Assembly (NCBI GenBank): GCA_016186695.1
Contig: JACPLC010000001.1
Location: 174,706 to 238,705 of the forward strand
From: Candidatus Kaiserbacteria bacterium
GTDB taxonomy: Bacteria > Patescibacteriota > Minisyncoccia > Phycocordibacterales > UBA2100
Length of the DNA stretch: 64,000 nucleotides
Reading direction: 5' to 3'
Under the pieces are notes generated by a model, which worked only from the letters and a program-made list of their open reading frames with translations, did not search any database and was not told the origin of the DNA. This document shows, piece by piece, positions 1 through 64,000 of this stretch. The position numbers and the translations under genes are program-made. Every line of letters begins with the position of its first letter. Within the stretch, counting starts at the first letter, position 1.

Positions 1-20
1 GAGTCGCGTTCCTTGCGGGG

Positions 21-635
21 GTGTACGCACGTGTCGCTGCGCTCGGGCTCGCACTGCTTTGGCTTGCGAGCATACCCCTCGCCGGAGTGATCGCGATACT
101 CGAAGACGTTTGGGTGCTTTCGACCGCACTCTTCGTGCTCATCATGGGGAGCGATTACTTCAGCCTTGTGCCGTGGCGGGCGTTCGCGCACCTGACGCGC
201 CGTTACCACGAATATGCCTTGCCGCTCTTGAGACTCGGCACGGGTGCAACGCTCCTCGTGCTCGGCTTTTCGGAAAAGATCCTTCGTCCCGAGCTCGGCA
301 TCAACTTTCTTGCACAACATGATTGGAATTTCATGCAGCTTCTCGGGTTCGAATGGTATTCCGACTACCTCTTCGTGCTCTCTGCGGGCGCGGTCGAATC
401 TCTGCTCGGCCTCATATTCATTCTCGGCGTTGTCACGCGCTTGAATGCACTCGTCCTCGCAATCTTTTTCACTATCCCAATGTTCATCTTAGGACCGATA
501 GAGCTCGCGGGGCATCTGCCGCATTTCGCGGCCGTAGTTCTACTCCTTCTCTTTGGCGGGGGAAATAGGCTGAAGATCAGTCAAAAGCTACGCGCTCATC
601 GTAGACGGACAGCATTATCCGCGGGTGCTGGCTGA
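21..635 (+). CDS. DoxX-family-like polytopic membrane protein; may be 5'-truncated by the window edge
   Basis: 204-aa ORF with four or five hydrophobic helices (LALLWLASIPLAGVIAIL, GATLLVLGF, LLGLIFILGVV, ALVLAIFFTIPMFILG). The topology resembles DoxX/ DoxD small membrane proteins. No catalytic motif recognised. Confidence 0.45.
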   Translation: MYARVAALGLALLWLASIPLAGVIAILEDVWVLSTALFVLIMGSDYFSLVPWRAFAHLTRRYHEYALPLLRLGTGATLLVLGFSEKILRPELGINFLAQHDWNFMQLLGFEWYSDYLFVLSAGAVESLLGLIFILGVVTRLNALVLAIFFTIPMFILGPIELAGHLPHFAAVVLLLLFGGGNRLKISQKLRAHRRRTALSAGAG

Positions 636-675
636 GCAAGGTGCCGCACGACGCAACCGAAGCTATAATTGGCCC

Positions 676-3600
676 ATGGCACGGCGCGCGTACGCGGCAG
701 CTTTCGCTGTCGTCGTATTTGCAGGATTTGTGGCGTGGACATATGAGTGGTCGGCTGCAGCAGTGCCGACCGCCCAAACAGCCTCAGCTGCAAGACCGGC
801 AGCAGAAGGCGAAGCGACGAACACCTACTGTCGGAAGGCTGCGAAGATAGTGGCACCAAGTGAACTCACTGCGCTGAAATGCTCTGCTTCGCTCGGCAAC
901 TCCTCTCATGTTCGGGCAGTACGCGGGGACTGTACGCTGAACGGAACGTGCAAGGCCGTGGAGTATCAAGGTCAAGACGACGAATGGGTGAAGATCGGAG
1001 ACGCAGATACTTCAAAGTTTTCATCGGAGAGTAGTATACCGACGGCTGTGGGGGAGTACGCGAGGTCGCAGAAAACACTTGATGCGCTCTATGGAAGGGC
1101 GGATGCGCTTCAGCAGGAGCAGGCCAATATTGCTCCGATCGGCGACGTGCTTTCGCCCGAGAAGCAAGCAGAACTCATTTCCCTTGAGCGCGCGATACAA
1201 AACGAGGAGTCTGTATTCTCCAAAATCGCGATGTTTGCGAGCGGGGAGGAGCAGACTCGTGACGTCGGTGCTACTGAGAGCGGAGGGGCATTCTCCGGTG
1301 CGTCTCCTGCAGGCCCGGTTGCTCTGAATCCGGACACTGCCGGGTCACCGACGAATCTAGGAGACAGAAGTGGTTCTCCTCGGAGTGCGGAATCCAGCTT
1401 CGGCGATGGTATAGCAGTTCCATATTTCAATGAAACGAAGCACTTGATGCAAGAAACCGGATTCGGACAGAATCCGGATGGAGCGCCCAGTGACGTCCGC
1501 GCCGTCCAACAAACGTTGCCGGAGCTTTCGCGGGCCGCTGAAGATCAGACGGGAGTGCGCGCATACTACCTTCCGACGGAGTTTACACTGCGTGATCCGG
1601 AGCGGCCCCTTACGTCTTCTGTCGATGCTAACCCAGATTCCCGGCAACTCGTTACGGTATTCGGCACGAAGGAGGAAGCAGATCGTGCTGTGGCAGCCTA
1701 CGTTGCTGCACAAACCTACCTTGCCCGAAATGAAGCGAGCGTAGCACAACGCGAGGCAGCGGTTTCAGAAGCATTCTCGGAGGATGCCAATAAGCCAGCG
1801 TTCTATGTTCCGCGTGGCGGACCTGAGCCACTATCGCATTTACGCGAGCAAAATGAGCAGATACGAGCAGCCTCTGAGGCATTTCTTGTGGGCGATCCAG
1901 CGTTCATGCAACGACTCTCAAAAATCGATGGGAGTCAACGTGAACTGCAGGGACCGGGCATTCTCTCAACGCTTCAACAGACGCTCCATGAGTATGGACA
2001 GACATCGGGCGATTGGGCCGGGGCTTGGAATTCTCTTAAAGAGGGAGACATTATCGGCGGGGTAACCAAGCATTGGTCAAACGTTTTGCAAGCGGTGCCC
2101 CGTACCATGGCAGCGAATCTCGATCGTGCGCTCGGCAATGATGCCGAGACCTCCTATCTTGGGGTGTTCTGCCAGTCGTGTGAGGCAGATATTGTGCGAT
2201 CGGCTCGCATCCAAGCTGGCATGGATATTGCGATGACGGGACTTCTGGGCAGAGAAGCACCTACGCTTCTCGCACGAGCGGGACAGGAGGTCTGGTCTTT
2301 GGCGCGGCCTCTCGGAGAGGATGCCGCGGTCCTATTTCGCAATGAGGGTTTTGCGTCACTCCTTGAGGGAACAGGTATAGAGGTACGGTCAGCAGGCTTG
2401 CTCGAATCTCCTCTCTCAAGCGGCAATGTACTCGATCTCGCCTATAACGCGCGAACAGGAGCATTCGAAATTTCAAACGTTGCCGAGAGAGCCGTAGTTC
2501 CCAGCAATGAGGGATTTCTCGCAGGTACGGAAATTCCTCTTGCGCCAGCAGTAGATTCAATCGGTTTAGAGACTCTTGTACCTCGCGTCGGGGTCGATGC
2601 ATTGGCAAGCGAATCCGGACTGTCTGCTCGCTTCGGCGGCCCAAGAGAACTTGGCATGACCTATGAAGGGAGAGGCACTGGTCTTGTACCAAGCACAGCA
2701 GTCGGGCTTGAACTGCCGCCCGGAACAGCAGCGCGCTTCGAGAGCTCGCATCCGATCCTCACGGGTCCCTCTGTTCCTGGGCTCGATCGTGCCGTTTTTT
2801 CTGAGCCACTTGCGGATAAACCGCCGCTTTCCTCCGATAATATCGCGATTGAAAAGGAATCAACATTGCCAACAAGCGCGACGTCATACACAGACGAACG
2901 ACTGGCTACCCTATATCGTCTACCAGAAAACGTTAATCTGGCGGCTGTCAGAGACATTCTTCCTTCTCCACCCGACCCTTTTCCTGTGAGTTTGCCTGAG
3001 ACAGACGATATATTGTTTCGGGTACCTGCTCGCAGTCTGACTGATGGGCAGATTGATGAAATTGTCGGTCGGACGACCTCTGCACTGAATGACTATTGGG
3101 CGCAGGAATTTACCGAGCGAGGGGAAGTGTACAATCCAGCAAACGTCGTGACGTACGGAGGCAAGTCACCAATCAGTGACCCTTCCGTCCCTATCCCACC
3201 TCCGGAAGAATATGGTCCCTATGGCGATCCAAGAACCGGAATTACGTACATCGATAGGCAAGCTATTAGAGATCTCAATTCGTTGTGGGTTCATTCTCGG
3301 GGTGAGCAAGTGCAAATGGTCGTGGCTCACGAAATAGCTCACGACGTCGCAAGACAGTTGGGAATCTACAACAACTTCGACACGGCCGCCAACTCCTCGC
3401 TTATGGAGCAGCAGGCACAATATCTTGCTGGAGCGAGCCTTCGAGAGGCTGGTTTGTTGCGTGAGGGCTATCCGGAACAGTTCTATTACTCTTCAGCAGC
3501 GTATGGACAGGATTTCAAACAATTAACAGAATTAAGCGCTAGCCTCAATGAGAGCTATTATACGTATCCGACAGGTAAGGAAATGGCTCAATCAATTTAT

Positions 3601-3861
3601 GCGGGCATGGCCGAAGCCAACGTCGATAAAGGATTCTCGATGCTCGGTGGAGAATCTCGTGTCCGCGCCCCAGATATATTAAGTGTTTCTGAGCCATCTC
3701 CTCCCTCATCTTGGTACGACACGGCGAGGACTACTGCAACGAACTTCATAGATGCCACGCAAACGAACATTGCACGCGGACTTGAGGCAGTGTATGAACG
3801 GCTTGGTATACCCAGCTCTGCATTACCCACATGGGCGTCCAAACGTTTGCTAAGGCGCTAG
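676..3861 (+). CDS. Large N-terminally membrane-anchored extracytoplasmic protein with a C-terminal HExxH (zincin-like) motif
   Basis: The ORF track gives 625..3861. Start moved to internal Met (MARRAYAAAFAVVVFAGFVAWTYEW), which gives a single TM/signal anchor. About 1000 aa are predicted outside, with low-complexity Ala/Ser/Pro regions. Near the C-terminus is VVAHEIAHDVARQLGIYNNFDTAAN, a HExxH followed by a downstream D/E typical of zincin folds. No named family recognised. Confidence 0.6.
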   Translation: MARRAYAAAFAVVVFAGFVAWTYEWSAAAVPTAQTASAARPAAEGEATNTYCRKAAKIVAPSELTALKCSASLGNSSHVRAVRGDCTLNGTCKAVEYQGQDDEWVKIGDADTSKFSSESSIPTAVGEYARSQKTLDALYGRADALQQEQANIAPIGDVLSPEKQAELISLERAIQNEESVFSKIAMFASGEEQTRDVGATESGGAFSGASPAGPVALNPDTAGSPTNLGDRSGSPRSAESSFGDGIAVPYFNETKHLMQETGFGQNPDGAPSDVRAVQQTLPELSRAAEDQTGVRAYYLPTEFTLRDPERPLTSSVDANPDSRQLVTVFGTKEEADRAVAAYVAAQTYLARNEASVAQREAAVSEAFSEDANKPAFYVPRGGPEPLSHLREQNEQIRAASEAFLVGDPAFMQRLSKIDGSQRELQGPGILSTLQQTLHEYGQTSGDWAGAWNSLKEGDIIGGVTKHWSNVLQAVPRTMAANLDRALGNDAETSYLGVFCQSCEADIVRSARIQAGMDIAMTGLLGREAPTLLARAGQEVWSLARPLGEDAAVLFRNEGFASLLEGTGIEVRSAGLLESPLSSGNVLDLAYNARTGAFEISNVAERAVVPSNEGFLAGTEIPLAPAVDSIGLETLVPRVGVDALASESGLSARFGGPRELGMTYEGRGTGLVPSTAVGLELPPGTAARFESSHPILTGPSVPGLDRAVFSEPLADKPPLSSDNIAIEKESTLPTSATSYTDERLATLYRLPENVNLAAVRDILPSPPDPFPVSLPETDDILFRVPARSLTDGQIDEIVGRTTSALNDYWAQEFTERGEVYNPANVVTYGGKSPISDPSVPIPPPEEYGPYGDPRTGITYIDRQAIRDLNSLWVHSRGEQVQMVVAHEIAHDVARQLGIYNNFDTAANSSLMEQQAQYLAGASLREAGLLREGYPEQFYYSSAAYGQDFKQLTELSASLNESYYTYPTGKEMAQSIYAGMAEANVDKGFSMLGGESRVRAPDILSVSEPSPPSSWYDTARTTATNFIDATQTNIARGLEAVYERLGIPSSALPTWASKRLLRR

Positions 3862-3906
3862 AAGTCGAACGCACTGTTCGTTTCTCTCTTTTGATACTAT
3901 AGGTCG

Positions 3907-4548
3907 ATGAAAGGCCGTAAGTATGTGCTTTTTGATTTCGATGGTGTCATTGCGGATTCGTATGCTGTCGCATGGTCGACAGCCAAAAAGCTATGCGCGC
4001 GCCTTACAGACGGTGAATATCGCTCACTTTTTGAAGGCAATGTGTATGAGACGCACGACGCGCTCCTCTCGGAGCCGCATGGGCCGGAATGTAGTCACGA
4101 TCTCGATTGGTTTAGCATCTTCACGCCAGCATTTGAAGAACAGGCGACATTGTTTGCGGGCATGCGCGAGGTTATTGAAAATCTTTCGCATACGTATGTG
4201 CTCGTTATCGTCTCCTCTACGCTCACGAGTCCGATTCAAGGATTTCTCGAGAAGCACCACATCGGCCGCTACTTTTCGGAGGTGATGGGAGCCGACGTGC
4301 ACACAGGGAAGCGCGAGAAAATCCACATGATCTTCGAAAAGTACGACATAACCGCTCCTCTGTGTGTCTTTATTACCGACACCTTGGGCGACATGCACGA
4401 GGCAAAGGCCGCGGGCGTCGGCGCGATAGGCGTCTCGTGGGGCTTCCACCCGCGCGAGACACTGCAAAAAGGAGAACCCTTCCGCATTGTCGACCGTCCC
4501 AAAGAAATTCCCGCAGCCGTCTCGGATTATTTTACCCGCTCGAACTAG
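3907..4548 (+). CDS. HAD-superfamily hydrolase (phosphoglycolate/ sugar-phosphatase-like, subfamily IA)
   Basis: N-terminal motif I VLFDFDGVIADS (DxDGx nucleophile). Motif II S/T is present in VIVSSTL. The C-terminal FITDTLGDMHEAKAAG matches motif IV (DxxxD). 213 aa, typical size. Confidence 0.75.
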   Translation: MKGRKYVLFDFDGVIADSYAVAWSTAKKLCARLTDGEYRSLFEGNVYETHDALLSEPHGPECSHDLDWFSIFTPAFEEQATLFAGMREVIENLSHTYVLVIVSSTLTSPIQGFLEKHHIGRYFSEVMGADVHTGKREKIHMIFEKYDITAPLCVFITDTLGDMHEAKAAGVGAIGVSWGFHPRETLQKGEPFRIVDRPKEIPAAVSDYFTRSN

Positions 4549-4557
4549 AGGGTAATA

Positions 4558-6057
4558 TTGAAACGCTATGTACGTCTTATGAGTATGAAACTTGCACGCG
4601 CTTTTGTCGTTGGTGTTTTTTTGCTTGTGCCATTTGCGGCAGAGGCAGCGATGCAGAAATCATTCGAAGTTTCGGGGTGGATTCCGTACTGGCGGGTGGC
4701 GACCGGCACTGCCGATGTGCTCCCGAATATTTCCACGCTCACGGAAGTGAACCCGTTCGTGTATACGCTCGTCGAGGATGGCGCACTTATCGATAACGGT
4801 CTCATCGACCAAGAGCCGTGGCTCTCGCTTCGGAGAGATGCGAGTAGTAAAAATATCCGCTTTATTCCGACGGTCATGACCGGCAACAGTGAACTCGTTC
4901 ACGCGCTTTTGAGCAATACGCAATCGCGCATCGCGCTTGAGGATACACTCGCAAACCTTGTGAAAGAGAGCGGGTTCGATGGCATCGATATCGACTTTGA
5001 GGGGAAAAAAGCGGAGACGAGAGACTACTACTCTACGTTTCTGAAAGGGCTCAAGATGCGCCTCAAGGATAAGTGGCTCATGTGCACCATCGAATCGCGA
5101 ACACCCATCGCCGACCGCTACTTCGGCACAACGCCGCCGCCGGACGCGACGACCTATGCAAACGACCTCAAGGCAATCGGGAAATACTGCGATCGCGTGC
5201 GCATCATGGCCTACGACCAGCAGGGTATCGACCTCAAACTCGCCGACGAGGCGGCAAAAGCCGGTCTTCTTTACGCGCCTGTCGCGGATCCGCGCTGGGT
5301 CGAAAAAGCCATACTTTTAGCCGCAAAAGACATTCCGAAGAATAAGCTCATGATCGGCGTTCCCACCTACGGCTATGAGTACGACGTCACTGCGTACGCC
5401 AACAATGAGTACGTGTACGACATCCTCTGGTCGTTCAATCCCGGTTACGCGATGCCTATCGCCGCATCTGCCGGCATCACGCCACAACGAGGGTATTGGG
5501 GAGAGATATTCTTCACCTATACGGGAGCGGGTACCTCCTCGCCGCCGCTCACAGACACGAACAACTCCGCACTCGTTGCTGCGACGAGCGCCTCGACGAT
5601 CGCGAGCACGACCAACTCAAACCTCACGTTCCGTATGATGGTCTGGCCCGACGCGGAATCCGTGCGGCAGAAAGTTGAGCTTGCGAAGCGTCTCGGCGTG
5701 CGCGGTATTTCCATCTTCAAACTCGACGGAGGACAGGATCCCGCAATTTGGAATGTGCTCGCGACGAGTGCGAAAGCGCCCGCGCGCGCTGCGCTCGCGC
5801 GGGCGCTCAAGCTCGGCTCTGTGGGCGAAGACGTGCGCACACTCCAGATGATACTGAATGCCGATGCGGCGACACAGATAGCAGCAAGCGGCACGGGTTC
5901 ACTGGGGAGTGAAACTACCCGCTTCGGCGCTCTCACCAAGCGCTCAGTACAAAAATTCCAGGAGAAGTACGGACTTTCGAAGCGCGGGGCTGCTGCCTAT
6001 GGATTCGTCGGCCCTAAAACTCGCGCGAAGCTGAACGAACTCCTGCAGACGCTCTAA
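4558..6057 (+). CDS. Secreted glycoside hydrolase family 18 (chitinase/ peptidoglycan-hydrolase-like) fused to a C-terminal peptidoglycan-binding (PG_binding_1-like) domain
   Basis: Signal peptide [30 protein letters not shown]. The GH18 catalytic signature DxxDxDxE is present as [11 protein letters not shown]. The C-terminal about 90 aa ([18 protein letters not shown]...[16 protein letters not shown]) is the same module found at the C-termini of the 2353-aa protein and of the 22685..23761 ORF. Confidence 0.75.
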
Positions 6058-6200
6058 AACCACATTTAGGCTATACACAGGTTTGCACCTTGCCGGCAAA
6101 TAGTGCACTAGCCCCGTGCCTATAATGGACGTATTAGGCGCTCGTTGTCGCGTGCGTCGCATTAATCGGGGTAGTTTTTATACATTTCATTAACAATCAT

Positions 6201-9200
6201 ATGGATATTTCACTCGTGCGCCATCAGGCGAAAGTTTTCGCATTTGTATTGTTTACTGCTCTCATCCTGCTCGTCGTACTCTTGACGTCCATTGCGCGCG
6301 GTGCCGTGGGCACGCTCACGACAAGCGATCTCACGAGCACAGGCCAAACCATCAAGGCCTCGTCAGCGGCGACCGCCGTCATCGGCATCAACGTCGTCGT
6401 TTCGGCGAGCGAAACGATGGCCTCGACTTCGCTCATGATCGCAGGCACGGGTGGCTTTGTCGCCGCGGATGATCTCGCAGCGCTCGGCACCGCAACTTCC
6501 TCGGGCATCGCTATCTATCGCGACGACGCGGTCTCAGGAACAAACGGCAGCTTCGATTCCACAGATGACGTCATACCTCTCGCATCCGCACCTACATTTT
6601 CCGGTGCGACGACGACATTGACGTTTGCAGGCGTCGAGGCCTTGCCCGCGAACAACACGGGCGACAACGAGGGAAGCGACTACTTCATCGTCGTCCAAAC
6701 CTCCGCAGCGGCGACAAACGCCCGCTTGTTCACCGTCTCGCTCTACCCCGGCGAGGTCGGCTTCAACGTCGTGCGACAGAGCACACCCACCGCGCTCACA
6801 ACGAAGTCGGTCACGATCGACACCGTCGCACCCACCGTGAACACAAACACGACGGGCCCTGCGAGCGGCTCCACGAACGTGCCCGTTTCGACCTTCATTC
6901 ACATGGGTTTTAGCGAAAATCTTGACCAATCTACGCTGAATTCGAACAACATCATCTTTACCCAAAACGGCTCCGCGGTGGGTGCCGGCATCCGGCCGTT
7001 CCCTGATGGCTTCGACATCGTGGTCTCCAACCCGCCTACCTACACGGCGAGCACGAAGTTTGCGAAAGTGACGACCGTCTCGACGGGCTTCTACAATGTC
7101 TCGGGCACAAATGCCATCACGCCGCAGGGCGCCTACACCGCACCTCTCTACGGTGACATCGTCTATACGCAGTTCGGCACGTTCCCGCCGGAAGTCGGCG
7201 TTATCACCAACAGCGTTCTTACCTCGGGCACCTTCGCCATCAATGGAAACGCCCTGTTTAGCCCATCGCAGGTGACGAAGTTCGCGTCTCCCGCGTTTGC
7301 GACAACGACGGGTACGGGAAGTCCCGTCGGTATCGGGGATCTCGTTGTCACCAATACAAGTGCGAACCCCGCCGACGTCCGCTACGGCTGGCACATTGTC
7401 ACCACGGGAGCAAGCATCAACGGCTCGGGCCTGCGGCTCGATGGCGCGAGCGGTCAGCCCACCTATCCTGCCTCGACGACGCTCTCGAAGATCCTGCCTG
7501 CCGCGACCTCCACCATGGATGCTTCAGGCCGGCTGAACGCGACAACGACCTTTTCTGCCGGTGACCTCGTCTTTGCGAGAGTCGACAGAAACGGTGATCA
7601 CAACGATACGTACTCTTGGCACCTCGTCACGACGGGGGAGACCATTAATGGTCTCTTGGGATCCGGCGCAACACCGGGTACGACCTCGGCACTGCGACTC
7701 GACAGCGGTAACGGCGCGCCGCACTTCGCCCCCTCGTCTGCATTTGCAAAGATCACCACCTCCGCGACCGGTGCTATCGACTCGGGCGCGCAGAATGCGA
7801 CCGTCTTTTCTCTCGGGGACATGCTCTTTGCGAGGACGACCGCCGGCGCCTCGAATCTCGATGCGTACAACTTCCATCTCGTCTCGGGAGGCGCGACCGG
7901 TGCGACCTCGACCGCGCTCCGGCTCGACAACGCCTCCTCGAACCTCGCGACCTCAACGACATACGTCGTGACCGCCAAACCCGGCGTCACGGATAGCGCG
8001 GGGAACGCGCTTGCTGCCTCCTCGACGCTCTCCTTCACGACCGGCGGTACGGGTGGAACCAACATCTCGCCGCCCTATGTGCAAAGCAGCCAGCCGCAAG
8101 GAGGGAGCCAGAGTCACCCCATCAACGGTCCTATCAAGCTCACGTTCTCCGTAGCCATGAAGAGCGACGGCGGCGCAAACGCCGTCACGAACACCGCGGT
8201 CGTCAAACTCTCGACTGACGTGAATGGCCAGCCCGGCGTGGCGGTCACCTCGACCAACACGTACGATTCCACCACGAACACGGTCACGGTCACGCCGAGC
8301 GCGAACCTCACGGCATCCACCAACTATGTCGTGCTGGTCATGACGACGGCGCAAAGTACCAACAACATCGGCCTGCCGAATGAATACCGACTCTACTTCC
8401 GAACCTCGAGCGGCGCTGATTCTACGGCGCCGACGGTGCTGGGCGTGAATCCGACCAACAATTCGACGAATATCTCGCTCGGTCCGGTATTTACTGCCGG
8501 CTTCTCCGAAGACATGGACCCTTCGACGGTAACGAACTCGACCCTGAAGCTCGCGACACAGATCGGGGGCACTGCCGTTTCCGGCAATGTCACCTACAAC
8601 CAGCAGAGCCGCTCCGCGTCGTTTGCGCCCTCGACCGCACTTTCCGCAAGCACGGGATACAAATTCACGGTCGGCGCAGGCTTGACAGGCCCAGCGGACC
8701 TCTCGGGTAATCGCCTCGCCGCCACTTCGACGACATTCGCAACAACGACCGCGACGGCCGACACATCGGCGCCATCGGTGCAGTTCGCAAGTGCAGACAA
8801 CTTCGGTATCGCTATCACGTTCTCCGAGACAATGAAGACGGGTGGCGGACCGAACGCGGCCGACAACGTCGCCAACTACACACTCGAGAGCCCTCTTGGC
8901 ACCTCGATCGGTTTAGGTGGCAAAACGGTGACATACGACGGCATGACAAAGACCGCCCGCATCTCCGGGCTTTCACTCTCGAACGGCAGCCAGTTCAAGG
9001 CGACGGTTGCTACCCCCGTACAGGACTTGGCAGGGAACGGCATCTCGACATCGGGGACGCCCGCGGGCAACATCGCGGTCGGCACGGTGCAAAATTCTTC
9101 GCAAACAGGCGGCCAGCTCGGCCCCGGCACGGGCACTATCGATCAAAGCGTGCAGGGCATGAATCCGACACAGCTCATGCCGATGGTCCGCATGGCAGGC

Positions 9201-12200
9201 GCCATATCCGACTATCGGGTTAACTTCCTTGCAGGGACTTCTATCCCCTCGGGCGGGCAGATCATTGTCACCTTCCCTTCAGGCTTCGACGTGTCGCGTG
9301 CTTCTACCACACCCGCAGCCTCGTCGCTCTGCAACAACGACATCAATGGCACACAGTTCAGCGGGCCCGCGAGCTTGCCTGTGATCGCATCGGCATCTGC
9401 GAATTCTGATGCCGGCACGGTCACCATCACGACTGCGGGCGACGCGACCGGCGCGAACACATTCATCTGTCTCGAGCTTACCGGTATCATCAACTCGACC
9501 GTGCCCTCGAGCTCCGGCTATACCGGCGACATCAAGACGCGCGACACGGCCGCGAACAATCGCGCTATTCTCGAGACGAAGACCACCTCGCCGTTCTTCC
9601 TCGGAGCGGCGGGCACTCGCACGCTCACGGTCAACGTCTTCAATGATGGAAATGCGAACAGCACCAACAACGCAAACGAAGGCATCGCCGCAGTGAAAGT
9701 CTTCCTCTTCTCGCCCGCGACTGGTGGCAACTCAACGACCACCAACGCCTCCGGTGTCGCCTCCTTCACCTCCCTTGCCGACGGTGACTACATGGTCGGT
9801 ATCGATCCGGGCACGCTTGCCTCGGCGTCTTCGACGGTTGTATACAACTCGTCTCCCCAGCCCATAACCATCTCTGCGACGAACCTCACGAAGAACATCA
9901 TCGTCTCCGGAGGGGGCAGTACCATCGCGCTTTCGGGTACAGTGACCGGCCCTAACGGCACCGATGTCGACATATTCGCTTCTTCGGGGCAGGGCTTCAC
10001 GAAGGTCGTGAAAACGATGACAGGAAGCGCCGTTTCCTACTCGCTCCGCATCTCGCCGAGCACGATATATAGCGTCGGCGTCGGCCCGGGGATGCCCGAT
10101 TCATTCTTCATTCCGGGAGGTCCACCGCCAAAGCCCCCGACCTTCACCTTCATGCCGCCGCCGAACGTGACGGTCATCGCAACGACGACGAACGTCACCG
10201 GAGTGAACTTCACGCTCTCCTCCGCGGATAAAACCATCACGGGCACCGTCGTCGATTCTGCAGGTAGCGCGGTATCGAATGCGGGAGTCTTCGCACGGCC
10301 AATCTCCAACACCACGTCTGGGGGTGGTCCCACCTCCGATCTCGGCTTCGGAAGCGGCGGCCAGACAGACACCTCTGGCGCCTTCTCCATCAATGTGGTC
10401 GCGGGCACGTACCTCGTCGGCGTCTTCAAGCCAGGCATGCCGAGCGTTCCCGACCAGCAGATAACCGTCCCCTCGAGCGGCGCGAACACGCCGAGCTCGC
10501 TTGCGTTCAAACTTGGCACCGCCTCGACGCTCACCATTTCCGGTACCGTGAAGGACGATAACGGCAACGCGATTCCGTACGCCGGCGTCGGCGGACGCAA
10601 GGTCGTCTCTACTGCCGACACGACGCCGATAGGCGGCGGTCAGGGTAACTTCGTGGGCGGCCCGACGGACGCCAACGGCGCATACACGCTCTATGTCACC
10701 AACGGCGTATGGCAGATCGAGGCGTACGCTCCCGGCTTCGGCAAGCTCGGCTCAAAAACGGTCACCGTCTCCGGTTCCTCCCTATCAGGGCAGGACTTCT
10801 CCGCGCAGACACTCTCCCTCGGCACTGTTACGGGAACGACGACCAAGGCGGCAGTCGCAGTGCAGGGCGTCATGGTACATGCCGAAGGAGCAAACGGCCG
10901 CAACTTTGGTGTTTCTGATGCAGACGGCGTGTACTCACTGAAGCTGCCTGCCGGAAGTTACACGCTCACCTGCTTCTTCCCGGGGATCGGCGATTCAACA
11001 CCGATCGACGTCACTTCTACCGCAGATACGACGAGCTACAGCAACAACTGCGCACTCGCTGCGCCGATCACCGTGACCGTCAACCTCACCGACGGCACGA
11101 ATCCGATCACGAACGCATACGTTGACGCGCGTACCTCTACGGGGCGCGGCAACGGCACGAGCGAGAGCACGAGTTCGGGTGCGAACGCCACCTACACCCT
11201 CACGCTCTCGCCCGGCACTTACACCGTTCGCGCGGGACACCCGGCCTTCGGCCCCATCGGTTCGACGGGAAGCGTTTCCTCCACACAGACCATTACCTAC
11301 ACCGCGCCCACGCTCTACAGCGTGACCGGCACGGTGAACTCCTCGGGCGTCGGCACGAACAATGCGTTTGTCTCTCTTACCGGAAGACCCACTGGGCAGA
11401 CGAACACCATCATGGTCGGCGCACAGACAAATGACAGTGGCGCCTACACGATTAGCGCGCCAAAAGGCTCGTACCAGCTCCGCGCCGATAAACCGGGCTA
11501 CATCCTTTCCGAGCCGGTCTCCGTCACTGTCGCGGGCAACACGACGGCTACGGAAGTCTCGCTCCGCGCGGCTTCGCGCACGATTTCCGGCACCGTCTCT
11601 CTCTCAAGCTCCGGCGTCTCGGGCGCGTTCGTGGATGCGACCGACGGCTCGGGAGGATTCGCAGTTGCACAAACCGACTCCGCCGGCGCCTACTCCTTGA
11701 GCGTGACACCCGCAAGCTGGGTCGTGACGGCGCGCTCTATCGGCTACCATGCCTCGACGACCGTTGATGTGACGAGTGCCTCCGCAAGCGGCCAGAACAT
11801 TACGCTCGCGGCGATCTCCGGATTCACACTTACTGCCGAGCGGCAGGAGACCATAACGCCGACGGCCGGCGGATTCGTCACCAACTCCGACATCGGTTCA
11901 AACTTCAAACTGACGATTCCTGCAAACGCGCTTGGCACCGGTTCGAATGCCGGTACCGTGAAGACGCAGGCGAACACCGCAGTGCCGGGTATCGCGAACG
12001 GCACCGTACTCTCGAAGAATGCGGTAACGATCTCAGCGGTTGACTCCTCGGGGCAGCCCGTCAAGAGCCTCAATGACGCGGTGACGGTCGTCGTGCCGTA
12101 TACCGAGGCAAGCGTTCCAAGCGGAACATCGGAGGCCGATCTGCAGCTCGGTGTATGGAACGACGCGACGCAGGCCTACGACATGCTCCCCACAACAGTC

Positions 12201-13262
12201 GACGTGACGAACAATACGCTCACGGCGAACGTGTCGCACTTCTCGGACTTTGCGCCGATTTCACCCGCGCAATCCTCTGGCTCTGCGGCGAGCACCGGAA
12301 GTACCGGGAGCTCCGGAAGCAGTGGAGGAGGCGGTGGCGGTGGAGGAGGGAGTGGCGGCAGCATCGTGAATCCTCCTGCAAAGACGATAGCGAAGGCCCA
12401 GATCATCTATCCCGACGGCACCGTGACGTACGTCGACCAAAACCTCGGTGTTGCGACGGGGGCGGCAGCTGCAGGAGCGGCACGAGGGAGTGCAGCGGGT
12501 GGAGCACGCTTCAGTGTCCTTCTCCGACAAGGCTCCAAGCATGCTGATGTGGCGCGACTCCAGAAAGCGCTCGGCGTTGATCCAACAGGGTACTTCGGGC
12601 CACTCACGCGTGCTGCAGTGGAGGCGTTCCAAGTAAAGCATGTAATAGCGAAGCGGGGCGACCCCGGATTCGGAACCCTTGGTCCGAAGACGCGTGCGAA
12701 GTTGAACGAACTCTTCGGCGAAGGTACTGGTGTTGCCGCGCCACAAGCCTCTGCGCAAGGTCAGGCACAAAGCGGACAGGCTGCAGTGACTTCTGGAACA
12801 CTCACGCGTGCCGTCAAGGTCGGCTCGTCTGGAGACGACGTGAAGCTTCTCCAGGTCGTACTCAACACGGACGCCGATACACGCATTGCCCTCTCCGGTG
12901 CTGGTTCTCCCGGAAACGAAACGACGCTCTTCGGGCGTCTCACTCTTGTCGCGATTCAGCGCTTCCAAGTGAAGCATGGCATCGTAAAGCCCGGCGGGGA
13001 GGGCTATGGAAACGTCGGTCCAAAGACGCGCGCGAAGCTAAACGAGATTCTCGCGGCGTGGCTTGCAGCAACTACCCCCGCGCCGGCTCCTACACCAGAA
13101 CCAACTCCGGCGCCGACACCCTCACCTGTCGCGACCTCAACGGATGCGACTGCAACGACGACCGCGAGTGTTTCTGCCGATGCAACGGCGACAACTACCT
13201 CGTCGACAACCAGCACAACAACGGTGACTGTAAGTGTTAGCGCGACTACCACTTCTTACTAA
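6201..13262 (+). CDS. Giant (2353 aa) cell-surface protein: N-terminal signal anchor, many Ig-like/ beta-sandwich (Big / carboxypeptidase-regulatory-like) repeats, Gly/Ser linker, three PG-binding modules, Thr/Pro-rich C-terminal tail
   Basis: Single uninterrupted 7 kb ORF. N-terminal TM is FAFVLFTALILLVVLLTSIA. The sequence is dominated by T/S/G/V/A-rich beta-strand repeats with recurring VTxxxVAPTV, TYTxTxSxxGY and GxYxVxxxxPGF segments of the kind seen in bacterial Ig-like and CarboxypepD_reg domains. A poly-Gly/Ser linker lies at about 12280..12360. There are three copies of the [10 protein letters not shown](L/I) PG-binding module, and the tail reads TPAPAPTPEPTPAPTPSP. Confidence 0.8.
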   Translation: MDISLVRHQAKVFAFVLFTALILLVVLLTSIARGAVGTLTTSDLTSTGQTIKASSAATAVIGINVVVSASETMASTSLMIAGTGGFVAADDLAALGTATSSGIAIYRDDAVSGTNGSFDSTDDVIPLASAPTFSGATTTLTFAGVEALPANNTGDNEGSDYFIVVQTSAAATNARLFTVSLYPGEVGFNVVRQSTPTALTTKSVTIDTVAPTVNTNTTGPASGSTNVPVSTFIHMGFSENLDQSTLNSNNIIFTQNGSAVGAGIRPFPDGFDIVVSNPPTYTASTKFAKVTTVSTGFYNVSGTNAITPQGAYTAPLYGDIVYTQFGTFPPEVGVITNSVLTSGTFAINGNALFSPSQVTKFASPAFATTTGTGSPVGIGDLVVTNTSANPADVRYGWHIVTTGASINGSGLRLDGASGQPTYPASTTLSKILPAATSTMDASGRLNATTTFSAGDLVFARVDRNGDHNDTYSWHLVTTGETINGLLGSGATPGTTSALRLDSGNGAPHFAPSSAFAKITTSATGAIDSGAQNATVFSLGDMLFARTTAGASNLDAYNFHLVSGGATGATSTALRLDNASSNLATSTTYVVTAKPGVTDSAGNALAASSTLSFTTGGTGGTNISPPYVQSSQPQGGSQSHPINGPIKLTFSVAMKSDGGANAVTNTAVVKLSTDVNGQPGVAVTSTNTYDSTTNTVTVTPSANLTASTNYVVLVMTTAQSTNNIGLPNEYRLYFRTSSGADSTAPTVLGVNPTNNSTNISLGPVFTAGFSEDMDPSTVTNSTLKLATQIGGTAVSGNVTYNQQSRSASFAPSTALSASTGYKFTVGAGLTGPADLSGNRLAATSTTFATTTATADTSAPSVQFASADNFGIAITFSETMKTGGGPNAADNVANYTLESPLGTSIGLGGKTVTYDGMTKTARISGLSLSNGSQFKATVATPVQDLAGNGISTSGTPAGNIAVGTVQNSSQTGGQLGPGTGTIDQSVQGMNPTQLMPMVRMAGAISDYRVNFLAGTSIPSGGQIIVTFPSGFDVSRASTTPAASSLCNNDINGTQFSGPASLPVIASASANSDAGTVTITTAGDATGANTFICLELTGIINSTVPSSSGYTGDIKTRDTAANNRAILETKTTSPFFLGAAGTRTLTVNVFNDGNANSTNNANEGIAAVKVFLFSPATGGNSTTTNASGVASFTSLADGDYMVGIDPGTLASASSTVVYNSSPQPITISATNLTKNIIVSGGGSTIALSGTVTGPNGTDVDIFASSGQGFTKVVKTMTGSAVSYSLRISPSTIYSVGVGPGMPDSFFIPGGPPPKPPTFTFMPPPNVTVIATTTNVTGVNFTLSSADKTITGTVVDSAGSAVSNAGVFARPISNTTSGGGPTSDLGFGSGGQTDTSGAFSINVVAGTYLVGVFKPGMPSVPDQQITVPSSGANTPSSLAFKLGTASTLTISGTVKDDNGNAIPYAGVGGRKVVSTADTTPIGGGQGNFVGGPTDANGAYTLYVTNGVWQIEAYAPGFGKLGSKTVTVSGSSLSGQDFSAQTLSLGTVTGTTTKAAVAVQGVMVHAEGANGRNFGVSDADGVYSLKLPAGSYTLTCFFPGIGDSTPIDVTSTADTTSYSNNCALAAPITVTVNLTDGTNPITNAYVDARTSTGRGNGTSESTSSGANATYTLTLSPGTYTVRAGHPAFGPIGSTGSVSSTQTITYTAPTLYSVTGTVNSSGVGTNNAFVSLTGRPTGQTNTIMVGAQTNDSGAYTISAPKGSYQLRADKPGYILSEPVSVTVAGNTTATEVSLRAASRTISGTVSLSSSGVSGAFVDATDGSGGFAVAQTDSAGAYSLSVTPASWVVTARSIGYHASTTVDVTSASASGQNITLAAISGFTLTAERQETITPTAGGFVTNSDIGSNFKLTIPANALGTGSNAGTVKTQANTAVPGIANGTVLSKNAVTISAVDSSGQPVKSLNDAVTVVVPYTEASVPSGTSEADLQLGVWNDATQAYDMLPTTVDVTNNTLTANVSHFSDFAPISPAQSSGSAASTGSTGSSGSSGGGGGGGGGSGGSIVNPPAKTIAKAQIIYPDGTVTYVDQNLGVATGAAAAGAARGSAAGGARFSVLLRQGSKHADVARLQKALGVDPTGYFGPLTRAAVEAFQVKHVIAKRGDPGFGTLGPKTRAKLNELFGEGTGVAAPQASAQGQAQSGQAAVTSGTLTRAVKVGSSGDDVKLLQVVLNTDADTRIALSGAGSPGNETTLFGRLTLVAIQRFQVKHGIVKPGGEGYGNVGPKTRAKLNEILAAWLAATTPAPAPTPEPTPAPTPSPVATSTDATATTTASVSADATATTTSSTTSTTTVTVSVSATTTSY

Positions 13263-13325
13263 TACGTAGCAGGTAAAAAGCCGCGCTCCGCATTCCTGCG
13301 GAGCGCAGCATGCTACACTTTTGCG

Positions 13326-13814
13326 ATGACAAAACGCTCAATGCCGCAGACAGAAGAAGAGTGGAACCCCGAAGCAGAGCAGAGCTCGCTACGGGGCAGG
13401 GAAGATGCTCACGGTGAGGAGTATTGGAGACAGAAGCTGACTCCGGAACAATTTCGTGTCATGCGTGAGAAGGGGACCGAGCCGGCGTTTACGGGGCAGT
13501 ATGTGCACGAGAAGGCAGACGGCACCTACGAGTGCCGCGCATGTGGGAATCCGTTGTTCGATTCGACTGCGAAATTCGATTCCGGCACGGGCTGGCCATC
13601 GTTCGACTCCGCACTTCCGGGAGCAGTTGAATATCACAAGGAATTGTCACACGGAATGCCTGCCCTCCGTAGCCTTGGCGAAGGAGGGGAGCGCACCGAA
13701 ATCACGTGCGCCCGCTGTGGTTCGCATCTCGGCCACGTCTTTGACGACGGCCCGACAAAAACGGGGAAACGGTACTGTATAAATTCTGTGTGCCTCGACC
13801 TCGAAGAGAAGTAG
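13326..13814 (+). CDS. msrB: Peptide-methionine (R)-S-oxide reductase MsrB
   Basis: Two CxxC zinc knuckles (YECRACGNP ... CARCGSHLGHVF) and the catalytic RYCINS motif. 162 aa. Confidence 0.85.
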   Translation: MTKRSMPQTEEEWNPEAEQSSLRGREDAHGEEYWRQKLTPEQFRVMREKGTEPAFTGQYVHEKADGTYECRACGNPLFDSTAKFDSGTGWPSFDSALPGAVEYHKELSHGMPALRSLGEGGERTEITCARCGSHLGHVFDDGPTKTGKRYCINSVCLDLEEK

Positions 13815-13860
13815 ATCCTTCCTCAATACTTCATACTCTATACTTCATACTTTCTATCGT

Positions 13861-14046
13861 ATGGCCAGATACGGTACATATGCAGGGCAAAAGGTTCGTC
13901 GCGCGATGCGCGAGATGAAGCAGGGCAAGCTCCGCTCCGGCAGGAGCGGGAAGCGCGTGACCTCGCGCAAACAGGCGATCGCAATCGGGCTTTCGGAAGC
14001 GCGACGCGCAGGTGGCAAGGTGCCGCGTGCTCCGCGAAGCCGCTAG
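13861..14046 (+). CDS. Small basic conserved protein (resembles the about 60-aa DUF6496-type proteins)
   Basis: 61 aa, MARYGTYAGQKVRRAMREMKQGKLRSGRSGKRVTSRKQAIAIGLSEARRAGGKVP. The KxGxLxSG..G.KVTSRKQAIAIGLSEAR pattern matches a widespread small-protein family that I recall as DUF6496. This identification is from memory only. Confidence 0.45.
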   Translation: MARYGTYAGQKVRRAMREMKQGKLRSGRSGKRVTSRKQAIAIGLSEARRAGGKVPRAPRSR

Positions 14047-15968
14047 AACTGAAAGAATCCCGCGAGTAGATAGAAGACAGATGCGACGAACCGTGCGGCG
14101 GCACTTGCGTGCGGCGCATCACTCGGTGGCGGTGGAGGCGGTTGTTGGGATGTCCCTCCATCAGGCGGAGGTTGCATCATCCCTCCATCGGGTGGTGGCA
14201 TCATGCCGCCACCGTCAGGGGGTGGAACAAAGCCTCCACCTTCGGGCGGATGATATTCTCCGGGCGGGAGCATGCCGCCTTCAGGCGGCCGAAATTCTCC
14301 GGGCGGAGGCATAAATTGCTGTGACTGCTGTTGATACTGTTGTTCGTACTGTCGCTGGTACTCCTGTTTGTACTGCTCTTGATATTGCTGCTGATACTGT
14401 TGTTGAAATTCTGCGGGCTGCCCTTCGGGTGAATGGCGGAAGCTTTCGGGCGGCATCATTCCTTCGGGCTGGTATTGTTTCCCTTCGCCCGGCGGAGGTC
14501 CCCTGAAGTCCATCGGTTGCCGATTTTCCTGCATGAATTTCTGTCGCTCCTCCTCGCTCATGTTCTTAATCTTTTCCGCATCCGGTCCTCCCATGCCAGG
14601 CTCTCCACGAAATCCGTGCTGCTGAAATTTTTCGCGGCACGCTTCCGGGTTTTGCTTGCACTCTTCCATGAGTCCGGGCGGGATCTGAAAACCGCGCTGT
14701 TCCATCGCACGCTCCTGGCCCGTCGCGTGATCCGGCCCCTGGCCTTCCGGACCTCCACCAAATCCGCGCTCTTTCGCGAATGCCTGGCACTCCTCTCGGT
14801 GCGCAGGGTCATCGCAAAACGTGCGGCACTCTTCTCCCTTGCATCCGCCCGGGCCCGTCATGTTTCCCATTTCTTTCATCCGCGATGCATCTTCCTCGCT
14901 CATGAGACCGTTTTCGATTGCGAATTGCATGCAGGCTTCCTGATGCGCCTGATCGTCGCAGTAGCGGCGACACGCTTCTCCGCGGCATCCTCCCGGACCC
15001 GGCTTGTTGCCGATTTTTCGCGCCTGCGCTGCCTCCTCTTTCGACATCATCCCGTTTTCTTCCGCAAACGCGATGCACGCGTCCATGTGCTCCGGATCTT
15101 CGCAGTAGGTCTCACACGCTCTTCCGATGCACCCTCCGGGCCCCGCCTTTCCTGCAAATTTCTTCGCCCGTTCCAATTCTTCGGGCGACATGAGGCCGTT
15201 CTCTTCCGCAAACTGCAGACATTCGTTCATGTGCGCAGGATCGTCGCAATACGTCTTGCATGCCTCGCGCCGACATCCGCCCGGTCCCGGCTTGTCGCCC
15301 ATTTTCTTTGCCATCGTCGCCTCCTCCGCGCTCATGAATCCGTTCTCTACCGCGAAGTTCACGCATTCATCCATGTGCGCAGGATCGTCGCAATACGTCT
15401 TGCATGCCTCGCGCCGACATCCGCCCGGTCCCGGCTTGTCGCCCATTTTCTTTGCCATCTCCAGCTCTTCTTTCGGTATCAAATTGTGCTTTTCGGCAAA
15501 CGCGATGCACTCCTCGAAGTGCCCGTCGGCGTCGCAATAGGCGCGGCACTCCTTCTCGCTCTTGCAGCCGCCGGGACCGCCCTTCGTGCGAACTTCTTTG
15601 GCGATCGCCACCTCCTCGGGAGGAATGAGCCCGTTTTTCTCGGCGAAGGCCAGACATTCGTCAATATGTGCATCGTCATCGCAATACGCTTTGCACTGCA
15701 GCCCCACGCAGCCGCCGGGCCCTTTCGCGCTCCCGATCTTACGGGCGATTGCCGTCTCTTCCTCGCTCATCAAGCCGTTTTCTTCGGCAAAATCAATGCA
15801 TTGTTCGTGGTTTGCAGGATCTTCGCAGTACGTGTGACATGCCTCTTTCGATTCACATCCGCCCAATTCCGGGATAGGGAACGTAATGGTATCTTCTTGC
15901 GCAAATGCAACACCGGCTGCAAACAATATTCCCGCTGCAGCCGTTGCTATCAGTGTTTTTGTATTCAT
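14043..15968 (-). CDS. Secreted tandem-repeat protein: eight about 48-aa four-cysteine repeats (GPGGC-x4-C-x3-CDDxAHxxEC-x-FAxENGLMSxEE), then a Gln/Tyr-rich and Pro-rich tail ending in a C-terminal hydrophobic segment
   Basis: The ORF track gives 14043..15989 with a GTG start. Internal ATG at 15968 chosen because it gives a clean signal peptide MNTKTLIATAAAGILFAAGVAFA|QED. The repeats are very regular. Repeats 3 and 4 are identical over 33 aa, which corresponds to an exact about 140-bp DNA duplication (15241..15318 equals 15381..15458 on the + strand). The tail carries QQQYQQQYQEQYKQEYQRQYEQQYQQQ, then MPPPGEF/PPEGG repeats, then FVASVFYLLAGFFQF. No known family recognised. Confidence 0.8.
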   Translation of the reverse strand: MNTKTLIATAAAGILFAAGVAFAQEDTITFPIPELGGCESKEACHTYCEDPANHEQCIDFAEENGLMSEEETAIARKIGSAKGPGGCVGLQCKAYCDDDAHIDECLAFAEKNGLIPPEEVAIAKEVRTKGGPGGCKSEKECRAYCDADGHFEECIAFAEKHNLIPKEELEMAKKMGDKPGPGGCRREACKTYCDDPAHMDECVNFAVENGFMSAEEATMAKKMGDKPGPGGCRREACKTYCDDPAHMNECLQFAEENGLMSPEELERAKKFAGKAGPGGCIGRACETYCEDPEHMDACIAFAEENGMMSKEEAAQARKIGNKPGPGGCRGEACRRYCDDQAHQEACMQFAIENGLMSEEDASRMKEMGNMTGPGGCKGEECRTFCDDPAHREECQAFAKERGFGGGPEGQGPDHATGQERAMEQRGFQIPPGLMEECKQNPEACREKFQQHGFRGEPGMGGPDAEKIKNMSEEERQKFMQENRQPMDFRGPPPGEGKQYQPEGMMPPESFRHSPEGQPAEFQQQYQQQYQEQYKQEYQRQYEQQYQQQSQQFMPPPGEFRPPEGGMLPPGEYHPPEGGGFVPPPDGGGMMPPPDGGMMQPPPDGGTSQQPPPPPPSDAPHASAAARFVASVFYLLAGFFQF

Positions 15969-16009
15969 GTATTTGTATGTACTACGCACTACTCACTACT
16001 AACTACATA

Positions 16010-16237
16010 CTACTCAAACGGATTCGTCTTCACGCCTCCGTACGGATTCGTCTTCACGTCTTCGAGCGGATTCGTCGTCATGTCCTCGAAGGGGTTCACG
16101 GCCTGCTCCTCGGAGGCTTGTTGCGCCGTGAGCGCAGCGGCCGATTTCTCCCAGCCAATGTCGTAGCCGAAGTAAAAGCCTGCGGCGGCTCCGAGGGCAA
16201 GTCCAGCGACGATCCCGATAATGAGCTGTTGGTTCAT
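16010..16237 (-). CDS. Small single-TM protein with C-terminal NPxE/TNP(F/L/Y) mini-repeats, immediately upstream of and co-oriented with the Cys-repeat protein
   Basis: The ORF track gives 16010..16288. Start moved to Met18 (MNQQLIIGIVAGLALGAAAGFYFGY), giving a 75-aa protein of one TM helix plus NPFEDMTTNPLEDVKTNPYGGVKTNPFE. There is a 40-bp gap to the downstream gene on the same strand, which suggests a two-gene operon. Confidence 0.5.
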   Translation of the reverse strand: MNQQLIIGIVAGLALGAAAGFYFGYDIGWEKSAAALTAQQASEEQAVNPFEDMTTNPLEDVKTNPYGGVKTNPFE

Positions 16238-16374
16238 AGTGTGGTGGGTAAATAGTATTGACCTCATTATAGGCACGTTTCGGGGCAATCGGCCGCCCCG
16301 TGTTGATAACCCTCGCTATTTTCATCCACATTTTTTCCACCTTTTTTCCCCAGTTCTTGCCTACTATGCGCGGT

Positions 16375-16401
16375 TTGACACAGTTCAGCGCTTGCTAAAA
16401 T
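16375..16401 (+). promoter_or_regulatory. Sigma70-like promoter (TTGACA - 15 nt - TAAAAT)
   Basis: Exact TTGACA at 16375..16380 and TAAAAT at 16396..16401. It sits in a 640-bp ORF-free region and is followed by hairpins and a short terminator. Confidence 0.4.
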
Positions 16402-16407
16402 CCTCGG

Positions 16408-16500
16408 CGGTGTGGCGATCTCACGATTGCCACACCTTTCTCTCTGCGGGGAGGCCGCACTCGAAGTGGCTGATACGCAGAGGCCCCAGCGGGGTTTTGG
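16408..16500 (+). ncRNA. Candidate small RNA or leader, about 90 nt (two hairpins plus a GC-stem/T-run terminator)
   Basis: Downstream of the promoter is a hairpin GGTGTGGC-gatctcacgatt-GCCACACC. A second stem CTCTGCG...CGCAGAG follows, then GGCCCCAGCGGGGTTTT. No ORF with plausible composition covers it. Family unknown. Confidence 0.3.
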
Positions 16501-16925
16501 GAGTCTTTGAAAGCGGGTAGTTCCGCGGTCACAGGTTCCGAAGATTCTATCGCCTAGTGGCAAGGGGAGTGGCGATTCTCTCGTGAAGACAAGTCTGCGT
16601 GAGAAAGAAACTCCTTCGAGCTTCAAACCGGTGGGGTTATGTACGCTCTTATCGCAGGTGGGAATATGAGGACGTAAAAGGGTTTGGTAGCCCTCCTTGC
16701 AGGTCCGGGCGCTTGTCCGCTCGAAAACTGCGAAGGCGACTCAACGACTAGGAAGAAAGGAGTGTAACGGCGAAAGGTGCCCGCCAAGGCACCTTTTCGT
16801 TATGCATACAAGTATAGCAGCGCGTGCTTGCACCGAGCGAGCGAAGCGAGTCGAGGTGTGGACAAGTGTTTTTCTTTGTTTTCTAACCCAAGCGAGGGGG
16901 AAGTTGTATGCAATGATGGATACAT

Positions 16926-17534
16926 ATGGCGAAATACTTCATCGGTGCGATCGTTATTCTTATCATCGCAATTACCGGCTATTACGCGTGGCAAAATTTC
17001 GGTGCCGCACCCGCTCCCTCTCCTACGCCGGAAGCGCCGATCATGAGCACGTATGCGACCTCTACCTTCTCGATCGCATATCCTTCGACCTACGCTCTCG
17101 ACGACACCTACGCGTACGATCAGTTTGAGGGCAAACCGATTGCAGGAGTGAAGTTCAGCGTACCCATCGCCATGATCGAGGGTACGAATCTTTCAAGCGA
17201 CAGTGGTATATCAGTAGAGTGGCTTCCGCGCGCGAAGAAGTGCACGGGCGACATTTACATTCCCGCCAATGTGAAAGCGTTAGAACTTACCGTCGGCTCG
17301 ACGACGTACTCCGTCGCGACAACAACCGGTGCCGCCGCAGGGAATATCTACGAGGAGCAGGTCTTTGCGGTGAAAGGCAGCTCGCCCTGCACTGCCGTGC
17401 GCTATCTTCTGCACTCGGGGAACATCGGCAACTACCCGCAGGAAGGCGAAGAGGGCGCCGTACGCGAGTTTGACCGCGCGGCACTCTTGCGTGAATTCGA
17501 CTCCATCCGCGATGCACTGGTGTTGATTCCCTAA
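16926..17534 (+). CDS. Hypothetical membrane-anchored or secreted protein
   Basis: N-terminal TM MAKYFIGAIVILIIAITGYYAW, then a 180-aa soluble domain. No motif recognised. Confidence 0.55.
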   Translation: MAKYFIGAIVILIIAITGYYAWQNFGAAPAPSPTPEAPIMSTYATSTFSIAYPSTYALDDTYAYDQFEGKPIAGVKFSVPIAMIEGTNLSSDSGISVEWLPRAKKCTGDIYIPANVKALELTVGSTTYSVATTTGAAAGNIYEEQVFAVKGSSPCTAVRYLLHSGNIGNYPQEGEEGAVREFDRAALLREFDSIRDALVLIP

Positions 17535-17536
17535 GA

Positions 17537-18427
17537 ATGCGCGGCCTTCAATTCTCTACCTCCTCGGCCGCGCTCGTCTTTGCTATCGCACTCGCGTCAC
17601 TCTTTTGGATTGCGCTTTCGGTGAGCGCGATGGAGTCCGACGTTCCGATACCTGTTGAGATCGAAGAGGTGGCCGTGCCCAACACTGCGCACTTTCCGCC
17701 GGCGCAGGATCTGCATGAGTACATCGAGGTGATGGAAGGGTGCAATTACGCCTACGCGGGGGAGTGCGTGCGCTCGTATGCGGGGCCGGGGAGAGAATAC
17801 GCAACGGTCAACCGTCTGCGAAAAGGAATCGTGCTGAAGGTCGGGGGCTCGGTCTTGAACGACCTGCGTGTGTGGTACCGAATTATTTTTGACGAGCCTC
17901 TGCGCTATCCAGAACGAGTTGCGCGGGCGCAGTACGTTGCCGCCGAAGACGTGCGGCACTTTTACAGCAACGGCGTACAGACGCGCGGCTCGCAGGGGAG
18001 TGCCACCCATTCGACTCAGCTCAGGGTCGAGGCATCGACAAGCTCAGCCTCGACGAAGCACATACTCGTCGATCGCTCGGAGCAAATGCTCTATGCCTAC
18101 GAGGGCGAGACGCTCTTTATGCAAGTTTCCATCTCCACGGGTATTCAACTCACTCCGACGCCCCGCGGCGTCTTCACCATTTATAAAAGGACACCCACCC
18201 GCTACATGCAGGGTCCCCTGCCGGACATCAGCGAAAAATATTACGACTTGCCGGGCGTGCCATGGAATCTCTACTTCACCAACGAAGGCGGCGTTATTCA
18301 CGGCGCGTATTGGCACAAAAGTTTTGGCACAAGGTGGTCGAACGGCTGCGTGAACCTCCCGCTTGCCGAGGCGCGCACGCTCTACGAATGGGCCGAAGTC
18401 GGCACCAAAGTCCTCGTCCGCGACTGA
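17537..18427 (+). CDS. L,D-transpeptidase (YkuD/ ErfK family)
   Basis: N-terminal signal anchor. The C-terminal catalytic domain contains the His...Ser-x-Gly-Cys signature (HGAYWHKSFGTRWSNGCVNLP). Confidence 0.8.
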   Translation: MRGLQFSTSSAALVFAIALASLFWIALSVSAMESDVPIPVEIEEVAVPNTAHFPPAQDLHEYIEVMEGCNYAYAGECVRSYAGPGREYATVNRLRKGIVLKVGGSVLNDLRVWYRIIFDEPLRYPERVARAQYVAAEDVRHFYSNGVQTRGSQGSATHSTQLRVEASTSSASTKHILVDRSEQMLYAYEGETLFMQVSISTGIQLTPTPRGVFTIYKRTPTRYMQGPLPDISEKYYDLPGVPWNLYFTNEGGVIHGAYWHKSFGTRWSNGCVNLPLAEARTLYEWAEVGTKVLVRD

Positions 18428-18431
18428 ACCA

Positions 18432-18457
18432 CCGATTCCCCAAACCCAAGATTTGTG
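18432..18457. repeat. Direct repeat copy 1 (ccgattccccaaacccaagatttgtg), second copy at 18994..19019
   Basis: Read directly from the sequence: an identical 26-mer. The match extends to about 30 bp with one mismatch. The two copies bracket the tspO gene. Confidence 0.85.
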
Positions 18458-18464
18458 AGATGAT

Positions 18465-18881
18465 TTGCGGACGATGGGTATGTATGCGTGGTATGCGACG
18501 CTCATAAAGCCTTCGTGGGCGCCGCCTGCGTGGCTTTTCTCGCCGGTGTGGACGGTCCTCTACGCCATCATCGCAGTCACCTTCGGCTATGTATTCTACA
18601 AAGCATTCACGAAGCAGCTACCATGGATGGTCGCGCTGCCATTCGCACTCAATCTCATTTTCAACTTTGCTTTCACGCCGCTCCAATTCGGTTTCCAAAA
18701 CAATCTTCTTGCCGCGGCCGACGTCCTGCTCGTTCTCGCGACGCTCGTCTGGGCGTTTACCCTGCGAAGCGCGTTGCGCGAAGCAGGGCTCGGCTGGGTA
18801 CTGTATGCCAACATTCCGTATCTCCTCTGGGTCTCCTTTGCCACGGTACTCCAACTCACCGTCACCTATCTGAATCTCTAG
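18465..18881 (+). CDS. tspO: TspO/MBR family tryptophan-rich sensory protein
   Basis: WYATLIKPSWAPPAWLFSPVWTVLYAIIAVTFGYV matches the TspO signature (PxWxPPxWxFxPVWxxLY). About five TM helices, 138 aa. Confidence 0.8.
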   Translation: MRTMGMYAWYATLIKPSWAPPAWLFSPVWTVLYAIIAVTFGYVFYKAFTKQLPWMVALPFALNLIFNFAFTPLQFGFQNNLLAAADVLLVLATLVWAFTLRSALREAGLGWVLYANIPYLLWVSFATVLQLTVTYLNL

Positions 18882-18993
18882 TGTGATGTTCAAACATTTT
18901 GCAAAATGTTGAAATGAAAGATGGGGTGCAGGTGGGGTGCATGGTGGAGGCGCGGGCGTGGGGCGGGGAGGGGTGAGTGGGGATAGCAAGAGC

Positions 18994-19019
18994 CCGATTC
19001 CCCAAACCCAAGATTTGTG
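18994..19019. repeat. Direct repeat copy 2 (ccgattccccaaacccaagatttgtg)
   Basis: Identical to 18432..18457. It lies just upstream of the probable real start (19048) of the methyltransferase gene, at the left edge of the low-GC RM island. Confidence 0.85.
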
Positions 19020-19047
19020 GGATTGGGCATATGATAAAATCGAGTTA

Positions 19048-19887
19048 ATGCCGATACTCACCCAACCACAGAAAGGCAACAAGATCCTCTCGTCTGTTCC
19101 AATAAAGCCATATTTCAAACAAGATAACTTTGTGCTTTATCACGGCGATTCAATTTCGTTGCTCAGTTCGTTGCCGGAAAACTCAATTGACATGATTTTT
19201 GCAGATCCCCCATACAATCTTTCCAACGGAGGGTTCAGTGTTCACGCGGGGCGACGTGTCAGCGTGAATAAAGGAAACTGGGACAAAAGCAATGGATTTA
19301 AAGACGATTACGAGTTTCATTATCGTTGGTTAGAAGCGTGCAGACGCATACTAAAACCACACGGAACCCTCTGGGTGAGCGGCACATATCATTCCATCTA
19401 TCAGTGTGGACACGCCTTGCAGTCACTCGGCTATCACATCCTCAATGACATTTCGTGGTTTAAGCCAAACGCTTCTCCAAATCTCAGCTGCAGATTTTTT
19501 ACTGCAAGCCACGAGACGCTCATTTGGGCCCGAAAAGAAAAGAAAGCAAAACACCATTTTGATTACGATTTAATGAAAGAGGGAGATTGGAGGAGAGATT
19601 TTCTAAAGAAGCCGGGATTACAGATGCGTTCGGTATGGTCAATCGGCACACCTAGACCGGAAGAAAAGAAATACGGGAAACATCCGACTCAAAAACCGCT
19701 GGAGTTATTAAGACGAATTGTACTTGCAAGCACAAAGGTGGACGATATAGTCTTGGATCCATTCACGGGTAGCTCTACAACAGGATTGGCAGCTTCAATG
19801 AATAAGCGAAAATTCATAGGAGTTGATCTTGAAAAAAGCTATCTGGAACTTTCTGTAAAAAGATTTAATGACACGAACAAAACCTGA
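19048..19887 (+). CDS. Type II DNA methyltransferase, beta-class N6-adenine/N4-cytosine (DPPY) methylase
   Basis: Motif IV DMIFADPPYNL precedes motif I VLDPFTGSSTTGLAA (FxGxG), which is the beta-class order. HPTQKPLELLRRIV is typical of N-4/N-6 MTases. The ORF track starts at 18937; internal Met 19048 preferred because upstream is Gly/Arg-rich and overlaps the repeat. The gene is about 42% GC against about 60% for the flanks. Confidence 0.8.
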   Translation: MPILTQPQKGNKILSSVPIKPYFKQDNFVLYHGDSISLLSSLPENSIDMIFADPPYNLSNGGFSVHAGRRVSVNKGNWDKSNGFKDDYEFHYRWLEACRRILKPHGTLWVSGTYHSIYQCGHALQSLGYHILNDISWFKPNASPNLSCRFFTASHETLIWARKEKKAKHHFDYDLMKEGDWRRDFLKKPGLQMRSVWSIGTPRPEEKKYGKHPTQKPLELLRRIVLASTKVDDIVLDPFTGSSTTGLAASMNKRKFIGVDLEKSYLELSVKRFNDTNKT

Positions 19888-19899
19888 CATTCTTTTCGC

Positions 19900-20544
19900 A
19901 TGCAAATAATTACGCGCCCGGTGGCTGTTGAAAATTTGCGCAAGTATATCGGCCAAAATCTGAGAACTTTAGCTGCGGGATTCGGTATCACGACCTACGA
20001 AACTGGCAAACAAAATAAAGGCTGGAAAGGGTTGGTTCTCGAGCGATTAGCGGGGTTGAGCACAAACGTTACCAAAGCTCCGAATGGTCTGACTTTCGAA
20101 CTTAAGTCGGTGGCTTTTCGATTTGTTGGGAAAGATCTTGTTCCTAAGGAGACGATGGCAATAACGATGATTAATCCGGAGGAATTGAAAGCCCACTCAT
20201 TCTTTGAAAGCCATGTTTGGGCAAAACTCAAAGTGGTTGTATTTTGCGCTGTTGAGTGGAGTGGACAAAATGCTCAAAGTGCCAAACTTTTACATGTCGC
20301 TAGTTTAGATTTTGCGGAGGACGACGCACTTATACAGGAAATAAAGGCTGACTACGACCTCATTCGAAATAAGCTCATCAAGCAAGGGTTCAAGGCATTG
20401 ACTGGTAGAGATGGGAAGTGGATTCAGGCACGAACGAAAGGAGTCGGGGGAATAAATCCTCGAACTGGCGCTCGTCGACCGATTACCCGCGCATTTTATG
20501 CTCGAACAAGTTTAGTAAAGAAGATTTTTGAGATAGCGAGTTAG
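19900..20544 (+). CDS. Restriction endonuclease of the MutH/Sau3AI family (GATC-type specificity likely)
   Basis: A MutH-like pattern runs along the length. NKGWKGLVLERLAGL aligns with MutH DKGWIGVLLEIWLG. TFELKS aligns with ELKT. GKWIQARTKGVGG aligns with GEYLQIRPKAANA. RAFYARTSLVKKIF aligns with RGFYLKKNFTSALL. It lies 12 bp downstream of the MTase and has the same low GC. Confidence 0.7.
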   Translation: MQIITRPVAVENLRKYIGQNLRTLAAGFGITTYETGKQNKGWKGLVLERLAGLSTNVTKAPNGLTFELKSVAFRFVGKDLVPKETMAITMINPEELKAHSFFESHVWAKLKVVVFCAVEWSGQNAQSAKLLHVASLDFAEDDALIQEIKADYDLIRNKLIKQGFKALTGRDGKWIQARTKGVGGINPRTGARRPITRAFYARTSLVKKIFEIAS

Positions 20545-20564
20545 GTTATGATAGGCTTGGGAGG

Positions 20565-21434
20565 ATGAATAAACTCGTTGTTGTTGTGGTGGTGCTCGTC
20601 GCACTCGTCGGCGGATTTTTTTTGTTCAGTTCTTCCGTCTCCCAAGAAAAACAAGGTTCAGACGATAAAGATGCCGAGTCTTTGACAGACGGAGCATCCG
20701 CAGTCTCGCCTCCACCCACGAGCGCTTCCGTACAGAAAGACCAAATCCTTCCGCCTCCTCCATCCCCAAAGCCGGCAGTGCAGCAACAGCACTTCACTCC
20801 GCAACCTCCGAGCCCTCAAACAAATTCCGATGAACCGCCTTTGAAATTGAAAGGTATCGGCGTCAATTTTGAGGATTTTACATTCACGAAAGAGAAGCTT
20901 CAATTTGGCCGGCTTTTTATGGGCTTTGGTTTTGTTATTCCCGGAAGCAGCTCAAGCTCGGGCCAAGATAAATCGAATCCCCAGCCGACCTATGTACTGC
21001 CCCTAGGGACGCCCGTGCGCTCAATCGTAGATGGGGTAGTGGCGGCTATTCCGACGCTCTGGAGCGGAGATGTATCCATTCAGGTCACTGCAAACGGGAA
21101 AATGGAAAAATGGGTCTATGAGACGGAGCATCTTATTAATCCGAAGGTTGCGGTGGGCGACAAGGTCGTCGCCGGTCAGATAATCGGGGAGGTGGGTTCT
21201 TTCGGCAACGGGGATCCTCCCGGATACGGAGCCGTGGAGATCGGATTAGTGAAAGGAGGTCAAACCCCACAGCATGTGTGCCCGTTTGCATATCTTGATG
21301 ATTCGATTCGAGAGGCAACGTTTGCAAAGATGAGAGACCTTTTCCAATCATGGGAAGAGTATGTGGGAGACCAAACGCTGTATTCCGATACGCAAATTCC
21401 CGGGTGCGTCACACTCAATCCGATCGAAGGATGA
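20565..21434 (+). CDS. Secreted protein with a Pro-rich linker and a degenerate (probably non-catalytic) LytM/ M23-like domain
   Basis: N-terminal anchor MNKLVVVVVVLVALVGGFFLF. PPPPSPKPAVQQQHFTPQPPSPQ linker. The C-terminal topology DGVVAAI...YETEHL...VAVGDKVVAGQIIGEVGSFG follows the M23 beta-barrel, but the HxxxD and HxH zinc ligands are not evident. Confidence 0.45.
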   Translation: MNKLVVVVVVLVALVGGFFLFSSSVSQEKQGSDDKDAESLTDGASAVSPPPTSASVQKDQILPPPPSPKPAVQQQHFTPQPPSPQTNSDEPPLKLKGIGVNFEDFTFTKEKLQFGRLFMGFGFVIPGSSSSSGQDKSNPQPTYVLPLGTPVRSIVDGVVAAIPTLWSGDVSIQVTANGKMEKWVYETEHLINPKVAVGDKVVAGQIIGEVGSFGNGDPPGYGAVEIGLVKGGQTPQHVCPFAYLDDSIREATFAKMRDLFQSWEEYVGDQTLYSDTQIPGCVTLNPIEG

Positions 21435-21487
21435 GTGTGGCAGCTCTGGAGGAGAGTTGTTTGATGCGTTTGTGTTAGCATCACCGC

Positions 21488-22465
21488 ATGTTAGTGGACG
21501 AGGTAACGATGACGCTACGCGCGGGGCGCGGCGGGCGCGGCGCAGTCGCGTTCAATAAGGTAAAGCTGATGCAGGGACCCACCGGTGGCGACGGCGGTCG
21601 GGGCGGCTCTATCTATTTCGAAGGTATCCCGGACATCAATGCGTTGAAGCCGTTTGCGAGTCGCAAGGAGATACAAGGGAAAGACGGCGGCAACGGCCGC
21701 GGGCAATTTATCGACGGCCCCGATGCGCCAGACACGGTGCTCAAGGTGCCCACCGGCACGAGCATTGTCAATACAGAGAGCGGCTATACGCGTGAGCTCA
21801 CGCGCGCGGGCGAGCGGATTCTTGCGGCAGGCGGGGGAGAGGGCGGGCGCGGTAATTTTAAATTCCGCTCGAGCACTAACACCTCGCCGAAAGAATTTGA
21901 AGAGGGGACGGAGGGCGACGTGGCGACCTACCGACTCGAACTGCGTCTTATTGCCGACGTAGGATTAGTGGGGCTCCCGAATGCGGGCAAATCGAGCCTC
22001 GTGAACGAGCTCACGGCCGCTGCGGCCAAGGTGGGTGATTATCCCTTCACGACACTGGAGCCGAATCTCGGTGCGTATTATGGCCTCATCATTGCCGACA
22101 TTCCGGGGCTCATCGAAGGAGCCTCGGAGGGGAAGGGGCTTGGCGTCAAATTCTTGAAACACATCGAGCGCACGAAGACACTTTTCCATCTGGTCTCGGC
22201 AGACTCTGTCGACGTCGTGCGCGACTACCAGATAATTCGTGACGAACTACAGAAGTACAATCCGAAATTACTGGAAAAAAGCGAGCACGTCTTTCTCTCC
22301 AAGTGCGATACCGTTTCTCCCGAGGAGGTAAAAGCAAAGCTCGCAGCGCTTAAGAAAAAAAAGATCACCGCGCTACCGATATCAGTCCTCGACGAAAGCT
22401 CGCTTAAGGAAGTGAAGAAGATACTCAATGAGATCAAAGATGTTCAGGGGATTGAAACAGGCTGA
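21488..22465 (+). CDS. obg: GTPase Obg/CgtA
   Basis: Gly-rich Obg fold at the N-terminus (RAGRGGRGAVAFNK...GGDGGRGGSIYFEG). G1 motif GLVGLPNAGKSSL. G3 is DIPGLIEGA. 325 aa. Confidence 0.85.
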   Translation: MLVDEVTMTLRAGRGGRGAVAFNKVKLMQGPTGGDGGRGGSIYFEGIPDINALKPFASRKEIQGKDGGNGRGQFIDGPDAPDTVLKVPTGTSIVNTESGYTRELTRAGERILAAGGGEGGRGNFKFRSSTNTSPKEFEEGTEGDVATYRLELRLIADVGLVGLPNAGKSSLVNELTAAAAKVGDYPFTTLEPNLGAYYGLIIADIPGLIEGASEGKGLGVKFLKHIERTKTLFHLVSADSVDVVRDYQIIRDELQKYNPKLLEKSEHVFLSKCDTVSPEEVKAKLAALKKKKITALPISVLDESSLKEVKKILNEIKDVQGIETG

Positions 22466-22684
22466 CTGTTGCACGGGAGTTGTTTGATACCGAGACAGTT
22501 CTTGCAGAATGAATGCTCGATCGTCCCTCAAGAAACGCGCCTCGTGTAATCCGCTTTCTGGGGAAAAGAGGCGGCTTGGCCCCGTTTAGCTGGTAATATT
22601 TCTTATGTACGGCCGTCTTCACACTCCGTACACCCGCCAAAAGGCGGTTTACATTAGCCATTAACAATTAATACACAGAGCTAT

Positions 22685-23761
22685 ATGCAGAGATTATCCA
22701 TAGCCGCGGGCACGATCATCGTGAGCGCGGTACTTTTGTTTGGAGGCGCATTCGCCTATGCCGAATCGAACGATTCGAGGGGCAACAGCGATGCCGCCAA
22801 GAAGAACGTTGAAATTCTTCAGGAGCAGATAAAGAAGCTCAATGAGCAGATAAAGGAGCTCATGAAGAAACAGCAGGAGGCAGTGAAGGATTTCCGCAAG
22901 TCTCTCGTCGACGATGACGATGATGATGGCGATGACGACTCGCGTACGGGCACGAGCACGCGTGCCGCAGTGAAGGAGTTTCGCTCCGACCTTGAGGCAA
23001 CAAGGAGCGAACTCAAGTTCCTCCGGTCGCTCCGGCGCGGTATGTCGGGAGACGACGTGCGCGACCTGCAGGAACTTCTCTCGCAGGACTCGGACATATT
23101 TCCCTCCGGCCTTATCACCGGATTCTTCGGTGCGCTCACCGAACAGGCGGTGAAGAGGTTCCAGGAAAAGCACGGCATCGAAAGGTTGGGCATCTTCGGC
23201 CCGAAGACGCAGGCGAAGATCCTCGCGCTCTTCGTCGGCCGTGAACTGCCACCGGGCATCATCAAGCGACTCGGCCTCGGAACGAGTACGACGACCCCCG
23301 GCGCGGGCGTCGTGACGATCTGCCACAAACCTGCCGGCGCCTCGCCGCAGACTATCGTGATAGCGGTGCCTGCGCTCGGCGCGCACCTAGCGCATGGCGA
23401 TACGGCAGGCATCTGCCCCGGAGCGGCAACGACGACACCTCCGACATCACCACCACCCCCGCCGGCAGACACGACCGCGCCGGTCATCTCCGGCCAAGCG
23501 GTTTCCGGCATCTCGTCGACGACCGCAATGCTCTCGTGGAGCACAAACGAGACAGCAACGGGCAAGGTCTACTACTCGACGAGTGTGCCGGTCAACCTCG
23601 CGACGGCGCTCACGGTGAGTTCGGCCTCGGCAACCACGAGCCACGCCCTCACGCTCACGGGCCTTACCGCGAGCACGACCTACAGCTACGCGCTGGAAGC
23701 GAAGGACGCCGCGGGCAATACCGCGACGACATCGGCGCAAAGCTTCGTGACGATAAATTAG
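22685..23761 (+). CDS. Secreted protein: coiled-coil, acidic stretch, PG-binding module, Pro-rich linker and a C-terminal Ig/Fn3-like beta domain
   Basis: Signal peptide MQRLSIAAGTIIVSAVLLFGGAFAYA. Coiled-coil is KKNVEILQEQIKKLNEQIKELMKKQQE. Acidic stretch is DDDDDGDDD. PG-binding-like segment is MSGDDVRDLQELL...FGPKTQAKILALF. TTPPTSPPPPP linker. The C-terminal region is T/S/A-rich (ISSTTAMLSWSTNETATGKVYYS). Confidence 0.6.
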   Translation: MQRLSIAAGTIIVSAVLLFGGAFAYAESNDSRGNSDAAKKNVEILQEQIKKLNEQIKELMKKQQEAVKDFRKSLVDDDDDDGDDDSRTGTSTRAAVKEFRSDLEATRSELKFLRSLRRGMSGDDVRDLQELLSQDSDIFPSGLITGFFGALTEQAVKRFQEKHGIERLGIFGPKTQAKILALFVGRELPPGIIKRLGLGTSTTTPGAGVVTICHKPAGASPQTIVIAVPALGAHLAHGDTAGICPGAATTTPPTSPPPPPADTTAPVISGQAVSGISSTTAMLSWSTNETATGKVYYSTSVPVNLATALTVSSASATTSHALTLTGLTASTTYSYALEAKDAAGNTATTSAQSFVTIN

Positions 23762-23778
23762 CGGGATTGTGCAGATGA

Positions 23779-23816
23779 TGCAGCCGCCGGCCTTTAGCCG
23801 GCGGCTGCATTTTTTC
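23779..23816 (+). terminator. Rho-independent terminator
   Basis: GCAGCCGCCGGC-ctttag-CCGGCGGCTGC followed by TTTTTT, immediately after the 22685..23761 stop. Confidence 0.75.
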
Positions 23817-23817
23817 A

Positions 23818-24315
23818 GTGTATGATTTCCTGATGCAGGCGACATATTTTCGTAATTTTGTTTTTGGTGTCGAAGATAGTCTCGTCTCGACGGTGGGGCT
23901 CCTCTCGGGAGTTGCGATTGCAGGCGTTGCGCGGGAGACGATACTGCTCACCGGCATAGTTCTCATTTTCGTGGAGGCGTTCTCGATGGCTGCGGGGAGT
24001 TTTCTTTCGGAAACTTCGGCGGAGGAATATACGACTAAGCGCGAGGCCGTGGCATCGGACTCGTTCTTCGCGGGCACAGTCATGTTTGCCTCGTACTTCG
24101 TTGCGGGTTTCGTCCCGCTTTTTCCGTATGTAGTTGTTGCAGGCACCAATGCCCTCCCCCTCTCCATCGCCTCATCAGTGCTCGCACTTTTCATACTCGG
24201 GCTTGTAAGCGGCACGCTTTCGAAGACGTCTCTCCTCAGAAGTGCACTGCGCATGACGATCGTAGGCGGCATCGCGATAGCGGTTGGCGTCACCGTCGGC
24301 TCTCTCCTCGGTTAA
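23818..24315 (+). CDS. VIT1/CCC1-family (iron/manganese transporter-like) membrane protein, short form
   Basis: FGVEDSLVSTVGLLSGVAIAGV matches the VIT family FGxxDGLVSxxxLxxGVAGA motif. Three or four TM helices, 165 aa. Confidence 0.6.
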   Translation: MYDFLMQATYFRNFVFGVEDSLVSTVGLLSGVAIAGVARETILLTGIVLIFVEAFSMAAGSFLSETSAEEYTTKREAVASDSFFAGTVMFASYFVAGFVPLFPYVVVAGTNALPLSIASSVLALFILGLVSGTLSKTSLLRSALRMTIVGGIAIAVGVTVGSLLG

Positions 24316-24377
24316 TGTCCCAATTTGTATAAGTGGATAACCGCTTGTTAGGTTTCGAGAGTCGGTACAATAAGGGC

Positions 24378-24548
24378 ATGGCAAAGAATGCGAAAAAAGG
24401 GCGCGGCCGAAGGGGCGAGGTAAACAAACGCTCGCAGGTTCTCTCGCCGCGCAACAAGCGCTGGACCAAGGTCAATAATAAAACCGGCCGATTCATGGAT
24501 CAGATGAAGCGAATGGGCCGGGCTTTCAAAGGCGTGCGGATGAAGTAG
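24378..24548 (+). CDS. Small very basic protein (56 aa), hypothetical
   Basis: The ORF track starts at 24333; internal ATG at 24378 (MAKNAKKGRGRRGEVNKRSQVLSPRNKRWTKVNNKTGRFMDQMKRMGRAFKGVRMK) preferred. About 40% K/R, like a ribosomal or nucleic-acid-binding protein, but no family recognised. Confidence 0.35.
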   Translation: MAKNAKKGRGRRGEVNKRSQVLSPRNKRWTKVNNKTGRFMDQMKRMGRAFKGVRMK

Positions 24549-24611
24549 CGCACCTAAGCGGCGTTTTGCCCGCACTTGCTCTGTGCCGGAGTTTGGCATA
24601 GAAAGTATGGG

Positions 24612-25214
24612 ATGAAAGGGTACAGCCTCACGTTTTTTGTCGCGATCGGCATGGTTCTCGGGATCGTTGTGTTCGTTTCGACGATGACGGGCGCGCTCTG
24701 GTATACGCCGGATTCTGAGGTTCCCGCGCCTGCTCTCGAAGGACTCGCGGAGCAGACTGCCTCTGCTGAAGACTATCCTGTCCGTCTCAAGATACCGGCG
24801 ATCGCGGTCGACGCGACAGTTCAGTATGTGGGAGTGAATGCGAAGGGCAACATGGCAGCACCCTCAAACTTTACCGACGTGGGATGGTACAAGTACGGCA
24901 CCGTGCCCGGTTTTGTGGGGAGCGCCGTGGTGACAGGGCACGTCGACAACGCACTCGCCCTGCCGGGAGTTTTTAAAAATCTCCACGCCTTGAAGGTCGG
25001 CGACGAGATTTATATGGAGAGTAAAGACGGCAGTGAGCTGCGTTTCAGGGTTGCTGAAATTCAAACATATCCCTACACACACGTTCCGCTGAAAACTCTT
25101 TTCTCGCGGCGTGATCTCCCGCGCCTCAACCTCATTACCTGCAAAGGCGCGTGGCTTCAAAGCGAGCGGAGCTACGACGAGCGCCTCGTCGTCTACGCGG
25201 AGCTTGTTTCGTAG
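24612..25214 (+). CDS. Sortase-family transpeptidase
   Basis: N-terminal TM MKGYSLTFFVAIGMVLGIVVFV. Active-site motifs: VVTGHVD (His) and LNLITCKG (TLxTC Cys). The ORF track starts at 24576; Met 24612 is a plausible start. Confidence 0.7.
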   Translation: MKGYSLTFFVAIGMVLGIVVFVSTMTGALWYTPDSEVPAPALEGLAEQTASAEDYPVRLKIPAIAVDATVQYVGVNAKGNMAAPSNFTDVGWYKYGTVPGFVGSAVVTGHVDNALALPGVFKNLHALKVGDEIYMESKDGSELRFRVAEIQTYPYTHVPLKTLFSRRDLPRLNLITCKGAWLQSERSYDERLVVYAELVS

Positions 25215-25245
25215 TAGTCGCGCTATACTTTCGAGGACTCTCGAT

Positions 25246-26274
25246 ATGAGTTTCTACCGAGCGTTTGTTCGTCCGACAATAGATCTGTTTTCAGGTTTCG
25301 ATCGGGAACGCGCGCACTACATTGCGCTGTATGCGCTTCGCTCGTACGGCACTCTTTTTCGATTTGGCGGTGTTCGCAACGAGGTGAGAGCGTTTGGCGT
25401 TACGTTCCCGAATCCGGTCGGTGTTGCCGCCGGCTTTGATAAGCACGCGATCGCACTTGCCGGCTTGGAGGCGCTCGGGTTTGGCTTTGTCGAAGTGGGC
25501 ACGGTCGTACCGCTGCCGCAGGAGGGGAATCCGCGCCCGCGTCTTTTCCGACTTACCGAGGATCGGGCAATCATCAATCGCATGGGATTCAACAGCGAAG
25601 GAGCAGCGGCGCTCGCGAAGCGTCTTTCTGCCCATCGGGTACATCGTATCCCGATCGGCGTGAACATCGGGAAAAACAAGGACACGCCACTCGCGCAGGC
25701 AGCCGATGATTACGAGAAATGTATTGAGAGACTCTACCCACACGCCGATTATTTCACCGTCAACGTGAGCTCGCCGAATACGAAAGACCTTAGACAGCTT
25801 CAGGAGAAACAACAACTCGAAACACTACTTGCGCGCGTCCAAAGGAAAATACATGAATGTGCGCAAGGCGCAAAAATAAAGCCGATGCTCCTCAAGATCG
25901 CGCCGGATCTCTCGCAGAGCGAACAGGACGACATCCTCTCGGTCGCGGCATCCCGCGTGCAGGGACTCGTGATCTGCAATACGACGGTTGCGCGGCCGCC
26001 ATCTCTCCGCTCTCGGCATCGGGCGGAAACCGGAGGCTTGAGCGGGAAGCCTCTGCAAGCGCGCGCTCTTGAGCTCGTGCGGTACGTGCACACGCGGTTG
26101 CCCACCATGCCCATCATCGGAGTCGGAGGCATTCTTTCGCCTGACGATGCGCTGCGCATGTTCGATGCCGGCGCGTCGCTCGTTCAGCTCTACACCGGTC
26201 TTATTTTTGAGGGTCCGTTCCTTCCGTATCGCATCAATCGCGCACTCGCGGCGCGCGCGAGCCGCTCGAATTGA
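25246..26274 (+). CDS. pyrD: Dihydroorotate dehydrogenase (quinone), class 2
   Basis: FPNPVGVAAGFDKHA, GFGFVEVGTVVP, GVNIGKNK and the class 2 catalytic-Ser motif VNVSSPNT. The ORF track starts at 25111, overlapping the sortase; internal Met 25246 (MSFYRAF...) gives a canonical length. Confidence 0.8.
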   Translation: MSFYRAFVRPTIDLFSGFDRERAHYIALYALRSYGTLFRFGGVRNEVRAFGVTFPNPVGVAAGFDKHAIALAGLEALGFGFVEVGTVVPLPQEGNPRPRLFRLTEDRAIINRMGFNSEGAAALAKRLSAHRVHRIPIGVNIGKNKDTPLAQAADDYEKCIERLYPHADYFTVNVSSPNTKDLRQLQEKQQLETLLARVQRKIHECAQGAKIKPMLLKIAPDLSQSEQDDILSVAASRVQGLVICNTTVARPPSLRSRHRAETGGLSGKPLQARALELVRYVHTRLPTMPIIGVGGILSPDDALRMFDAGASLVQLYTGLIFEGPFLPYRINRALAARASRSN

Positions 26275-26286
26275 TATACTGCCGGA

Positions 26287-27357
26287 ATGCTCCATGCGCC
26301 GTTCTACGATCCAAGCAAAACGTACTACGAGAATTGGGAAGAGGGGCCGTTCGGTGATTTTCGAGACGGCGTGAAGGTGCCTCAAAGTGCGCCGCGGTTT
26401 GATTTCCTCGGTCAAAAGATTTCGTATCCGATCGGAATTCCGGCGGGACCGCTTTTGAACAGCCGATTCGTCAAGGCGGCCTTCGACAAAGGTTTCGATG
26501 TCGTCGTTTACAAAACGGTGCGGACGCGTGAATATCGCGCGCATCCGTGGCCAAATATCTTGGGCGTACAGCTCGAAGGAGATCTCACGATCGAGCGCGC
26601 GAAAGAGCCCGTCGTCGTAAAGAACGAATATAAAGAGCCGCTTTCCATCACGAATTCGTTCGGTGTGCCATCGTATCCGCCCGAGGTGTGGAAGGACGAT
26701 CTTACAGAAGCGATCAGCTATGCAAAAGACGGGCAGCTCGTCATCGGAAGCTTCGAAGGGACATCGTGGGAGGGCACATCTGCAGACGGGTACATCGACG
26801 ATTGGGCAGAGGTTGCAGAGATGGTCGTTGCCCGCGGCGCGAAGGTCATTGAGGGAGATTTTTCTTGTCCAAATGAGGGCGGCGCAGGATTGCTTTGCTT
26901 CGACGTGCCGAAAATGAAATTGATAGCTGCGCGCATCAGAGAGCGGATCGGTAGCGTGCCGCTCCTCGCGAAGCTTGCATACTTCGAAGATTCCGCGCTT
27001 CGCGAGCTCGTACAGGAATTGGGCGATCTTGTCGACGGCTACTGTGCGATAAACACTATCTCCGCAGTTGTTGTGAATCCGGATGGAACACAGGCATTGC
27101 CGGGGCAAATGCGAAAGAGGAGCGGCATCTGCGGAACGGCGATCAAGTGGGGCGGCCTCGACATGGTTCGAAGGCTACGCTCGCTCCGCGAGGAGCTTGG
27201 TATGAACTATGCAATCGTAGGCGTCGGCGGTGTCATGGCCCCGAAGGATTTCAAAGAATACCGCGATTCTGGCGCCGATGTCGTTATGAGCGCGACCGGC
27301 GCAATGTGGAACCCCTACCTCGCAAAGGAGATCAAGGAAGCGTATCCAGACGCATAG
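26287..27357 (+). CDS. Class-1-type dihydroorotate/ dihydropyrimidine dehydrogenase-family TIM-barrel flavoenzyme (paralog of pyrD)
   Basis: IGIPAGPLLNS, GFDVVVYKTVRT and the catalytic-Cys motif GDFSCPNEGG (class 1 N-x-SCPN). 356 aa, 12 bp downstream of pyrD. Confidence 0.6.
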   Translation: MLHAPFYDPSKTYYENWEEGPFGDFRDGVKVPQSAPRFDFLGQKISYPIGIPAGPLLNSRFVKAAFDKGFDVVVYKTVRTREYRAHPWPNILGVQLEGDLTIERAKEPVVVKNEYKEPLSITNSFGVPSYPPEVWKDDLTEAISYAKDGQLVIGSFEGTSWEGTSADGYIDDWAEVAEMVVARGAKVIEGDFSCPNEGGAGLLCFDVPKMKLIAARIRERIGSVPLLAKLAYFEDSALRELVQELGDLVDGYCAINTISAVVVNPDGTQALPGQMRKRSGICGTAIKWGGLDMVRRLRSLREELGMNYAIVGVGGVMAPKDFKEYRDSGADVVMSATGAMWNPYLAKEIKEAYPDA

Positions 27358-27412
27358 TCTCTGATCCGGTATCTGAAGTTTTTGCAACAAATGTGCTACA
27401 TTGTGCCTCTAA

Positions 27413-29245
27413 TTGGCTATGTGCGGAATATTTGCATACACGGGGAAGGGGACGAAAGATGCGGGAAAGGTGCTTTTGCATGGCTTGACCGCTCTTGAGT
27501 ATCGCGGCTACGACTCTGCGGGAATTTATACGCCTGAAAGCGGAAGTATAAAAACGCCGGGAGCGGTTGCCGAGCTCAAGAAAAAAGTCCCGAAAAAGTT
27601 CAATGGAAAAAGCGGCATCGCGCACCTTCGATGGGCGACGCATGGCGAGCCGACGAAAATAAATGCGCATCCGCATTCCGATTGTCAGGGCGAGCTCTGG
27701 ATCGTACACAATGGCATCATCGAAAATTTCAAGGAGCTGAAGGAAAAGCTTGTGAAAGCGGGGCATACATTCGTATCGGAGTCCGACACGGAAGTCTTCG
27801 CGCATCTTGTCGAGGAACATATGAAGAAAACAAAAGACTTCGAAAAAGCTGCCATTGCCGCGCTCAAAGAGATCCGCGGCACATACGGCATGGCGATTCA
27901 GTACAAGGGTGAGCCTGAGAAACTGATTGCGGCGCGCATGGGCTCCCCGATAGTGCTCGGCGTGGGCAAGCATGAGCATTTCATCGCCTCGGATGCTTCA
28001 CCGATCCTTCCCCATACGAAAAAGGTTGTATTTCTTGAAGACGGAGAGATCGCCGTCATTACACCCGAGACACACACGGTCTACAAACTCGAAGGAAGCC
28101 GTGTCACACGCGCTCCGGAGGAAATTGAGTGGAGTGCGGAAGAGGCACAGAAAGGCGGACACGAGCACTTCATGCTGAAGGAAATCATGGAGGGTGCCGA
28201 AGTAATCGAGAACACATTGCGCGGCCGCCTGATTCCGGAAAAAGGGCTCGCGAAGCTCGGAGGCTTGGAGGGTGTCACGAAGAAATTGGCGAAAATAGAT
28301 CGCATCATCATCGTAGCCTGTGGCACCGCCTACTATGCCGGCTTGGTGGGCGAGTACATGCTCGAGGAACACGCGGGGATCCCTGTTGAGGTTGAGCTTG
28401 GGAGTGAATTCCGCTACCGGAAACCTGTTATCAATGAGAAGACGATCGTGCTTGCGATTTCGCAATCCGGAGAAACACTGGACACACTTGAGGCGATACG
28501 AGAGGGGAAGCGACGTGGGGCGCTCACACTCGGTATCGTGAACACCGTGGGCTCCACTATCGCGCGCGAAACAGACGCCGGCGTCTACAACCACGCCGGT
28601 CCCGAAATCGGGGTTGCTTCCACCAAGGCGTTCGTTTCCCAGCTCGTCGCGCTTGCGCTTCTCACCATCTTTTTGGGAAGACAGCGGGGTATGTCTCTCG
28701 TGGAGGGAAAGAAAATCGCAAAGGAGCTGAAAGCGCTTCCTGCAAAGGTCCAGAAGATATTTGAAGAGAAAGGGGCGATCGAGAAACTGGCTCGCAAATA
28801 TTCGGGAGCGAGAGATTTTCTCTTTATCGGACGCAAGTATAGTTATCCGGTTGCTTTTGAAGGCGCGTTGAAGTTGAAAGAAATCTCATACATTCATGCG
28901 GAAGGATGCGGGGCGGGGGAAATGAAGCACGGTCCTTTGGCGATGATAGACGAAAAATTCCCTACAGTGGCGCTCGCACCCTCGGATTCTGTGTACGAGA
29001 AAGTATTCTCTGCGATCCAGCAGATAAAGGCGCGCAGGGGTCCGGTGATCGCGCTCGCAACGGAGGGAAACAGGGAAGTTGAAAAGATAGCCGACGACGT
29101 CCTGTATATTCCTGAAACACTCGAGATGCTCACGCCAATCCTTTCCGTGATCCCACTCCAGCTCTTCGCCTACTACTTCGCGCGCAACAAAGGCTACAAC
29201 GTCGACCGCCCTAGAAATCTTGCTAAATCAGTAACGGTTGAGTAA
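27413..29245 (+). CDS. glmS: Glutamine--fructose-6-phosphate aminotransferase (isomerising)
   Basis: N-terminal MCGIFAY (Cys2 nucleophile). Ntn glutaminase domain followed by two SIS domains. 610 aa, canonical. Confidence 0.9.
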   Translation: MAMCGIFAYTGKGTKDAGKVLLHGLTALEYRGYDSAGIYTPESGSIKTPGAVAELKKKVPKKFNGKSGIAHLRWATHGEPTKINAHPHSDCQGELWIVHNGIIENFKELKEKLVKAGHTFVSESDTEVFAHLVEEHMKKTKDFEKAAIAALKEIRGTYGMAIQYKGEPEKLIAARMGSPIVLGVGKHEHFIASDASPILPHTKKVVFLEDGEIAVITPETHTVYKLEGSRVTRAPEEIEWSAEEAQKGGHEHFMLKEIMEGAEVIENTLRGRLIPEKGLAKLGGLEGVTKKLAKIDRIIIVACGTAYYAGLVGEYMLEEHAGIPVEVELGSEFRYRKPVINEKTIVLAISQSGETLDTLEAIREGKRRGALTLGIVNTVGSTIARETDAGVYNHAGPEIGVASTKAFVSQLVALALLTIFLGRQRGMSLVEGKKIAKELKALPAKVQKIFEEKGAIEKLARKYSGARDFLFIGRKYSYPVAFEGALKLKEISYIHAEGCGAGEMKHGPLAMIDEKFPTVALAPSDSVYEKVFSAIQQIKARRGPVIALATEGNREVEKIADDVLYIPETLEMLTPILSVIPLQLFAYYFARNKGYNVDRPRNLAKSVTVE

Positions 29246-29299
29246 CAACGTGCTCCGCCAGCTGGCGGACTCGCGAAACCGGTAGCTGTCGAATAGTGT

Positions 29300-30364
29300 C
29301 TAGATTTTGATGATTTCCTCCCACGGGCGTCCCGCGACACCGAAGTGCCCGTAGGTGGCGGTCTCACGATAGATAGGGCGGCGCAGGTCGAGCCGCTCAA
29401 TGATGGCCTGCGGCCTGAAATCGAAATTCTTGGTCACGATTTTGGTAAGATTCTTTCCTTTTTCGTCGAACGCTTCGATCATCACGGGCTCGGCGCGACC
29501 GATCGCGTAGGCGACCGATACGAGCGCTTTTTTGGCGTAGCCGTTGGCCACCAAATTCTTTGCGACGAATCGGCACATATATGCCGCAGAACGGTCCACT
29601 TTCATCGGCTCCTTGCCCGAAAAACAACCACCCCCGTGTGGCATAAGCCCTCCGTACGTGTCGACTTGTATCTTCCGCCCGGTAAGTCCCGCATCGGCCT
29701 CGAAGCCGCCCTGCACAAACCTTCCCGTCGGATTTACGAGGATCTCGATGTTTTTTGTCGAGCCGAGCACGGGCGTGAAAAGATGCTTAATGAGTTTCTC
29801 GCGGATTTCTTCCTGCGAGACTTTTTTGTCGTGCTGTGTCGAGCACAGCGCGGTAATTACCTTGCCGTCGGCTATCGTGACCTGGGTCTTACCGTCAGGT
29901 CGTAGCCATTTCAGTGTCCCGTCTCGTCGCAATTTCTCGAGCCTGCGTGCGAGCGCATGCGCGAGGACGACGCCGAGCGGGAGCATCTCTTTTGTTTCGT
30001 CGGTCGCATAACCATACATGATGCCCTGATCGCCGGCGCCTCCCGTATCCACTCCCATGGCGATGTCGGGCGACTGTTGCGCCACCGTCTCGATAATCTT
30101 CAGTTTCTCCTTGTAGCCGATGTCTTTGTACACTTGTGCCGCGATTTTTTTGAAATTTACCTTCGCTTTCGTCTTCACTTCGCCGCCGATCATGAGCGTT
30201 CCGTGGCTTCCGAATACCTCAACACCTGCGCGACTGAAGGGGTCTTGCTTGAGCATCGCATCAAGAATAGCGTCCGATATCTGGTCGCAGGTCTTGTCGG
30301 GATGTCCGCACGTGACGCTTTCTACTGTGTACCTATTCAATAAATGGAACATGTATAAAACCAA
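29300..30364 (-). CDS. metK: S-adenosylmethionine synthetase
   Basis: GHPDKTCDQISDAILDA, GAGDQGIMYGYATDET, GGGCFSGKEPMKVDRSAAYMCR. The true start may be Met5 (30352). Confidence 0.9.
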   Translation of the reverse strand: MVLYMFHLLNRYTVESVTCGHPDKTCDQISDAILDAMLKQDPFSRAGVEVFGSHGTLMIGGEVKTKAKVNFKKIAAQVYKDIGYKEKLKIIETVAQQSPDIAMGVDTGGAGDQGIMYGYATDETKEMLPLGVVLAHALARRLEKLRRDGTLKWLRPDGKTQVTIADGKVITALCSTQHDKKVSQEEIREKLIKHLFTPVLGSTKNIEILVNPTGRFVQGGFEADAGLTGRKIQVDTYGGLMPHGGGCFSGKEPMKVDRSAAYMCRFVAKNLVANGYAKKALVSVAYAIGRAEPVMIEAFDEKGKNLTKIVTKNFDFRPQAIIERLDLRRPIYRETATYGHFGVAGRPWEEIIKI

Positions 30365-30588
30365 ATATCTCCCCTACGGGAGATTATTAGTAAGTGGTAT
30401 CTTGCCCGTTGGGCCGGATGGAGCACATTACTCTTCTCGAGCACGCTGCTGGTGGGTCGTCGAGCCGGAACTCTACCCACACTCTTGATACGATATTCAG
30501 TTGTGCGTTCAGTATATGGTCTCCTTCAAATTACGCAAGAACGCTTCGTTGCCAACGTCTGCTGGGCAATATACAGTAGTCGGATTGC

Positions 30589-31536
30589 ATGAAGAAGATT
30601 GTCACGATAGGAGGAGGCACGGGCAGTTACGTCGTCTTGCGCGGACTTAAGGAGTATCCGTTCTCCATCACCGCGGTCATCTCGATGTTCGATTCCGGCG
30701 GCTCGTCCGGCGTCTTGCGTGATGAATTTGGCATTTTGCCTCCGGGCGATATCAGGCGTGCGCTCGTCGCGCTCTCGGAGGGCACACGGGCGGAGATTCT
30801 CCGTGAGCTTTTCAATTTTCGCTTCGAGAACGGCGGAACGCTAAAGGGGCACAGTTTCGGCAACCTCTTTCTTGCGGCACTCTCTTCTATCTACGGCAGT
30901 GACATAGAGGCAATCAGAAAGGCGTCGGAACTTCTCGATATAAAGGGGAAAGTCTTGCCGGTCTCGCTCGACAATTCCAATCTTCATGCGATTCTCGAGG
31001 ACGGGAGTGAGATCGTCGGCGAGACGAACATCGACGTTCCCAAACACGACGGGAGCCAAAAGATAAAGAAAGTGTTTCTCGATCCTCCCGCGCGACTTTT
31101 TGAGGAGACTGCCGAAGCGATCATGGAAGCCGACACGATCGTCATAGGCCCCGGGGATCCGTATACCTCTGTCATTCCCAACCTGCTCGTGGGTGGCATG
31201 AAAGAGGCAATAGTAAAAAGTAAGGCAAAAAAAGTATTTGTATGCAACCTGCTTTCGAAGTGGGGAGAAACCCACGATAACGTTGCTTCCGACATCGCGC
31301 AGTCGGTGCTTTCATATAGCGGTCTTCCGAAATTCGACTATGCCATCTGCAACACCGCTGCTATGGAGCCGAAGCTTGTTGCCGCATATGAAAAGGAGAA
31401 GAAGTATCCTATCCATTGCGACGACAAACTCTCCGAGTACACGACGAAGGTCATCACGGGCGACTTTTTCTCCGAAGCCGACATAGCGCGCCACGATTCC
31501 GCAAAAATTGCAAAAACCATATCGGAGTTACAATAG
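30589..31536 (+). CDS. YvcK/ CofD-like (UPF0052, gluconeogenesis-factor family) protein
   Basis: MKKIVTIGGGTGSYVVLRGL...ITAVISMFDSGGSSGVLRDEFGILPPGDIR is the family signature. Confidence 0.8.
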   Translation: MKKIVTIGGGTGSYVVLRGLKEYPFSITAVISMFDSGGSSGVLRDEFGILPPGDIRRALVALSEGTRAEILRELFNFRFENGGTLKGHSFGNLFLAALSSIYGSDIEAIRKASELLDIKGKVLPVSLDNSNLHAILEDGSEIVGETNIDVPKHDGSQKIKKVFLDPPARLFEETAEAIMEADTIVIGPGDPYTSVIPNLLVGGMKEAIVKSKAKKVFVCNLLSKWGETHDNVASDIAQSVLSYSGLPKFDYAICNTAAMEPKLVAAYEKEKKYPIHCDDKLSEYTTKVITGDFFSEADIARHDSAKIAKTISELQ

Positions 31537-31540
31537 CAGT

Positions 31541-31993
31541 ATGCAAATCAAACTCGTGATAGCAATTGTCGTCCTTTTCATCGTCGTCGTACTCGGTGCT
31601 GTGCTCATCGCGACACCAACTCCCGCGCTTTCTCCCACGCTGACTCCTAGCGGCAGCGATGCAGAACCCTTTGTTTCCGAGAACGTGATTGTGACGGAAC
31701 CGCTCCCAGGTGGTTCGGTGCACAAAACCTTTACCGTACGAGGAGAGGCGCGCGGTACATGGTACTTCGAGGCATCGTTCCCGATCAAAATCCAAGATCC
31801 GAGCAACAACCAAGTGGGCCTCGGAATCGCACAGGCTGAGAGTGATTGGATGACGACGGAGTTCGTTCCGTTCCGCGCCGCCGTCACCGTTGAGAACTAT
31901 TCGGGTCCTGCGACGCTCGTTCTTGTCAAAGACAATCCGTCCGGTCTTCCGGAGAATGACGATGCCGTGGAATTTCCTATCGTGATACAGTAG
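31541..31993 (+). CDS. Small secreted protein with an Ig-like (Gmad2-type) beta domain
   Basis: The ORF track starts at 31508, inside the previous gene. Met 31541 (MQIKLVIAIVVLFIVVVLGAVLIA) gives a signal anchor. The C-terminal 100 aa has the VTEPLPG...VRGEARGTWYFEASFPI pattern seen in Gmad2/GerMN Ig-like domains. This identification is from memory only. Confidence 0.45.
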   Translation: MQIKLVIAIVVLFIVVVLGAVLIATPTPALSPTLTPSGSDAEPFVSENVIVTEPLPGGSVHKTFTVRGEARGTWYFEASFPIKIQDPSNNQVGLGIAQAESDWMTTEFVPFRAAVTVENYSGPATLVLVKDNPSGLPENDDAVEFPIVIQ

Positions 31994-31997
31994 AAAG

Positions 31998-32321
31998 ATG
32001 GAGAAAAATTCTGGCGAGGAATCTGTTCAAGATCAGATTTTTCGGCGCGAATTGGGTGATTTTGTTCACCTCTGTAATGAATACTGGGGAAAAAAGTTTG
32101 CAGTACTTCAAGCAAATCGCGATAAGGGGACTGAGGGTGACGAAGTATCGGCGGCTCGGGCGAAGCGCTTCGATAGAGAATATGCTGAATTCAAAGCAGA
32201 TCACATCGCCCTGCTGGGATTATTCAATAGATCAAGTTTCCGACGATTGACTGCCGATACAAAAGAAGAATATGAACGCCTAAAGCGGGGGTTGGAAAAT
32301 TTCATGCAAGGGCACCCATGA
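31998..32321 (+). CDS. Hypothetical protein
   Basis: 107-aa ORF with coding-like composition. It ends 1 bp before the nth start. No motif recognised. Confidence 0.4.
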   Translation: MEKNSGEESVQDQIFRRELGDFVHLCNEYWGKKFAVLQANRDKGTEGDEVSAARAKRFDREYAEFKADHIALLGLFNRSSFRRLTADTKEEYERLKRGLENFMQGHP

Positions 32322-32322
32322 T

Positions 32323-32988
32323 ATGTTAACCAGTTCGAAACTATTGCAGCGCCAAGCGCGTGCGCGAAGAATCCTCGCCTACCTCAAAAAGACATACCCA
32401 AAACCAAAGAGTGAGTTGAAGTACAAAACACCATTTCAGTTTGTCGTGTCGGTGGTTCTTTCAGCGCAATGCACCGATAAGGTCGTAAATCGTGTTACAG
32501 AGCCGCTCTACAAGAAGTACAAGACTGCACACGACTTTGCGAAGGCTAAACCGCACGTCTTTGAGAAAGAGATCTCGTCCGTCCCATTTTTCAGGAACAA
32601 AGCTAAAGCGATACGTTCGGCAGCGAAGGACATTGTGAAAGATTTCGGCGGGCGCATTCCCCGCACTGCTGGGGAACTGCAGGCATTGCACGGCGTGGGA
32701 TACAAAACGGCGCACGTCATCCTCGGCGAACTTTTTGGTATTTGGGAAGGCATTCCTACGGACACCCATGTAAAACGCTTCGCACGCCGCTTCGATCTAT
32801 CCACTCACACCGACCTCAAAAAGATTTCACACGATCTCGAAGCACTCGTTTCAAAAAAGGACTGGAAGTATGTCAATAATGGCCTCGTGCTCTATGGCCG
32901 CTACGTCTGTTCTGCGCGAAAGCACGATTGTTCAAAGCATCCCTTAACTAAACTCTGGCCGCCGGCTGCCATTCGTTGGCCGAAGTGA
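32323..32988 (+). CDS. nth: Endonuclease III (HhH-GPD DNA glycosylase/AP lyase)
   Basis: FQFVVSVVLSAQCTD, HhH LHGVGYKTAHVILGELFG, catalytic D in IPTDTHV. C-terminal Cys cluster CSARKHDCSKHP. Confidence 0.8.
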   Translation: MLTSSKLLQRQARARRILAYLKKTYPKPKSELKYKTPFQFVVSVVLSAQCTDKVVNRVTEPLYKKYKTAHDFAKAKPHVFEKEISSVPFFRNKAKAIRSAAKDIVKDFGGRIPRTAGELQALHGVGYKTAHVILGELFGIWEGIPTDTHVKRFARRFDLSTHTDLKKISHDLEALVSKKDWKYVNNGLVLYGRYVCSARKHDCSKHPLTKLWPPAAIRWPK

Positions 32989-33114
32989 ATCTTTTCTAGT
33001 TTCAGCGAGTCGGGTATATGCAGCTTTGGAGTCTTCGCGCAGGCCGACGGGCCGAGCGGGAGTGATTTTTCAGCAGAAAAATACGCGACTCCAAACTGCA
33101 TATGCCCGCGAGCG

Positions 33115-35487
33115 TCAATATCCTTTGTTTTTGATGAGTGTTTCGAGCAATTCGCGAGGATATATCGGCGAATTTTCTGAGAGGGCTTGATGGTAGAGCA
33201 CGGTCGAAGGCGTGAGACCGGGGAGGGTATTCACTTCAATAATGAGGAGTTCGCCGGTGCGGATGTGCGCGAAGGCATCGATACGCGAATATCCCTCTAT
33301 GCCGATCTCTTTGGCGAATGTTTCGACGCGCCGACGTATTTTTTCAACGATGGCCGGCTTCATAACCGAGGGTGGTGGAGGGGTCAGATTTATGCCGGTC
33401 CCGCCCTGAAACTTCTCCTCTACCGAGAGCACCTCGCCTTCGGCGATGGTTATTGAAGGGTTGAGCGCATGGATGCGGCGATCCTGTTCAATGACGCCAA
33501 TGGTTATCTCAACGAAACCCGTCTTCTTTGTGTGTTTAAGCGCGTTATTCCGCACGCGGAGGATGTCCGTTTCCACAAACGCTTCAAACAGCAAAAACTC
33601 CGGCGGCTCGGGCGGCATCTCGATGATCCCGGCCTGACCTTTAAACGTGAGCGGCGCTGCGTGCGGTGCTTTTTCACGAAGAAGTGTCAGGTATGCGCGG
33701 AGATCACTGGCCGAATACAAGTGGACGACGCCGGTGGAGCATCCGTCGCTCCGTGGCTTCACGACGAGCGAGCGCGCGGCGAGTGATTTTTTCGTCCCAT
33801 TCCAGAACTTTCCGAGACCGGTGTCGTTCATCTGAAGAAGGGTTTTTGTGGCGGCGATCGTTCCTACGGTCGCTGATACTCCCTCGATATTCGCGCGCCG
33901 GATGTGCTCGGCGGTTGCCCATTTGTCCATGCAGAGTTTCGAGGTGCGCGCTTCCGGTCCGTTGAAGCGTATGTGCCTCTGCGCAAGCTTCATCTGGAGC
34001 GTGCCATCCTCGCCTTTGCCTCCGTGAAGCGCATTGAAAAGAAATGCGCGCTCATTCAATAGCTCATCGAGCGACATCTTCTGCGGCTCAAAGAATTCGC
34101 GCGGATCTTTTTTTGCCGAGAAACCGAGATGCAGTCGCGCGCGCTCTTCGTAGAGCGCAAGTCGTTCTTTTGCCGCTTCGTAGTTCCTGCAATTTTCGGC
34201 AATCTCTTCGACCGTATGGTTCAGCGTAAGATGGTAGGGAAGTTTCCACACGGTCTCCCCGTCGGTGTCCAAAAGAAACGGGCGAGGTTCGTATAGCTTT
34301 GAGTTGCGCAGTTTGAGCCACACATTAGTGCCGCTCATTAAGGAGACCTGCCGCTCGGAAGTTCCGCCGCCGAAGAGGACCGAGACAGGTTTTCGCTTGA
34401 TGTGTTCGGCCGCAGAGTCGTTTGTCGGAAGACTTAACGAATAGCGCCTGCGGGCGCTTTCGAGAATGTAGCGTAGAGCATCGTGGTGGGTGAGACCTAC
34501 CCGAGCGCTCTGCTGGAAAAGAAAGCTGTTTTGCTCCATGCCCGAGACGATGTTGAAGTCGGAAAACCATATGTCGCCCGAGGGCAGGATCCATCCATCG
34601 AATCGCGCGAAGTCGCGCATGCCGAACAGCGCAAAGAGCTGTTCGGCATGCGCCTGAATGCGCTCGATCGAAAAATCGTCAAAGCGAGGTGGGCTGTGAT
34701 AGGTAACGTGGCGCGTCGGCAGATATTTCTTTCTGAAATCGAATATCTGGTGCTCGGTGTAGTCAGTCTCGATCTCCGTCGGCGGGAGTGCAACGGGGAT
34801 GCCGAATCGATTTTGCAGGATGATAACCGTAAATTCGCGTCCTTCGGCGAATTGCTCGATGACCACGCGCGTGTCCATTCGCTTTGAAAATATAAGGTCG
34901 GCTTTTTCTATTGCTTCTTCGGGTGTGGAAACGGAAAAAACGCCGATGGAAGAGCCGCCGCTGGCGGGTTTCACGATGGCGCGTTTGATACTGTACTTTT
35001 TGAAGAAATCGCGTGCGATCGCGAGGTGGTCCTTCGCATAAATTTTCAAAAGCGCCGATGGCATTGTAAAGAAGCCTTTTTCCTGTATGAATTGATTGCT
35101 TATGAACTTGTCGAACGCCTCTCTGCAGCTTTTTGAGCCGGAGCCAACAAAGGGGATATCGTACTTTTCAAGGAACTGCTGAATTTTGCCATCTTCGCCG
35201 TATGGCCCATGCATGACAGGAAACACAATGTCGGTCTTTTTCAGCGCACGAACGAACTGTTTTGTCGTGAGCGGAGCCGAGGCGTTCTTCAACTTGAAAT
35301 CAAAGTCAGAGGGCGTGTTGCTGTAAAGTTGCCCCGTGGAAATGTGATAGGCGTTTTTCTTTTGGTCGAGATAGAACGGCACGATTTCGATTCCGTCAGA
35401 ACTCAAATGGTCGAGGACTGAACGCGCGGAATTGAGGGATATACCCCGTTCAAGGGAAGGGCCGCCGCATATGAGTCCGATTTTCAT
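33115..35487 (-). CDS. Tandem fusion of two D-alanine--D-alanine-ligase-like ATP-grasp enzymes (790 aa)
   Basis: The first half starts MKIGLICGGPSLERGISLNSARSV and ends ...DFNIVSGME (Ddl EINTxPG). The second half starts KPVSVLFGGGTSERQVSLMSGT and ends ...LIIEVNTLPGLTPSTVLYHQAL. Both halves carry the Ddl N-terminal GG-S-E and C-terminal (E/D)xN(T/I)xPG motifs. Confidence 0.75.
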   Translation of the reverse strand: MKIGLICGGPSLERGISLNSARSVLDHLSSDGIEIVPFYLDQKKNAYHISTGQLYSNTPSDFDFKLKNASAPLTTKQFVRALKKTDIVFPVMHGPYGEDGKIQQFLEKYDIPFVGSGSKSCREAFDKFISNQFIQEKGFFTMPSALLKIYAKDHLAIARDFFKKYSIKRAIVKPASGGSSIGVFSVSTPEEAIEKADLIFSKRMDTRVVIEQFAEGREFTVIILQNRFGIPVALPPTEIETDYTEHQIFDFRKKYLPTRHVTYHSPPRFDDFSIERIQAHAEQLFALFGMRDFARFDGWILPSGDIWFSDFNIVSGMEQNSFLFQQSARVGLTHHDALRYILESARRRYSLSLPTNDSAAEHIKRKPVSVLFGGGTSERQVSLMSGTNVWLKLRNSKLYEPRPFLLDTDGETVWKLPYHLTLNHTVEEIAENCRNYEAAKERLALYEERARLHLGFSAKKDPREFFEPQKMSLDELLNERAFLFNALHGGKGEDGTLQMKLAQRHIRFNGPEARTSKLCMDKWATAEHIRRANIEGVSATVGTIAATKTLLQMNDTGLGKFWNGTKKSLAARSLVVKPRSDGCSTGVVHLYSASDLRAYLTLLREKAPHAAPLTFKGQAGIIEMPPEPPEFLLFEAFVETDILRVRNNALKHTKKTGFVEITIGVIEQDRRIHALNPSITIAEGEVLSVEEKFQGGTGINLTPPPPSVMKPAIVEKIRRRVETFAKEIGIEGYSRIDAFAHIRTGELLIIEVNTLPGLTPSTVLYHQALSENSPIYPRELLETLIKNKGY

Positions 35488-35525
35488 GTTTTTTGCAATA
35501 GTTATATGGTGTAATAGTCTTTATT

Positions 35526-36353
35526 TTGAGCCATGAAATTGCATCCAGCCTCCGTACACAGATCAAAGATAACACCTCTTGCACGAAAGGTATAGTACGT
35601 ATCCCCAGTGGCAGCCGCTCTGGTAGGATAAGGAGCGTGGCAAACAGGAAGCGAGTTTACCCTGAGCGAAGTCGAAGGGTAGCGGTATTTGATGTCGACG
35701 GTACAATGTTTCGCTCGAGCCTTTTGATACAGCTCGTCGGAAGGTTGATCGAGGATGGCGTGTTTCCGAAGGAGGCACGAAGTGTCTACGAGAGAGACTA
35801 CGAAAAGTGGCTCAATCGCGAGGGGGACTATCAGGAATACATCAACGCCGTTGTTCAGGCATTCAATAAATATCTCAAAGGTGTGCACTACGGTGCGCTT
35901 GCGGATGCCGCAGAAGAGATCGTCGAGGAACAGTGGAAACGAGTCTACCGCTACACGCGCGATCTCATTAAAGATCTAAAGAAGCGCGACTACTATCTTC
36001 TCGCCGTCTCGCATTCTCCAAAAACGGTGCTCGACAAATTTTGTCCGCGTATGGGTTTCGACAAAGCGTATGGCATCGTCTATGAGATAGGCCCGCAGGA
36101 ACTCTTTACAGGCAAAATGCTGGAAGAGCATCTCATTCTCAACAAGGCCGCGATCTTGAAACGCGCTGTCGATAAAGAAAATCTCACGCTCGAACATTCA
36201 ATCGGTGTCGGCGATACCGAAACCGACATCTCGTTTTTGGAAATGGTTGCCGAACCGATTTGTTTTAATCCCAACATGAAACTCTACACGTACGCGAAGC
36301 GGATGAAGTGGAAAGTGGTGGTCGAGCGGAAGGATGTAATATACGAGATATGA
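35526..36353 (+). CDS. HAD-superfamily hydrolase, subfamily IB-like
   Basis: Motif I VAVFDVDGTMF. The C-terminal GVGDTETDISFLEM matches motif IV. The annotated N-terminal 45 aa look non-native, so the true start is probably an internal or GTG codon just upstream of VAVFDVDG. Confidence 0.6.
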   Translation: MSHEIASSLRTQIKDNTSCTKGIVRIPSGSRSGRIRSVANRKRVYPERSRRVAVFDVDGTMFRSSLLIQLVGRLIEDGVFPKEARSVYERDYEKWLNREGDYQEYINAVVQAFNKYLKGVHYGALADAAEEIVEEQWKRVYRYTRDLIKDLKKRDYYLLAVSHSPKTVLDKFCPRMGFDKAYGIVYEIGPQELFTGKMLEEHLILNKAAILKRAVDKENLTLEHSIGVGDTETDISFLEMVAEPICFNPNMKLYTYAKRMKWKVVVERKDVIYEI

Positions 36354-37405
36354 AATTCGAGCAAACGCCGCGGCGAGAAGCACCGAAAGGCGGCAGAGAG
36401 GGGTTTGACGCGGACACGGAAAACAAGCGCGTCGCGTTCTTAGAAGATGCCGCGAAAAAATATTTAGAAGAAGATGTTGTTACTGTCGAATGGGTGGAAA
36501 ATATATTGGAGAAGGTCGATTTCAAGGAGGTGCGAAATATCTTCGCAGAGCATGCCCGCCACGCTGGTGTACCTGATGAAAAACTTAACTTTGTATGGCC
36601 GGATAGATTTTTTGTCCTGTCTGACGAACATGCCTCATCTACATTTCTATACGATCCGTTCGCAAACGCTGTGGTAATAAGTGGTAGCTTATTCAGATCT
36701 CAACTTGAGTCCAAGCAAGATGACGAGAACATCGCGCAGTACTTTCTCTTCGGTTTGTTTCATGAACTGGCACACATCACTGCGGAAAATCGGTTGCAGA
36801 TCACCGACGAAAAGCAAGGAGAACATTCAAAAATGCTGAACTACGCCGACGTGGGGATTATCTGTCGGTCCGGATTTAATAAGATTAATGTCTCTGATCG
36901 AGCAGCTTCCTTCGTAATGTTTGAAGAGGCAATTACGCAGGCAGTGGCAACAGAAGTTGGGAGGGAATATCTGAGGCGTCGTCCGCTAGATGTATTCGAC
37001 AATCGAATTTCCAGCACAAAATACGACGAATTCTGCAAAAGCGGGGTCGAGCGAAAAATGCCGCGAGTACTTGCCGGCCAAATGAGACATTTCCGTGCCG
37101 CACAGGGTTTTTTTGAACGGTTATCTGAACACGTAGCGAAAGAGTGCGGAGTCCCTAAGGATATCGCGAACCGTGCGTTTATAGCAGCGCATTATTCGGG
37201 ATCCGACCTTACTCCCGAACTGCGCGAACTCATTGACGGTATTGTCGGGCAAGGATTTATCGAACGTCTGGCTGGCGCGCAGACAAAGTCGGATTTTGAA
37301 CACATAGCGCGGACATATAAGTTCGCCCCCATCAGCGATTCCATGAGTAAGAAGGTCCTCAGATTCTTTGGATTTGCGCTCGAAAGCAATGAAAAAAACA
37401 GATGA
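36350..37405 (+). CDS. Hypothetical zincin-like protein (HELAH motif)
   Basis: The ORF track starts at 36308. ATG 36350 overlaps the upstream stop (ATGA), which suggests translational coupling with the HAD gene. It contains LFGLFHELAHITAENR (HExxH). No named family recognised. Confidence 0.5.
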   Translation: MKFEQTPRREAPKGGREGFDADTENKRVAFLEDAAKKYLEEDVVTVEWVENILEKVDFKEVRNIFAEHARHAGVPDEKLNFVWPDRFFVLSDEHASSTFLYDPFANAVVISGSLFRSQLESKQDDENIAQYFLFGLFHELAHITAENRLQITDEKQGEHSKMLNYADVGIICRSGFNKINVSDRAASFVMFEEAITQAVATEVGREYLRRRPLDVFDNRISSTKYDEFCKSGVERKMPRVLAGQMRHFRAAQGFFERLSEHVAKECGVPKDIANRAFIAAHYSGSDLTPELRELIDGIVGQGFIERLAGAQTKSDFEHIARTYKFAPISDSMSKKVLRFFGFALESNEKNR

Positions 37406-38225
37406 TCGATCAAATATACGGACGTTTCGCACTTCCGTTTTAAAGCATTGGCGCGAATACGGGCGGCACGATTTGCCGTGGCGGCAGACGAATGATCCGT
37501 ACAAAATTCTTGTTTCGGAAGTGATGCTTCAGCAGACGCAGGTGCATCGCGTCGTTCCGAAGTACAAGGAATTTTTGAAAACGTTCCCGACGGTCCGTCA
37601 TTTGGCAAGGTCTCACCTTGCCGATGTTTTGAGGGCTTGGAGCGGACTCGGGTACAACAGGCGGGCAAAATTCCTTCGTGATGCTGCGGTGCAGATCGTC
37701 GAAAAACTCGGCGGCAAGATCCCGCGTGACTACGAAACACTTCGTGCACTCCCGGGCATTGGCGATTACACAGCGAGAGCTATCCGTGTCTTTGTTTTCA
37801 ACGAGCCCGACATCCTCATCGAAACCAATATCCGCACAGCTTTCATTCATCATTTCTATTCTAGTATTTTGCAAAATACTGCAATAGCGGATGCCGATAT
37901 TTTTGCTTTGGCGAGTCAGACGGGGGAGGGGCAGGATCCGAGAGAATGGCACTGGGCGCTCATGGATTATGGAGCGTATCTCAAGCGCTCCGGTGTGCGC
38001 ACCAATCACCGAAGCGCACATTATGCGAAGCAATCGAAATTCGAGGGAAGTTTACGGCAGGTGCGGGGACAGGTTCTCCGCAATCTAATGAAAGGGGCGA
38101 AGGGGAAGAAAGGGGAGAAATGGGTAGAAGCGCTCGCTTCGCTCGTGCAAGATGGACTCGTCGTTGAGCAAAAAGGGTCCACCCGAGGCGGATCGGCCTT
38201 GGGCCGAAAGTGGCGCATTGCATAA
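37389..38225 (+). CDS. A/G-specific adenine glycosylase-like HhH-GPD protein (MutY N-terminal domain only, no Fe-S cysteine cluster)
   Basis: WREYGRHDLPWRQTNDPYKILVSEVMLQQTQVHRVVPKYKEFLKTFPTVRHLA is a close match to the MutY N-terminus. HhH is LPGIGDYTARAI. The C-terminal 80 aa lack the CX6CX2CX5C cluster and there is no NUDIX domain. Confidence 0.65.
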   Translation: MKKTDDRSNIRTFRTSVLKHWREYGRHDLPWRQTNDPYKILVSEVMLQQTQVHRVVPKYKEFLKTFPTVRHLARSHLADVLRAWSGLGYNRRAKFLRDAAVQIVEKLGGKIPRDYETLRALPGIGDYTARAIRVFVFNEPDILIETNIRTAFIHHFYSSILQNTAIADADIFALASQTGEGQDPREWHWALMDYGAYLKRSGVRTNHRSAHYAKQSKFEGSLRQVRGQVLRNLMKGAKGKKGEKWVEALASLVQDGLVVEQKGSTRGGSALGRKWRIA

Positions 38226-38278
38226 AAGACAAGGCGGCAAGGTTGTTGCCACCTTGTTGTTTCCGCCCCGTTGGATTA

Positions 38279-38557
38279 TCAGCCTTGCTGACAGAACCAT
38301 TGTGGTACGGCTTGGAGCGCGTCGACGACGTTTCGTACGTTACCATAACAGATCACTGTCGGTAACATAGCGAAGGCCGCAAATAAGACAACCGCTGTGA
38401 CGAGACCGATAATAAAGCCGAAACTCGACGGCTTTGGAATGAGCCAACAAAGAGTGAAGGCAAAGATCGCAGCAAGCATGACGTTTCCTTTCCCCTCTGC
38501 TTGAGGGCTGGTAGCAAGCTGTACCGCGAGTAAATAACGTCTGTGACCCAAAGTCAA
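38279..38557 (-). CDS. Small two- or three-TM membrane protein, hypothetical
   Basis: 92 aa, hydrophobic helices (MLAAIFAFTLCWLI, GLVTAVVLFAAFAML). Sits immediately downstream of RNase J on the same strand. Confidence 0.3.
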   Translation of the reverse strand: MTLGHRRYLLAVQLATSPQAEGKGNVMLAAIFAFTLCWLIPKPSSFGFIIGLVTAVVLFAAFAMLPTVICYGNVRNVVDALQAVPQWFCQQG

Positions 38558-40419
38558 ACACTGACAATAACCGGAATTACTATCGGTCTTTTCATTGTGC
38601 GCTGGAGAAGGAAGCGGGAGACGGATTCCGCGAGGTCGTCGCGGGCGGCGTCGAGGTCGGCCGAGCGGGGGTTGCGCAGCGATGTCTCAACCGATTTGCG
38701 GATGATGAGGCGCGTCTGATCCATCAGCTCTTTGTTGTCTCGCAGATACACGAATCCGCGCGAGATGATGTCGGGCGATTTGTGCAACCGGCCGGTGCGC
38801 CTGTCGATAGTCGCGACGACGACACAAAAGCCTTCCTGTCCGAGCGCTTTCCTGTCGCGCATGAGCACGTCCGAAAGTTCGGTCACCGTGTGACCTTCGA
38901 CGACGCGCATCTCCGAAGGAGCTTTCATCGGTAGCTTCACGATCTTTTCTCCTTTTTGTATCTCGATGACAGAGCCGTTGTCGGGGATAGCGATGTTTTT
39001 CGCATTCACTCCTTGCTCTATCGCAAGGTCGGCATGTACGCGAAGCATGTAATGGTAGCCGTGAACGGGGATGAAGAATTTCGGTTTGACCTGCCGGTGG
39101 ATCCACGCGGCTTCCTCGCGGTTGCCGTGGCCGGAAGCGTGCACATCGGAAGCGTGATAGGTGATGATGTGCGCGCCCTGCCGCGAGAGATTGTCTTTCA
39201 GTTTTTGCACGGCGCGTTCGTTCCCCGGGATGACGGATGAGGAAAGGACAACGGTGTCGGTCGGCGTGAGCCGGATGTATTTGTGCGTTTTGTTGCCGAT
39301 GCGGGCGAGCGAGGCGAATTCGTCACCCTGCGCGCCTGTCGCGAGGATAATTATCTTTTCGGGGGGAAAATGTCCGAGGTCCTCGACGTTGATGACGGTC
39401 TCGTCTTTGTACTTGATGAGTCCGATCTCCCGTGCGATCTCGATGTTCGTGCGCATGCTTCTTCCGTCGATGACGACTTTCTTGCCGTACTCTTCGGCGA
39501 AATGCATGACGCGGATGAGGCGCTCGAGGTGTGAGGCGAACATCGCGACGATGAGGCGCCCAGAACTCCCGCGGATTATCCCATCGAGCGTGCGATATAC
39601 GATTGATTCCGGTATAGAGAAACCGGGCTGCCAGACATTCGTGGAGTCCATAAGGAGAAGGAGGACATTCCGCTTCTTGAAGATGGAAAATTCCTGATGT
39701 TCCTCCTCCGTCGGCTCGCCGTTCTCGTGATCGAGCTTGATGTCGCCGGTAAAGACGACGTCTCCCCACGGCGTCTCCAGTATGATGCCCATCGAATCCG
39801 GAACGGTGTGGGTCACAGAAAAGAACCGGACCGTCGCTTGCCCTAGCTTTATGGTTTCGTCGGCCTCGACTTCGCGGATATTGACCTGCGTCGACTGCGC
39901 AAATTCCTCTTGTCGCTTGCGGATCATCTTGCCGGTGAGGCGGCGTGTGTAGATCGTCGGGTTTCCGATGCGGTCGATGATGTAGGGAATGCCGCCGATA
40001 TGGTCGAGGTGGCCGTGCGAGATGAGGAGGCCGCGGATCTTGTCGCGCCGCTCTTCGAGGTAGCTCGTATTAGGGAGGATGTAATCGACGCCCGGCGTTT
40101 CCTCCTCGCGGAACTGGAAGCCGCAGTCGAGGATGAAGATGTCCCCGCCATACTCCACAGCCGTCATGTTGCGGCCGATCTCCTCGACTCCTCCGAGCGG
40201 GATGATGCGGACGGTGTCTGTTCCCGGCTCCGGTATCATGCTGCGGGCCTCGCGCGGGGCGCTCGAGCGGTGTTCGACGCGGACGCGTCCGCCGCGCCCG
40301 CCACGCGGGCGCGGCGGATACGCGCGACCGCGACCACCTCGCCCGGAGCGTCCACGTGTTGGCATGGGCTCGCGGCGGAGATGCGGCTGTGACTGGGGGT
40401 TGTTATCTGATGGATGCAT
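38554..40419 (-). CDS. rnj: Ribonuclease J with an N-terminal Arg/Gly-rich extension
   Basis: Metallo-beta-lactamase motif ISHGHLDHIGGIPYI, beta-CASP and C-terminal domains. Total length fits RNase J. The N-terminus reads PTRGRSGRGGRGRAYPPRPRGGRGGRVRV. The ORF track starts at 40497; Met 40419 used so it does not overlap the upstream gene. Confidence 0.8.
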   Translation of the reverse strand: MHPSDNNPQSQPHLRREPMPTRGRSGRGGRGRAYPPRPRGGRGGRVRVEHRSSAPREARSMIPEPGTDTVRIIPLGGVEEIGRNMTAVEYGGDIFILDCGFQFREEETPGVDYILPNTSYLEERRDKIRGLLISHGHLDHIGGIPYIIDRIGNPTIYTRRLTGKMIRKRQEEFAQSTQVNIREVEADETIKLGQATVRFFSVTHTVPDSMGIILETPWGDVVFTGDIKLDHENGEPTEEEHQEFSIFKKRNVLLLLMDSTNVWQPGFSIPESIVYRTLDGIIRGSSGRLIVAMFASHLERLIRVMHFAEEYGKKVVIDGRSMRTNIEIAREIGLIKYKDETVINVEDLGHFPPEKIIILATGAQGDEFASLARIGNKTHKYIRLTPTDTVVLSSSVIPGNERAVQKLKDNLSRQGAHIITYHASDVHASGHGNREEAAWIHRQVKPKFFIPVHGYHYMLRVHADLAIEQGVNAKNIAIPDNGSVIEIQKGEKIVKLPMKAPSEMRVVEGHTVTELSDVLMRDRKALGQEGFCVVVATIDRRTGRLHKSPDIISRGFVYLRDNKELMDQTRLIIRKSVETSLRNPRSADLDAARDDLAESVSRFLLQRTMKRPIVIPVIVSV

Positions 40420-40439
40420 ATAGTATTGAGTACTTGTTT

Positions 40440-42251
40440 TTATTCTGAAGTGCGGCTTGTAAAGAAGTTCCAGACGCGTTCGGTGTCCGTGTACCACTCG
40501 TGTACGTTGAGATACCGCTCTGATGGAGTTGTGAGAGCGCCGAGTTCGACGCCACCGAGAAGCGCGGGAACGACATAAATAAATTCGGGCGCATAGAGAA
40601 ACACAGCGGGCGTATCGTTTGCGACAAGCTCTTGCAACTGCCCGTAGAGTTTCTCGCGCTCTCGCATGCTCGTCGTTTCGCGCGCGCGCGTCAAGAGCGT
40701 GTCGGCACGGCTATTCGCGTAGAGAGCGAGATTCAATCCGGGGTCGTTGCGCTGCGAGGAGTGCCAGAAGGCGAAGAGGTCGAGCGATCGCCCCACAACT
40801 TCTCCAAAAAGTACCGCCTCATAGTTTCGCGGTCGAAGCACCACCGAGTTTAGTTCCGAAAGTGAGTAGACTTGCACGTTTACTTTGATGCCGGCTGCCT
40901 CCCACATGCTCGCGAGCATCTCTGCTGTTGCCGAAAGCTCCGGTTCGTCTGCCGTCGCGAGCGTGAATTCGAGGATAGTTTTTTTCTTCATCCAAACGCC
41001 TGCTGTCTCATCGAATGTCCAGCCTCCCCGCGAAAGAATATTTCGCGCAGCTTCCGCGATTCCTTCCGATCTCGCGTCTTCTGCCTTGCCGTCAGCAAAT
41101 GGGGCGGGCGTCGCAGGAGAAACGGTACCGAGTATTCCCGGCGGAATAGGTCCGTCGAGTGGAACGCCGTATCCTTTCAAAACCTCGTCAATAAGGCGTT
41201 CCTTGTCGACAGCAGCATCCAAGGCGGAGCGGACGGCAGGCTCCGCTAGCACCGTATTCTTGCTTTGGTTCAGGAAGACGCCAAATGTGCGCGGAAGTGC
41301 AGCGCGCGCCATAGAGGCACCATTTGTTTTGAGAGTTTCTACTGCGGAAGGCGAGACGCTTGCAATACTGTCGATCCGTCCGGCGTTAAATGCCGCGATG
41401 AGGTCATCTTCATTTGAAAAGAAAAGAAAGGTGATTGTGTTGAGGTACGGTCGCCCAAGCGCAAAGTTGTCAAATGAGGATAATTCGTAGCGCGTTGCCG
41501 AACCGGTCGAGCTCGTTTTGAGATCGTCGACGCGGTATGGTCCGCTTCCGATGGGTTTTGTGTTTAACGTATGGAACGGAAACTCTTCCGCGGACACATC
41601 ACTCCACCGCGCTTTCGGCAAGATCCCGAGTGTTGCGTTTTCAAGGAAGGGAGCGTACGCGTGGGGCAGTGTGAATAAAACGGTCACCGGATTTGGCGCC
41701 GAGACCGAGACGCCCTCCCAGTCGGCGCGTCGCGCGCTCTTGATGTCAGGGTTTTGTGCCTGCTGTATCGTGAAGAGCACATCGGCCGAAGTGAGCGATG
41801 AACCGTCGTGGAATGTCAGTCCATCGCGTAGCGTGAAAGTGTAGACGGTACCATCCTCCGAAATGTCGTAGTGATCGGCAAGATCGGGAATAAGATTCCC
41901 CTCCGGAGTTGCGCGCATGAGACCGGAATAAACCAAAGCGGTAAGGTCTTTGTCCGGCCCGGAAAGCGAAAGCAAAGGATTCACGAATCGCGCGGGGCCG
42001 ATGACACCTTCGGTGAGCGTTCCTCCATGCGAAGGAACTTGCACCGAAACTGCGCCGGTCAAACCCACGATGATGGTAAGCACACTTATGACGAGTAGTC
42101 CCGCGAGTATTGAGACGAGAAGATGTTCGCCAGGCGAAAGTGCGCGGCGCACATGCTCGTATCGCGAAAGATGTGGCACATGGCGGTGCTTGAATAACTT
42201 GGTTTTAAGGTTCTCGGTATCTCTCCGAGAGGAGTCGAAATCGGAAATCAT
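40440..42251 (-). CDS. ABC transporter substrate-binding protein, family 5 (peptide/ nickel), membrane-anchored
   Basis: 603 aa, N-terminal TM LLVSILAGLLVISVLTIIVGL. Length and composition fit SBP_bac_5 (…GPYRV..., …LNLALYANS…). Confidence 0.7.
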   Translation of the reverse strand: MISDFDSSRRDTENLKTKLFKHRHVPHLSRYEHVRRALSPGEHLLVSILAGLLVISVLTIIVGLTGAVSVQVPSHGGTLTEGVIGPARFVNPLLSLSGPDKDLTALVYSGLMRATPEGNLIPDLADHYDISEDGTVYTFTLRDGLTFHDGSSLTSADVLFTIQQAQNPDIKSARRADWEGVSVSAPNPVTVLFTLPHAYAPFLENATLGILPKARWSDVSAEEFPFHTLNTKPIGSGPYRVDDLKTSSTGSATRYELSSFDNFALGRPYLNTITFLFFSNEDDLIAAFNAGRIDSIASVSPSAVETLKTNGASMARAALPRTFGVFLNQSKNTVLAEPAVRSALDAAVDKERLIDEVLKGYGVPLDGPIPPGILGTVSPATPAPFADGKAEDARSEGIAEAARNILSRGGWTFDETAGVWMKKKTILEFTLATADEPELSATAEMLASMWEAAGIKVNVQVYSLSELNSVVLRPRNYEAVLFGEVVGRSLDLFAFWHSSQRNDPGLNLALYANSRADTLLTRARETTSMREREKLYGQLQELVANDTPAVFLYAPEFIYVVPALLGGVELGALTTPSERYLNVHEWYTDTERVWNFFTSRTSE

Positions 42252-42293
42252 GGCGCGTTACACGCGCAGCGCAAACCCAGAAGGTGCGCAACG

Positions 42294-42536
42294 TTAGCTT
42301 ATTAGTAAATTGAGTACTGCCGACAAAACGAAGAGTATCGCAAGGCCAATCGTAGCATAGAAGAGGGTCTTTTCCAAACCACGGCGGGTGTGGAAACCGG
42401 AGCTGAAATTGTCGGCTCCGAAGGCGCCGCCTAGGGATGCTCCCGTGCGCTGCAGGACGACCGCGCCGATTAATAGAATCGAAAGCACGATTTGCACGTA
42501 CGGCAACACCGAAAGGAGAAAACCCATCCACGCCAT
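42294..42536 (-). CDS. secG: Preprotein translocase subunit SecG
   Basis: Two TM helices flanking LQRTGASLGGAFGADNFSSGFHTRRGLEKTL, the SecG Gly-rich loop. Start moved to Met10. Confidence 0.65.
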   Translation of the reverse strand: MAWMGFLLSVLPYVQIVLSILLIGAVVLQRTGASLGGAFGADNFSSGFHTRRGLEKTLFYATIGLAILFVLSAVLNLLIS

Positions 42537-42628
42537 CCTATCATAGGTCCTTACAATAAGCAACCTTGACCTGAACGTATGTCTTCACGTATATTGTCGT
42601 CACCAGTTAGCAACTTTCACGTCACGAT

Positions 42629-42949
42629 ATGAAAAAAGAGTCCAAAAAAACAAACACCCGTGTTACACCAATCGGCGACCGAGTTTTGGTAAAGCCGTTT
42701 GAAGCGGACGATGAGAAGTCTCCTGCAGGTATCATTATTCCCGACACGGCGCAGAAGGAAAAGCCGGAGCGGGGGAAGGTGGTCGCGGTAGGGGAGGGAA
42801 AGCGGGGCGACGACAACGAACTCATTCCCGTATCGGTGAAGGTTGGCGATACCGTTATCTTTTCGAAGTACGGCTACGATGAGGTAAAGATTGGCGATGA
42901 GGACTACTACATTATCTCGGAGTCCAACATTCTCGCCATCATTAAATGA
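42629..42949 (+). CDS. groES: Co-chaperonin GroES
   Basis: TPIGDRVLVKPFEADDEKSPAGIIIPDTAQKEKPERGKVVAVGEG, the mobile loop, and the cpn10 fold. Confidence 0.9.
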   Translation: MKKESKKTNTRVTPIGDRVLVKPFEADDEKSPAGIIIPDTAQKEKPERGKVVAVGEGKRGDDNELIPVSVKVGDTVIFSKYGYDEVKIGDEDYYIISESNILAIIK

Positions 42950-42990
42950 ATCTTCTAACCACTATCCACTAAACACTACTCACTTCTCTT

Positions 42991-44646
42991 ATGGCCGGAA
43001 AAAAAGTCATATTCGATCAGGAAGTTCGCACTTCCCTCAAGCGCGGCGTCGATATCGTCGCGGGTGCGGTGAAAGTCACGCTCGGTCCCAAGGGCCGCAA
43101 TGTCGCCCTGGGGAAATCATGGGGCGGTCCTACCATCACCAACGACGGCGTTTCTATCGCCAAGGAAATATCGCTTGAAGACAAATTCGAGGACATGGGC
43201 GCGAGCATTGTAAAAGAGGTGGCGACGAAAACGAATGACAAGGCCGGCGATGGCACCACGACCGCGGTTGTGCTTACGCAAGCGATCGTGCACGAGGGCC
43301 TGAAGCGCACGGCACTTGGTGCAAACGCGATGCTCGTGCGCCGCGGCATCGAGGCGGCGGCAAAAGACGCTGTTGAAGAACTTAAGAAAATGGCAAAGCC
43401 TATCAAGGGCAAGAGCGACATACGGCAGGTTGCCATGATCGCAGCAGAATCCGAAGAGCTTGGCAAAACCATTGCGGAGGTTGTCGAGAAGGTCGGCAAG
43501 GACGGTGTTGTCACCGTAGAGGAAGGCCAGACCACCGCCATCGACTACGAATATGTGGAAGGCATGGAGTTCGACAAGGGCTACGTTTCCGCATACATGA
43601 TAACGAATCCGGAGCGCATGGAGGCTGCGATCAAGGATGCGCCGATACTCATCACTGACAAGAAGATCTCCGGTATCAAAGAGATACTTCCGCTGTTGGA
43701 AAAAATTGCACAATCGGGCGACAGAGATCTCGTCATCATCGCCGACGACGTCGAGGGCGAAGCGCTCGCGACCTTCATCGTCAACAAACTGAAAGGCGCC
43801 TTCAACGTTCTTGCGGTGAAAGCGCCGGGTTATGGCGATCGTAAGAAAGAAATGCTGCAGGATGTCGCGATCACCGTCGGCGGGGAGGTCGTCTCCGAAG
43901 ATCTCGGAACAAAGCTTGAGAATGCCGAGCTCTCCACGCTCGGGCATGCGAATCGCGTCGTTGCCACCAAGGACTCGACGGTCATCGTTGGTGGGAAGGG
44001 GAAGAAAGCCGACATCGAAGCACGCGTCATGTCTTTGCGAAAGCAGCTTGAAAACACCGACTCGAAATTCGATCGCGAGAAATTGGAAGAGCGAATCGCA
44101 AAACTTTCCGGCGGTGTGGCGGTCATCCGCGTCGGTGCTCCGACGGAAACAGAAATGAAATATCTCAAAGACAAGATAGAAGACGCGGTGAACGCGACGA
44201 AGGCAGCGATTGCCGAGGGCATCGTTCCCGGCGGAGGAGCAGCGCTTGCGAAAGTCGCCGAGAAACTTTCAAAAAAGATAAATCCCAAGGAGCACGACGA
44301 ATACACGATTGGCTACCGGATCCTTCTCACCGCGCTTTCCGCTCCGCTCTTGCAGATCGCGGAAAACGCCGGTCGGCAGGATTCCGCGGTCGTTTTGCAG
44401 GAAGTCGTGAAGAAAGGAGGCAGCTTCGGCTTCAATGCGCTCGCCGAATCCGATGAGGAGTCAATCGTCGATATGTACGAAGCGGGCATTATCGATCCGG
44501 TGAAAGTGGCGAGAAGTGGTGTCGAAAACGCCGCCTCCGCCGCTGCCGTACTTCTCACCACAGAAGCAGCCGTCGCCGAAATCCCCGAGAAAAAGAGTAT
44601 GCCCGCAGGAGGCGGAATGCCGGGAGGAATGGGTGACATGGAGTAA
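42991..44646 (+). CDS. groEL: Chaperonin GroEL
   Basis: 551 aa with canonical cpn60 motifs (GPKGRNV, DGTTTA, AVKAPGYGDRKK). C-terminal GGM-type tail (GGGMPGGMGDME). Confidence 0.95.
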   Translation: MAGKKVIFDQEVRTSLKRGVDIVAGAVKVTLGPKGRNVALGKSWGGPTITNDGVSIAKEISLEDKFEDMGASIVKEVATKTNDKAGDGTTTAVVLTQAIVHEGLKRTALGANAMLVRRGIEAAAKDAVEELKKMAKPIKGKSDIRQVAMIAAESEELGKTIAEVVEKVGKDGVVTVEEGQTTAIDYEYVEGMEFDKGYVSAYMITNPERMEAAIKDAPILITDKKISGIKEILPLLEKIAQSGDRDLVIIADDVEGEALATFIVNKLKGAFNVLAVKAPGYGDRKKEMLQDVAITVGGEVVSEDLGTKLENAELSTLGHANRVVATKDSTVIVGGKGKKADIEARVMSLRKQLENTDSKFDREKLEERIAKLSGGVAVIRVGAPTETEMKYLKDKIEDAVNATKAAIAEGIVPGGGAALAKVAEKLSKKINPKEHDEYTIGYRILLTALSAPLLQIAENAGRQDSAVVLQEVVKKGGSFGFNALAESDEESIVDMYEAGIIDPVKVARSGVENAASAAAVLLTTEAAVAEIPEKKSMPAGGGMPGGMGDME

Positions 44647-44685
44647 GGCGCGCGACGCGGCCTTACGTAGTGCGACTAGGCGATT

Positions 44686-44955
44686 TCACCTGTATGCACT
44701 GCCGCGAAAATCGATGACATCAACGAAGATCGTGCGAGCCTGTGTGTCTATGGAAAAAATTATACGCACCTTGCGGATTCGAATACGGTAGAATCCTTCC
44801 CAGGCACCTGTCAGCCGCTTGATGTTTACCGCAACGTTTTCACCCGATAGTTTTCGAACGGCTTTTCTCACAGACCCGAGCACATAATCGTCTTGTAAAT
44901 GATGATTGGCGAGAAATTTGCTCGCCCTTCTTGAAAGTGATATCTGCCAATCCAC
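44686..44955 (-). CDS. Type II toxin-antitoxin system toxin, RelE/ParE family
   Basis: 89 aa with KFLANHHL...LTGAWEGFYRIRIRKVRIIFSID...IFVDVIDFRG, which is the RelE/ParE fold pattern. About 48% GC, lower than the flanks. Confidence 0.6.
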   Translation of the reverse strand: MDWQISLSRRASKFLANHHLQDDYVLGSVRKAVRKLSGENVAVNIKRLTGAWEGFYRIRIRKVRIIFSIDTQARTIFVDVIDFRGSAYR

Positions 44956-44958
44956 GGT

Positions 44959-45153
44959 CTAGAATCGAGTGCGGATCGATCGCTCGGCGCGGTGTGAGGG
45001 CTTCTTATAGAGTTTTTCGATTTCCCGTTGCTCCTTTTTTGACACGAGCGGCAGGAGCATGCCTCGAATCCGAGCCATCTCTGCCTCGAGCGCTTCGTGC
45101 ACGCTTTTATGTGCCAGCCGTCGTATTTCGTTTTTCAGTGTCGTAGTAGTCAT
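44959..45153 (-). CDS. Putative cognate antitoxin
   Basis: 64-aa ORF immediately upstream of the toxin on the same strand, with a 3-bp gap. Helical, charged. Canonical antitoxin-toxin order. Confidence 0.45.
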   Translation of the reverse strand: MTTTTLKNEIRRLAHKSVHEALEAEMARIRGMLLPLVSKKEQREIEKLYKKPSHRAERSIRTRF

Positions 45154-45330
45154 AATAGTTGCAGTATAGCGTATTTAGATTGTTGTGTCATCTGAATTTC
45201 TCTAAACTGAAATACTCGTTCTCTTTGGAAAACATACATAATCTGTATCTCGCCATGGCATCTCGGCCGAGTCATGGCGACATGGGGCCCCCCTGCCTAC
45301 TGGCAGGCAGGCGTTAAAGATGCGCGATGC

Positions 45331-45348
45331 GCTATCTCATGGGGTTAT
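45331..45348. repeat. Direct repeat copy A (gctatctcatggggttat); copy B at 50318..50335
   Basis: 17 or 18 of 18 bp identical to gctatctcatgg-gttat at 50318..50335. Both are preceded by gcg(n)g. The two copies bracket the 1572-aa ORF. Confidence 0.8.
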
Positions 45349-45549
45349 CCCCTCGGAGTTTAGCCAAAATGTGTCGAAGTCACGCTACTATATTGACGTA
45401 TGCCCGGTAGTGTAATGTGCCTTAGGCTTATACAAACCACGAAAACAAACCACGAACGTATCCAAAGTGCAATAAGTGAGACTTGGTCGCTCACGCCGCG
45501 GCAGCCATGCATGCAGGCCTGCCGCAAAGGCACATTCTACTAACCGGGT

Positions 45550-48500
45550 ATGCCCTCCTCTCGTGTTGCGGCAGGAGTTTTCCTGTTAGCTCCTCTTTTT
45601 TTGGCAGCGGTGCTCGTGCCGCTCCTTGCAGATGCTGCAGGCGATGTGTGTGATACGGCAAGCGAAGCGGCAAAGGGGAAGGTGACTAACGACTGCATCG
45701 CATGCATTACGGTCGTCGAGAACGGCCAACAAGTAAAGAAAGAAGTCGGTGCGATATGCAAAGTAACAGGCGGCGGTGATAAAACTGCCGCGAATTGTGT
45801 GCCCGGCACCAGCCCCACAAATCCTCCTCCCGGTACATGCAAGACGAAATATTGCGTCGGCACAAAATGTTTCGACGCAAATCTGACGACAAAGCCGACG
45901 GAAGGAAGCTGGATTCCGCAGAACACCTCGGACCTCTCGAAGCTCCACAACGACCTTTCGTGGGGAGGCGTGTCGGTGTCGCCGATTTCCTCTGATCAGA
46001 GTCCCATACCGGACAAGTCTTTCTTCGATTCCGCTCAATATTCTGGGTCGGATTTCCAAGGAGCAGACCCATTCAGTCAACCAGACGCGACATCGAAGTA
46101 TTTGCAAGATCTACAAGATCAAGTGGATCGGGCGCAGGCGAACACGCCGAATCCTTCACTCAATCAACCCGCGGAGCCGACAAATTATATTCAGGAAGCT
46201 CTCAGGCGACTGGGTGTCTCGTTTCCGGGCTTGGATGAGCAAGCTGCACAGCTCGAAGCGGTGAGCGATAAGAGTCAGCTGGAGCAGATGGCCAAGCAGC
46301 AGCCGGTTCCTACGCAGAGTACAGGCTTCACTGCATCGGAGATTGACACCAAGCCTCCTGCCGAGCCGGCATGGTTTGATTCTGCCCGCAGATGGATTGC
46401 TCAGCAATTGGGAATCGGGGCTGAGGCTGCAGTACCTAGATTGGTGCCAGACGGGAAAGGGGGTTACCGTCTAGCCCCCGGAACTAACTTTTCAGAAGCG
46501 GATAAAAATCCTCCCCGCTCTAGTGCGAATCAAATCCAAGGATTGGACGGCCCCGCCGTTTACAAGTCTACACATTATAAGAACCCCTCGGGTCTCACTG
46601 GTTCGGGAGCGAAATTTGATGATATTACAATAGCTTGCAATGCGTGTCCCATGGGAACGTCGGGCCAACTTGATTTTCTTGATAAAAGTGGAAATGTCGT
46701 CTACAGCAAACAAATGGTTGTGAAAGAGTGGGGTGACCTTCAGCCAGGAGTCGGAATTGATATTAATACACAAACTGTCCGCGATGCTCAAGCGAAAACG
46801 GGCATTCCTTTTTTGCAGGAAGGTGTCACAGGAACTACACACAGCGGAGGAGTGCGGTTCACACCCGAGGCCGTTTTTCAAGGACGAATTCCCGGTGATG
46901 GGTGGTATGCGGATCGTGCAGCCGTTCAAGTTGCAGAGCAGTACGCGAATGCGCGGAATGCGGGCTATTCTCCCGCTGAAGCCATATCGCAATTGACCAG
47001 TGGACAGGTCACCTACAAGTCGGCGTATGTTTTTGGCAGTGAAGTCCCTTCGCCATTTACGCTCGCGTCTGCAGCACCGGCGCCAAGCGACAGCTATGCG
47101 CCATCGTGGATCGCTTCGACGCCTGGCTTTATTGCTGCGAACACGGCCGGCTCACCAGATGTATCTCCGTTCTCTGCAACGTATGACATCACATCGTACG
47201 GTCCAGCCGCACCGCCTGCCAGCGAAAGTTATCTGCCATCGTGGATAGCGTCGATACCGGGGTTTGATAGCGGCGTCCCTTCTTACGTCACTCCTTTTTC
47301 GCCTAGTGCAGACATCGCCGAGTACGAACTATCGCCCGAATATTTCGGTCCGAGTGGAGCAGAAAACATTAGCGTAGTGTTGCCTGATCAATTTCCTGAC
47401 AGTTTGATGCACGGCGACACTGCTGAAGCGATGCGTCTGATCGAGGAAGGAGCTTTAGGAAAGTTGCCCGAGCCACAGATTGTTGCTCAATTGTCGGGTG
47501 GAACCACGCGGGGCATCGGCCTTTTGAGGTCAGATGCTTCAGGACTTCCTGCGAATTTCGATTCGTCCGCCTTTGATTCCGGAGTTTCTCTTACCCAGGA
47601 GGAAGTTCAGACGGCACTGGACACAGCTGAAGCCACGCGGCTTGCCGAGAGCGACGCGCTCGCTTCAGGGTTTCCAGGTCTTACTCCCCTTACTCCGCAG
47701 GAGATTTCGGATGCTTACGAACGGTATGGCAAAGAACAGGCGCGACTTGCTCTCGAAGGCTACAAGGCTCAAGACCTAGCACTCGATACTGGAAGCGGGA
47801 TAAGCTATCCGATAGATTGGGACAAACTCGCGTTCACCGACAGTGGATTCGACAAGCCGCAGGATTTTGCAGGCATAACGGCAGATGAATCCCAGCGTAC
47901 GACCCGCGATCTCGCAAATTTCACTATTGATGAGTCACAACGAACAGCTCCGTCAACACCATATGATGTCGCCGGAGTGAATGCCGATGAGTTTCAACGA
48001 ACGTCGCAGGATCTCGCGGCTATCACAGAAGACGAGTCTCAGCGAACAGCGCGGCAGGAACCAGACCTGCGAGGGATTACGGAGGATGAATCTCAACGAA
48101 CTGCTCCCCAAGAATCAAAGGTTGCCGATTTAACTAAGTGCGCAAGCGAGTCGTGTGTCGGGGGAGAGATAATAGGAGACGAAAGAAGTGTTCCTCTGAC
48201 AGATGAGCAGTTAGCCGCGAAGGTCGCGGCAGAGGAGGAACGAATTTTTAATGAAGAGCAAGCGCGACTCGCGCAGATCGTCGAGAAGGCACAAAAGGCA
48301 GGGGACGACGTTAAGGCGGCGGCGGAGAAAGTAAAAGCTGCAGGCAAAGATTTTCTTGCCGGAGGAAGCCCCCAAGGTTTAATTGATGCTGGAAATGAGC
48401 TTAAAGCGAAAGTGGCAGAATATGAGAAGGCGTACAAGGAACTGAAATCCTCGGGAGTACTCTCAAGCAGCGAACTAAAAAAAATTGATGCTGATCGAGC

Positions 48501-50268
48501 GTTAGTTCAGAACGACCTCAATGAAATCTCTACGTGGAAAGGGCGTCTTGAAACGGCTGTCAACGTAGCGAGTAAAGTATCAATTGCGGGGGACAGATTC
48601 GGCTCGACATTTGGAAATCCCGAGTTGGGTCGCCAAGCCTACGAGCAGGCGGTGGAGACTGTCAGACAAAACCTCAGGAAACCCGAAAATCAGGCGCAGA
48701 TCAATTCTGCAACTGAAAGAATCATGGGACCCGTAGGTCGATTGGCGGCGATTCCTTCGTACGAACCTAAGTCCTACGTCCCTCCGCCCTCGTCGGAACT
48801 TCAATTGGCTGCAAACCCCGGTGGCCCGACATTCGTGTTTACGGATCCGTACGAATCGACTTCCGACAGTCCACCACTCGACTTTTCTTCCGGAGCGGTT
48901 GCCCAAGAGACGCCTATTCCGCCGCTAAGTCTTGATTATGACGATTACGGATTGGCCGAAATCCGACAATACCAGGCCGAGCAAGCGGCATCCCAGTACG
49001 ATTCCTATGGCGACGAGGCAATTCGACAGTACTACGCCGAACAAATCAGAGAAAATCAGGAGGCCTACGTAGCATTCAGCAAAGTAGAGTTTCCCAAGAC
49101 TTGGCCGTATCCGATAAGCGAGATGCCCGACTACTTTGCGGAAAGTGGCCGCCCCACACCAGCGTTGTCCTTGCTCGACCAGTATGCAGAGGGTGGCGCG
49201 CCGGACTTGGCGCAGATCGCGCGCGACGCAGGGCTGGCACAGGAAGACTTGAGAGACTCAAGCTCTGGCCTGCTTTACCCTCCGGCTGAGAGTTCGGAAG
49301 AAAGAAAATGGCCGGTTCTCGTGTACACCGATCCAGACGCTGAATATAACGTAGCCGCGCAGAAAGCTGGGGAAGAACGTGCGATAGCTCTGGCGGACGC
49401 AGAAGAGAAATCCGCGTTCGATAGGTGGTACGAGAACCTTGTCTTGGATGGCAAATATGATCCGAGTCCATACGAAGTGCCGGCGGGAGCAGTCTCGCTT
49501 CCGGAGGAGATTTGGGATCGAGTAGCCCTCAATCGACCTTCGTCAGATCATGAGTCGGATGAACCATATCGACCCTCTTCCGAACCTGGGCGGGATGCGC
49601 CGAGCCCAGAATTTCTTAGGCAACAGGAACAAATTGCACTCGGCCTCAACCCATCTGAAGGATTCCAAAGGGGAGGTCTCGAGCCTGGCATTACTCCTAC
49701 CAAAGTTGTGCCTGAATTAGTATCGCGGCAAGTTCCAGAAAACATAGAATCGACGCAAGCCGATGGAACGCCAAAATCCCCTCTGTCGTTGGCTGCAGCG
49801 CAACCCTCGACAGCACCAACCAGATCTGCCGACGCGAAGCCTGTGGAGGCGCGCGCTCCGCTGCCGATCGAGGTCCCTACCGTTGGCGATGCGAAGACTC
49901 CATATGACTTGTGGGGGAAAGATCTGCCCTCCAAGGAAATTAGAAGCAAGTTGTACAACCAGCTTGCGGAGGAGGGATTTGTCAACGTCGAGCGCTACAC
50001 AGGAACGGGCGACCAGAACCGCGCTTTAATAGACGGCCTGAAAGAAAGACAGCAAGCGACTGCCGTTCCGAATCCCTATGCGCGCGCTCAGAAAGTCTAT
50101 TCGGAAGGAGATTCGATCGTTGACTTCTTGAGCGCAGGCAACATGAAGAGTGATTTTGGGAGCCGAAGATCGTTGTTCGACAGCGTGGTTGGCTACGGTA
50201 CGTATACCGGCACGGCGTCACAAAACCAAGCGCTTCTTGAACTCTTACGCAAGAGAGGAGATCAGTAA
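45550..50268 (+). CDS. Giant (1572 aa) secreted protein, hypothetical: N-terminal Cys-rich module, internal (D/E)ESQRT x5 repeats, coiled-coil segment, C-terminal tandem YTGTxxQNxAL motifs
   Basis: Signal peptide MPSSRVAAGVFLLAPLFLAAVLVPLLADA. Ten Cys in the first 90 mature residues. SYxPSWIASxPGF appears twice. ADESQRT, IDESQRT, ADEFQRT, EDESQRT and EDESQRT lie at about 47880..48110. The coiled-coil AAKVAAEEERIFNEEQARLAQIVEKAQKAG lies at about 48230..48330. The C-terminus carries YTGTGDQNRALIDGLKERQ and YTGTASQNQALLELLRKRG. GC is about 46-53% against about 60% for core genes. Confidence 0.75.
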   Translation: MPSSRVAAGVFLLAPLFLAAVLVPLLADAAGDVCDTASEAAKGKVTNDCIACITVVENGQQVKKEVGAICKVTGGGDKTAANCVPGTSPTNPPPGTCKTKYCVGTKCFDANLTTKPTEGSWIPQNTSDLSKLHNDLSWGGVSVSPISSDQSPIPDKSFFDSAQYSGSDFQGADPFSQPDATSKYLQDLQDQVDRAQANTPNPSLNQPAEPTNYIQEALRRLGVSFPGLDEQAAQLEAVSDKSQLEQMAKQQPVPTQSTGFTASEIDTKPPAEPAWFDSARRWIAQQLGIGAEAAVPRLVPDGKGGYRLAPGTNFSEADKNPPRSSANQIQGLDGPAVYKSTHYKNPSGLTGSGAKFDDITIACNACPMGTSGQLDFLDKSGNVVYSKQMVVKEWGDLQPGVGIDINTQTVRDAQAKTGIPFLQEGVTGTTHSGGVRFTPEAVFQGRIPGDGWYADRAAVQVAEQYANARNAGYSPAEAISQLTSGQVTYKSAYVFGSEVPSPFTLASAAPAPSDSYAPSWIASTPGFIAANTAGSPDVSPFSATYDITSYGPAAPPASESYLPSWIASIPGFDSGVPSYVTPFSPSADIAEYELSPEYFGPSGAENISVVLPDQFPDSLMHGDTAEAMRLIEEGALGKLPEPQIVAQLSGGTTRGIGLLRSDASGLPANFDSSAFDSGVSLTQEEVQTALDTAEATRLAESDALASGFPGLTPLTPQEISDAYERYGKEQARLALEGYKAQDLALDTGSGISYPIDWDKLAFTDSGFDKPQDFAGITADESQRTTRDLANFTIDESQRTAPSTPYDVAGVNADEFQRTSQDLAAITEDESQRTARQEPDLRGITEDESQRTAPQESKVADLTKCASESCVGGEIIGDERSVPLTDEQLAAKVAAEEERIFNEEQARLAQIVEKAQKAGDDVKAAAEKVKAAGKDFLAGGSPQGLIDAGNELKAKVAEYEKAYKELKSSGVLSSSELKKIDADRALVQNDLNEISTWKGRLETAVNVASKVSIAGDRFGSTFGNPELGRQAYEQAVETVRQNLRKPENQAQINSATERIMGPVGRLAAIPSYEPKSYVPPPSSELQLAANPGGPTFVFTDPYESTSDSPPLDFSSGAVAQETPIPPLSLDYDDYGLAEIRQYQAEQAASQYDSYGDEAIRQYYAEQIRENQEAYVAFSKVEFPKTWPYPISEMPDYFAESGRPTPALSLLDQYAEGGAPDLAQIARDAGLAQEDLRDSSSGLLYPPAESSEERKWPVLVYTDPDAEYNVAAQKAGEERAIALADAEEKSAFDRWYENLVLDGKYDPSPYEVPAGAVSLPEEIWDRVALNRPSSDHESDEPYRPSSEPGRDAPSPEFLRQQEQIALGLNPSEGFQRGGLEPGITPTKVVPELVSRQVPENIESTQADGTPKSPLSLAAAQPSTAPTRSADAKPVEARAPLPIEVPTVGDAKTPYDLWGKDLPSKEIRSKLYNQLAEEGFVNVERYTGTGDQNRALIDGLKERQQATAVPNPYARAQKVYSEGDSIVDFLSAGNMKSDFGSRRSLFDSVVGYGTYTGTASQNQALLELLRKRGDQ

Positions 50269-50317
50269 AATCGCTGCGAGTGGGCCGAGGGGTGCTATAC
50301 CCCGTGAGGTGACGCGG

Positions 50318-50335
50318 GCTATCTCATGGGTTATA
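50318..50335. repeat. Direct repeat copy B (gctatctcatgggttata)
   Basis: See 45331..45348. It lies 11 bp upstream of the lemA start codon. Confidence 0.8.
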
Positions 50336-50345
50336 CTGGCTGTCT

Positions 50346-50909
50346 ATGACGACGACAGGGTGGATTATTTTTGGGATCGTGGCGGTGGGTGTGCTCTGGG
50401 TCATCTGGGCATACAATCGTTTCGTACAGCTTACCAATCGCTCGGAGGAGGCATGGTCTGACATCGACGTGCAGCTGAAGCGCCGCTACGACCTCATTCC
50501 AAATATCGTCGAGACGGTGAAAGGCTACATGCAGCACGAGGCGGGAACGCTCCAGAAGGTGACTGATGCCCGCACAAAGGCAATGGGTGCGCAGAGTGTC
50601 GGCGAGCACGCAGCCGCCGAGAACATGCTCACGGGTGCGCTGAAGACCCTGTTTGCGGTCGCAGAAAATTATCCCAACCTGAAGGCGAACGAGAACTTCG
50701 TAGAGCTCCAGCGAGAGCTTTCGGATACCGAGAACAAAATTCAGGCGGCACGTCGCTTCTACAACAGCGTCGTGATTGATCTGCAAAACGCACTCGAACA
50801 ATTTCCCACGAATCTCATCGGCAATACGTTTGGCTTCAAGACGCGCGAATTCTTCCAGCTCGAGGCAGGGGAGGAGGCTGCGCGCCAGCCGGTCAAGGTT
50901 AGTTTCTAG
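50346..50909 (+). CDS. lemA: LemA family membrane protein
   Basis: N-terminal TM GWIIFGIVAVGVLWVIWAYNRF, then the LemA helical signature (WSDIDVQLKRRYDLIPNIVETVKGYMQHE). Confidence 0.8.
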   Translation: MTTTGWIIFGIVAVGVLWVIWAYNRFVQLTNRSEEAWSDIDVQLKRRYDLIPNIVETVKGYMQHEAGTLQKVTDARTKAMGAQSVGEHAAAENMLTGALKTLFAVAENYPNLKANENFVELQRELSDTENKIQAARRFYNSVVIDLQNALEQFPTNLIGNTFGFKTREFFQLEAGEEAARQPVKVSF

Positions 50910-51501
50910 TAAGTCTCTTCGGGAGCGGGGGTGGATCAGCGTAGAACGTGTGTTTGCCAACCTCGCCCACGCGGACCAATGAGCGGAACATTGCTTTCGT
51001 CTTTTCACTCATGTGCGGATGAGGAGTCATCGCAAACTCATCCCAATCGGTGCGCTTATAGTAGTACGTACGTATCGGGATGCCAGTCAGCTTCGAAAAT
51101 TCTTGCACTACGTACGCAGGATCTTTTCCCTTAATGCGGCGGGCAAATATTGCCTTGAGTTCCGCGAGATCGTGCAACTCTTTTTGTGTGAGCGGAGGTG
51201 GCTCCTTAGTCCAAGAGAACTGATTCTTTGCAAACACCACTGCCGGAATTGTTGAACCGAATCGCTTCGAGAGAAGGCGCGCGAGCGTTACTTGGGCAAC
51301 CGCGAGCTGCCCTTTGGGCGATTCGCTGCGAGCCTCATAAAAAACATTCTCAGCGAGTACGTCGGTATCGAGAAAGGAGAGGTTTTCAGATTGCGCCTGC
51401 GGGGCCGATAGCGATCTGATGCTGATAGATTGTGCCGCTCCCTCACTTGGGGCGGCGCTCAGCGCTGCCGCTGTAAGCGCGATGCGCGCTCCTTTTTTCA
51501 T
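50899..51501 (-). CDS. SleB-family cell-wall hydrolase (Hydrolase_2 domain), secreted
   Basis: The ORF track gives a 400-aa ORF, 50899..52101, whose first 200 aa run antisense to htpX. Start reassigned to Met201 at 51501 (MKKGARIALTAAALSAAPSEGAAQS, a signal peptide). The domain reads ENVFYEARSESPKGQLAVAQVTLARL...GSTIPAVVFAKNQFSWT, the SleB/CwlJ pattern. Confidence 0.65.
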   Translation of the reverse strand: MKKGARIALTAAALSAAPSEGAAQSISIRSLSAPQAQSENLSFLDTDVLAENVFYEARSESPKGQLAVAQVTLARLLSKRFGSTIPAVVFAKNQFSWTKEPPPLTQKELHDLAELKAIFARRIKGKDPAYVVQEFSKLTGIPIRTYYYKRTDWDEFAMTPHPHMSEKTKAMFRSLVRVGEVGKHTFYADPPPLPKRLTRN

Positions 51502-51630
51502 GTCTTCTGCTGTCGGCGGTTTTCCGGATGAGGTCTCGTCAGTGACGAATGCCTTGGCAAGGTCTTTGAGATTCTTCGGACGCTCCGGCTCCATTCTCAT
51601 TTCCACTCGTCCAGTATACCGCGTTGCTTC

Positions 51631-52563
51631 ATGCTGGATTCCGATACTCCTTTCCAGTATCATTGCTTGCCTATGGCTTCTCTCTACACGGAACAAGGAA
51701 AAAACATCCGCCGCACGTGGCTTTTGATGACAGTTTTTCTCGTCATGATCATTGCGATCGGCTACTTCATCGGCTGGTATCTGAATGACCCCTCGATTCT
51801 CTACATCGCTATCGTCTTCTCGCTCTTTATGAATGTCACCGCCTACTGGTTCTCCGACAAGGTAGCGCTTGCCGCGACGGGCGCGAAGGAAGCCGACGAG
51901 CGGCAATATCGCGAGCTGCATCGCGTTCTCGAAAACCTTGCGATTACCGCGGGCCTCCCGAAGCCGCGACTCTACGTGATAGACGATCCTGCACCAAATG
52001 CATTTGCTGCCGGAAGAAATCCGAAGCACGCGGTTGTTGCGGTGACCACCGGCCTTCTTTCGCAGCTCGAACGTTCGGAATTGGAAGGGGTCATCGCGCA
52101 TGAACTCTCACACGTCGGGAATCGCGACATCTTGGTAATGACGGTCGCGGTTGTGCTTGCGGGATTCATCGCGATCATCGCTGACATCTTTCTGCGGGTG
52201 AGCTTCTTCGGGGGCAATAATCGCGAGGGGAGAAATCCGATTCTTGCAATAGCGGGAATTGTTGCCATCATTCTTGCGCCGTTTGCTGCACAGCTCATCC
52301 AGCTTGCAGTCTCACGCAAACGTGAGTTTTTGGCGGATGCTTCCGGCGCGCTCCTCACACGCTATCCCGACGCACTCGCTTCTGCGCTTCAGAAGATAAG
52401 TTCGTACCAAGCGCCGATGCGCCGTGCGAACCATGCGACCGCGCACCTCTTCATCTCAAACCCCTTTGGTGCACACGAAGCAGGAAAATTCATCGCAAGA
52501 ATTTTCTCGACTCACCCGCCGGTAGAGGAACGCATCGCCGCGCTCACGCAGATGCGAGTCTAG
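51631..52563 (+). CDS. htpX: Zinc metalloprotease HtpX (peptidase M48)
   Basis: Four TM helices. VIAHELSHVGNRD (HExxH) with a downstream E. C-terminal FSTHPPVEERIAAL is typical of HtpX. The true start may be Met 51673. Confidence 0.8.
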   Translation: MLDSDTPFQYHCLPMASLYTEQGKNIRRTWLLMTVFLVMIIAIGYFIGWYLNDPSILYIAIVFSLFMNVTAYWFSDKVALAATGAKEADERQYRELHRVLENLAITAGLPKPRLYVIDDPAPNAFAAGRNPKHAVVAVTTGLLSQLERSELEGVIAHELSHVGNRDILVMTVAVVLAGFIAIIADIFLRVSFFGGNNREGRNPILAIAGIVAIILAPFAAQLIQLAVSRKREFLADASGALLTRYPDALASALQKISSYQAPMRRANHATAHLFISNPFGAHEAGKFIARIFSTHPPVEERIAALTQMRV

Positions 52564-52599
52564 TTTTTTTGGAACCGATGTCTATGCGATATGTTCAAT

Positions 52600-52617
52600 A
52601 TGGCGATATATCGCCAT
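52600..52617. promoter_or_regulatory. Perfect 18-bp palindrome ATGGCGATATATCGCCAT (candidate operator), just downstream of the yerC-like stop
   Basis: Read directly; it is its own reverse complement. A near-identical copy is at 53041..53058. Confidence 0.5.
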
Positions 52618-52623
52618 GTCGAG

Positions 52624-53070
52624 TTAGCTAGGCTTCCGCCCTGTGCGCAACATATCGAGTCGTTTCTGATGTCTCGGGCCAGCTCTCGATGGAAGTCCTG
52701 CGGAGAGGAAGAGTTCAAGATAGTCCAGAAGAGAAAGATTCCTATTAAAGATACGGCAAAGAGGATCAAAGTGACCCGCGAGGAGTCTTCTATGAAGTCT
52801 TCGTACTGTTGACCGACTCACGTTTAGTGTTTGCTCGATGCGGTAGTACGACTCGTCCTTGTCCAGCATCAAGATAACTGCTAGCCGCTTTGCGAGCATG
52901 ATGCGCTCGGTTGACGTCAGGATTGAATATATTCGAGCCTTTCCACGAGTGGCGCTTGTGGAGAAGAGTGATCGCATGAAAGCTTCGACTATTTTTCGCT
53001 CAACACTCTGCGGAATCTTATATTTGGAAACATGGGTCATATGACGATATATCGCCATAGTACCATACAT
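52624..53070 (-). CDS. TrpR-like DNA-binding protein, YerC/YecD family
   Basis: ERIMLAKRLAVILMLDKDESYYRIEQTLNVSRSTVRRL matches the Trp-repressor-like HTH of YerC/YecD proteins. 148 aa. The N-terminus MYGTMAIYRHM is encoded by the palindrome. Confidence 0.55.
   Translation of the reverse strand: MYGTMAIYRHMTHVSKYKIPQSVERKIVEAFMRSLFSTSATRGKARIYSILTSTERIMLAKRLAVILMLDKDESYYRIEQTLNVSRSTVRRLHRRLLAGHFDPLCRIFNRNLSLLDYLELFLSAGLPSRAGPRHQKRLDMLRTGRKPS
53041..53058. promoter_or_regulatory. Near-perfect 18-bp palindrome ATGACGATATATCGCCAT (candidate operator) overlapping the yerC-like start codon
   Basis: 17 of 18 identical to 52600..52617. It overlaps the start region of the regulator gene on the minus strand. 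Confidence 0.5.
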
Positions 53071-53112
53071 TCATTGAGCAAAGGGGTGAATCTCTATATA
53101 CTCTTTATGTAC

Positions 53113-53197
53113 GGAGGGTTCGCATAGTGGTCTAGTGCGCCGCTTTGGAGAAGCGGTGTGCCGCAAGGCACCGAGAGTTCGAATCTCTCACCCTCCG
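53113..53197 (+). tRNA. tRNA-Ser (anticodon GGA), long variable arm
   Basis: GGAGGGT acceptor stem pairs with ACCCTCC, followed by discriminator G. D-loop AGTGGTCTAGT. Anticodon stem-loop CCGCT-TTGGAGA-AGCGG gives anticodon GGA. A 16-nt variable arm (TGTGCCGCAAGGCACC) and T-arm GAGAGTTCGAATCTCTC. No encoded CCA. The ORF track reports spurious ORFs 53135..53491 and 53145..53474 over it. Confidence 0.8.
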
Positions 53198-53204
53198 CCC
53201 CGAT

Positions 53205-53474
53205 ATGGAAGAACAGATTCAAAATCTAGAAAAAGAAATTGCTGCGCTCAAGGAGCGCAATCGGCGCGTGGAGGGAGACAAGGCGTGGGAGACGAGCTAC
53301 TTCAGGGTGAGCGTGGTAGCTATCATTGTCTACATCGTTGTTGCAATTTTCCTGTATGTCATTGGTGTGCAAAACTTTCTCCTTGCCGCACTCGTGCCAC
53401 CGGTCGGTTATTTTCTCTCAACGCGTTCGCTGCCGGCGATCAAGCGCTGGTGGATAAAAACTTTTTTGCAGTAG
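53205..53474 (+). CDS. Small membrane protein (coiled-coil N-terminus plus two TM helices), hypothetical
   Basis: In-frame internal Met of ORF 53145..53474, chosen to lie just past the tRNA. MEEQIQNLEKEIAALKERNRRVEGDKAW then VSVVAIIVYIVVAIFLYVIGV and LLAALVPPVGYFL. Confidence 0.4.
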   Translation: MEEQIQNLEKEIAALKERNRRVEGDKAWETSYFRVSVVAIIVYIVVAIFLYVIGVQNFLLAALVPPVGYFLSTRSLPAIKRWWIKTFLQ

Positions 53475-53483
53475 TTTCCGTCA

Positions 53484-54461
53484 TCAGTTGACGCCCATTT
53501 TTCTCTTTTTGAGGACAAAGACAATGCTGTCATCGACGGTTCCGAGCGGAAGATCAGTCTTCCATTTGAGGGGTTCTTTCGCGCCGGCTGGCGTATAGGT
53601 AATCGTTCCAGTCTCGTCGTTCATCGTTCCGCCGTTTTCCGTTGCTTCTTTGAGAAGCGCTTTATAATTGTCGAGCACCTGCTGCGTTTTTTCGCCCGTC
53701 GGTTTGTTTGCCGCATTGAGCGCATCGATTGCCTCCCGATAGGTAACCATCGTGCCGCCAGGAGGTAGCTTCTCCGAGGCGGCTTTGAACTCCGCATCCG
53801 TCTTTACTGCGTGTTCCCAGTAATCCTCACGCCGGCTTTTTTCGACCTGCGCTGCGGGCGCGCCTTTCTGGAGCGTGCCTATCGCTCTGAAATCGCCCGA
53901 ATTTTCAAGGATCTCTTTGGCCATCGGGCCCCGGCAAAGCAGAAGGCCCCCCGCTGCGATGTTTCTGCAGAATTTCCATGTTGCTTCCGCACTCTCGTCG
54001 TAGAAAGCGAACATGACGTCTACACGATCGTCCATGAGGTGCGTCTCCGGATCACACTTCTTGGTCGGCACGCCGAGTTTCTCCATTGCGTCGGCTTCCG
54101 CTTGTGTCTCGACGAGTCCGAAGATATCCGCGTTCTTGAAGACGAACTGCGCCTCCACGTGTCGCCCCGGATTCACCACAGCCATCCTTGGTTGCTCCCC
54201 GAATTGCGCGAGCTCGCGCTTGTATTGGACACGAAAATCGTCGAGCAGTTTTACATTGCTCTTGAATATATTGAGATGCGGACCGCTGCCGAGTTTGCGA
54301 ACTGTATCGGGAATAGTTCCAAACTGTTTTTCGAATTCCTGTGTATCTTTATCTAAGTTGTCATTTACGGCATCACGCTCGAATTTCTTGTTGTCGTTCG
54401 CGATTTTGAACTGCGGCTCCGATGCAATGTGAATTTTTTGTTTCCGAAGCGGATCTGCCAT
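53484..54461 (-). CDS. Hypothetical soluble protein (325 aa), no recognised family
   Basis: Long ORF with coding-like composition. Start moved to MADPLRKQK (54461); the track starts at 54497. Lys/Glu-rich, no TM, no motif recognised. Confidence 0.5.
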   Translation of the reverse strand: MADPLRKQKIHIASEPQFKIANDNKKFERDAVNDNLDKDTQEFEKQFGTIPDTVRKLGSGPHLNIFKSNVKLLDDFRVQYKRELAQFGEQPRMAVVNPGRHVEAQFVFKNADIFGLVETQAEADAMEKLGVPTKKCDPETHLMDDRVDVMFAFYDESAEATWKFCRNIAAGGLLLCRGPMAKEILENSGDFRAIGTLQKGAPAAQVEKSRREDYWEHAVKTDAEFKAASEKLPPGGTMVTYREAIDALNAANKPTGEKTQQVLDNYKALLKEATENGGTMNDETGTITYTPAGAKEPLKWKTDLPLGTVDDSIVFVLKKRKMGVN

Positions 54462-54540
54462 GCATAAATTATAGCAGAGAGAAATTTGCATGTGCACAAG
54501 GCCCGCTGGACGGGTCTAATCACTCAGATACCATGTATAC

Positions 54541-54945
54541 ATGATCGAAGTCGAATTCCTGCCCATTTTTTTCGCGGGCGTTGTTTCAGTTGTCATCGGA
54601 TTCATTTGGTATCATCCGAAAGTATTCGGTTCCGCGTGGGTACGACTCACGAATCTTTCACCGGAGGCGGTTGAGAAAGGAAAGAAGCGGATGCCACTGA
54701 TGGCATTCATCGGATTGTTCGCGAGCATGTTTGTGGCGTACGTGATGAATTACTTCGGCATCGCATGGGGTGTTTATGATGTGATAGGTGCGATCGAGCT
54801 CGGCTTTTGGTGTTGGATCGGATTTGTCGCGCCAACGATGCTCGGAATAGTTCTCTGGGAGCAGAAAGCATTCAAGCTCTACCTCATCAATTCGCTCTAT
54901 TGGCTGGTCTCATTCGTCATAATGGCGATCATCCTCGTATTTTGA
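54541..54945 (+). CDS. DUF1761-family membrane protein
   Basis: Four TM helices. The N-terminal LPIFFAGVVSVVIGFIWYHPKVFGSAW matches the DUF1761 signature. Confidence 0.6.
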   Translation: MIEVEFLPIFFAGVVSVVIGFIWYHPKVFGSAWVRLTNLSPEAVEKGKKRMPLMAFIGLFASMFVAYVMNYFGIAWGVYDVIGAIELGFWCWIGFVAPTMLGIVLWEQKAFKLYLINSLYWLVSFVIMAIILVF

Positions 54946-54957
54946 TTTAATAGCGGG

Positions 54958-55437
54958 ATGAAACGAACCATAACGATCGCGCTCATCCTCGCCGCGTGCG
55001 CGTTCCTCATTTCGCTCATATACGTTGAGCTCCCATTCTCTTCTCCGAGCGGCGACTCCGTCGCGAACGAACAGCTGCTGTCAGCTTCATCGACCATCCA
55101 GATAAAGGATCGTACCATCAGGGTCGAGATCGCAGATACTTCCGGCGAGCGGGAGAGGGGACTAAGTGGGAAAGAGGGACTCGCGGAAGATGAAGGGATG
55201 CTTTTTGTTTTTGAAGAAGACGGTCGCCCCGCGTTTTGGATGAAGGACATGCTCTTTGCTATTGACATCCTATGGATTTCCTCCGATGGTGCAATAGTCC
55301 ATATCGAAGAAAATGTCGCGCCGGAAACATATCCGACTGCGTTTGCTCCGAGAAACGAGGCGAGATACGTAGTAGAGCTTCCCGCAGGGTACGTAGCAAA
55401 GTATACTGTGCGACCCGGCGACATTGTGCGACTCTAG
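54958..55437 (+). CDS. DUF192-domain protein (secreted)
   Basis: Signal anchor, then the DUF192 pattern: RVEIADTSGERERGLSGKEGLAEDEGMLFVFEE...FWMKDMLFAIDILWISSDGAIVHI. Confidence 0.7.
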   Translation: MKRTITIALILAACAFLISLIYVELPFSSPSGDSVANEQLLSASSTIQIKDRTIRVEIADTSGERERGLSGKEGLAEDEGMLFVFEEDGRPAFWMKDMLFAIDILWISSDGAIVHIEENVAPETYPTAFAPRNEARYVVELPAGYVAKYTVRPGDIVRL

Positions 55438-55521
55438 GATCCGGCAGGCAGGGTTTTCCACAGCTCGCTGAATAGAAATCTTTGAAAAGGCGGGGGTACA
55501 ATGGACGTCCGTTAAAAACTA

Positions 55522-57780
55522 ATGTCAATGCGCATGACAAAAACGATCAGAGAGCGAGTAGCGAGACCGGGAGCTCAAACAGCACGCGTGAGTATCGTTG
55601 GAGATAGTGCCGCCATGCGCGTATACAAAAAATACCTGCCTCAAATCCAGAAGCGCGATGGCAGGATCGTACCATTCGAGCTTTCAAAGATCGTGAGTGC
55701 CATCGAAAAAGCGATGAAAGCCTCGAACGAAGGCTCGGGAGATGAGGCGATGGTGTTTGCACACAAAGTTGCGAGCGAAATGATGCGCATTGCGAAGACC
55801 TACAAGAACTTTTTGCCCACTGTCGAAGGTTGTCAGGACGAAGTCGAGCGTCAGTTGATGCTGAGCGACTACGTTGCAACCTCGAAATCGTACATTTTGT
55901 ATCGTGCGGAGCGAAGCAAGATCCGCAAAGAGCAGGGCGAGGTACCCGAGCATGTACGAAAGCTTTCTGAGGAGAGCAAAAAGTATTTCAAAAACAATCC
56001 GCTCGGCGAATTTGTATATCTCCGCACCTACGCGCGCTGGATCGAGAGCGAGCAGCGTCGCGAGACGTGGATCGAGACCGTCGATCGCTATGTAAATTTC
56101 ATGCGTGAAAATCTCGGCGACAAACTTAACGTACGGGAGTACGGGCAGGTGCGCGAAGCGATCCTCAAGCAGGAGGTGATGCCCTCGATGCGCGCGATGC
56201 AGTTTTCGGGAGATCCCGCGCGCAAGTGCAACACGTGTTTCTACAACTGCTCGTTCATCGCACCGCGCAAGCTCGAAGATTTTGCGGAGATCATGTACCT
56301 CTCGATGCAAGGGTGCGGTGTCGGCTACGCTGTCGAAAGTTACAACATCCAGCAGCTCCCGCAGATAGAAAAACAGACCGGAGAAAAATTGCCGATGCAT
56401 GTCGTCGCAGACACGAAAGAAGGTTGGTGCGATGCCTTGACTCTCGGTCTCAAGAACTGGTACAGCGGTAAGGACATCGAATTTGATTTTTCGCTCATTC
56501 GTCCCGCAGGCGCGCGCTTGAAGACAATGGGAGGGAAAGCATCGGGGCCGGAGCCGCTCCGCTCGCTGCTTTCGTTTGCACGCGAGCGGATATTGAAGCG
56601 ACAGGGAAGACGCCTCCGCAACATCGATGCGCACGATATCATCTGCAAGGTAGGTGAGTGCGTGGTTGCGGGTGGCGTGCGCCGCACCGCAATGATTAGT
56701 CTCTCGGACTTGGACGATGTCGAGATCCGCGATGCCAAAAAAGGCCAGTTTTTCCTCACCGATCCGTACCGAAGCGTTGCCAATAACTCCGCAGTCTATG
56801 AGACAAAGCCCACGAATGCCGAATTGATGGACGAGTGGGTCGCACTTATGAAGAGCGGTACCGGAGAGCGTGGTATTTTCAACCGCGGAAGCCTTCCCTC
56901 TACGCTACCGAAGCGTCGTCTCGAATATCTTCGCAAAAAGTACGGTAAGAAGAACGGATTCATCGGCCAGCTTGGCACGAATCCCTGCGCGGAGATCATT
57001 CTGCAGTCACACGAGTTTTGCAACCTATCGGAAGTTATCGCGCGGCCGCACGACACTGAAGCGACGCTTTTGAGAAAGACGAAGCTCGCGACACTTCTCG
57101 GTACCTATCAATCAACACTTACCAACTTCCGCTATATTTCGGAAGACTGGAAGAAGAATTGCGAAGCAGAACGGCTTCTCGGTGTTTCCATCACCGGCCA
57201 GTGGGACTCGGGGGCTGTGAGAAATCCTGCCACCTTGCGGAAGATGCGGCAGACCTCGATCAAAACGAACCAGACGTATGCGAAGCGCTTCGGCATTAAT
57301 CCTTCGCACTCGATCACCTGCGTGAAGCCTTCGGGAACCGTCTCGCAGACATTTGATTGCGCTTCGGGCATTCATCCGCGTCACTCGCAATACTATATCC
57401 GCCGCATCAGAATTTCCGCGACCGACTCACTCTACAAGATGATGCGTGATCAGGGCGTGCCGCATCACCCGGAAGTGGGGCAGGTAGCGGGCGAAGCGAA
57501 CACGTACGTCTTGGAATTTCCGGTGAAAGCACCGACAGGCTCTGTGTTTAAAGATGATCTCTCCGCGATCGAACAGCTTGAATATTGGAAAACAGTGAAG
57601 CTGAATTTCACGGAGCACAACCCTTCGGCAACGATTTCTGTAGGTGATGAGGAGTGGGTGCAGGTTGTCGCGTGGCTGTATGAAAACTGGGAGATCATCG
57701 GAGGGCTTTCGTTCCTCCCGAGAACAAACCACGTGTATCGTCTCTCGCCTTATGAAGCGATAGACAAAAAAAACGTATGA
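55522..57780 (+). CDS. nrdJ: Adenosylcobalamin-dependent (class II) ribonucleotide reductase with N-terminal ATP-cone; reading frame appears to continue in +1 to 57901
   Basis: ATP-cone is KRDGRIVPFELSKIVSAIEKAM. The RNR 10-stranded barrel includes NPCAEIILQSHEFCNLSEV (thiyl-radical Cys loop). The called stop at 57778 follows an A8 run (57756..57763). The +1 frame, 57782..57901, encodes QRVARFPQIDFSKLIIYERTDETEQAKELACAGGTCEIV, which looks like the C-terminal redox-active Cys-x-x-Cys tail of class II RNRs. Confidence 0.8.
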   Translation: MSMRMTKTIRERVARPGAQTARVSIVGDSAAMRVYKKYLPQIQKRDGRIVPFELSKIVSAIEKAMKASNEGSGDEAMVFAHKVASEMMRIAKTYKNFLPTVEGCQDEVERQLMLSDYVATSKSYILYRAERSKIRKEQGEVPEHVRKLSEESKKYFKNNPLGEFVYLRTYARWIESEQRRETWIETVDRYVNFMRENLGDKLNVREYGQVREAILKQEVMPSMRAMQFSGDPARKCNTCFYNCSFIAPRKLEDFAEIMYLSMQGCGVGYAVESYNIQQLPQIEKQTGEKLPMHVVADTKEGWCDALTLGLKNWYSGKDIEFDFSLIRPAGARLKTMGGKASGPEPLRSLLSFARERILKRQGRRLRNIDAHDIICKVGECVVAGGVRRTAMISLSDLDDVEIRDAKKGQFFLTDPYRSVANNSAVYETKPTNAELMDEWVALMKSGTGERGIFNRGSLPSTLPKRRLEYLRKKYGKKNGFIGQLGTNPCAEIILQSHEFCNLSEVIARPHDTEATLLRKTKLATLLGTYQSTLTNFRYISEDWKKNCEAERLLGVSITGQWDSGAVRNPATLRKMRQTSIKTNQTYAKRFGINPSHSITCVKPSGTVSQTFDCASGIHPRHSQYYIRRIRISATDSLYKMMRDQGVPHHPEVGQVAGEANTYVLEFPVKAPTGSVFKDDLSAIEQLEYWKTVKLNFTEHNPSATISVGDEEWVQVVAWLYENWEIIGGLSFLPRTNHVYRLSPYEAIDKKNV

Positions 57781-57940
57781 GCAACGGGTCGCGCGTTTCC
57801 CCCAGATCGATTTCTCGAAACTCATCATCTACGAGCGCACCGACGAGACGGAGCAGGCGAAAGAGTTGGCCTGCGCGGGCGGGACGTGCGAAATAGTCTA
57901 GAACAGTAAGTAGAAAGTAGTTAGTAGTCAGTAGAAAAAG

Positions 57941-57980
57941 AAAGCGCCCGACGAACCGAAGCTCGCCGGGAGCTTTCTTG
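57941..57980. terminator. Imperfect GC-rich hairpin between convergent genes (candidate bidirectional terminator)
   Basis: AAAGCGCCCGACGA-accgaagc-TCGCCGGGAGCTTT, with 12 of 14 stem pairs. It lies between the nrdJ end and the minus-strand ORF 57997..58329. Confidence 0.35.
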
Positions 57981-57996
57981 ATTCGTCGGGTTGTTC

Positions 57997-58329
57997 CTAC
58001 CGTTTGTTGACCCTCACCTTCAAGTGTCTGGTCTCGGTGTTCCAATCCGTAATCGTGAATTTACGCCGAGCTTCCTCAGGGCTGTTGATAATCATAAACA
58101 CGCCGGTCGATGCCACCGCAGCTTGGGCAATCAGTCCAAAAAGCGGTTCATCGGCGGGATCGAATGTCAGAGTTCCGCCTTCCTCGATCTCAATCGTGAT
58201 CTTCTTCTGGGGCTCTGGGATTAATCCGCCGACATCAATGCCGAACGGGTTTGCTTTTTTGGGCCACCACATTGCGCTTCCCTTTCTTCTTCGATGAACG
58301 CCGTCGGAACTATACGTTCTATAGACCAC
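57997..58329 (-). CDS. Hypothetical small protein (110 aa)
   Basis: The ORF fills the 450-bp gap between nrdJ and rnpB. Globular-looking composition (…GIDVGGLIPEPQKKITIEIEEGGTLTFDPADEP…). No family recognised. Confidence 0.3.
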   Translation of the reverse strand: MVYRTYSSDGVHRRRKGSAMWWPKKANPFGIDVGGLIPEPQKKITIEIEEGGTLTFDPADEPLFGLIAQAAVASTGVFMIINSPEEARRKFTITDWNTETRHLKVRVNKR

Positions 58330-58352
58330 TTGTCAATTGGAGTGTATATTAC

Positions 58353-58692
58353 ACGTCTGCGTTAGGCAGTCGCTGTGTGCCGCAAGGCGCATAGAGGAAA
58401 GTCCGGACACAGGCTCCTCAAAGGAGCAGCAGGGTAGCGGGTAACGCCCGTCCGCCGCGAGGCGAGAGATGCGAACAGTGACGCCAAGGCTGAAAGGCCA
58501 AGGGCTCCTCCGGGAGTAATCACATCGAAAGGTGTGGGTGCAACGGCAAAACTCTTACTTCTGTGCAAGGCCGTGTCCAGCCGCAATTTTCAATTGAAAT
58601 TGCTGCTGGAAGAGCCGCTTGACCCTGAGAGTAATCGAAGGGCTAGATAGATGATTGTCCTCGACAGAATCCGGCTTAATTACGCAGACAAA
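58353..58692 (+). ncRNA. rnpB: RNase P RNA (bacterial type A)
   Basis: The universally conserved P4 strands are present: GAGGAAAGTCCGGACAC at about 58394..58410 and ACAGAATCCGGCTTA at about 58665..58679. P1 pairing joins ACGTCTGCGT (58353..58362) with ACGCAGAC (58682..58689). A GNRA-rich core (GGTAACGCCC, GCGAGAGATG) lies between. A terminator hairpin follows. Confidence 0.8.
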
Positions 58693-58716
58693 ATCCCCCG
58701 CAAGGGGGATTTTGTA
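58691..58716 (+). terminator. Rho-independent terminator after rnpB
   Basis: AAAATCCCCCGCAAGGGGGATTTTG: a CCCCC-gcaa-GGGGG stem with a T-run. Confidence 0.7.
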
Positions 58717-58717
58717 T

Positions 58718-61012
58718 ATGCTATACTCTTTCTCGATGCAGTATTTTGCCCGCGCAGAATCAGTGGTTCGGTGGTCAGTCTTTCTTCTCTTCCTGCTCGC
58801 TCCATTTTTCTTCATCCCCGTTCCGTGGGTGAGCGTCGTGCAGGCAAAAATGCTTTTGTCGGTCGTTGTTATCACCGTCTGTTTTCTTGCATGGATCGCG
58901 ATGTCTCTCAAAGATTCTGAGATCCGGATCCCGCGAAGCTGGCTCCTCATCGCAGCGCTTTCTATTCCGCTTGCGTATCTCATCTCCGCACTTGTGTCAG
59001 GGCCTTCGTGGAGTTCGCTCATTGGTGAGGGTGGAGGGCAGGATACGGTCGTCGGGTTTGTCATTTGGTACGTGGCGCTCTTTCTTTCGGCAGTCATTCT
59101 CGGCGCACAGGCGAATAGACCGGCTCTTGCGGTTCGACTCCTCATGTTGAGCACCGCTGTCATCATCGTGGTTCAAGCAATGCGCCTTCTTCTTCCCGCG
59201 TTTACGTTTGGTGGGGTGCTATCTCTCCCCGCGACCTCTGTCGTGGGGAGTTGGCACGATCTCGGCATTTATCTTTCTCTCGCGCTTTTCCTTTCGCTTG
59301 CCCTCCTTTCCACCTCAGTATTCGAGGGCGCATGGCGCTACGTCGCACTTGCTGCTCTCGTTGGCGCCGCGGTACTCCTTGTCGTCGTCAACTATTCGGA
59401 TGTATGGCTTGCGCTCGCGGGAGTTAGTCTCTTGTACGCTCTTTTTCGCTTTCGTATGCCACCAGCCGGTGCGCGTTTCGGAGGATACAAACTTTCGCTC
59501 TTGTGGCTTCTCATCGCGCTTCTTGCGGGTGCGATGTATTTCGTAGGACCCGCGCTTCAGCGCGCGCTTCCAGCATCCCTCCAGATCACGCAAGTCGAAG
59601 TGCGGCCCTCTTGGAAAGGCACCTTCGCCATCGGTCGGGAAGTGTTTGCAGAACCGACGCAGATCCTATTTGGCTCGGGTCCCAACACCTTTCCGCGGGA
59701 GTGGGGCCGCTATAAGCCGCTTTCGGTCAACACCACGCAATTCTGGAATACCGATTTTTATTACGGGGTCGGATTTATTCCGACGTCGCTCGTGACGACC
59801 GGTATATTGGGCCTTATCGCATGGATCGCTATGTGCGGAGCTCTTCTCATACGTGTCGTTCGGCTGTTCCGCGAAAGCTCCAGCGCATCACTCCTGCGCG
59901 CCGCACTCGTCTTCTCGGCGGTATTCCTGACCGTCTACCATATTCTCTACGTTCCCGGTCCGGCGCTTTCTCTTCTCACATTCCTCCTCTTTGGTGCCGT
60001 CGTAGCCGAAGAGGTCCTCACCGGCTCGATCTCACGCTCCGTCATATCAGTCTCGTGGGATCTCTGGAAGGGGAGAGCGGCCGCGCTCGCGCTTTCTCTC
60101 GCCGGACTCGTTCTATTTTTTGGCGGTGTGCAGTCGACGCGCGCACTTGTCTCAGACGTGCTCGTGAATCGCGCGATCGTGCAATATCAATCCTCACAAG
60201 ACATCGGTAAAGCATCTCGATCAATCGCACTTTCAATTATCGTATTGCCCGGAAGTGATCGGGCGAACCGCGCCGGCGTCGAGCTCGGCATTTTGCAGCT
60301 TGCCGCTCTTGCGTCGAGCTCGGACGGCAGCTCCGGTGCACAGGCGGAGCTGCAGGGTACGTTGAATGCGACTATTCAGCACGGACTCGCAGCGGTCGCT
60401 ATAGATAGTCGTAACTATCAAAATTGGCTCACACTCGCGCGGCTCTACGGAGAACTCGCGGGTGCAGGGGTAACGGGCGCGGAAGAAGCAGCGCGCGAAG
60501 CGTACAAAGAGGCAGCGTCTGCGAGTCCCACTAATCCACTTTCGTACCTTGGTCTCGCACAGCTCGATATTGTGAAGGGAGACGATGCAAGCGCGCGCAA
60601 AAATCTCGAGACGGCAATCGGGATCAAGCCGGATCTTGCAGCTGCGCACTTCTTGCTCTCGCAGATTTTTGCGCGCGCAAATGCACTTCCCGATGCGAAA
60701 CAACACGCGGAGACAGTTGTACAGATCGCACCGCAGGATGCACTCGGCTGGTATAACCACGGCACTGTCATGTATGCGTTGCAGGACTATGAAAATGCCG
60801 TGCTCTCTTTTGAACACGCGGTCAGCATTGAGAGTAACTACGCGAATGCCCTCTTTCTTCTGGGACTCTCGTATTACCGGCTTGACCGAAGCGATGATGC
60901 ACTGAGGGTCCTACGGGCTGTCGCAGCCACGAACCCAGACGATGCTGCACTGCGCGACACAATAGAGGACATCGAGGCTGGCCGGGATCCATTCGCCCCC
61001 TCGGCGAGGTAG
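58718..61012 (+). CDS. Polytopic membrane protein with O-antigen-ligase/ Wzy-like core and C-terminal TPR repeats
   Basis: The ORF track starts at 58655, inside rnpB. Met 58718 (MLYSFSMQYF...) is used instead. There are about 10-12 TM helices with a large loop, as in the Wzy_C/O-antigen ligase family. The C-terminal 200 aa contain TPR repeats (…NYQNWLTLARLYGELAG…, …ALGWYNHGTVMYALQDYENAVLSFEHAVSIESNYANALFLLGLSYYRLDRSDDALRVL…). Confidence 0.6.
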   Translation: MLYSFSMQYFARAESVVRWSVFLLFLLAPFFFIPVPWVSVVQAKMLLSVVVITVCFLAWIAMSLKDSEIRIPRSWLLIAALSIPLAYLISALVSGPSWSSLIGEGGGQDTVVGFVIWYVALFLSAVILGAQANRPALAVRLLMLSTAVIIVVQAMRLLLPAFTFGGVLSLPATSVVGSWHDLGIYLSLALFLSLALLSTSVFEGAWRYVALAALVGAAVLLVVVNYSDVWLALAGVSLLYALFRFRMPPAGARFGGYKLSLLWLLIALLAGAMYFVGPALQRALPASLQITQVEVRPSWKGTFAIGREVFAEPTQILFGSGPNTFPREWGRYKPLSVNTTQFWNTDFYYGVGFIPTSLVTTGILGLIAWIAMCGALLIRVVRLFRESSSASLLRAALVFSAVFLTVYHILYVPGPALSLLTFLLFGAVVAEEVLTGSISRSVISVSWDLWKGRAAALALSLAGLVLFFGGVQSTRALVSDVLVNRAIVQYQSSQDIGKASRSIALSIIVLPGSDRANRAGVELGILQLAALASSSDGSSGAQAELQGTLNATIQHGLAAVAIDSRNYQNWLTLARLYGELAGAGVTGAEEAAREAYKEAASASPTNPLSYLGLAQLDIVKGDDASARKNLETAIGIKPDLAAAHFLLSQIFARANALPDAKQHAETVVQIAPQDALGWYNHGTVMYALQDYENAVLSFEHAVSIESNYANALFLLGLSYYRLDRSDDALRVLRAVAATNPDDAALRDTIEDIEAGRDPFAPSAR

Positions 61013-61015
61013 CGC

Positions 61016-62713
61016 ATGATGCGGGAAACCTTGAGATTTCTCGCCTCACCGGTGCGGGGTCTGCAGGCAGCGGTGTACGTATTAGCTGCCTCGGCACTTC
61101 TCTCCTCTCTTCTTGCGCTTGTTCGCGACCGCTTGTTTGCAGGGAGCTTTGGTGCCGGAGCGGAGCTCGACATCTATTACGCTGCATTCCGTATACCGGA
61201 TTTTCTTTTTGTGATGACCGGCGCACTCGTTTCCGTCTATATACTGATTCCCGAACTTTTGCGGCGCTCATCTGAAAAGCAAAAGGATTACATCGACACG
61301 GTGCTCTTGGGGTTCAGCGCTCTTGCGGTTGTTCTCTCTTCAATCGCGGCGCTCCTTGCGCCCTCGCTCTTAGTGATGCTCTTTCCGGATTTTGCCGCAC
61401 GCGGCTATCTACCGACCTTGACCGTGCTCACCCGCATCATGCTCTTACAACCGATCCTTTTGGGACTCTCCAACATTCTCGCGAGTATCACGCAGGCGCG
61501 TGGGCGCTACATCTTGTACGCGGCATCGCCGCTCCTTTACAACCTCGGCATTATCTTCGGACTTCTCGCGCTCTACCCATACTTCGGGATAGCTGGTCTC
61601 GCGTGGGGAGTGGTGCTCGGTGCCGCACTTCACCTCGGAGTACAGCTTCCCTCGATTGTAGGCGAGGGGTTTTTCCGCTCACTTCCTAGCTTTAGCGAGC
61701 GCTCTGCGCTATTGCAGACAGCAGCAATATCGATTCCGCGTGCGCTCACACTCTCGATGAACCAGATCACGTTTACCGGATTGACTGCTCTTGCTTCCGG
61801 ACTTTCCACAGGGTCGATCGCAGTATATATCTTCGGATTCAATCTCATGAGTGTTCCTCTTTCTGTCATCGGCGCTTCTTACTCTGTTGCTGCCTTTCCG
61901 ACGCTCGCCTCTGCGCTCGCGGAAGGCCGCGCGCGGGAATTCATCGAGTATGTATCGACCGCTGCCCGCTACATACTCTTCTGGTCGCTTCCCGTCATAG
62001 GGCTCATCATTGTGCTTCGCGCACATATTGTGCGTGTGATCCTCGGGAGCGGCTCCTTCGACTGGACCGATACACGTCTCACTGCTGCGGTCTTCGCACT
62101 TCTCTCCATATCGCTTGCAGCGCAAGCGCTTATGCTCCTCCTCGCACGCGCCTATTACGCCGCGGGCCGAACATTCGTACCTTTTTTTATCGCGGTAGCG
62201 TCGACGGCTCTCACGATGTACCTCGCAATCCTTTTCACGGGTCAGCTTGCAGAAACAAGTGTGCTTCGCTTTGTCGAGCGCGTGATGCGTCTCGAAGATG
62301 TTTCAGGAAGCGCGATCGTGGCTCTGCCGATCGCGTTTTCGCTAGTCTCCATCGGCGGAGTCGTCGCGCTTATCGTTCATTTCGAACAGCGTTTCGGCGG
62401 ATTCTTCTCCCTGATAAAAGTTTCTCTCATGCAGGCTGTGCTTGCCGGCATTGGCGCGGCACTTGCCGCCTATGCCACGCTTGTCGTTGTGGGACCTCTG
62501 ACACTTTCCTCAACGCTCGCGTCAGTTTTTATCCGGGGACTTGCTGGGGGGATTGCAGGGGTTTGTGCGGCCGTGCTCGTGTATGCCATCTTGAGGAATC
62601 GTGAGTATGAGGAAACAGTTTCCGCAATTCATGGGAAACTCTGGAAGTTGCCACTTCCAAAAGCCCAGCCCATCGCATCAGCTGAGGAGATTAGTGCTTC
62701 AAGTCCCCAATAG
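61016..62713 (+). CDS. murJ: Lipid II flippase MurJ (MviN)
   Basis: LVRDRLFAGSFGAGAELDIYYAAFRIPDFLFVM matches the MurJ N-terminal signature. 14 TM helices, 565 aa. Confidence 0.8.
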   Translation: MMRETLRFLASPVRGLQAAVYVLAASALLSSLLALVRDRLFAGSFGAGAELDIYYAAFRIPDFLFVMTGALVSVYILIPELLRRSSEKQKDYIDTVLLGFSALAVVLSSIAALLAPSLLVMLFPDFAARGYLPTLTVLTRIMLLQPILLGLSNILASITQARGRYILYAASPLLYNLGIIFGLLALYPYFGIAGLAWGVVLGAALHLGVQLPSIVGEGFFRSLPSFSERSALLQTAAISIPRALTLSMNQITFTGLTALASGLSTGSIAVYIFGFNLMSVPLSVIGASYSVAAFPTLASALAEGRAREFIEYVSTAARYILFWSLPVIGLIIVLRAHIVRVILGSGSFDWTDTRLTAAVFALLSISLAAQALMLLLARAYYAAGRTFVPFFIAVASTALTMYLAILFTGQLAETSVLRFVERVMRLEDVSGSAIVALPIAFSLVSIGGVVALIVHFEQRFGGFFSLIKVSLMQAVLAGIGAALAAYATLVVVGPLTLSSTLASVFIRGLAGGIAGVCAAVLVYAILRNREYEETVSAIHGKLWKLPLPKAQPIASAEEISASSPQ

Positions 62714-62875
62714 AGGAGGCGCTCGGGGGTATTGCATTGTTCGGGTCGCGTCGTCGCGTGCTCGCGCCGCGCTCCCGCTCGGCCTCATCGGCCTGCGCGA
62801 AGACCCTCACAACGCAATACCCCCTCGCTGGAAAAAAGCGGAACACCTCTTTATTTGCTAGGATAGTGAATCGAT

Positions 62876-64000
62876 ATGAACATCCGGAATTTTTCCATCA
62901 TTGCACATATTGATCATGGAAAGTCGACGCTTGCCGACCGGATGCTTGAGATGACAGGCACGATCGAGCCACGGCGCATGCAGGAACAGGTACTTGATAG
63001 GATGGAGTTGGAGCGCGAGCGGGGCATCACCATCAAAATGGCGCCCGTACGCATGGTATGGAAATACAAGAATCAAGAATCAAGAATCAAGAATCGTGAT
63101 TCGGCATTCGATATTCGTGATTCGTCGGATTCAGAATATATTCTGAATCTGATTGATACGCCGGGACATGTCGATTTTTCATATGAAGTTTCGCGGGCGC
63201 TCTCCGCCGTAGAAGGCGTCGTGCTTCTTGTGGATGCAACACAGGGTGTGGAGGCCCAGACGCTCTCAGTGCTTTCGGTAGCGCGTTCACTCAATCGTGT
63301 AATCGTACCGGTTGTTTCGAAAATCGATGCGCCGAACGCACGGGTAGGTGAGATCGTGAGCGAACTCTCGCTTCTTCTCGGGTGTCCGGAGGAGCATGTA
63401 TTAAAAGCTTCCGGAAAGACGGGAGAAGGCGTGCGCGATATCCTCGAAGCGATAGTCGTGCGGATCCCGGAGCCGCGATCGTCCGGACAAAAACCCCAAG
63501 CACTCGTATTCGACTTCGGCTATTCGGACCATCGGGGCGTCATTGTGTATGCACGCGTTTTCGGCGGGGCTCTGAAAAAGGGCGATACGCTCCGTCTTGT
63601 TGCGGCCGACGCATCATTTACTGCGCTTGAGGTCGGCATACTTACACCGGATGACGTGCCGTGTCCGGAACTTGCAGAAGGAGAGATCGGCTACATCGTG
63701 ACGGGTATCAAAAAACCCGGAGTCGCTTCTGTGGGCGACACCGTGACATCCGCGCGCGATAGCGCGCCGGCGCTTCCCGGCTACCGTGCACCGACTCCGG
63801 TCATCTGGGCATCGGTCTATCCGGAGTCGCAGGATGATTTGCCCGTTCTGCGGCAATCGCTCGAGCGTTTGCGTCTTTCCGATTCTTCGCTTTCGTACGA
63901 AGAGGAGAGTTCCGGCATCATGGGGAAGGGTTTCCGCTGCGGTTTCTTGGGAATGCTCCATCTCGAAATTGTTATCGAGCGGCTACGACGTGAATTCAAC
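62876..64000 (+). CDS. lepA: Elongation factor 4 (LepA), 3'-truncated by the window end; carries an 18-aa low-complexity insertion in the G domain
   Basis: MNIRNFSIIAHIDHGKSTLADR (G1), DTPGHVDFSYEVSR (G3), SKID (G4). It is not in the ORF track because no stop lies in the window. The insertion NQESRIKNRDSAFDIRDSSDSE is encoded by (caagaat)x4 plus gattcg repeats at 63067..63130. Confidence 0.9.
   Translation, partial: MNIRNFSIIAHIDHGKSTLADRMLEMTGTIEPRRMQEQVLDRMELERERGITIKMAPVRMVWKYKNQESRIKNRDSAFDIRDSSDSEYILNLIDTPGHVDFSYEVSRALSAVEGVVLLVDATQGVEAQTLSVLSVARSLNRVIVPVVSKIDAPNARVGEIVSELSLLLGCPEEHVLKASGKTGEGVRDILEAIVVRIPEPRSSGQKPQALVFDFGYSDHRGVIVYARVFGGALKKGDTLRLVAADASFTALEVGILTPDDVPCPELAEGEIGYIVTGIKKPGVASVGDTVTSARDSAPALPGYRAPTPVIWASVYPESQDDLPVLRQSLERLRLSDSSLSYEEESSGIMGKGFRCGFLGMLHLEIVIERLRREFN

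What the first reader, a model, noticed from the sequence alone, without database searches (positions are those of the whole stretch)
14043..16237. Secreted protein of eight near-identical 48-aa four-cysteine repeats with a Q/Y- and P-rich tail, paired with a tiny membrane protein
The minus-strand gene 14043..15968 encodes a signal peptide followed by eight tandem 48-aa modules of the form GPGGC-x4-C-x3-C(D/E)DxxHxxEC-xx-FAxENGLMSxEE-x4-KKMGxKP. Each module has four Cys plus conserved His/Asp, so it could bind metal or form two disulfides. Repeats 3 and 4 share an exact about 140-bp DNA duplication (15241..15318 equals 15381..15458), which points to recent expansion or contraction by recombination. 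The tail has (QQ[QE]Y)n and MPPP(D/E)GG repeats and ends in a hydrophobic C-terminal anchor. A 75-aa single-TM protein with NPxE mini-repeats lies 40 bp upstream on the same strand. I recognise no described family for either protein, which makes this the most candidate-novel module in the window. It could be an extracellular adhesin or scaffold, a metal-sequestration protein, or a cell-surface repeat protein.
Basis: seen in the sequence. Interest (0 to 1): 0.75.

Follow-up and report, generated by a model that had tools for sequence, protein, structure and literature searches.

The report
Conserved cysteine-repeat rod and NPF-tail partner
This is a real gene pair of unknown function, found only in the tiny Parcubacteria: a secreted rod of eight cysteine-containing helical repeats, always next to a small membrane protein whose tail carries four 'NPF' motifs; neither protein matches any known family or solved structure, so the pair is a good candidate for unknown cell-surface biology.

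Summary
Gene 14043..15968(-) encodes a signal peptide, eight 48-aa four-Cys modules, a Q/Y- and P-rich tail, and a short hydrophobic C-terminal peptide. The 75-aa membrane protein lies 41 bp upstream.

The true repeat is an 88-bp exact run at offset 144 (15228-15315 = 15372-15459). It is a gene-conversion tract between module junctions, not a copy-number change: the closest orthologs also have eight modules, matched one to one.

The family has about 1,700 cluster representatives. Every lineage-named relative belongs to the Parcubacteria group. The repeat region is under strong purifying selection (dN/dS about 0.05).

In 78 of 78 evaluable genomes the NP[F/L/Y]-repeat membrane protein sits directly upstream. 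It usually has four motifs at 8-aa spacing, and no third gene is conserved. Some relatives add Kazal or lectin domains.

Best reading: a disulfide-stapled surface scaffold tethered by, or bound to, its partner's motif array. The binding step is inferred. Metal binding and a cytoplasmic tail are not excluded.

The parts
16010..16237 (-). Small partner gene (75 aa): short N-terminus, one Gly-rich TM helix, linker, four NPx motifs, stop
   Evidence: ORF. Orthologous small ORFs with 2-4 NP[FLY] motifs lie directly upstream of the big gene in 78/80 loci; the other 2 are cut by contig ends.
16169..16225 (-). TM helix LIIGIVAGLALGAAAGFYF of the small protein
   Evidence: Hydropathy scan (mean KD 2.15) and translation.
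16013..16096 (-). NPx motif array NPFEDMTTNPLEDVKTNPYGGVKTNPFE (four motifs, 8-aa period, ends one residue before the C-terminus)
   Evidence: (24-nt tandem period). Family statistics: spacing is 8 aa in 190/216 cases, the last motif is always NPF, and motif identity is position-specific (NPF/NPL/NPY/NPF).
15969..16009 (-). 41-bp intergenic spacer between the two genes (same strand)
   Evidence: In other genomes the stop-to-start distance is mostly -26 to +50 nt and often 1-4 nt.
14043..15968 (-). Large gene (641 aa + stop): secreted Cys-repeat protein
   Evidence: homologs; dN/dS 0.04-0.06.
15900..15968 (-). Sec-type signal peptide MNTKTLIATAAAGILFAAGVAFA (AFA|QE cleavage site; no twin-Arg)
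   Evidence: Sequence. The N-terminus is conserved in orthologs L006-L008.
14766..15869 (-). Array of eight four-Cys modules (C-x4/5-C-x3-C-x8-C; three helices each). The conserved lead-in FPIPELGGC sits at the 5' end of the array, its first five codons (FPIPE-) falling just outside the array coordinates
   Evidence: AlphaFold models have pLDDT 86.9 and 90.5. The Cys are invariant in about 1,040 modules.
15372..15459 (.). Donor copy of the 88-bp exact repeat (junction of modules 3/4)
15228..15315 (.). Acceptor copy of the 88-bp exact repeat (junction of modules 4/5): a gene-conversion tract
   Evidence: The second half of module 5 stays orthologous to module 5 of L006 (0.79 against 0.61).
14619..14672 (-). 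Conserved two-Cys motif LMEECKQNPEACREKFQQ after the array
   Evidence: It is conserved in P0001 and similar motifs occur in other relatives.
14322..14411 (-). (QQxY)n tract, 12-nt period
14103..14321 (-). Pro-rich low-complexity tether (PPPDGG / PPEGG repeats)
   Evidence: The family-wide tail has a median length of 189 aa.
14046..14102 (-). C-terminal hydrophobic/amphipathic peptide AAARFVASVFYLLAGFFQF
   Evidence: A similar terminal peptide occurs in many relatives, often ending in R/K.

Best explanation
This is a two-gene cell-envelope module specific to the Parcubacteria group.

The large protein is exported by Sec. Outside the cell, each 48-aa module folds into a three-helix unit, probably stapled by two disulfides, and the eight units form an elongated all-helical rod. 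A roughly 200-aa Pro/Gln/Tyr-rich flexible tether and a short C-terminal amphipathic or hydrophobic peptide hold the rod at the membrane.

The co-encoded small protein spans the membrane once. It carries four NP[F/L/Y] motifs, each with a position-specific identity, at 8-residue spacing at the very end of an acidic tail.

The most likely mechanism is that this motif array is the cognate ligand or tether of the repeat rod, docking one motif per repeat surface. Together the two proteins would form a membrane-attached surface scaffold, to which some lineages add Kazal or lectin domains.

Shown: export signal, repeat anatomy, helical fold, lack of known relatives, lineage restriction, purifying selection, and strict gene pairing.

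Inferred: disulfides, the outside location of the NPx tail, physical binding between the two proteins, and the scaffold role.
For: Pairing:
- 78/80 species-level loci have the NPx-repeat small ORF directly upstream on the same strand. The 2 exceptions are truncated by contig ends.
- Divergent loci L001, L004 and L005 show the same arrangement.
- ORF clustering over 83 loci finds no third conserved neighbour.
- The stop-to-start distance is often 1-4 nt, which suggests coupled expression.

Motif array:
- 4 motifs in 66/78 proteins, 8-aa spacing in 190/216 cases, and the last motif is always NPF, 1-2 residues from the C-terminus.
- Motif identity is conserved by position, so the motifs are not interchangeable.

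Rod:
- AlphaFold pLDDT 86.9 / pTM 0.65 for aa 24-470 and 90.5 / 0.67 for four modules, with three helices per module.

Extracellular and disulfide:
- A Sec signal peptide is present.
- The four Cys are invariant in about 1,040 modules, while the His is replaceable by Asn.
- True Kazal domains (P0067, E 9e-26) and a ConA-like lectin domain (P0204, E 9.5e-25) are fused after the repeats in relatives.
- CPR bacteria are enriched in MdbA-like oxidoreductase and VKOR (PMC6744442).

Core function:
- dN/dS is 0.04-0.06.
- Module number is stable at 8-9 in most relatives and one to one with close orthologs.

Topology:
- The net charge-difference rule favours N-in / tail-out in 52/70 small proteins.
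Against: - No direct test of binding was possible.
- Both the rod (about -3 per module) and the NPx tail (median -3) are acidic, so simple electrostatic docking is unlikely.
- A plain K/R count favours the opposite topology (tail inside) in 46/76 small proteins.
- Motif number does not scale with module number: 4 motifs occur with 4 to 10 modules.
- The rod shows no structural similarity to known peptide-binding solenoids.
- The disulfide state was not observable, because no model coordinates are returned.
Confidence: 0.4

Rival explanations
1. Metal-binding array. Each module uses its four Cys (with or without His/Asp) to hold a metal ion such as Zn, Fe or Cu. The protein would then be an extracellular metal store, buffer or redox scaffold in anoxic groundwater.
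For: - There are four invariant Cys per module, plus frequent His and acidic residues next to them.
- The rod is very acidic.
- These organisms come mostly from anoxic groundwater, according to the record titles.
- One relative has a weak MopE-type Cu-binding motif outside the modules (P0031, 25.9 bits, below the 27-bit cut-off).
Against: - The His position is Asn in 22% of modules.
- There are no CxxC knuckles, and the signal is Sec rather than Tat.
- Disulfide-dependent Kazal domains are fused in the same polypeptides.
- CPR bacteria have extracytoplasmic disulfide machinery.
- No metal-binding family matches by sequence or fold.
Confidence: 0.17
2. Trans-membrane linker. The NPx tail of the small protein is cytoplasmic. 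The two proteins meet inside the membrane, with the C-terminal hydrophobic peptide of the rod protein packing against the Gly-rich TM helix. The NPx motifs recruit an unknown cytoplasmic partner, linking the outside rod to the cell interior.
For: - The K/R count is higher on the C-terminal side of the TM helix in 46/76 small proteins.
- The N-terminal flank is very short and often uncharged.
- The TM helix is GxxxG-rich, and the rod protein ends in a conserved short hydrophobic helix.
- Both soluble parts are acidic.
Against: - The net charge-difference rule favours tail-out in 52/70.
- Members with the clearest signal (MEKKK-TM-acidic tail, e.g. L038, L080) are N-in / tail-out.
- No conserved cytoplasmic partner gene lies nearby.
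Confidence: 0.15
3. Multi-headed inhibitor or defensive decoy. The small disulfide-rich modules themselves inhibit or sequester host or competitor enzymes, as tandem Kazal proteins do. The small protein would be only an accessory factor.
For: - Kazal domains recur in the family, flagged in about a fifth of the top 120 hits.
- The architecture is tandem small Cys-rich secreted modules.
Against: - The modules are all-helical and have no exposed reactive-site loop.
- No inhibitor family matches.
- The window protein has no Kazal domain.
- This reading does not explain the obligatory NPx partner.
Confidence: 0.07
4. Variable adhesin or contingency locus, or an assembly artefact. On this view the repeat number changes rapidly by recombination, or the duplicated block is mis-assembled.
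For: The 88-bp exact repeat inside a 144-nt period could confuse short-read assemblers and could support recombination.
Against: - Module number and order are one to one with three related genomes.
- The sequence on both sides of each repeat copy is distinct, and the reading frame is intact.
- dN/dS is about 0.05.
- The family mode is a stable 8-9 modules.
Confidence: 0.04

Closest known systems
ARM/HEAT/TPR alpha-solenoid repeat proteins (e.g. importin-alpha binding extended NLS peptides)
   Same: Tandem 40-50-aa all-helical repeats, three helices per repeat as in ARM, predicted to form one continuous rod. Such proteins typically bind extended peptide motifs, which fits a partner that carries a periodic linear-motif array.
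EH domain - NPF motif recognition (eukaryotic endocytic machinery)
   Same: Several NPF motifs in a flexible acidic tail would serve as multivalent ligands for a small helical domain.
   Different: There is no EH/EF-hand domain in the rod. The weak Pfam 'NPF' hit of the small protein (E 0.079) is only motif composition. The setting here is bacterial and probably extracellular. Binding was not tested.
Disulfide-stapled helical mini-domains (twin-Cx3C small Tims, CHCH twin-Cx9C, CS-alpha/alpha toxins, Euplotes pheromones)
   Same: Short helices carry a Cx3C pair and are probably cross-linked by two disulfides. Weak, non-significant hits to the Euplotes pheromone family occur in 2/41 modules.
   Different: Each module has only one Cx3C and a different Cys spacing (C-x4/5-C-x3-C-x8-C). 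It has three helices, is repeated eight times in one secreted bacterial protein, and shows no significant sequence or fold match.
Scaffoldin-type surface assemblies (cellulosomal cohesin-dockerin; WxL/Csc surface clusters of Firmicutes)
   Same: A repeat scaffold is encoded next to a small anchoring partner. A periodic short motif would dock on repeated modules, and accessory binding domains are added in some members.
   Different: There are no cohesin, dockerin, WxL or SLH domains, and the fold is helical rather than beta. There are no enzymes in the locus.
Tandem Kazal-type inhibitors (ovomucoid, LEKTI)
   Same: These are secreted arrays of small Cys-rich modules, and true Kazal domains are fused to this family in some lineages.
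   Different: The repeat module is not Kazal: it has a different Cys pattern and is all-helical. The window protein has no Kazal domain.

Membership tests
Any curated protein family (Pfam-A, NCBIfam) | Score at or above the family's curated cut-off | tested here: not met
   For the whole protein, a single module, 41 modules and the small protein, the best hits are all far below cut-off (e.g. YrzK 16.3 against 27.8 bits; NPF 13.9 against 27.6).
ARM-repeat superfamily | Three-helix repeats superposable on ARM repeats, plus a match to ARM profile HMMs | tested here: not met
Kazal-type inhibitor domain | Match to PF00050/PF07648 with the six-Cys pattern | tested here: not met
   It is absent from the window protein. 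It is present only as an added domain in relatives such as P0037, P0067 and P0153.
Sortase (LPXTG) substrates | LPXTG-like motif followed by a hydrophobic segment and a basic tail | tested here: not met
   The 641-aa protein has no LP.TG. The C-terminus is a hydrophobic peptide with no preceding motif. A sortase gene does exist elsewhere in the window, at 24576-25214.
Tat-exported cofactor proteins | Twin-arginine motif in the signal peptide | tested here: not met
   There is no RR in the first 25 residues. The n-region is MNTK.
Twin-Cx3C / CHCH disulfide-hairpin families | Two Cx3C or two Cx9C motifs on antiparallel helices | tested here: not met
   The module pattern is C-x4/5-C-x3-C-x8-C in 988 of 990 modules (the other two have x9), with only one Cx3C each.
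Structural Zn(Cys)4 or Fe-S modules | Four Cys arranged around one metal ion (geometry), with metal present in the protein | not testable with these tools
   No model coordinates are returned and there is no experiment. Indirect evidence is that the four Cys are invariant while His is replaceable by Asn.
Two disulfides per module | Cys S-S distances of about 2 A in pairs; mass shift on reduction | not testable with these tools
   This is inferred from Sec export, the Kazal fusions and the CPR MdbA/VKOR machinery (PMC6744442).
EH-domain / NPF system | An EH (EF-hand pair) domain that binds NPF peptides | tested here: not met
   There is no EH or EF-hand hit in the rod protein. Motif binding itself was not testable.

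The most novel reading that the evidence does not exclude
The pair is a previously unrecognised bacterial repeat-receptor / linear-motif system. It would consist of a new, disulfide-stapled extracellular alpha-helical repeat fold whose modules each read one NP[F/L/Y] motif of a membrane-anchored partner. The resulting surface fibre would be lineage-wide in the Parcubacteria and would underlie envelope organisation or host attachment in these episymbiotic ultrasmall bacteria.
Probability: 0.25. Interest if true: 0.8.

Novelty: new variant of a known kind. Interest (0 to 1): 0.62.

Why it matters
Parcubacteria are among the most abundant and least understood bacteria. None of this group's conserved, lineage-specific envelope proteins has a known role. 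How these cells organise their surface and attach to hosts is an open question.

This pair has the features of a core envelope component. Its relatives come from many candidate phyla of the group, it is under strong purifying selection, it is strictly co-encoded, and it is predicted with high confidence to adopt a repeat architecture with no solved counterpart. It is small, soluble and modular, so the hypotheses can be tested directly with recombinant protein and peptides: disulfide or metal, NPx binding or not.

If the motif-repeat docking is real, it would add a new extracellular helical repeat and linear-motif recognition system to bacterial cell biology. It would also give a handle, such as antibodies or tags, for imaging these uncultured cells.

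Tried and rejected
1. Pfam, NCBIfam and PDB sequence searches with the whole protein, one module, 41 modules and a module profile gave only sub-threshold noise: YrzK, HepT-like, TFIIA, PAF-AH and the Euplotes pheromone family.

3. I tested for pairwise loss of Cys, which would indicate disulfide partners. The test was uninformative because Cys are essentially never lost in about 1,040 modules.

4. I built a same-genome paired, fused alignment (rod + linker + NPx tail, A3) to test docking by AlphaFold. No natural fusions exist among the 120 homologs.

6. A proportionality between module number and motif number was not found.

7. Electrostatic complementarity between rod and tail was not found; both are acidic.

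8. The topology of the small protein gave conflicting answers from the K/R count and from the net charge difference.

9. Literature searches for the GPGGC motif, CPR with Kazal, and Patescibacteria surface or Cys-rich proteins found no description of this family.

10. A whole-module duplication was rejected in favour of gene conversion.

11. Simple promoter and terminator scans around the pair found nothing useful.

12. An exact look-up of the window protein in public assemblies found no record.
Full report
**What is there.**

The minus-strand ORF 14043..15968 encodes 641 aa from its ATG. It reads as follows:
- A Sec-type signal peptide, MNTKTLIATAAAGILFAAGVAFA|QE, with no twin-arginine.
- A conserved lead-in, TITFPIPELGGC.
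- Eight modules with the Cys pattern C-x4/5-C-x3-C-x8-C at a 48-aa (144-nt) period. They start at aa 34, 83, 131, 180, 228, 276, 324 and 372. The eighth lacks its third helix.
- A linker, then a two-Cys motif, LMEECKQNPEACREKFQQ.
- A (QQxY)n tract and a Pro-rich PPPDGG/PPEGG tract.
- A terminal hydrophobic peptide, AAARFVASVFYLLAGFFQF.

Tandem Repeats Finder and the repeat finder recover the 144-nt period and the smaller 12-nt and 24-nt periods.

Forty-one bases upstream on the same strand lies a 75-aa ORF (16010..16237). It has one Gly-rich TM helix and a C-terminal NPFEDMTTNPLEDVKTNPYGGVKTNPFE.

The coordinates given are not identical to each other. The true repeat is an 88-bp exact run at offset 144 (15228-15315 = 15372-15459).

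**The exact repeat is gene conversion, not expansion.**

The window's modules match the modules of the closest orthologs (loci L006, L007, L008) one to one. Each ortholog shows the same run of module starts; L006 carries one further GPGGC-initiated unit after them.

Modules 4 and 5 of the window are 94% identical over their first 72 nt but only 61% identical over their last 72 nt. The second half of module 5 remains closest to module 5 of L006 (0.79 against 0.61).

The identical tract encodes …MAKKMGDKPGPGGCRREACKTYCDDPAHM. That is the junction of modules 3/4 copied onto the junction of modules 4/5. The module count did not change.

An assembly error cannot be excluded without reads. It is unlikely, because each copy has distinct flanks, the frame is intact and the modules remain orthologous.

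**It is a real, constrained gene family.**

A search of 5.8 billion proteins gave more than 2,000 hits. All names that sources gave were 'hypothetical' or similar; the only others were one automatic 'Kazal-type serine protease inhibitor' and one 'proline-rich domain-containing protein'. All hits that carry a lineage name come from Patescibacteria: Kaiser-, Azam-, Sung-, Wildermuth- and Kuenenbacteria. The best hits are Kaiserbacteria proteins at 65-66% identity.

A single-module profile scored against 1.84 billion cluster representatives found 1,681 proteins at E<=1e-3 and 877 at E<=1e-30. Every one of the 150 best-scoring hits listed has 5-12 modules.

Among the top 120 hits the module number is 5-12, with a mode of 8-9.

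In about 1,040 modules the four Cys are essentially never missing. Positions G-P-G-G before C1, Tyr/Phe before C3 and F-A after C4 are also nearly invariant. The 'conserved His' is His in 72% and Asn in 22% of the canonical modules tabulated.

dN/dS of the repeat region against L006 and L008 is 0.04-0.06.

A scan of one genome per species (GTDB) returned 175 relatives. The 80 loci kept carry Patescibacteria or Parcubacteria-group titles where a lineage is named: Kaiser-, Azam-, Zambryski-, Vogel-, Wildermuth-, Colwell-, Ryan- and Sungbacteria, and Paceibacterota. The generic 'uncultured Saccharibacteria' titles, a few plain 'bacterium' titles and one 'uncultured archaeon' title belong to automated MAG submissions.

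**No known family or fold.**

Pfam, NCBIfam and PDB sequence searches are negative for the whole protein, for a single module, for 41 modules and for a module profile.

AlphaFold2 with 121 homologs gives a confident model of aa 24-470 (pLDDT 86.9, pTM 0.65). Every module is a short helix carrying C2 and C3, a one-residue break, a 13-residue helix carrying His/C4/Phe-Ala, and a third 10-12-residue helix. A four-module model is even more confident (pLDDT 90.5, pTM 0.67).

I had considered the module ARM-like because of its three-helix pattern. That membership test failed.

**The partner is the strongest finding.**

Three divergent loci first showed an 81-98-aa ORF directly upstream, each with a TM helix and NPF repeats ending the protein.

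Across 80 species-level loci, 78 have such an ORF on the same strand, ending mostly within 50 nt of the large gene's start and often within 1-4 nt. The two exceptions are cut by contig ends. All-against-all clustering of neighbouring ORFs over 83 loci shows no third conserved gene.

The partner's tail is highly regular:
- It has four motifs in 66 of 78 proteins.
- The spacing is 8 aa in 190 of 216 intervals.
- The last motif is always NPF and lies 1-2 residues from the C-terminus.
- Motif identity is position-specific: NPF, NPL, NPY/F, NPF. The consensus is AV-NPF-ExVxT-NPL-E[DN]VKT-NPY-ENVKT-NPF-E.

Its homologs are all unnamed, apart from one spurious automatic JGI label.

**Where it acts.**

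Four points argue that the large protein works outside the cell and that its Cys form disulfides:
- It has a Sec signal.
- Genuine Kazal domains are fused after the repeats in some relatives (P0067 has three, E 9e-26; also P0037 and P0153).
- A ConA-like lectin domain is fused after the repeats in another (P0204, E 9.5e-25).
- CPR bacteria are documented to be enriched in MdbA-like thiol-disulfide oxidoreductase and VKOR (PMC6744442).

No model coordinates are returned, so disulfide versus Cys4-metal geometry could not be checked.

The C-terminal peptide is short and often amphipathic, and frequently ends in Arg/Lys. There is no LPXTG. It looks like an in-plane or short membrane anchor rather than a sortase signal.

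The topology of the small protein is unsettled. The net charge-difference rule puts the tail outside in 52 of 70 cases. A plain K/R count points the other way in 46 of 76. The members with the clearest signals (MEKKK-TM-acidic tail) are N-in / tail-out.

**Mechanism.**

I commit to the following reading at about 0.4 confidence. The pair forms a membrane-attached surface scaffold. The disulfide-stapled helical rod is held by its Pro-rich tether and C-terminal peptide, and it binds the periodic NPx array of its partner. Some lineages hang Kazal or lectin domains on it.

Four observations argue for a physical partnership:
- the strict pairing;
- the coupled gene spacing;
- the non-interchangeable motifs;
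- a repeat protein facing a periodic linear-motif array.

Four observations argue against it:
- both parts are acidic;
- motif number does not track module number;
- no similarity to known peptide-binding solenoids was found;

The rivals are metal binding (0.17), a cytoplasmic NPx tail with an intramembrane contact (0.15), an inhibitor array (0.07), and a variable locus or assembly artefact (0.04).

**Novelty and verdict.**

No paper in the searchable library describes the motif or the pair. Méheust et al. mention Parcubacteria-enriched hypothetical membrane families only in general terms.

The kind of thing, a secreted tandem-repeat surface protein with a small partner, is familiar. The domain, its predicted fold and the NPx partner are new, and the pair recurs across many candidate phyla of one lineage. 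I rate it a new variant of a known kind, with an interest score of 0.62. There is about a one-in-four chance that it is a new repeat/linear-motif recognition system of the Parcubacteria cell surface.

Noticed in passing
window 6201-13262 (+): A 2,353-aa predicted surface protein has Big_5 Ig-like domains, five CarboxypepD_reg domains, an SdrD_B-like domain, C-terminal peptidoglycan-binding domains and a Thr/Ser/Ala-rich tail. It lies about 0.8 kb from the 3' end of the Cys-repeat gene, across the msrB gene, and converges on it.
   Followed up: partly
window 33115-35487 (-): A 790-aa ORF has two D-Ala-D-Ala ligase units: both the N- and C-terminal Ddl domains match twice. It appears to be a tandem-fused double Ddl.
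   Followed up: no
window 45550-50268 (+): A 1,572-aa ORF has no Pfam match at all. ORFs 36308-37405, 50331-51008, 53484-54497 and 54897-55424 also have none.
   Followed up: no
window 58354-58694 (+) and ORF 58655-61012: A bacterial RNase P RNA (126 bits) overlaps the mechanically called TTG start of a TPR-repeat ORF. The true start of that ORF must lie further downstream.
   Followed up: no
window 24576-25214 (+): A sortase gene is present in the window, yet the Cys-repeat protein has no LPXTG-type signal. The sortase substrates must be other proteins.
   Followed up: partly
window 18937-20544 (+): An N6/N4 DNA methyltransferase is followed by a MutH-like endonuclease-domain protein. This is probably a small restriction-modification pair.
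   Followed up: no
window 14322-14411 (-): The (QQxY)n tract places Tyr every fourth residue over about 30 aa (EFQQQYQQQYQEQYKQEYQRQYEQQYQQQS). If helical, it would form a Tyr stripe, a possible self-association or cross-linking element. It is conserved in the closest orthologs but not across the whole family.
   Followed up: partly
window 16409-16436 (+): A 12-bp-stem inverted repeat (GGTGTGGCGATC…GATTGCCACACC) followed by a T-rich run lies in the divergent intergenic region upstream of the small gene. Its role is unknown.
   Followed up: no
loci L032, L038, L041, L043, L047, L066, L080 (Zambryskibacteria-type): A sub-group has only four modules, but its small partner still has four NPx motifs. 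A second sub-group (L024, L027, L074, L079, L085) has five modules and only two motifs. The stoichiometry is therefore lineage-specific rather than proportional.
   Followed up: partly
relatives P0005, P0062, P0090 and P0146, P0158 (1,431-1,555 aa): Some family members end in a different Cys-containing C-terminus (…LSACLAVANMRECRQMVKWYLMAKL). Others are twice as long and have no Pfam-recognisable extra domains. The family's accessory regions are themselves unexplored.
   Followed up: no
window 25111-27357 (+): Two adjacent dihydroorotate-dehydrogenase-family genes are present, one matching strongly and one weakly. A VIT1 iron-transporter fragment, an Obg GTPase and CofD lie nearby. This is unusual metabolic content for a reduced CPR genome.
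   Followed up: no

Follow-up and report, generated by a model that had tools for sequence, protein, structure and literature searches.

An acquired, probably GATC-type restriction-modification cassette beside a repeated motif in a Kaiserbacteria genome

The window, by which we mean the whole 64-kb stretch of Candidatus Kaiserbacteria DNA analysed here, contains a variable interval that is anchored on its left by a native L,D-transpeptidase gene (ldt, 17537..18427; Pfam YkuD, E = 6e-22) and followed on its right by a native gene for an M23-like peptidase (20565-21434, behind a junction at 20549 that is placed by blastn to a sister genome and by synteny). Between the two lie the first copy of a repeat (18432..18461), a tspO gene (18474..18881, with an alternative start at 18465; Pfam TspO_MBR, E = 2e-24), a palindromic element, a G-rich spacer, the second copy of the repeat (18994..19023), which lies at the left edge of a low-GC cassette, and the two genes of that cassette. 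The first of these genes (19048..19887) encodes a beta-class DPPY N6-adenine DNA methyltransferase (MTase) of the DpnA/M.LlaDCHIB type, and the second (19900..20544) encodes a single-domain nuclease of 214 aa, of the MutH/Sau3AI family, which is predicted to be a restriction enzyme. All of these features are on the + strand, except for the palindromic element, to which no strand is assigned. The open reading frame calls and the Pfam matches agree with the genes and gene families given in an earlier account of this DNA, made from its letters alone (the sequence-only reading).

The cassette differs from its surroundings in base composition. Its GC content is 44.0%, against a mean of 55.0% for the rest of the 64-kb window; the two cassette genes have GC of 0.43-0.45, compared with 56-61% in the adjoining genes, and GC3 is 0.43-0.45 in the cassette genes versus 0.67-0.76 in the neighbouring genes. 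The figures of 42% and 60% that had been quoted earlier are thus slightly off, although the contrast that they describe is present.

Comparison with a syntenic sister locus (L030) delimits what is peculiar to the window. In the sister, ldt is followed by an oppositely oriented CAP-domain gene and then by the M23 gene, and neither tspO nor the restriction-modification (RM) pair is present. The window's ldt is 67-74% identical at the nucleotide level to its syntenic copy, and window positions 20549-21432 match L030 6986-7889 at 82.5% (blastn). Homology to the sister stops at window position 18457 and restarts at 20549, 5 nt past the nuclease stop codon. Since tspO and the RM pair are both missing from this syntenic sister, the window-specific segment is 18458-20548, which comprises tspO with remnants of its own locus, the second repeat copy, and the RM pair. 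The absence of both RM genes between ldt and the M23-like gene of the sister bears out the horizontal origin that had been proposed for them. The sequence-only reading had also described tspO as a gene of native GC; its composition is indeed native-like (GC 0.556, GC3 0.71), but tspO, too, is absent from the sister locus, and this had been missed. The M23-like gene was considered as a further part of the island, given its intermediate GC, its patchy homologues and the motif found beside it in another genome (L024, described below), and was ruled out by its synteny in the sister. A search for an empty site in the same strain gave none; every Logan contig from the same study has the arrangement seen here.

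The tspO gene is 76-77% identical at the nucleotide level to the tspO of other Kaiserbacteria, where it stands in different contexts. The palindromic element that follows it here (18888..18917), with an 18-nt perfect core AACATTTTGCAAAATGTT, has blastn matches in two such loci, L061 (5459-5488, 6043-6065 and 6329-6358) and L062 (5470-5492 and 5756-5786). In other Kaiserbacteria this same element flanks an HTH gene beside tspO; here it is left without the HTH gene. The G-rich spacer (18918..18993) appears related, in reverse, to a C-rich stretch located ahead of the palindrome at other tspO loci, on a comparison by eye with L061 and L062 that amounts to weak evidence.

The two cassette genes travel together. 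They are co-oriented and separated by 12 nt in the window, and by 1 nt or a 4-nt overlap in other copies. The same MTase-then-nuclease pair is seen amid unrelated flanks in Patescibacteria, in a defence island of Elusimicrobiota, and in a metagenome-assembled genome labelled 'Deltaproteobacteria', so that both genes recur in other phyla as one unit, as expected of the RM pair that had been proposed. The nuclease has more than 2000 homologues, of which the top 120 are 77-83% identical to it and nearly all exactly 214 aa long, and identity within the subfamily stays near 80% between phyla, which include those of the Candidate Phyla Radiation (CPR) and the Elusimicrobiota. At the nucleotide level, identity drops to about 69%; dS is saturated, and dN/dS, wherever it is computable, lies at 0.05-0.09. 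Therefore, the nuclease is under strong purifying selection. The locus thus documents a very large and highly conserved family of stand-alone MutH-fold nucleases that accompany DpnA-type or Dam-type MTases, a family for which, to our knowledge and from literature searches, there is no biochemical characterisation. Homology of the cassette to its counterparts in other phyla starts only at 19174, and the repeat is absent 5' of the cassette there, which rules out the repeat as a part of the mobile cassette. We read positions 19048-20544 as a Type II RM cassette of two genes that was gained by horizontal transfer, ordinary as a kind, and probably directed at GATC.

Gene callers start the MTase reading frame at a GTG at 18937 and so read through the second repeat copy. 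A start at the ATG at 19048, or later, is more likely, because homologues begin about 15 aa ahead of the LYH motif. The sequence TGATAAAAT (19032..19040, + strand), which resembles an extended -10 element and ends 7 nt 5' of this ATG, may be a promoter with a nearly leaderless transcript; it was read from the sequence and was not called by a consensus promoter scan.

The MTase matches Pfam N6_N4_Mtase over its full length (E = 1e-57) and the PADLOC MTase_II model (E = 1e-97), and both its catalytic motif IV (FADPPYN) and its SAM-binding motif I (DPFTGSSTTG) are present. Its best annotated relatives are the second MTases of operons composed of a Dam MTase, a beta-class MTase and a DpnII-family nuclease, carried by pSRQ700 of L. 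lactis and by plasmids of Staphylococcus. The closest is M.LlaDCHIB, from the LlaDCHI/DpnII-type operon of pSRQ700 (52% identity, 278 bits), as against 44% identity and 205 bits for CcrM; the partner MTase is thus of DpnA type, as had been suggested. The loops PNLSCR[FY]FT and LSNGG..VSV.KG.WD are common to the MTase and LlaDCHIB, and the target-recognition loops agree with those of LlaDCHIB rather than with those of CcrM. LlaDCHI is a GATC system (PMC4190342). With the same motif order and recognition loops, the MTase would be predicted to yield the same product, G(m6A)TC. The systems differ in their make-up: LlaDCHI and DpnII comprise two MTases, one Dam-type and one DpnA-type, together with a DpnII-family nuclease (PF04556), whereas here a single MTase is joined to a MutH-family nuclease.

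The resemblance to CcrM deserves attention, since it raises the alternative that the pair recognises a site different from GATC, such as the GANTC of HinfI and CcrM. CcrM is the top PDB match of the MTase (6pbd, E = 9e-60), and the NCBIfam CcrM model scores 246 bits, although this lies far under its cut-off of 830. However, the MTase stops about 6 aa past the core and lacks the 80-aa C-terminal domain, which CcrM requires for activity and M.HinfI requires for double-stranded DNA (PMC7672430). Moreover, CcrM residues L42, R44, F125, G127, R129 and N132 are all substituted, among them the GANTC loop residues L42, R44, R129 and N132 (PMC7672430). On the comparison with LlaDCHIB, the CcrM recognition loops and the C-terminal domain, we reject a CcrM/HinfI-like GANTC specificity. 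Oligonucleotide usage and the nuclease point the same way. In the host part of the window, GANTC is not depleted (observed/expected ratio 1.0-1.06), and GATC is weakly depleted (0.85; among 16 palindromic 4-mers, only two have a lower ratio). MutH, and Sau3AI with its isoschizomers, which are the members of the nuclease family that have been characterised, recognise GATC. Relatives of the nuclease on viral contigs stand beside the same beta MTase in L058 and L059, and beside D12/Dam-class MTases in L057 and L060. We therefore regard a non-GATC specificity as highly improbable. GATC with N6-adenine methylation is our best inference for the cassette, since the MTase is nearest to M.LlaDCHIB and farther from CcrM, and since relatives of the nuclease pair with this MTase or with Dam-type ones; it draws on the MutH/Sau3AI fold of the nuclease model, the conserved MutH DNA-contact positions, the type of the MTase, and the Dam-class partners of the relatives.

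By fold and profile, the nuclease is a member of the MutH/Sau3AI family with a variant active site. It matches Pfam MutH (PF02976) at 31.6 bits, above the cut-off of 23, and MutH 1azo at E = 2e-8. Its AF2 model has a pLDDT of 92.3, and Foldseek aligns this model to MutH-DNA complexes (2aor/2aoq) with a TM score of 0.79 and to Sau3AI (4pxg) with 0.69. MutH is thus the best match in both sequence and structure, at 20-24% identity. The best NCBIfam match, the MutH equivalog model NF003458, reaches 49 bits where 243 are required; TIGR02248 yields 38 bits (cut-off 230) and the Sau3AI model 46 bits (cut-off 300). Since the nuclease falls so far under the MutH and Sau3AI equivalog cut-offs, its specificity cannot be transferred from either by orthology.

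The individual positions are more telling. E56, E77, K79, K116, K48-G49, R184, K186 and Y212 of MutH are kept across 74 diverse relatives. The equivalents of K48-G49, R184, K186 and Y212, which we take to be the GATC-contact and methyl-sensing positions of E. coli MutH, occur in the nuclease and in 65-76 of 76 aligned sequences. The active site retains the E-L-K sequence and counterparts of E56 and K116, with Asn in place of the first Asp. The motif-by-motif alignment with MutH claimed in the sequence-only reading accordingly holds at E56, E77-x-K79, K116, K48-G49, R184, K186 and Y212, but it had missed the Asn at the position of catalytic Asp70; Pro185 is replaced as well, by Thr. The Asn is invariant among 119 close relatives; in the alignment of diverse relatives it is found in 20 of 76 sequences, and Asp and Asn alternate at this position among relatives that otherwise keep E56, E77, K79 and K116. 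Apart from the two substitutions and the missed equivalog cut-off, the nuclease differs from MutH in belonging to a mobile operon with an MTase. We know of no description of MutH-type repair in the phyla that carry the nuclease.

An Asn at this first metal-binding position could mean reduced or nicking-only activity. It is possible, then, that the nuclease is a crippled or nicking-only relative of MutH, or that the pair forms a mobile Dam/MutH-like module that marks strands for repair. MutH is itself a latent nickase dependent on MutL, and its equivalog model is the best NCBIfam match. In addition, Kat-MutH of katablepharid mitochondria, which resembles our nuclease in being a stand-alone MutH-like protein beside an MTase (Kat-MutH-CM) in a predicted GATC RM system, and which differs in its C5 MTase partner and flavobacterial ancestry, was inactive in E. 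coli, neither toxicity nor activity being detected (PMC8099122). Nevertheless, the nuclease always lies directly downstream of an MTase and moves with it; it is found in defence islands and is missing from the sister locus; neither mutL nor mutS adjoins any of its copies in the loci examined; its dN/dS values speak against a decaying gene; and the exchange of Asp for Asn takes place among relatives whose remaining catalytic residues are retained. We therefore consider these non-restriction roles quite unlikely.

Read as a restriction-modification cassette, the pair would work as follows. The MTase would most likely produce G(m6A)TC, and the nuclease would most likely cleave unmethylated GATC, with the adenine methyl group blocking cleavage, because Tyr212 of MutH senses the methyl group and this Tyr is conserved here. 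The nuclease would have to either nick both strands in turn as a monomer, as do BcnI and MvaI, or dimerise on DNA, since it has neither the effector domain of Sau3AI nor a MutL partner gene. Sau3AI shares with it the fold of the catalytic domain, the Pfam family and the predicted site, but is a protein of about 470-490 aa with a MutH-like catalytic domain, a MutH-like effector domain and allosteric activation. The partner of Sau3AI is a cytosine-C5 MTase, in contrast to the N6-adenine MTase found here. BcnI and MvaI are a plausible model for the mechanism, being small enzymes of one domain whose folds distantly resemble that of MutH and which cleave both strands as monomers, but they recognise CCSGG and CCWGG, are partnered by N4-cytosine MTases, and align with our model at a Foldseek TM score of only about 0.42, which is weak. 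Should the nuclease prove active, it would represent a minimal, monomeric enzyme for GATC whose active site departs from the canonical one in having Asn for Asp; it would bear on the relationships among MutH, Sau3AI and restriction enzymes, and might serve as a nicking or restriction reagent.

We turn now to the repeat. The 26-mer CCGATTCCCCAAACCCAAGATTTGTG occurs in exactly two copies in the 64-kb window, at 18432-18457 and 18994-19019, and with one mismatch the match extends to 30 nt. There are no further copies with up to three mismatches in the window, nor any in 100 shuffles. The two copies flank tspO, one lying after the ldt stop codon and the other at the left edge of the RM pair, just as had been noted earlier. 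In the sister, a diverged copy CCAAAGGTTTCTCAGACCCAAGATTTTTGGTAAT directly follows the ldt stop codon, between convergent genes, and the first copy in the window is therefore the ancestral one. Within the second copy lies an imperfect inverted repeat, CCCAAACCCA-N7-TGGGATTGGG (about 19001-19027), with a right arm that reaches 4 nt beyond the 30-nt repeat. In full it reads CCCAAACCCA-AGATTTG-TGGGATTGGG, with arms that agree at 9 of 10 positions, and it is clear in this copy only.

The repeat belongs to a conserved intergenic motif of roughly 30-45 nt, with core CAAACCCAAGATTTGTGG, of which we have fewer than ten independent instances, all from related aquifer Kaiserbacteria. Most copies keep the left arm and the spacer, together with only about 6 nt of the right arm. 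The second copy in the window is identical at 29 of 29 nt to L024 1472-1500 (copy B), which lies 5' of an S24 + Type I M/S module; that module adjoins the orthologous M23 gene, and the M23 genes are only 87% identical. L024 likewise has two motif copies that bracket one gene. In L014, the motif stands 5' of a MvaI/BcnI nuclease and LexA-MTase module, a true MvaI/BcnI-family system at the equivalent hotspot. A weaker version precedes DpnI in L062, and another lies close to a D12 MTase and AlwI module in L061.

Since the motif borders different RM modules in related genomes, the locus is best read as a recombination hotspot. The cassette is part of the variable interval bounded by ldt and the M23-like gene, and in several Kaiserbacteria the motif stands 10-40 nt 5' of the gene that opens a variable module, in most cases an RM module. 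Units would be added next to the motif; for the motif itself, we infer a role in recombination. Against a hotspot count the lack of any called recombinase gene in the loci, the inverted repeat that is clear in one copy only, the small number of motif instances, and the failure to find an empty site. On the whole, we think it probable that the window carries an acquired Type II RM cassette, most likely of GATC specificity, at a recombination hotspot beside the motif. The sequence-only reading had offered either a hotspot or a duplication created by the RM insertion: the former agrees with our results, and the latter does not, because the first copy is ancestral, the repeats bracket tspO, and the motif borders other RM modules.

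A related alternative is that the two copies are a long target-site duplication from a single insertion, in which the inserted unit was tspO and the sequence has no lasting role. RM genes are reportedly associated with such events, termed 'insertion with long target duplication' by Nobusato et al. in 2000. The two copies agree at all 26 nt whereas the sister's orthologous copy has diverged, the sister locus has no tspO, and the tspO unit bears the remnants of another tspO locus, namely a palindromic operator without its HTH gene. Such a duplication would not, however, account for the motif beside different modules in L024 (in two copies), in L014, and weakly in L061 and L062. Nor would a passive duplicate be expected to match copy B of L024 perfectly next to M23 genes that have diverged as far as stated above. 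We judge this account to be on the unlikely side.

The motif could instead be a shared regulatory element, such as a promoter, an operator or a leader, that was duplicated to serve both tspO and the RM operon. In five clear non-sister instances a start codon on the + strand lies 12-40 nt 3' of the motif, and the distance from motif to ATG is 23 nt for both the second window copy and copy B of L024. Yet the motif is too near the start codons for a standard -35/-10 promoter, and the promoter scan is empty there; in the sister it sits between convergent genes; there are just two to three copies per 64 kb; neither an RNA family nor a stable fold was found (the repeat region has no unusual fold, z = 0.47); and no candidate regulator is consistently linked to it. 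A regulatory role therefore seems doubtful to us.

A bolder proposal extends the hotspot reading and joins two claims: that the motif is a cassette-exchange recombination site in Kaiserbacteria, a CPR lineage, and that the nuclease subfamily is an active restriction enzyme with Asn for Asp. The best copy would supply two 10-nt inverted arms and a 7-nt spacer as the site for a recombinase encoded elsewhere in the genome, and restriction or defence modules, and occasionally others such as tspO, would be inserted and swapped beside it, as in integrons and Xer/dif modules. No integrase or recombinase family is present among the called genes of the window and of the compared loci; a recombinase could act in trans. 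We hold the two claims together to be rather improbable. The motif is a more interesting lead than the RM pair; were it a recombination site, it would reveal how CPR bacteria with tiny genomes swap defence genes.

Several simpler identities of the motif were tried and rejected. It is not a tRNA-derived att site or a known RNA, as no tRNA lies within 30 kb and Rfam gives no match. A dif or terminus reading does not fit the cumulative GC skew, which shows a shallow minimum near 14-20 kb rather than a maximum. In viral contigs, the 17 matches to a 16-mer of the motif are about as many as estimated by chance, and their flanks do not match. In three loci the motif is in frame with a downstream ATG (..PQTQDLWD..), but the version in L062 has only non-synonymous changes and the three downstream proteins are unrelated, so that it is not coding sequence. 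Finally, a third motif-like site in the window, at 20522-20534, is a coincidence: it encodes the conserved C-terminus of the nuclease, VKKIFE[IT]AS.

The five genes of the locus have the reading frames and families that the sequence-only reading had assigned to them: a YkuD L,D-transpeptidase gene (ldt, 17537-18427), tspO (starting at 18465 or 18474 and ending at 18881), an N6_N4 methyltransferase (19048-19887), a MutH-family nuclease (19900-20544) and an M23-like peptidase (20565-21434). The methyltransferase (MTase) and nuclease genes, which form the restriction-modification (RM) cassette, have a GC content of 0.43-0.45 and a GC3 of 0.43-0.45, while GC3 is 0.67-0.76 in the flanking ldt, tspO, obg and the next gene. 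The proposed low-GC island is clear as a contrast, although its figures of 42% versus 60% become 44% for the cassette and a mean of 55% for the window. The M23-like gene, with a GC3 of 0.51, falls between the host genes and the island.

Contigs of the sister genome Kaiserbacteria RIFCSPLOWO2_01_FULL_54_24 (L026-L031) show synteny to the window, both having the order hypothetical gene, YkuD, a variable part, M23, VIT1, sortase and DHO_dh. The YkuD-M23 interval of the sister holds neither tspO nor RM genes; a CAP-domain gene on the opposite strand stands there instead. Homology to the sister by blastn ends at 18457, the exact end of the 26-mer in the first repeat copy, and restarts at 20549, 5 nt past the nuclease stop; therefore, the window-specific segment is 18458-20548. 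Although its GC3 is intermediate, the M23-like gene belongs to the native locus. Many unrelated CPR lineages, Woesebacteria and Microgenomates among them, share the C-terminal ~200 amino acids of its product at 68-88% identity, which is unusually high conservation over such distances for a cell-wall hydrolase.

The same arrangement, an MTase gene followed by an abutting or overlapping gene for a 214-aa nuclease, is found again in three settings whose flanks are unrelated: on Patescibacteria contigs, amid other defence genes on an Elusimicrobiota contig, and between housekeeping genes in a 'Deltaproteobacteria' MAG. The Elusimicrobiota copy (L005) has an extra 142-aa ORF (3582-4010) between the two genes, overlapping the nuclease start and without a match in Pfam. 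In one Patescibacteria genome (L001-L003, 1-1336), the cassette lies 1.9 kb from a second pair, composed of a weak DpnII-family match and an N6_N4 MTase 32% identical to that of the window, so that two adenine-methylation systems may stand side by side.

Homologues of the nuclease number more than 2000, and the best 120 of these are 77-83% identical and nearly all exactly 214 aa long. Between cassettes, DNA identity is only ~69% (over window positions 19174 to 20543 or 20550), as against protein identities of ~80% for the nuclease and ~70% for the MTase; synonymous sites are saturated, and dN/dS, where computable, is 0.05-0.09. Thus, the cassette family is old and under strong purifying selection, and is not a decaying relic.

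The nuclease matches Pfam MutH at 31.6 bits (cut-off 23) and E. coli MutH (1azo) over nearly its full length (E 2e-8). An AlphaFold model built from 53 relatives (pLDDT 92.3) finds as its best structural matches MutH-DNA complexes (TM 0.79) and then Sau3AI (TM 0.69); MvaI and BcnI follow at a wide distance. Among 1.84 billion cluster representatives searched, only 354 clusters matched, the majority of which are stand-alone ~200-aa proteins. We aligned 74 diverse relatives from these clusters with E. coli MutH, for 76 sequences in all. Across the 74 relatives, MutH positions E56, E77, K79, K116, K48-G49, R184, K186 and Y212 are conserved; in MutH-DNA structures, K48-G49, R184, K186 and Y212 make contacts to the bases of GATC, Y212 being the sensor of the adenine methyl group. 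Most relatives have Thr in place of Pro185 of MutH. At the position of Asp70, the first catalytic acid of MutH, our protein has Asn, as do 20 of the 76 sequences in the alignment, and the segment APNG...ELK is invariant in the close subfamily (119/119). By sequence, the nuclease belongs to a distinct subfamily, the orthologue of neither MutH nor Sau3AI, since it scores far below the NCBI equivalog cut-offs of both; its close relatives already carry the NCBI name 'MutH/Sau3AI family endonuclease'. What goes beyond routine here is that a very large, conserved subfamily invariably has Asn at its first catalytic position. This residue may lower activity or alter metal binding.

For the MTase, a GANTC specificity was considered because CcrM, the GANTC enzyme, is both its top solved structure (E 9e-60) and its best NCBIfam model (246 bits). 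That score, however, is far under the model's cut-off of 830. The MTase also ends a few residues past its catalytic core and so is without an 80-aa C-terminal segment on which CcrM depends for activity and M.HinfI for double-stranded DNA (PMC7672430). Most residues listed there as conserved among GANTC enzymes are replaced in our MTase, namely L42, R44, F125, G127, R129 and N132. Finally, the best tblastn match among annotated plasmids is Lactococcus lactis pSRQ700 (52% identity, 278 bits), followed by Staphylococcus plasmids. On either kind of plasmid, the match falls on the second MTase in an operon that combines a Dam-class MTase with one of the beta class and with a DpnII-family nuclease, which is the LlaDCHI/DpnII arrangement; LlaDCHI is a GATC system (PMC4190342). 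The cassette MTases share with M.LlaDCHIB, the DpnA-type second MTase of LlaDCHI, the loops PNLSCR[FY]FT and LSNGG..VSV.KG.WD, whereas CcrM has PNFKGTRFAN in place of the first and also differs in the second. GANTC specificity was rejected on these grounds, and both the plasmid match and the shared loops support the DpnA-type partner proposed from sequence.

Relatives of the nuclease in viral contigs adjoin the same beta-class MTase (L058, L059) or a D12/Dam-class MTase (L060, and L057, whose nuclease is 51% identical); DpnII-type GATC systems use these two MTase classes. GATC sites in the host part of the window number 298, an observed/expected ratio of 0.85 that ranks third lowest among the 16 palindromic 4-mers, and for the four GANTC words the ratio is 1.0-1.06. 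From these indirect arguments, we consider GATC, methylated as m6A, the likely target of the cassette. The MTase, transcribed first, would methylate GATC adenines, and the nuclease would cut GATC when unmethylated. Sau3AI has an effector domain and MutH has its activator MutL; because our nuclease has neither, it would have to nick strand by strand as a monomer, for which BcnI and MvaI, nicking each strand in turn, provide one model, or else dimerise. A protist mitochondrion has a MutH-like nuclease, partnered by a C5 MTase, that showed no activity (PMC8099122), so our nuclease may be inactive as well. The strength of purifying selection and the constant linkage to an MTase nevertheless argue for a functional nuclease. 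The RM pair is a further case of a known kind, and the first interpretation holds for the most part.

The window contains exactly two copies of the 26-mer CCGATTCCCCAAACCCAAGATTTGTG, at the positions originally reported (18432-18457 and 18994-19019), and the repeat extends to 30 nt with one mismatch. No further match with up to 3 mismatches was found within the 64-kb window, nor in shuffles. Since the sister holds a diverged version immediately after its ldt stop, the first copy is ancestral at its position.

The motif borders other modules as well. A metagenome scan with its 20-nt core retrieved L024, another Kaiserbacteria locus, where a 29-nt stretch identical to the second copy lies ~4.6 kb upstream of an M23 gene 87% identical to ours. 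The module between them (1472-6094; also L032, L033) encodes an S24 peptidase, a 649-aa HsdM-like MTase with HSDR_N_2 and N6_Mtase domains, a DUF3800 protein and two HsdS-like ORFs, with no HsdR visible. A second, less similar copy lies upstream of the preceding single gene, which is thus bracketed by two copies as in the window. In the Kaiserbacteria genome L014, an MvaI/BcnI-family nuclease gene is preceded, at a distance of 22 nt, by the core AAGATTTGTGGGAT and adjoins a 640-aa fusion (module 77-2775, of low GC). The fusion joins a full LexA (DNA-binding domain and S24 peptidase) to an SPPY N6/N4 MTase, and could be an SOS-cleavable controller-MTase. A profile of these copies detected weaker versions close to tspO in two further Kaiserbacteria, just upstream of a DpnI-family gene (L062) and near a D12 MTase and AlwI module (L061).

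We read the locus as a putative recombination hotspot marked by this motif. The hotspot half of the original proposal is therefore supported, but simple target duplication by RM insertion is not, because the first copy is ancestral and the motif borders other modules; possibly the duplication was made when tspO was inserted. In the second copy, a 7-nt spacer separates two 10-nt inverted arms, which resembles a tyrosine-recombinase core site; other copies conserve the right arm poorly, and no recombinase is called in any of the compared loci. The motif is not part of the cassette copies compared in other phyla, is neither a tRNA fragment nor a known RNA, was not called by a promoter scan and is not enriched in viral contigs. 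The other result beyond routine is that related CPR genomes share one motif at the edges of different restriction modules.

A palindromic element (18888-18917) whose 18-nt core AACATTTTGCAAAATGTT is perfect follows tspO and recurs in L061 (5459-5488, 6043-6065, 6329-6358) and L062 (5470-5492, 5756-5786), where it brackets a small ArsR/MarR-type HTH gene adjoining tspO. It is probably the operator of that regulator, left in the window without it, and its position in L061 and L062 suggests that the unit moved in from a locus of this type. Between the palindrome and the second repeat copy lies a strongly G-rich spacer (18918-18993, GGGGTGCAGGTGGGGTGCATGGTGGAGG...GGGGCGGGGAGGGGTGAGTGGGG) that resembles the reverse complement of a C-rich stretch before the palindrome in both loci. 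There, too, tspO lies near restriction genes: a double D12 MTase with an AlwI-family nuclease (L061 923-4734) and a DpnI-family, methyl-dependent GATC nuclease (L062 3430-4266). Elsewhere in the window, 14000-16300 shows strong negative GC and AT skew with overlapping long ORFs on both strands, 24-nt tandem repeats occupy 16014-16097, and the cumulative GC skew has a shallow minimum at ~14-20 kb.

Follow-up and report, generated by a model that had tools for sequence, protein, structure and literature searches.

Known D-Ala-D-Ala ligases and related fusions

[quoted passage not shown] The canonical single-domain enzyme, represented by E. coli DdlB (PDB codes 2DLN and 1IOV) and by the TIGR01205 model, is a homodimer. 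Among its relatives are the D-Ala-D-lactate ligases, such as Leuconostoc LmDdl2 (PDB code 1EHI) and VanA (PDB code 1E4E), and the presence of a Phe or a Tyr at the omega-loop position separates depsipeptide from dipeptide ligases (PMC8807649). Fusions within the peptidoglycan pathway, including MurC-Ddl of Chlamydia, MurE-MurF and MurF-Alr, join different enzymes. MurC-Ddl, but not Ddl-Ddl, is included in a survey of Mur chimeras (PMC10214165).

The closest described proteins are the DDLs of plants and green algae, such as PpDDL of Physcomitrium patens and AtDDL of Arabidopsis. The moss and Arabidopsis proteins are fusions of two putative DDL enzymes, and in moss this fusion is needed for D-Ala dimerisation (PMC9954125). 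Moss ddl knockouts do not dimerise D-Ala and exhibit giant chloroplasts (PMC9954125; PMC12681378), and moss makes a D-Ala-D-Ala pentapeptide (PMC9434261). Moss is the only plant in which the supply of D-Ala-D-Ala to peptidoglycan is described as needed in vivo (PMC9954125; PMC12681378). Angiosperms without the full peptidoglycan gene set still retain a DDL gene (PMC12681378), which hints at a role beyond the supply of D-Ala-D-Ala. No description of a bacterial tandem Ddl was found in the literature searched.

A tandem Ddl gene in Candidatus Kaiserbacteria

The stretch of DNA that was analysed, hereafter the window, covers 64 kb of a Candidatus Kaiserbacteria genome. According to the ORF list and translation, its minus strand carries a complete coding sequence of 790 codons plus a stop codon (33115..35487), with an ATG start, no interruption and the stop at 33115-33117. 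The product is identical to the NCBI entry 'hypothetical protein HYW59_01205 [Candidatus Kaiserbacteria bacterium]'. The initial annotation had described this gene as a tandem Ddl-Ddl fusion, and indeed the single ORF encodes two Ddl-type ATP-grasp units (aa 1-345 and 366-790). The Pfam domains Dala_Dala_lig_N (PF01820) and Dala_Dala_lig_C (PF07478) are each found twice, and both exceed their gathering cutoffs in the whole protein (159.9 and 136.2 bits, respectively) as well as in the C half alone (67.6 and 51.2 bits). When aligned with each other, the two halves show 21% identity (E 6e-10).

The curated NCBIfam/TIGRFAM model TIGR01205, which has a cutoff of 245.65 bits, gives 316.5 bits for the whole protein, a score reached only by summing the two modules. 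Taken singly, both halves remain below the cutoff: the N half reaches 201.7 bits over profile positions 1-317 (of 318), and the C half 120.3 bits. As neither half alone passes the curated models, bacterial members are annotated as 'hypothetical protein', and reconstructions of Patescibacteria pathways may therefore wrongly score ddl as missing or odd.

The gene had also been noted to stand alone on its strand, and both immediate neighbours (32323-32988 and 35526-36353) do lie on the plus strand. Nothing was found that lends meaning to this orientation, and a scan for promoters and terminators around the gene returned counts at chance level. By phmmer against six-frame ORFs, no other ddl, Mur ligase or alr was found in the window.

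Organisation of the two modules

Residues were mapped onto EcDdlB, the reference sequence of which was verified as 1IOV/2DLN. The tandem protein shares its fold and domains with canonical Ddl and its fold with the D-Ala-D-lactate ligases; sequence and fold comparisons returned Ddl, VanA, VanG and LmDdl2 as the only solved relatives, with TM scores of 0.77-0.88 per module. It differs from canonical Ddl in having two modules in one chain and additional conserved insertions that are specific to the family, and in that each module alone falls below the TIGR01205 cutoff. All the catalytic residues of EcDdlB have counterparts in both halves, with a Glu-Ser-Tyr triad in the N half and a Glu-Cys-Phe triad in the C half.

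The N-terminal module (aa 1-345; 34453..35487, minus strand), delimited by TIGR01205 and by residue mapping, keeps E15, H63, K97, K144, S150, E180, K215, Y216, R255, D257, N272 and S281 of DdlB, its triad being E13/S179/Y255 (E15/S150/Y216 in DdlB). Family-specific changes are observed at D310 (for E270), S315, E318 and F322, so that this module exhibits an Asp for Glu270, a Glu for Thr278 and a Phe for Leu282. An insertion relative to EcDdlB carries the near-invariant family-specific motif LYSNTPSDFDFKL (aa 54-66; 35290..35328, minus strand), in which Y55, N57, T58, P59, S60, D61, F62, D63, F64 and K65 are invariant in alignment A1. The omega loop, FDFRKKYLP (aa 249-257; 34717..34743, minus strand), was placed by alignment, K254-Y255 corresponding to K215-Y216 of DdlB; its low pLDDT in the AF2 model fits a mobile lid.

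The linker between the modules (aa 346-365; 34393..34452, minus strand) is recognised by its poor conservation, with a mean column conservation of 0.27 over aa 346-366 against about 0.50 in the modules.

The C-terminal Ddl-like module (aa 366-790; 33118..34392, minus strand), delimited by Pfam, TIGR01205 and residue mapping, is divergent and contains two large insertions, with its ATP, Mg and catalytic residues intact. Its triad is E378/C583/F693, and T762/V763 stand in place of S281/L282; compared with DdlB, it therefore exhibits Cys150, Phe216, Thr281 and Val282. The Cys583 codon, at the position of DdlB Ser150, lies at 33739..33741 (minus strand). An insertion in the N-terminal domain of this module carries the motif WxLPYxLxLNHTVEEIxxxC (aa 414-433; 34189..34248, minus strand), which is also present in the moss protein and in which W414, P417, Y418, L422, N423, H424, T425, E427, E428, I429 and C433 are invariant in A1. 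The omega loop of the C module, VEEKFQGGTGINLTPPPP (aa 689-706; 33370..33423, minus strand), with K692-F693 corresponding to DdlB K215-Y216, is the most conserved segment of the protein, reaching 0.87 in the 15-residue block 691-705, and it overlaps a segment of low pLDDT (684-697) in the AF2 model. The conserved motifs of the family include LYSNTPSDFDFK and WxLPYxLxLNHTVEE.

Both halves had been said to share two Ddl motifs, and for each motif this is true of one half only. The start motif GGxSxExxxSLxS is exact in the N half (G8..S20), and the C half reads GGGTSERQVSLMS, one residue off register. Conversely, the end motif E-V-N-T-x-P-G-L-T is present in the C half as EVNTLPGLT (aa 751-759), but its place in the N half is taken by D-F-N-I-V-S-G-M-E (aa 310-318).

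The AF2 model of the full 790-aa chain has a pLDDT of 88 and a pTM of 0.86, which points to a defined arrangement of the two modules relative to each other.

The family in bacteria and plants

The architecture had been considered non-standard, and possibly specific to one lineage. Plant DDL, however, is already described as having this architecture (PMC9954125), which is also widespread among bacteria. We found 119 full-length close relatives (784-834 aa, 60-84% identity) and at least 115 distant cluster representatives spanning both halves. In addition, genomes were searched with three peptide patterns, among them the LYSNTPSDFDFKL motif, which yielded confirmed full-length relatives with an uninterrupted tandem ORF in at least 571 GTDB species genomes. 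As the ORF is uninterrupted throughout these sets, hundreds of independent genomes among them, an assembly or frameshift artefact is ruled out. The hosts are spread over Patescibacteria, Chlamydiia, Proteobacteria, Bdellovibrionota, Clostridia, Actinomycetota, Planctomycetota and Dependentiae.

Natural split forms were considered as evidence for a heterodimer and rejected, since half-length database matches are almost all contig-end fragments. The only one resembling a free-standing gene for the C half, P0231, lies on a 1.6-kb contig and is too thin to use.

With regard to plant and green-algal DDLs, the two modules are present in the same order and the proteins are colinear, including the insertions. 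The window protein shows 42% identity to the tandem protein P0333 of Physcomitrium patens (857 alignment columns, 609 bits) and 47% to the green-algal member P0204. Judging from species and architecture, P0333 is probably the published PpDDL gene. Of 30 signature positions, the moss and window proteins agree at all but one, namely position 282 of the N half (DdlB numbering), where P0333 has an I and the window protein an F. Cys150/Phe216 (C half) and Asp270/Glu278 (N half) are among the shared ones. The N-terminal extension of the moss protein, about 110 additional residues, is absent from the bacterial protein, which also lacks a transit peptide and has shorter loops than plant DDL. Given its colinearity with and 42% identity to the moss tandem DDL, the window protein belongs to the family of the plant two-DDL fusion. 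By sequence, the gene is thus a Patescibacterial member of a widespread, previously unrecognised bacterial family that includes the plant 'double DDL'.

The best BLAST matches of the plant proteins are from Peregrinibacteria and Peribacteria. In a neighbour-joining tree, plants form their own clade (95/100), which is sister to a broad bacterial group and lies outside Patescibacteria. A purely Patescibacterial sister group was obtained in 0/100 bootstraps, and a derivation of plant DDL from Patescibacteria was therefore rejected.

Conservation of the active sites

Conservation was assessed in three sets, comprising the 119 close relatives, 115 distant cluster representatives, and 120 plant and algal proteins. 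In the close relatives, K97, K144, E180, K215, R255, D257, E/D270 and N272 (DdlB numbering) are invariant in both halves, position 270 of the N module being a conservative Asp for Glu. In the distant representatives, the catalytic, ATP and Mg residues are invariant or nearly so in both halves. The main exception is E180, which is Q in 18 N halves and varies in 9 C halves. The same residues are near-invariant in the plant and algal proteins. The claim that both halves are complete Ddl-like ATP-grasp units is therefore borne out in all three sets.

The residues around the second substrate differ between the halves in a constant manner. The Cys of the C half at DdlB position 150 is found in 119/119 close relatives, in 109/115 distant representatives (the other six have a Ser) and in 119/120 plant and algal proteins (the single exception being a gap), and the Phe at position 216 in 119/119, 114/115 and 119/120, respectively. 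Overall, the N half exhibits S150/Y216/D270/E278 and the C half C150/F216/T281/V282, with few exceptions across the 115 bacterial and 120 plant and algal sequences.

Genetic links to alr and murF

The gene of the window adjoins neither alr, murF nor other mur genes. Elsewhere in the family, such links are observed. Among 79 loci, alr lies within 8 kb of the tandem gene in 16, and the count rises to 19 when murF is included. In five Patescibacteria loci, alr starts 5-13 bp downstream of the tandem gene on the same strand, and in Actinomycetota, MurF-Alr fusion genes adjoin it. Some relatives of the tandem protein resemble the known peptidoglycan chimeras in carrying further enzymes of this pathway: P0144 is a fusion with MurF (TIGR01143, 323 bits, cutoff 288.6), and P0184 a fusion with MurF (357 bits) and alanine racemase. 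Unlike MurC-Ddl, MurE-MurF and MurF-Alr, however, the tandem Ddl joins two paralogous copies of one enzyme. These Rosetta-stone fusions, together with the alr and murF neighbours, assign the enzyme to the D-Ala branch of the peptidoglycan pathway. In addition, the presence of MurJ in the same window (61016-62713) indicates that the organism makes lipid II.

Probable function of the tandem protein

Based on these observations, the gene probably encodes the housekeeping D-Ala-D-Ala ligase of a tandem 'plant-type' family, built as a covalent pseudo-dimer. Two Ddl-type ATP-grasp modules would have fused once, long ago, and are predicted to pack together like the subunits of the usual Ddl dimer, but within one covalent chain, an arrangement compatible with the confident whole-chain model (pTM 0.86). 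Its canonical Glu-Ser-Tyr D-Ala site would make the N module the surest source of D-Ala-D-Ala. The first D-Ala would be phosphorylated by ATP, and the resulting acyl phosphate would be attacked by the second D-Ala. The C module is probably an active ligase too, because its phosphoryl-transfer and Mg residues are all kept, but its second-substrate pocket is fixed as Cys/Phe/Thr/Val. MurF would then join the dipeptide to UDP-MurNAc-tripeptide in peptidoglycan synthesis.

The N half has Ser150/Tyr216 where the C half has Cys150/Phe216, and this difference between the pockets could also fit a synthetase with two products. In such an enzyme, the N module would make D-Ala-D-Ala and the C module would be an active ligase with a different second substrate, namely a D-hydroxy acid (yielding a depsipeptide, e.g. 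D-Ala-D-Lac), D-Ser or another D-amino acid, and one chain would supply two precursor termini or a second metabolite. F693 is a Phe at the position where depsipeptide ligases of lactic acid bacteria exhibit a Phe for Tyr, whereas the N module has a Tyr (PMC8807649). This Phe and Cys150 are fixed in essentially all members, from bacteria to plants, and a structural study exists of the Y216F mutant of DdlB (PDB code 1IOW). The long and strict retention of both active sites would be easier to explain if their functions differed, as would the fact that the gene is kept by angiosperms without the full peptidoglycan gene set (PMC12681378). If true, a two-product synthetase would be conserved from Patescibacteria to plant plastids, which could explain both why the two active sites have been kept since the fusion and why DDL is present in angiosperms without the full pathway.

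Nevertheless, we consider a second product unlikely. The C half fails all the D-Ala-D-lactate and D-Ala-D-Ser models by far, with 56.8 bits for D_ala_D_lac (cutoff 550), 74.3 for VanG (cutoff 495) and 61.3 for VanC (cutoff 650); the N half also fails VanG (138.2 bits). Moreover, the Y216F mutant of DdlB still makes D-Ala-D-Ala. The C module is closer to ordinary Ddls (E 4.5e-17) than to LmDdl2 (1EHI; E 3e-4). The recurrent partners of the gene are alr and murF, and a van-like context was not observed: no VanH-type dehydrogenase, VanX dipeptidase or serine racemase was found in the window or among the recurrent neighbours of the 79 loci. Finally, the D-Ala-D-Ala pentapeptide is the only one reported from moss (PMC9434261).

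The C module is also the more divergent half (120 against 202 bits with TIGR01205), it contains two large insertions and it lacks the Ser-Tyr part of the triad, as might be expected if it were a catalytically silent pseudo-enzyme that serves the N module only as a surface for dimerisation or as an allosteric regulator. Dead ATP-grasp copies, however, normally lose their phosphoryl-transfer and Mg ligands. Here, K97, K144, K215, R255, D257, E270 and N272 of the C module are invariant or nearly so in all sets, and even the slightly more variable E180 is kept in 106/115 distant representatives. A degenerate duplicate, by which the initial annotation could have been overturned, is ruled out by this conservation in both halves, the overall conservation of the two halves being equal (0.50 and 0.49). 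As the omega loop of the C half is the most conserved stretch of the protein, a dead or regulatory half, which had also been suggested, is very unlikely.

The absence of mur or alr neighbours in the window, the scores of the single halves below the curated Ddl cutoffs and the N-terminal GNAT domain of one relative (P0142) might suggest that the enzyme serves a different polymer or metabolite, for which it would ligate small acids or other D-amino acids, but the MurF and alanine racemase fusions and adjacency, the moss genetics (PMC9954125) and the presence of MurJ in the organism make this extremely improbable.

We thus favour the housekeeping D-Ala-D-Ala ligase built as a pseudo-dimer. The tandem form is used by a large share of uncultured bacteria and by all green plants, and the pocket of its second active site is a fixed but so far uncharacterised variant. 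The compact, intron-free bacterial orthologues offer plant biologists a tractable system, which could serve to ask what role each half of plant DDL plays and why angiosperms retain it. Hosts with large genomes, e.g. Dactylosporangium (11 Mb), almost certainly also own a canonical ddl, which suggests that the tandem enzyme is an accessory one in some lineages.

Architecture of the tandem protein

The ORF at 33115-35487 on the minus strand starts with ATG and runs uninterrupted for 790 codons. Pfam matches both Ddl domains, N-terminal and C-terminal, twice in the protein; the C half by itself (aa 357-790) passes the gathering cutoffs with 67.6 and 51.2 bits, and a pairwise alignment of the two halves shows 21% identity (E 6e-10). 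The tandem Ddl-Ddl arrangement proposed in the initial annotation is therefore real. The motifs attributed there to both halves are only partly found: the start motif GGxSxExxxSLxS matches in the N half and is shifted by one residue in the C half, and the end motif is EVNTLPGLT in the C half and DFNIVSGME in the N half. Scanned singly with the curated D-Ala-D-Ala ligase model TIGR01205, the N half scores 201.7 bits and the C half 120.3 bits, both below the cutoff of 245.65, which is exceeded only by the sum of both halves in the whole protein (316.5 bits). As neither half passes by itself, this probably accounts for the database name of the exact match, 'hypothetical protein HYW59_01205 [Candidatus Kaiserbacteria bacterium]', on a 258-kb contig.

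The AlphaFold2 model, based on a 55-sequence alignment, has a pLDDT of 88 and a pTM of 0.86 for the whole chain, the two omega loops being the sole low-confidence segments. Each module resembles the Ddl, VanA, VanG, and LmDdl2 chains, with TM scores of 0.77-0.88 (Foldseek). So high a pTM for a two-module chain implies a fixed packing between the modules, whose geometry would be that of a pseudo-dimer.

Active sites of the two modules

Both halves of 119 homologues were aligned with E. coli DdlB (sequence identical to PDB 1IOV/2DLN). E15, H63, K97, K144, E180, E187, K215, R255, D257, and N272 are invariant or nearly so in both halves. The N half retains S150 and Y216, which form the canonical triad with E15, and differs from DdlB by Asp at E270, Glu at T278, and Phe at L282. 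The C half exhibits Cys at S150, Phe at Y216, Thr at S281, and Val at L282. This asymmetric pattern recurs in distant bacterial representatives (C-half Cys in 109 of 115, Phe in 114 of 115) and likewise in 120 plant and algal proteins.

Taken with the relatives described below, these observations make a housekeeping D-Ala-D-Ala ligase the most likely identity of this tandem, plant-type protein, in which two active sites, both intact but not identical, would be held together as a covalent pseudo-dimer. The main alternative, a C site with another acceptor specificity that would make the protein a two-product synthetase, has a distinctly smaller probability. The C half carries Phe at position 216, where Phe versus Tyr is reported to decide between depsipeptide and dipeptide synthesis in Ddl enzymes (PMC8807649); in model scoring it is not specifically close to the D-Ala-D-Lac or D-Ala-D-Ser ligases, nor in sequence comparison to LmDdl2. 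A silent C half, akin to the regulatory half initially suggested, would fit its departures from the canonical triad and is nonetheless very unlikely: mean column conservation is 0.50 in the N half and 0.49 in the C half (0.27 in the linker), and the C-half omega loop EKFQGGTGINLTPPP is the most conserved block of the entire protein (0.87). This points to equal, strong purifying selection on both sites, which argues against a dead or purely regulatory half.

Relation to plant DDL

Some homologues were long and matched in multiple stretches, among them P0204, encoded on a Tara Oceans scaffold adjoining the eukaryote-type genes Syja_N, Rad10/ERCC1, and AMMECR1. As a query, P0204 retrieved green-algal and land-plant tandem proteins, including those of Mesostigma, Klebsormidium, Marchantia, Physcomitrium, Amborella, and many angiosperms. 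The Physcomitrium patens protein P0333, which would correspond to the published PpDDL, can be aligned with the window protein over both halves and the insertions, at 42% identity (609 bits). The window gene is thus a bacterial member of the plant DDL family. The tandem kind is already known from plants, whose DDL is described as two fused DDL units (PMC9954125), where moss ddl knockouts lose D-Ala dimerisation and have giant chloroplasts (PMC9954125; PMC12681378) and moss produces the ordinary D-Ala-D-Ala pentapeptide (PMC9434261); what is new is the unannotated bacterial member. The literature searchable for this analysis apparently describes neither the Cys/Phe pocket that is fixed in the second module nor how widely the family occurs among bacteria.

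In a bootstrapped NJ tree, plants are monophyletic (95/100) and sister to a broad bacterial clade, outside Patescibacteria, so we make no claim on the donor lineage of the plant gene. By BLAST, the DDL proteins of land plants and streptophytes have their best bacterial matches in Peregrinibacteria and Peribacteria (Patescibacteria) and not in cyanobacteria.

Distribution in bacteria

A word-indexed search returned at least 119 full-length homologues (784-834 aa, 60-84% identity); among the 119 matches listed, one is labelled Dependentiae and all others bear names of Patescibacteria/CPR lineages. When 1.84 billion cluster representatives were searched exhaustively, 385 clusters were obtained at E<1e-30, and at least 115 cluster representatives span both halves, with identity as low as ~33%. 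Scanning one genome per GTDB species confirmed at least 571 places, in many Patescibacteria classes, Chlamydiia and Parachlamydiaceae, Alpha- and Gammaproteobacteria, Bdellovibrionota, Clostridia, Actinomycetota (one of them a cultured Dactylosporangium), Planctomycetota, Holophagae, and one verrucomicrobial MAG, with Dependentiae/Babeliales as the most divergent branch. Given this recurrence and the full-length homologues, the fusion is neither an artefact nor, as had been considered, lineage-specific.

MAG labels conflict with the tandem-Ddl tree at loci L073, L059, L021, L057, L061, and L074. For example, a MAG named 'Francisella tularensis subsp. holarctica' groups within Patescibacteria, and MAGs named 'Saccharimonadales' and 'Pseudomonadota' group with Babeliales; these are likely mislabelled or contaminated bins. 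In a Candidatus Moanabacter MAG, the full tandem gene is followed ~1.1 kb downstream by a partial second C-half-type ORF (L025:11531-12364, 278 aa, motifs EEKFQGGTG and EANTIPGLTPST), which may be a duplicate or pseudogene. The C-half-type gene of P0231 (420 aa, L082:368-1630), which carries the E/C/F signature, seems to stand alone, and the ORF preceding it is phosphatidylserine-decarboxylase-like and not an N half; this sole instance, on one 1.6-kb contig, could reflect misassembly.

Linkage to peptidoglycan precursor synthesis

Two metagenomic relatives join the tandem Ddl to MurF (P0144, 1262 aa) or to MurF and alanine racemase (P0184, 1638 aa) in one polypeptide, with MurF portions above the TIGR01143 cutoff; P0184 holds the entire D-Ala branch of peptidoglycan precursor synthesis within a single chain. 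Such fusions are absent from a published survey of Mur chimeras (PMC10214165). The alr gene lies within 8 kb of the tandem gene in 16 of 79 loci, and alr or murF in 19; in five Patescibacteria loci, alr shares the strand of the tandem gene and starts 5-13 bp downstream of it. In Actinomycetota, MurF-Alr fusion genes adjoin the tandem gene. No recurrent van-type partner was found among the neighbours at the 79 loci. The fusions and gene proximity assign the family to the Alr, Ddl, MurF branch, and a role outside peptidoglycan, which the unrelated neighbours in the window might suggest, is the least probable reading of all.

The actinomycetotal fusions of a MurF-like ligase and alanine racemase (~760-1200 aa; L041, L043, L045, L048, L069, L080, L083) beside the tandem Ddl suggest that large genomes, which presumably also carry canonical genes, possess an accessory D-Ala module. 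Another homologue, P0142 (987 aa), has an N-terminal GNAT acetyltransferase domain.

Genomic neighbourhood

The neighbours of the tandem gene are unrelated housekeeping genes, encoding MetK, a CofD/YvcK-like protein, Gmad2, two HhH-GPD glycosylases, a HAD hydrolase, and RNase J, and no second ddl, nor any Mur ligase or alr, was found within the 64-kb window. The lipid II flippase MurJ is encoded at 61016-62713 (+) (Pfam, 174 bits), which shows that this small-genome organism exports lipid II and builds peptidoglycan. The Nth-like and MutY-like HhH-GPD DNA glycosylase genes, at 32323-32988 and 37368-38225 (both +), flank the tandem Ddl region on either side, within 5 kb. ORFs of 107 aa (31998-32321), 365 aa (36308-37405), and 1572 aa (45550-50268), all on the plus strand, have zero Pfam matches. 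A 2353-aa ORF at 6201-13262 (+) with Big_5, CarboxypepD_reg, and peptidoglycan-binding domains probably encodes a giant surface protein; its region has the highest GC in the window (0.595-0.625) and a negative GC skew.
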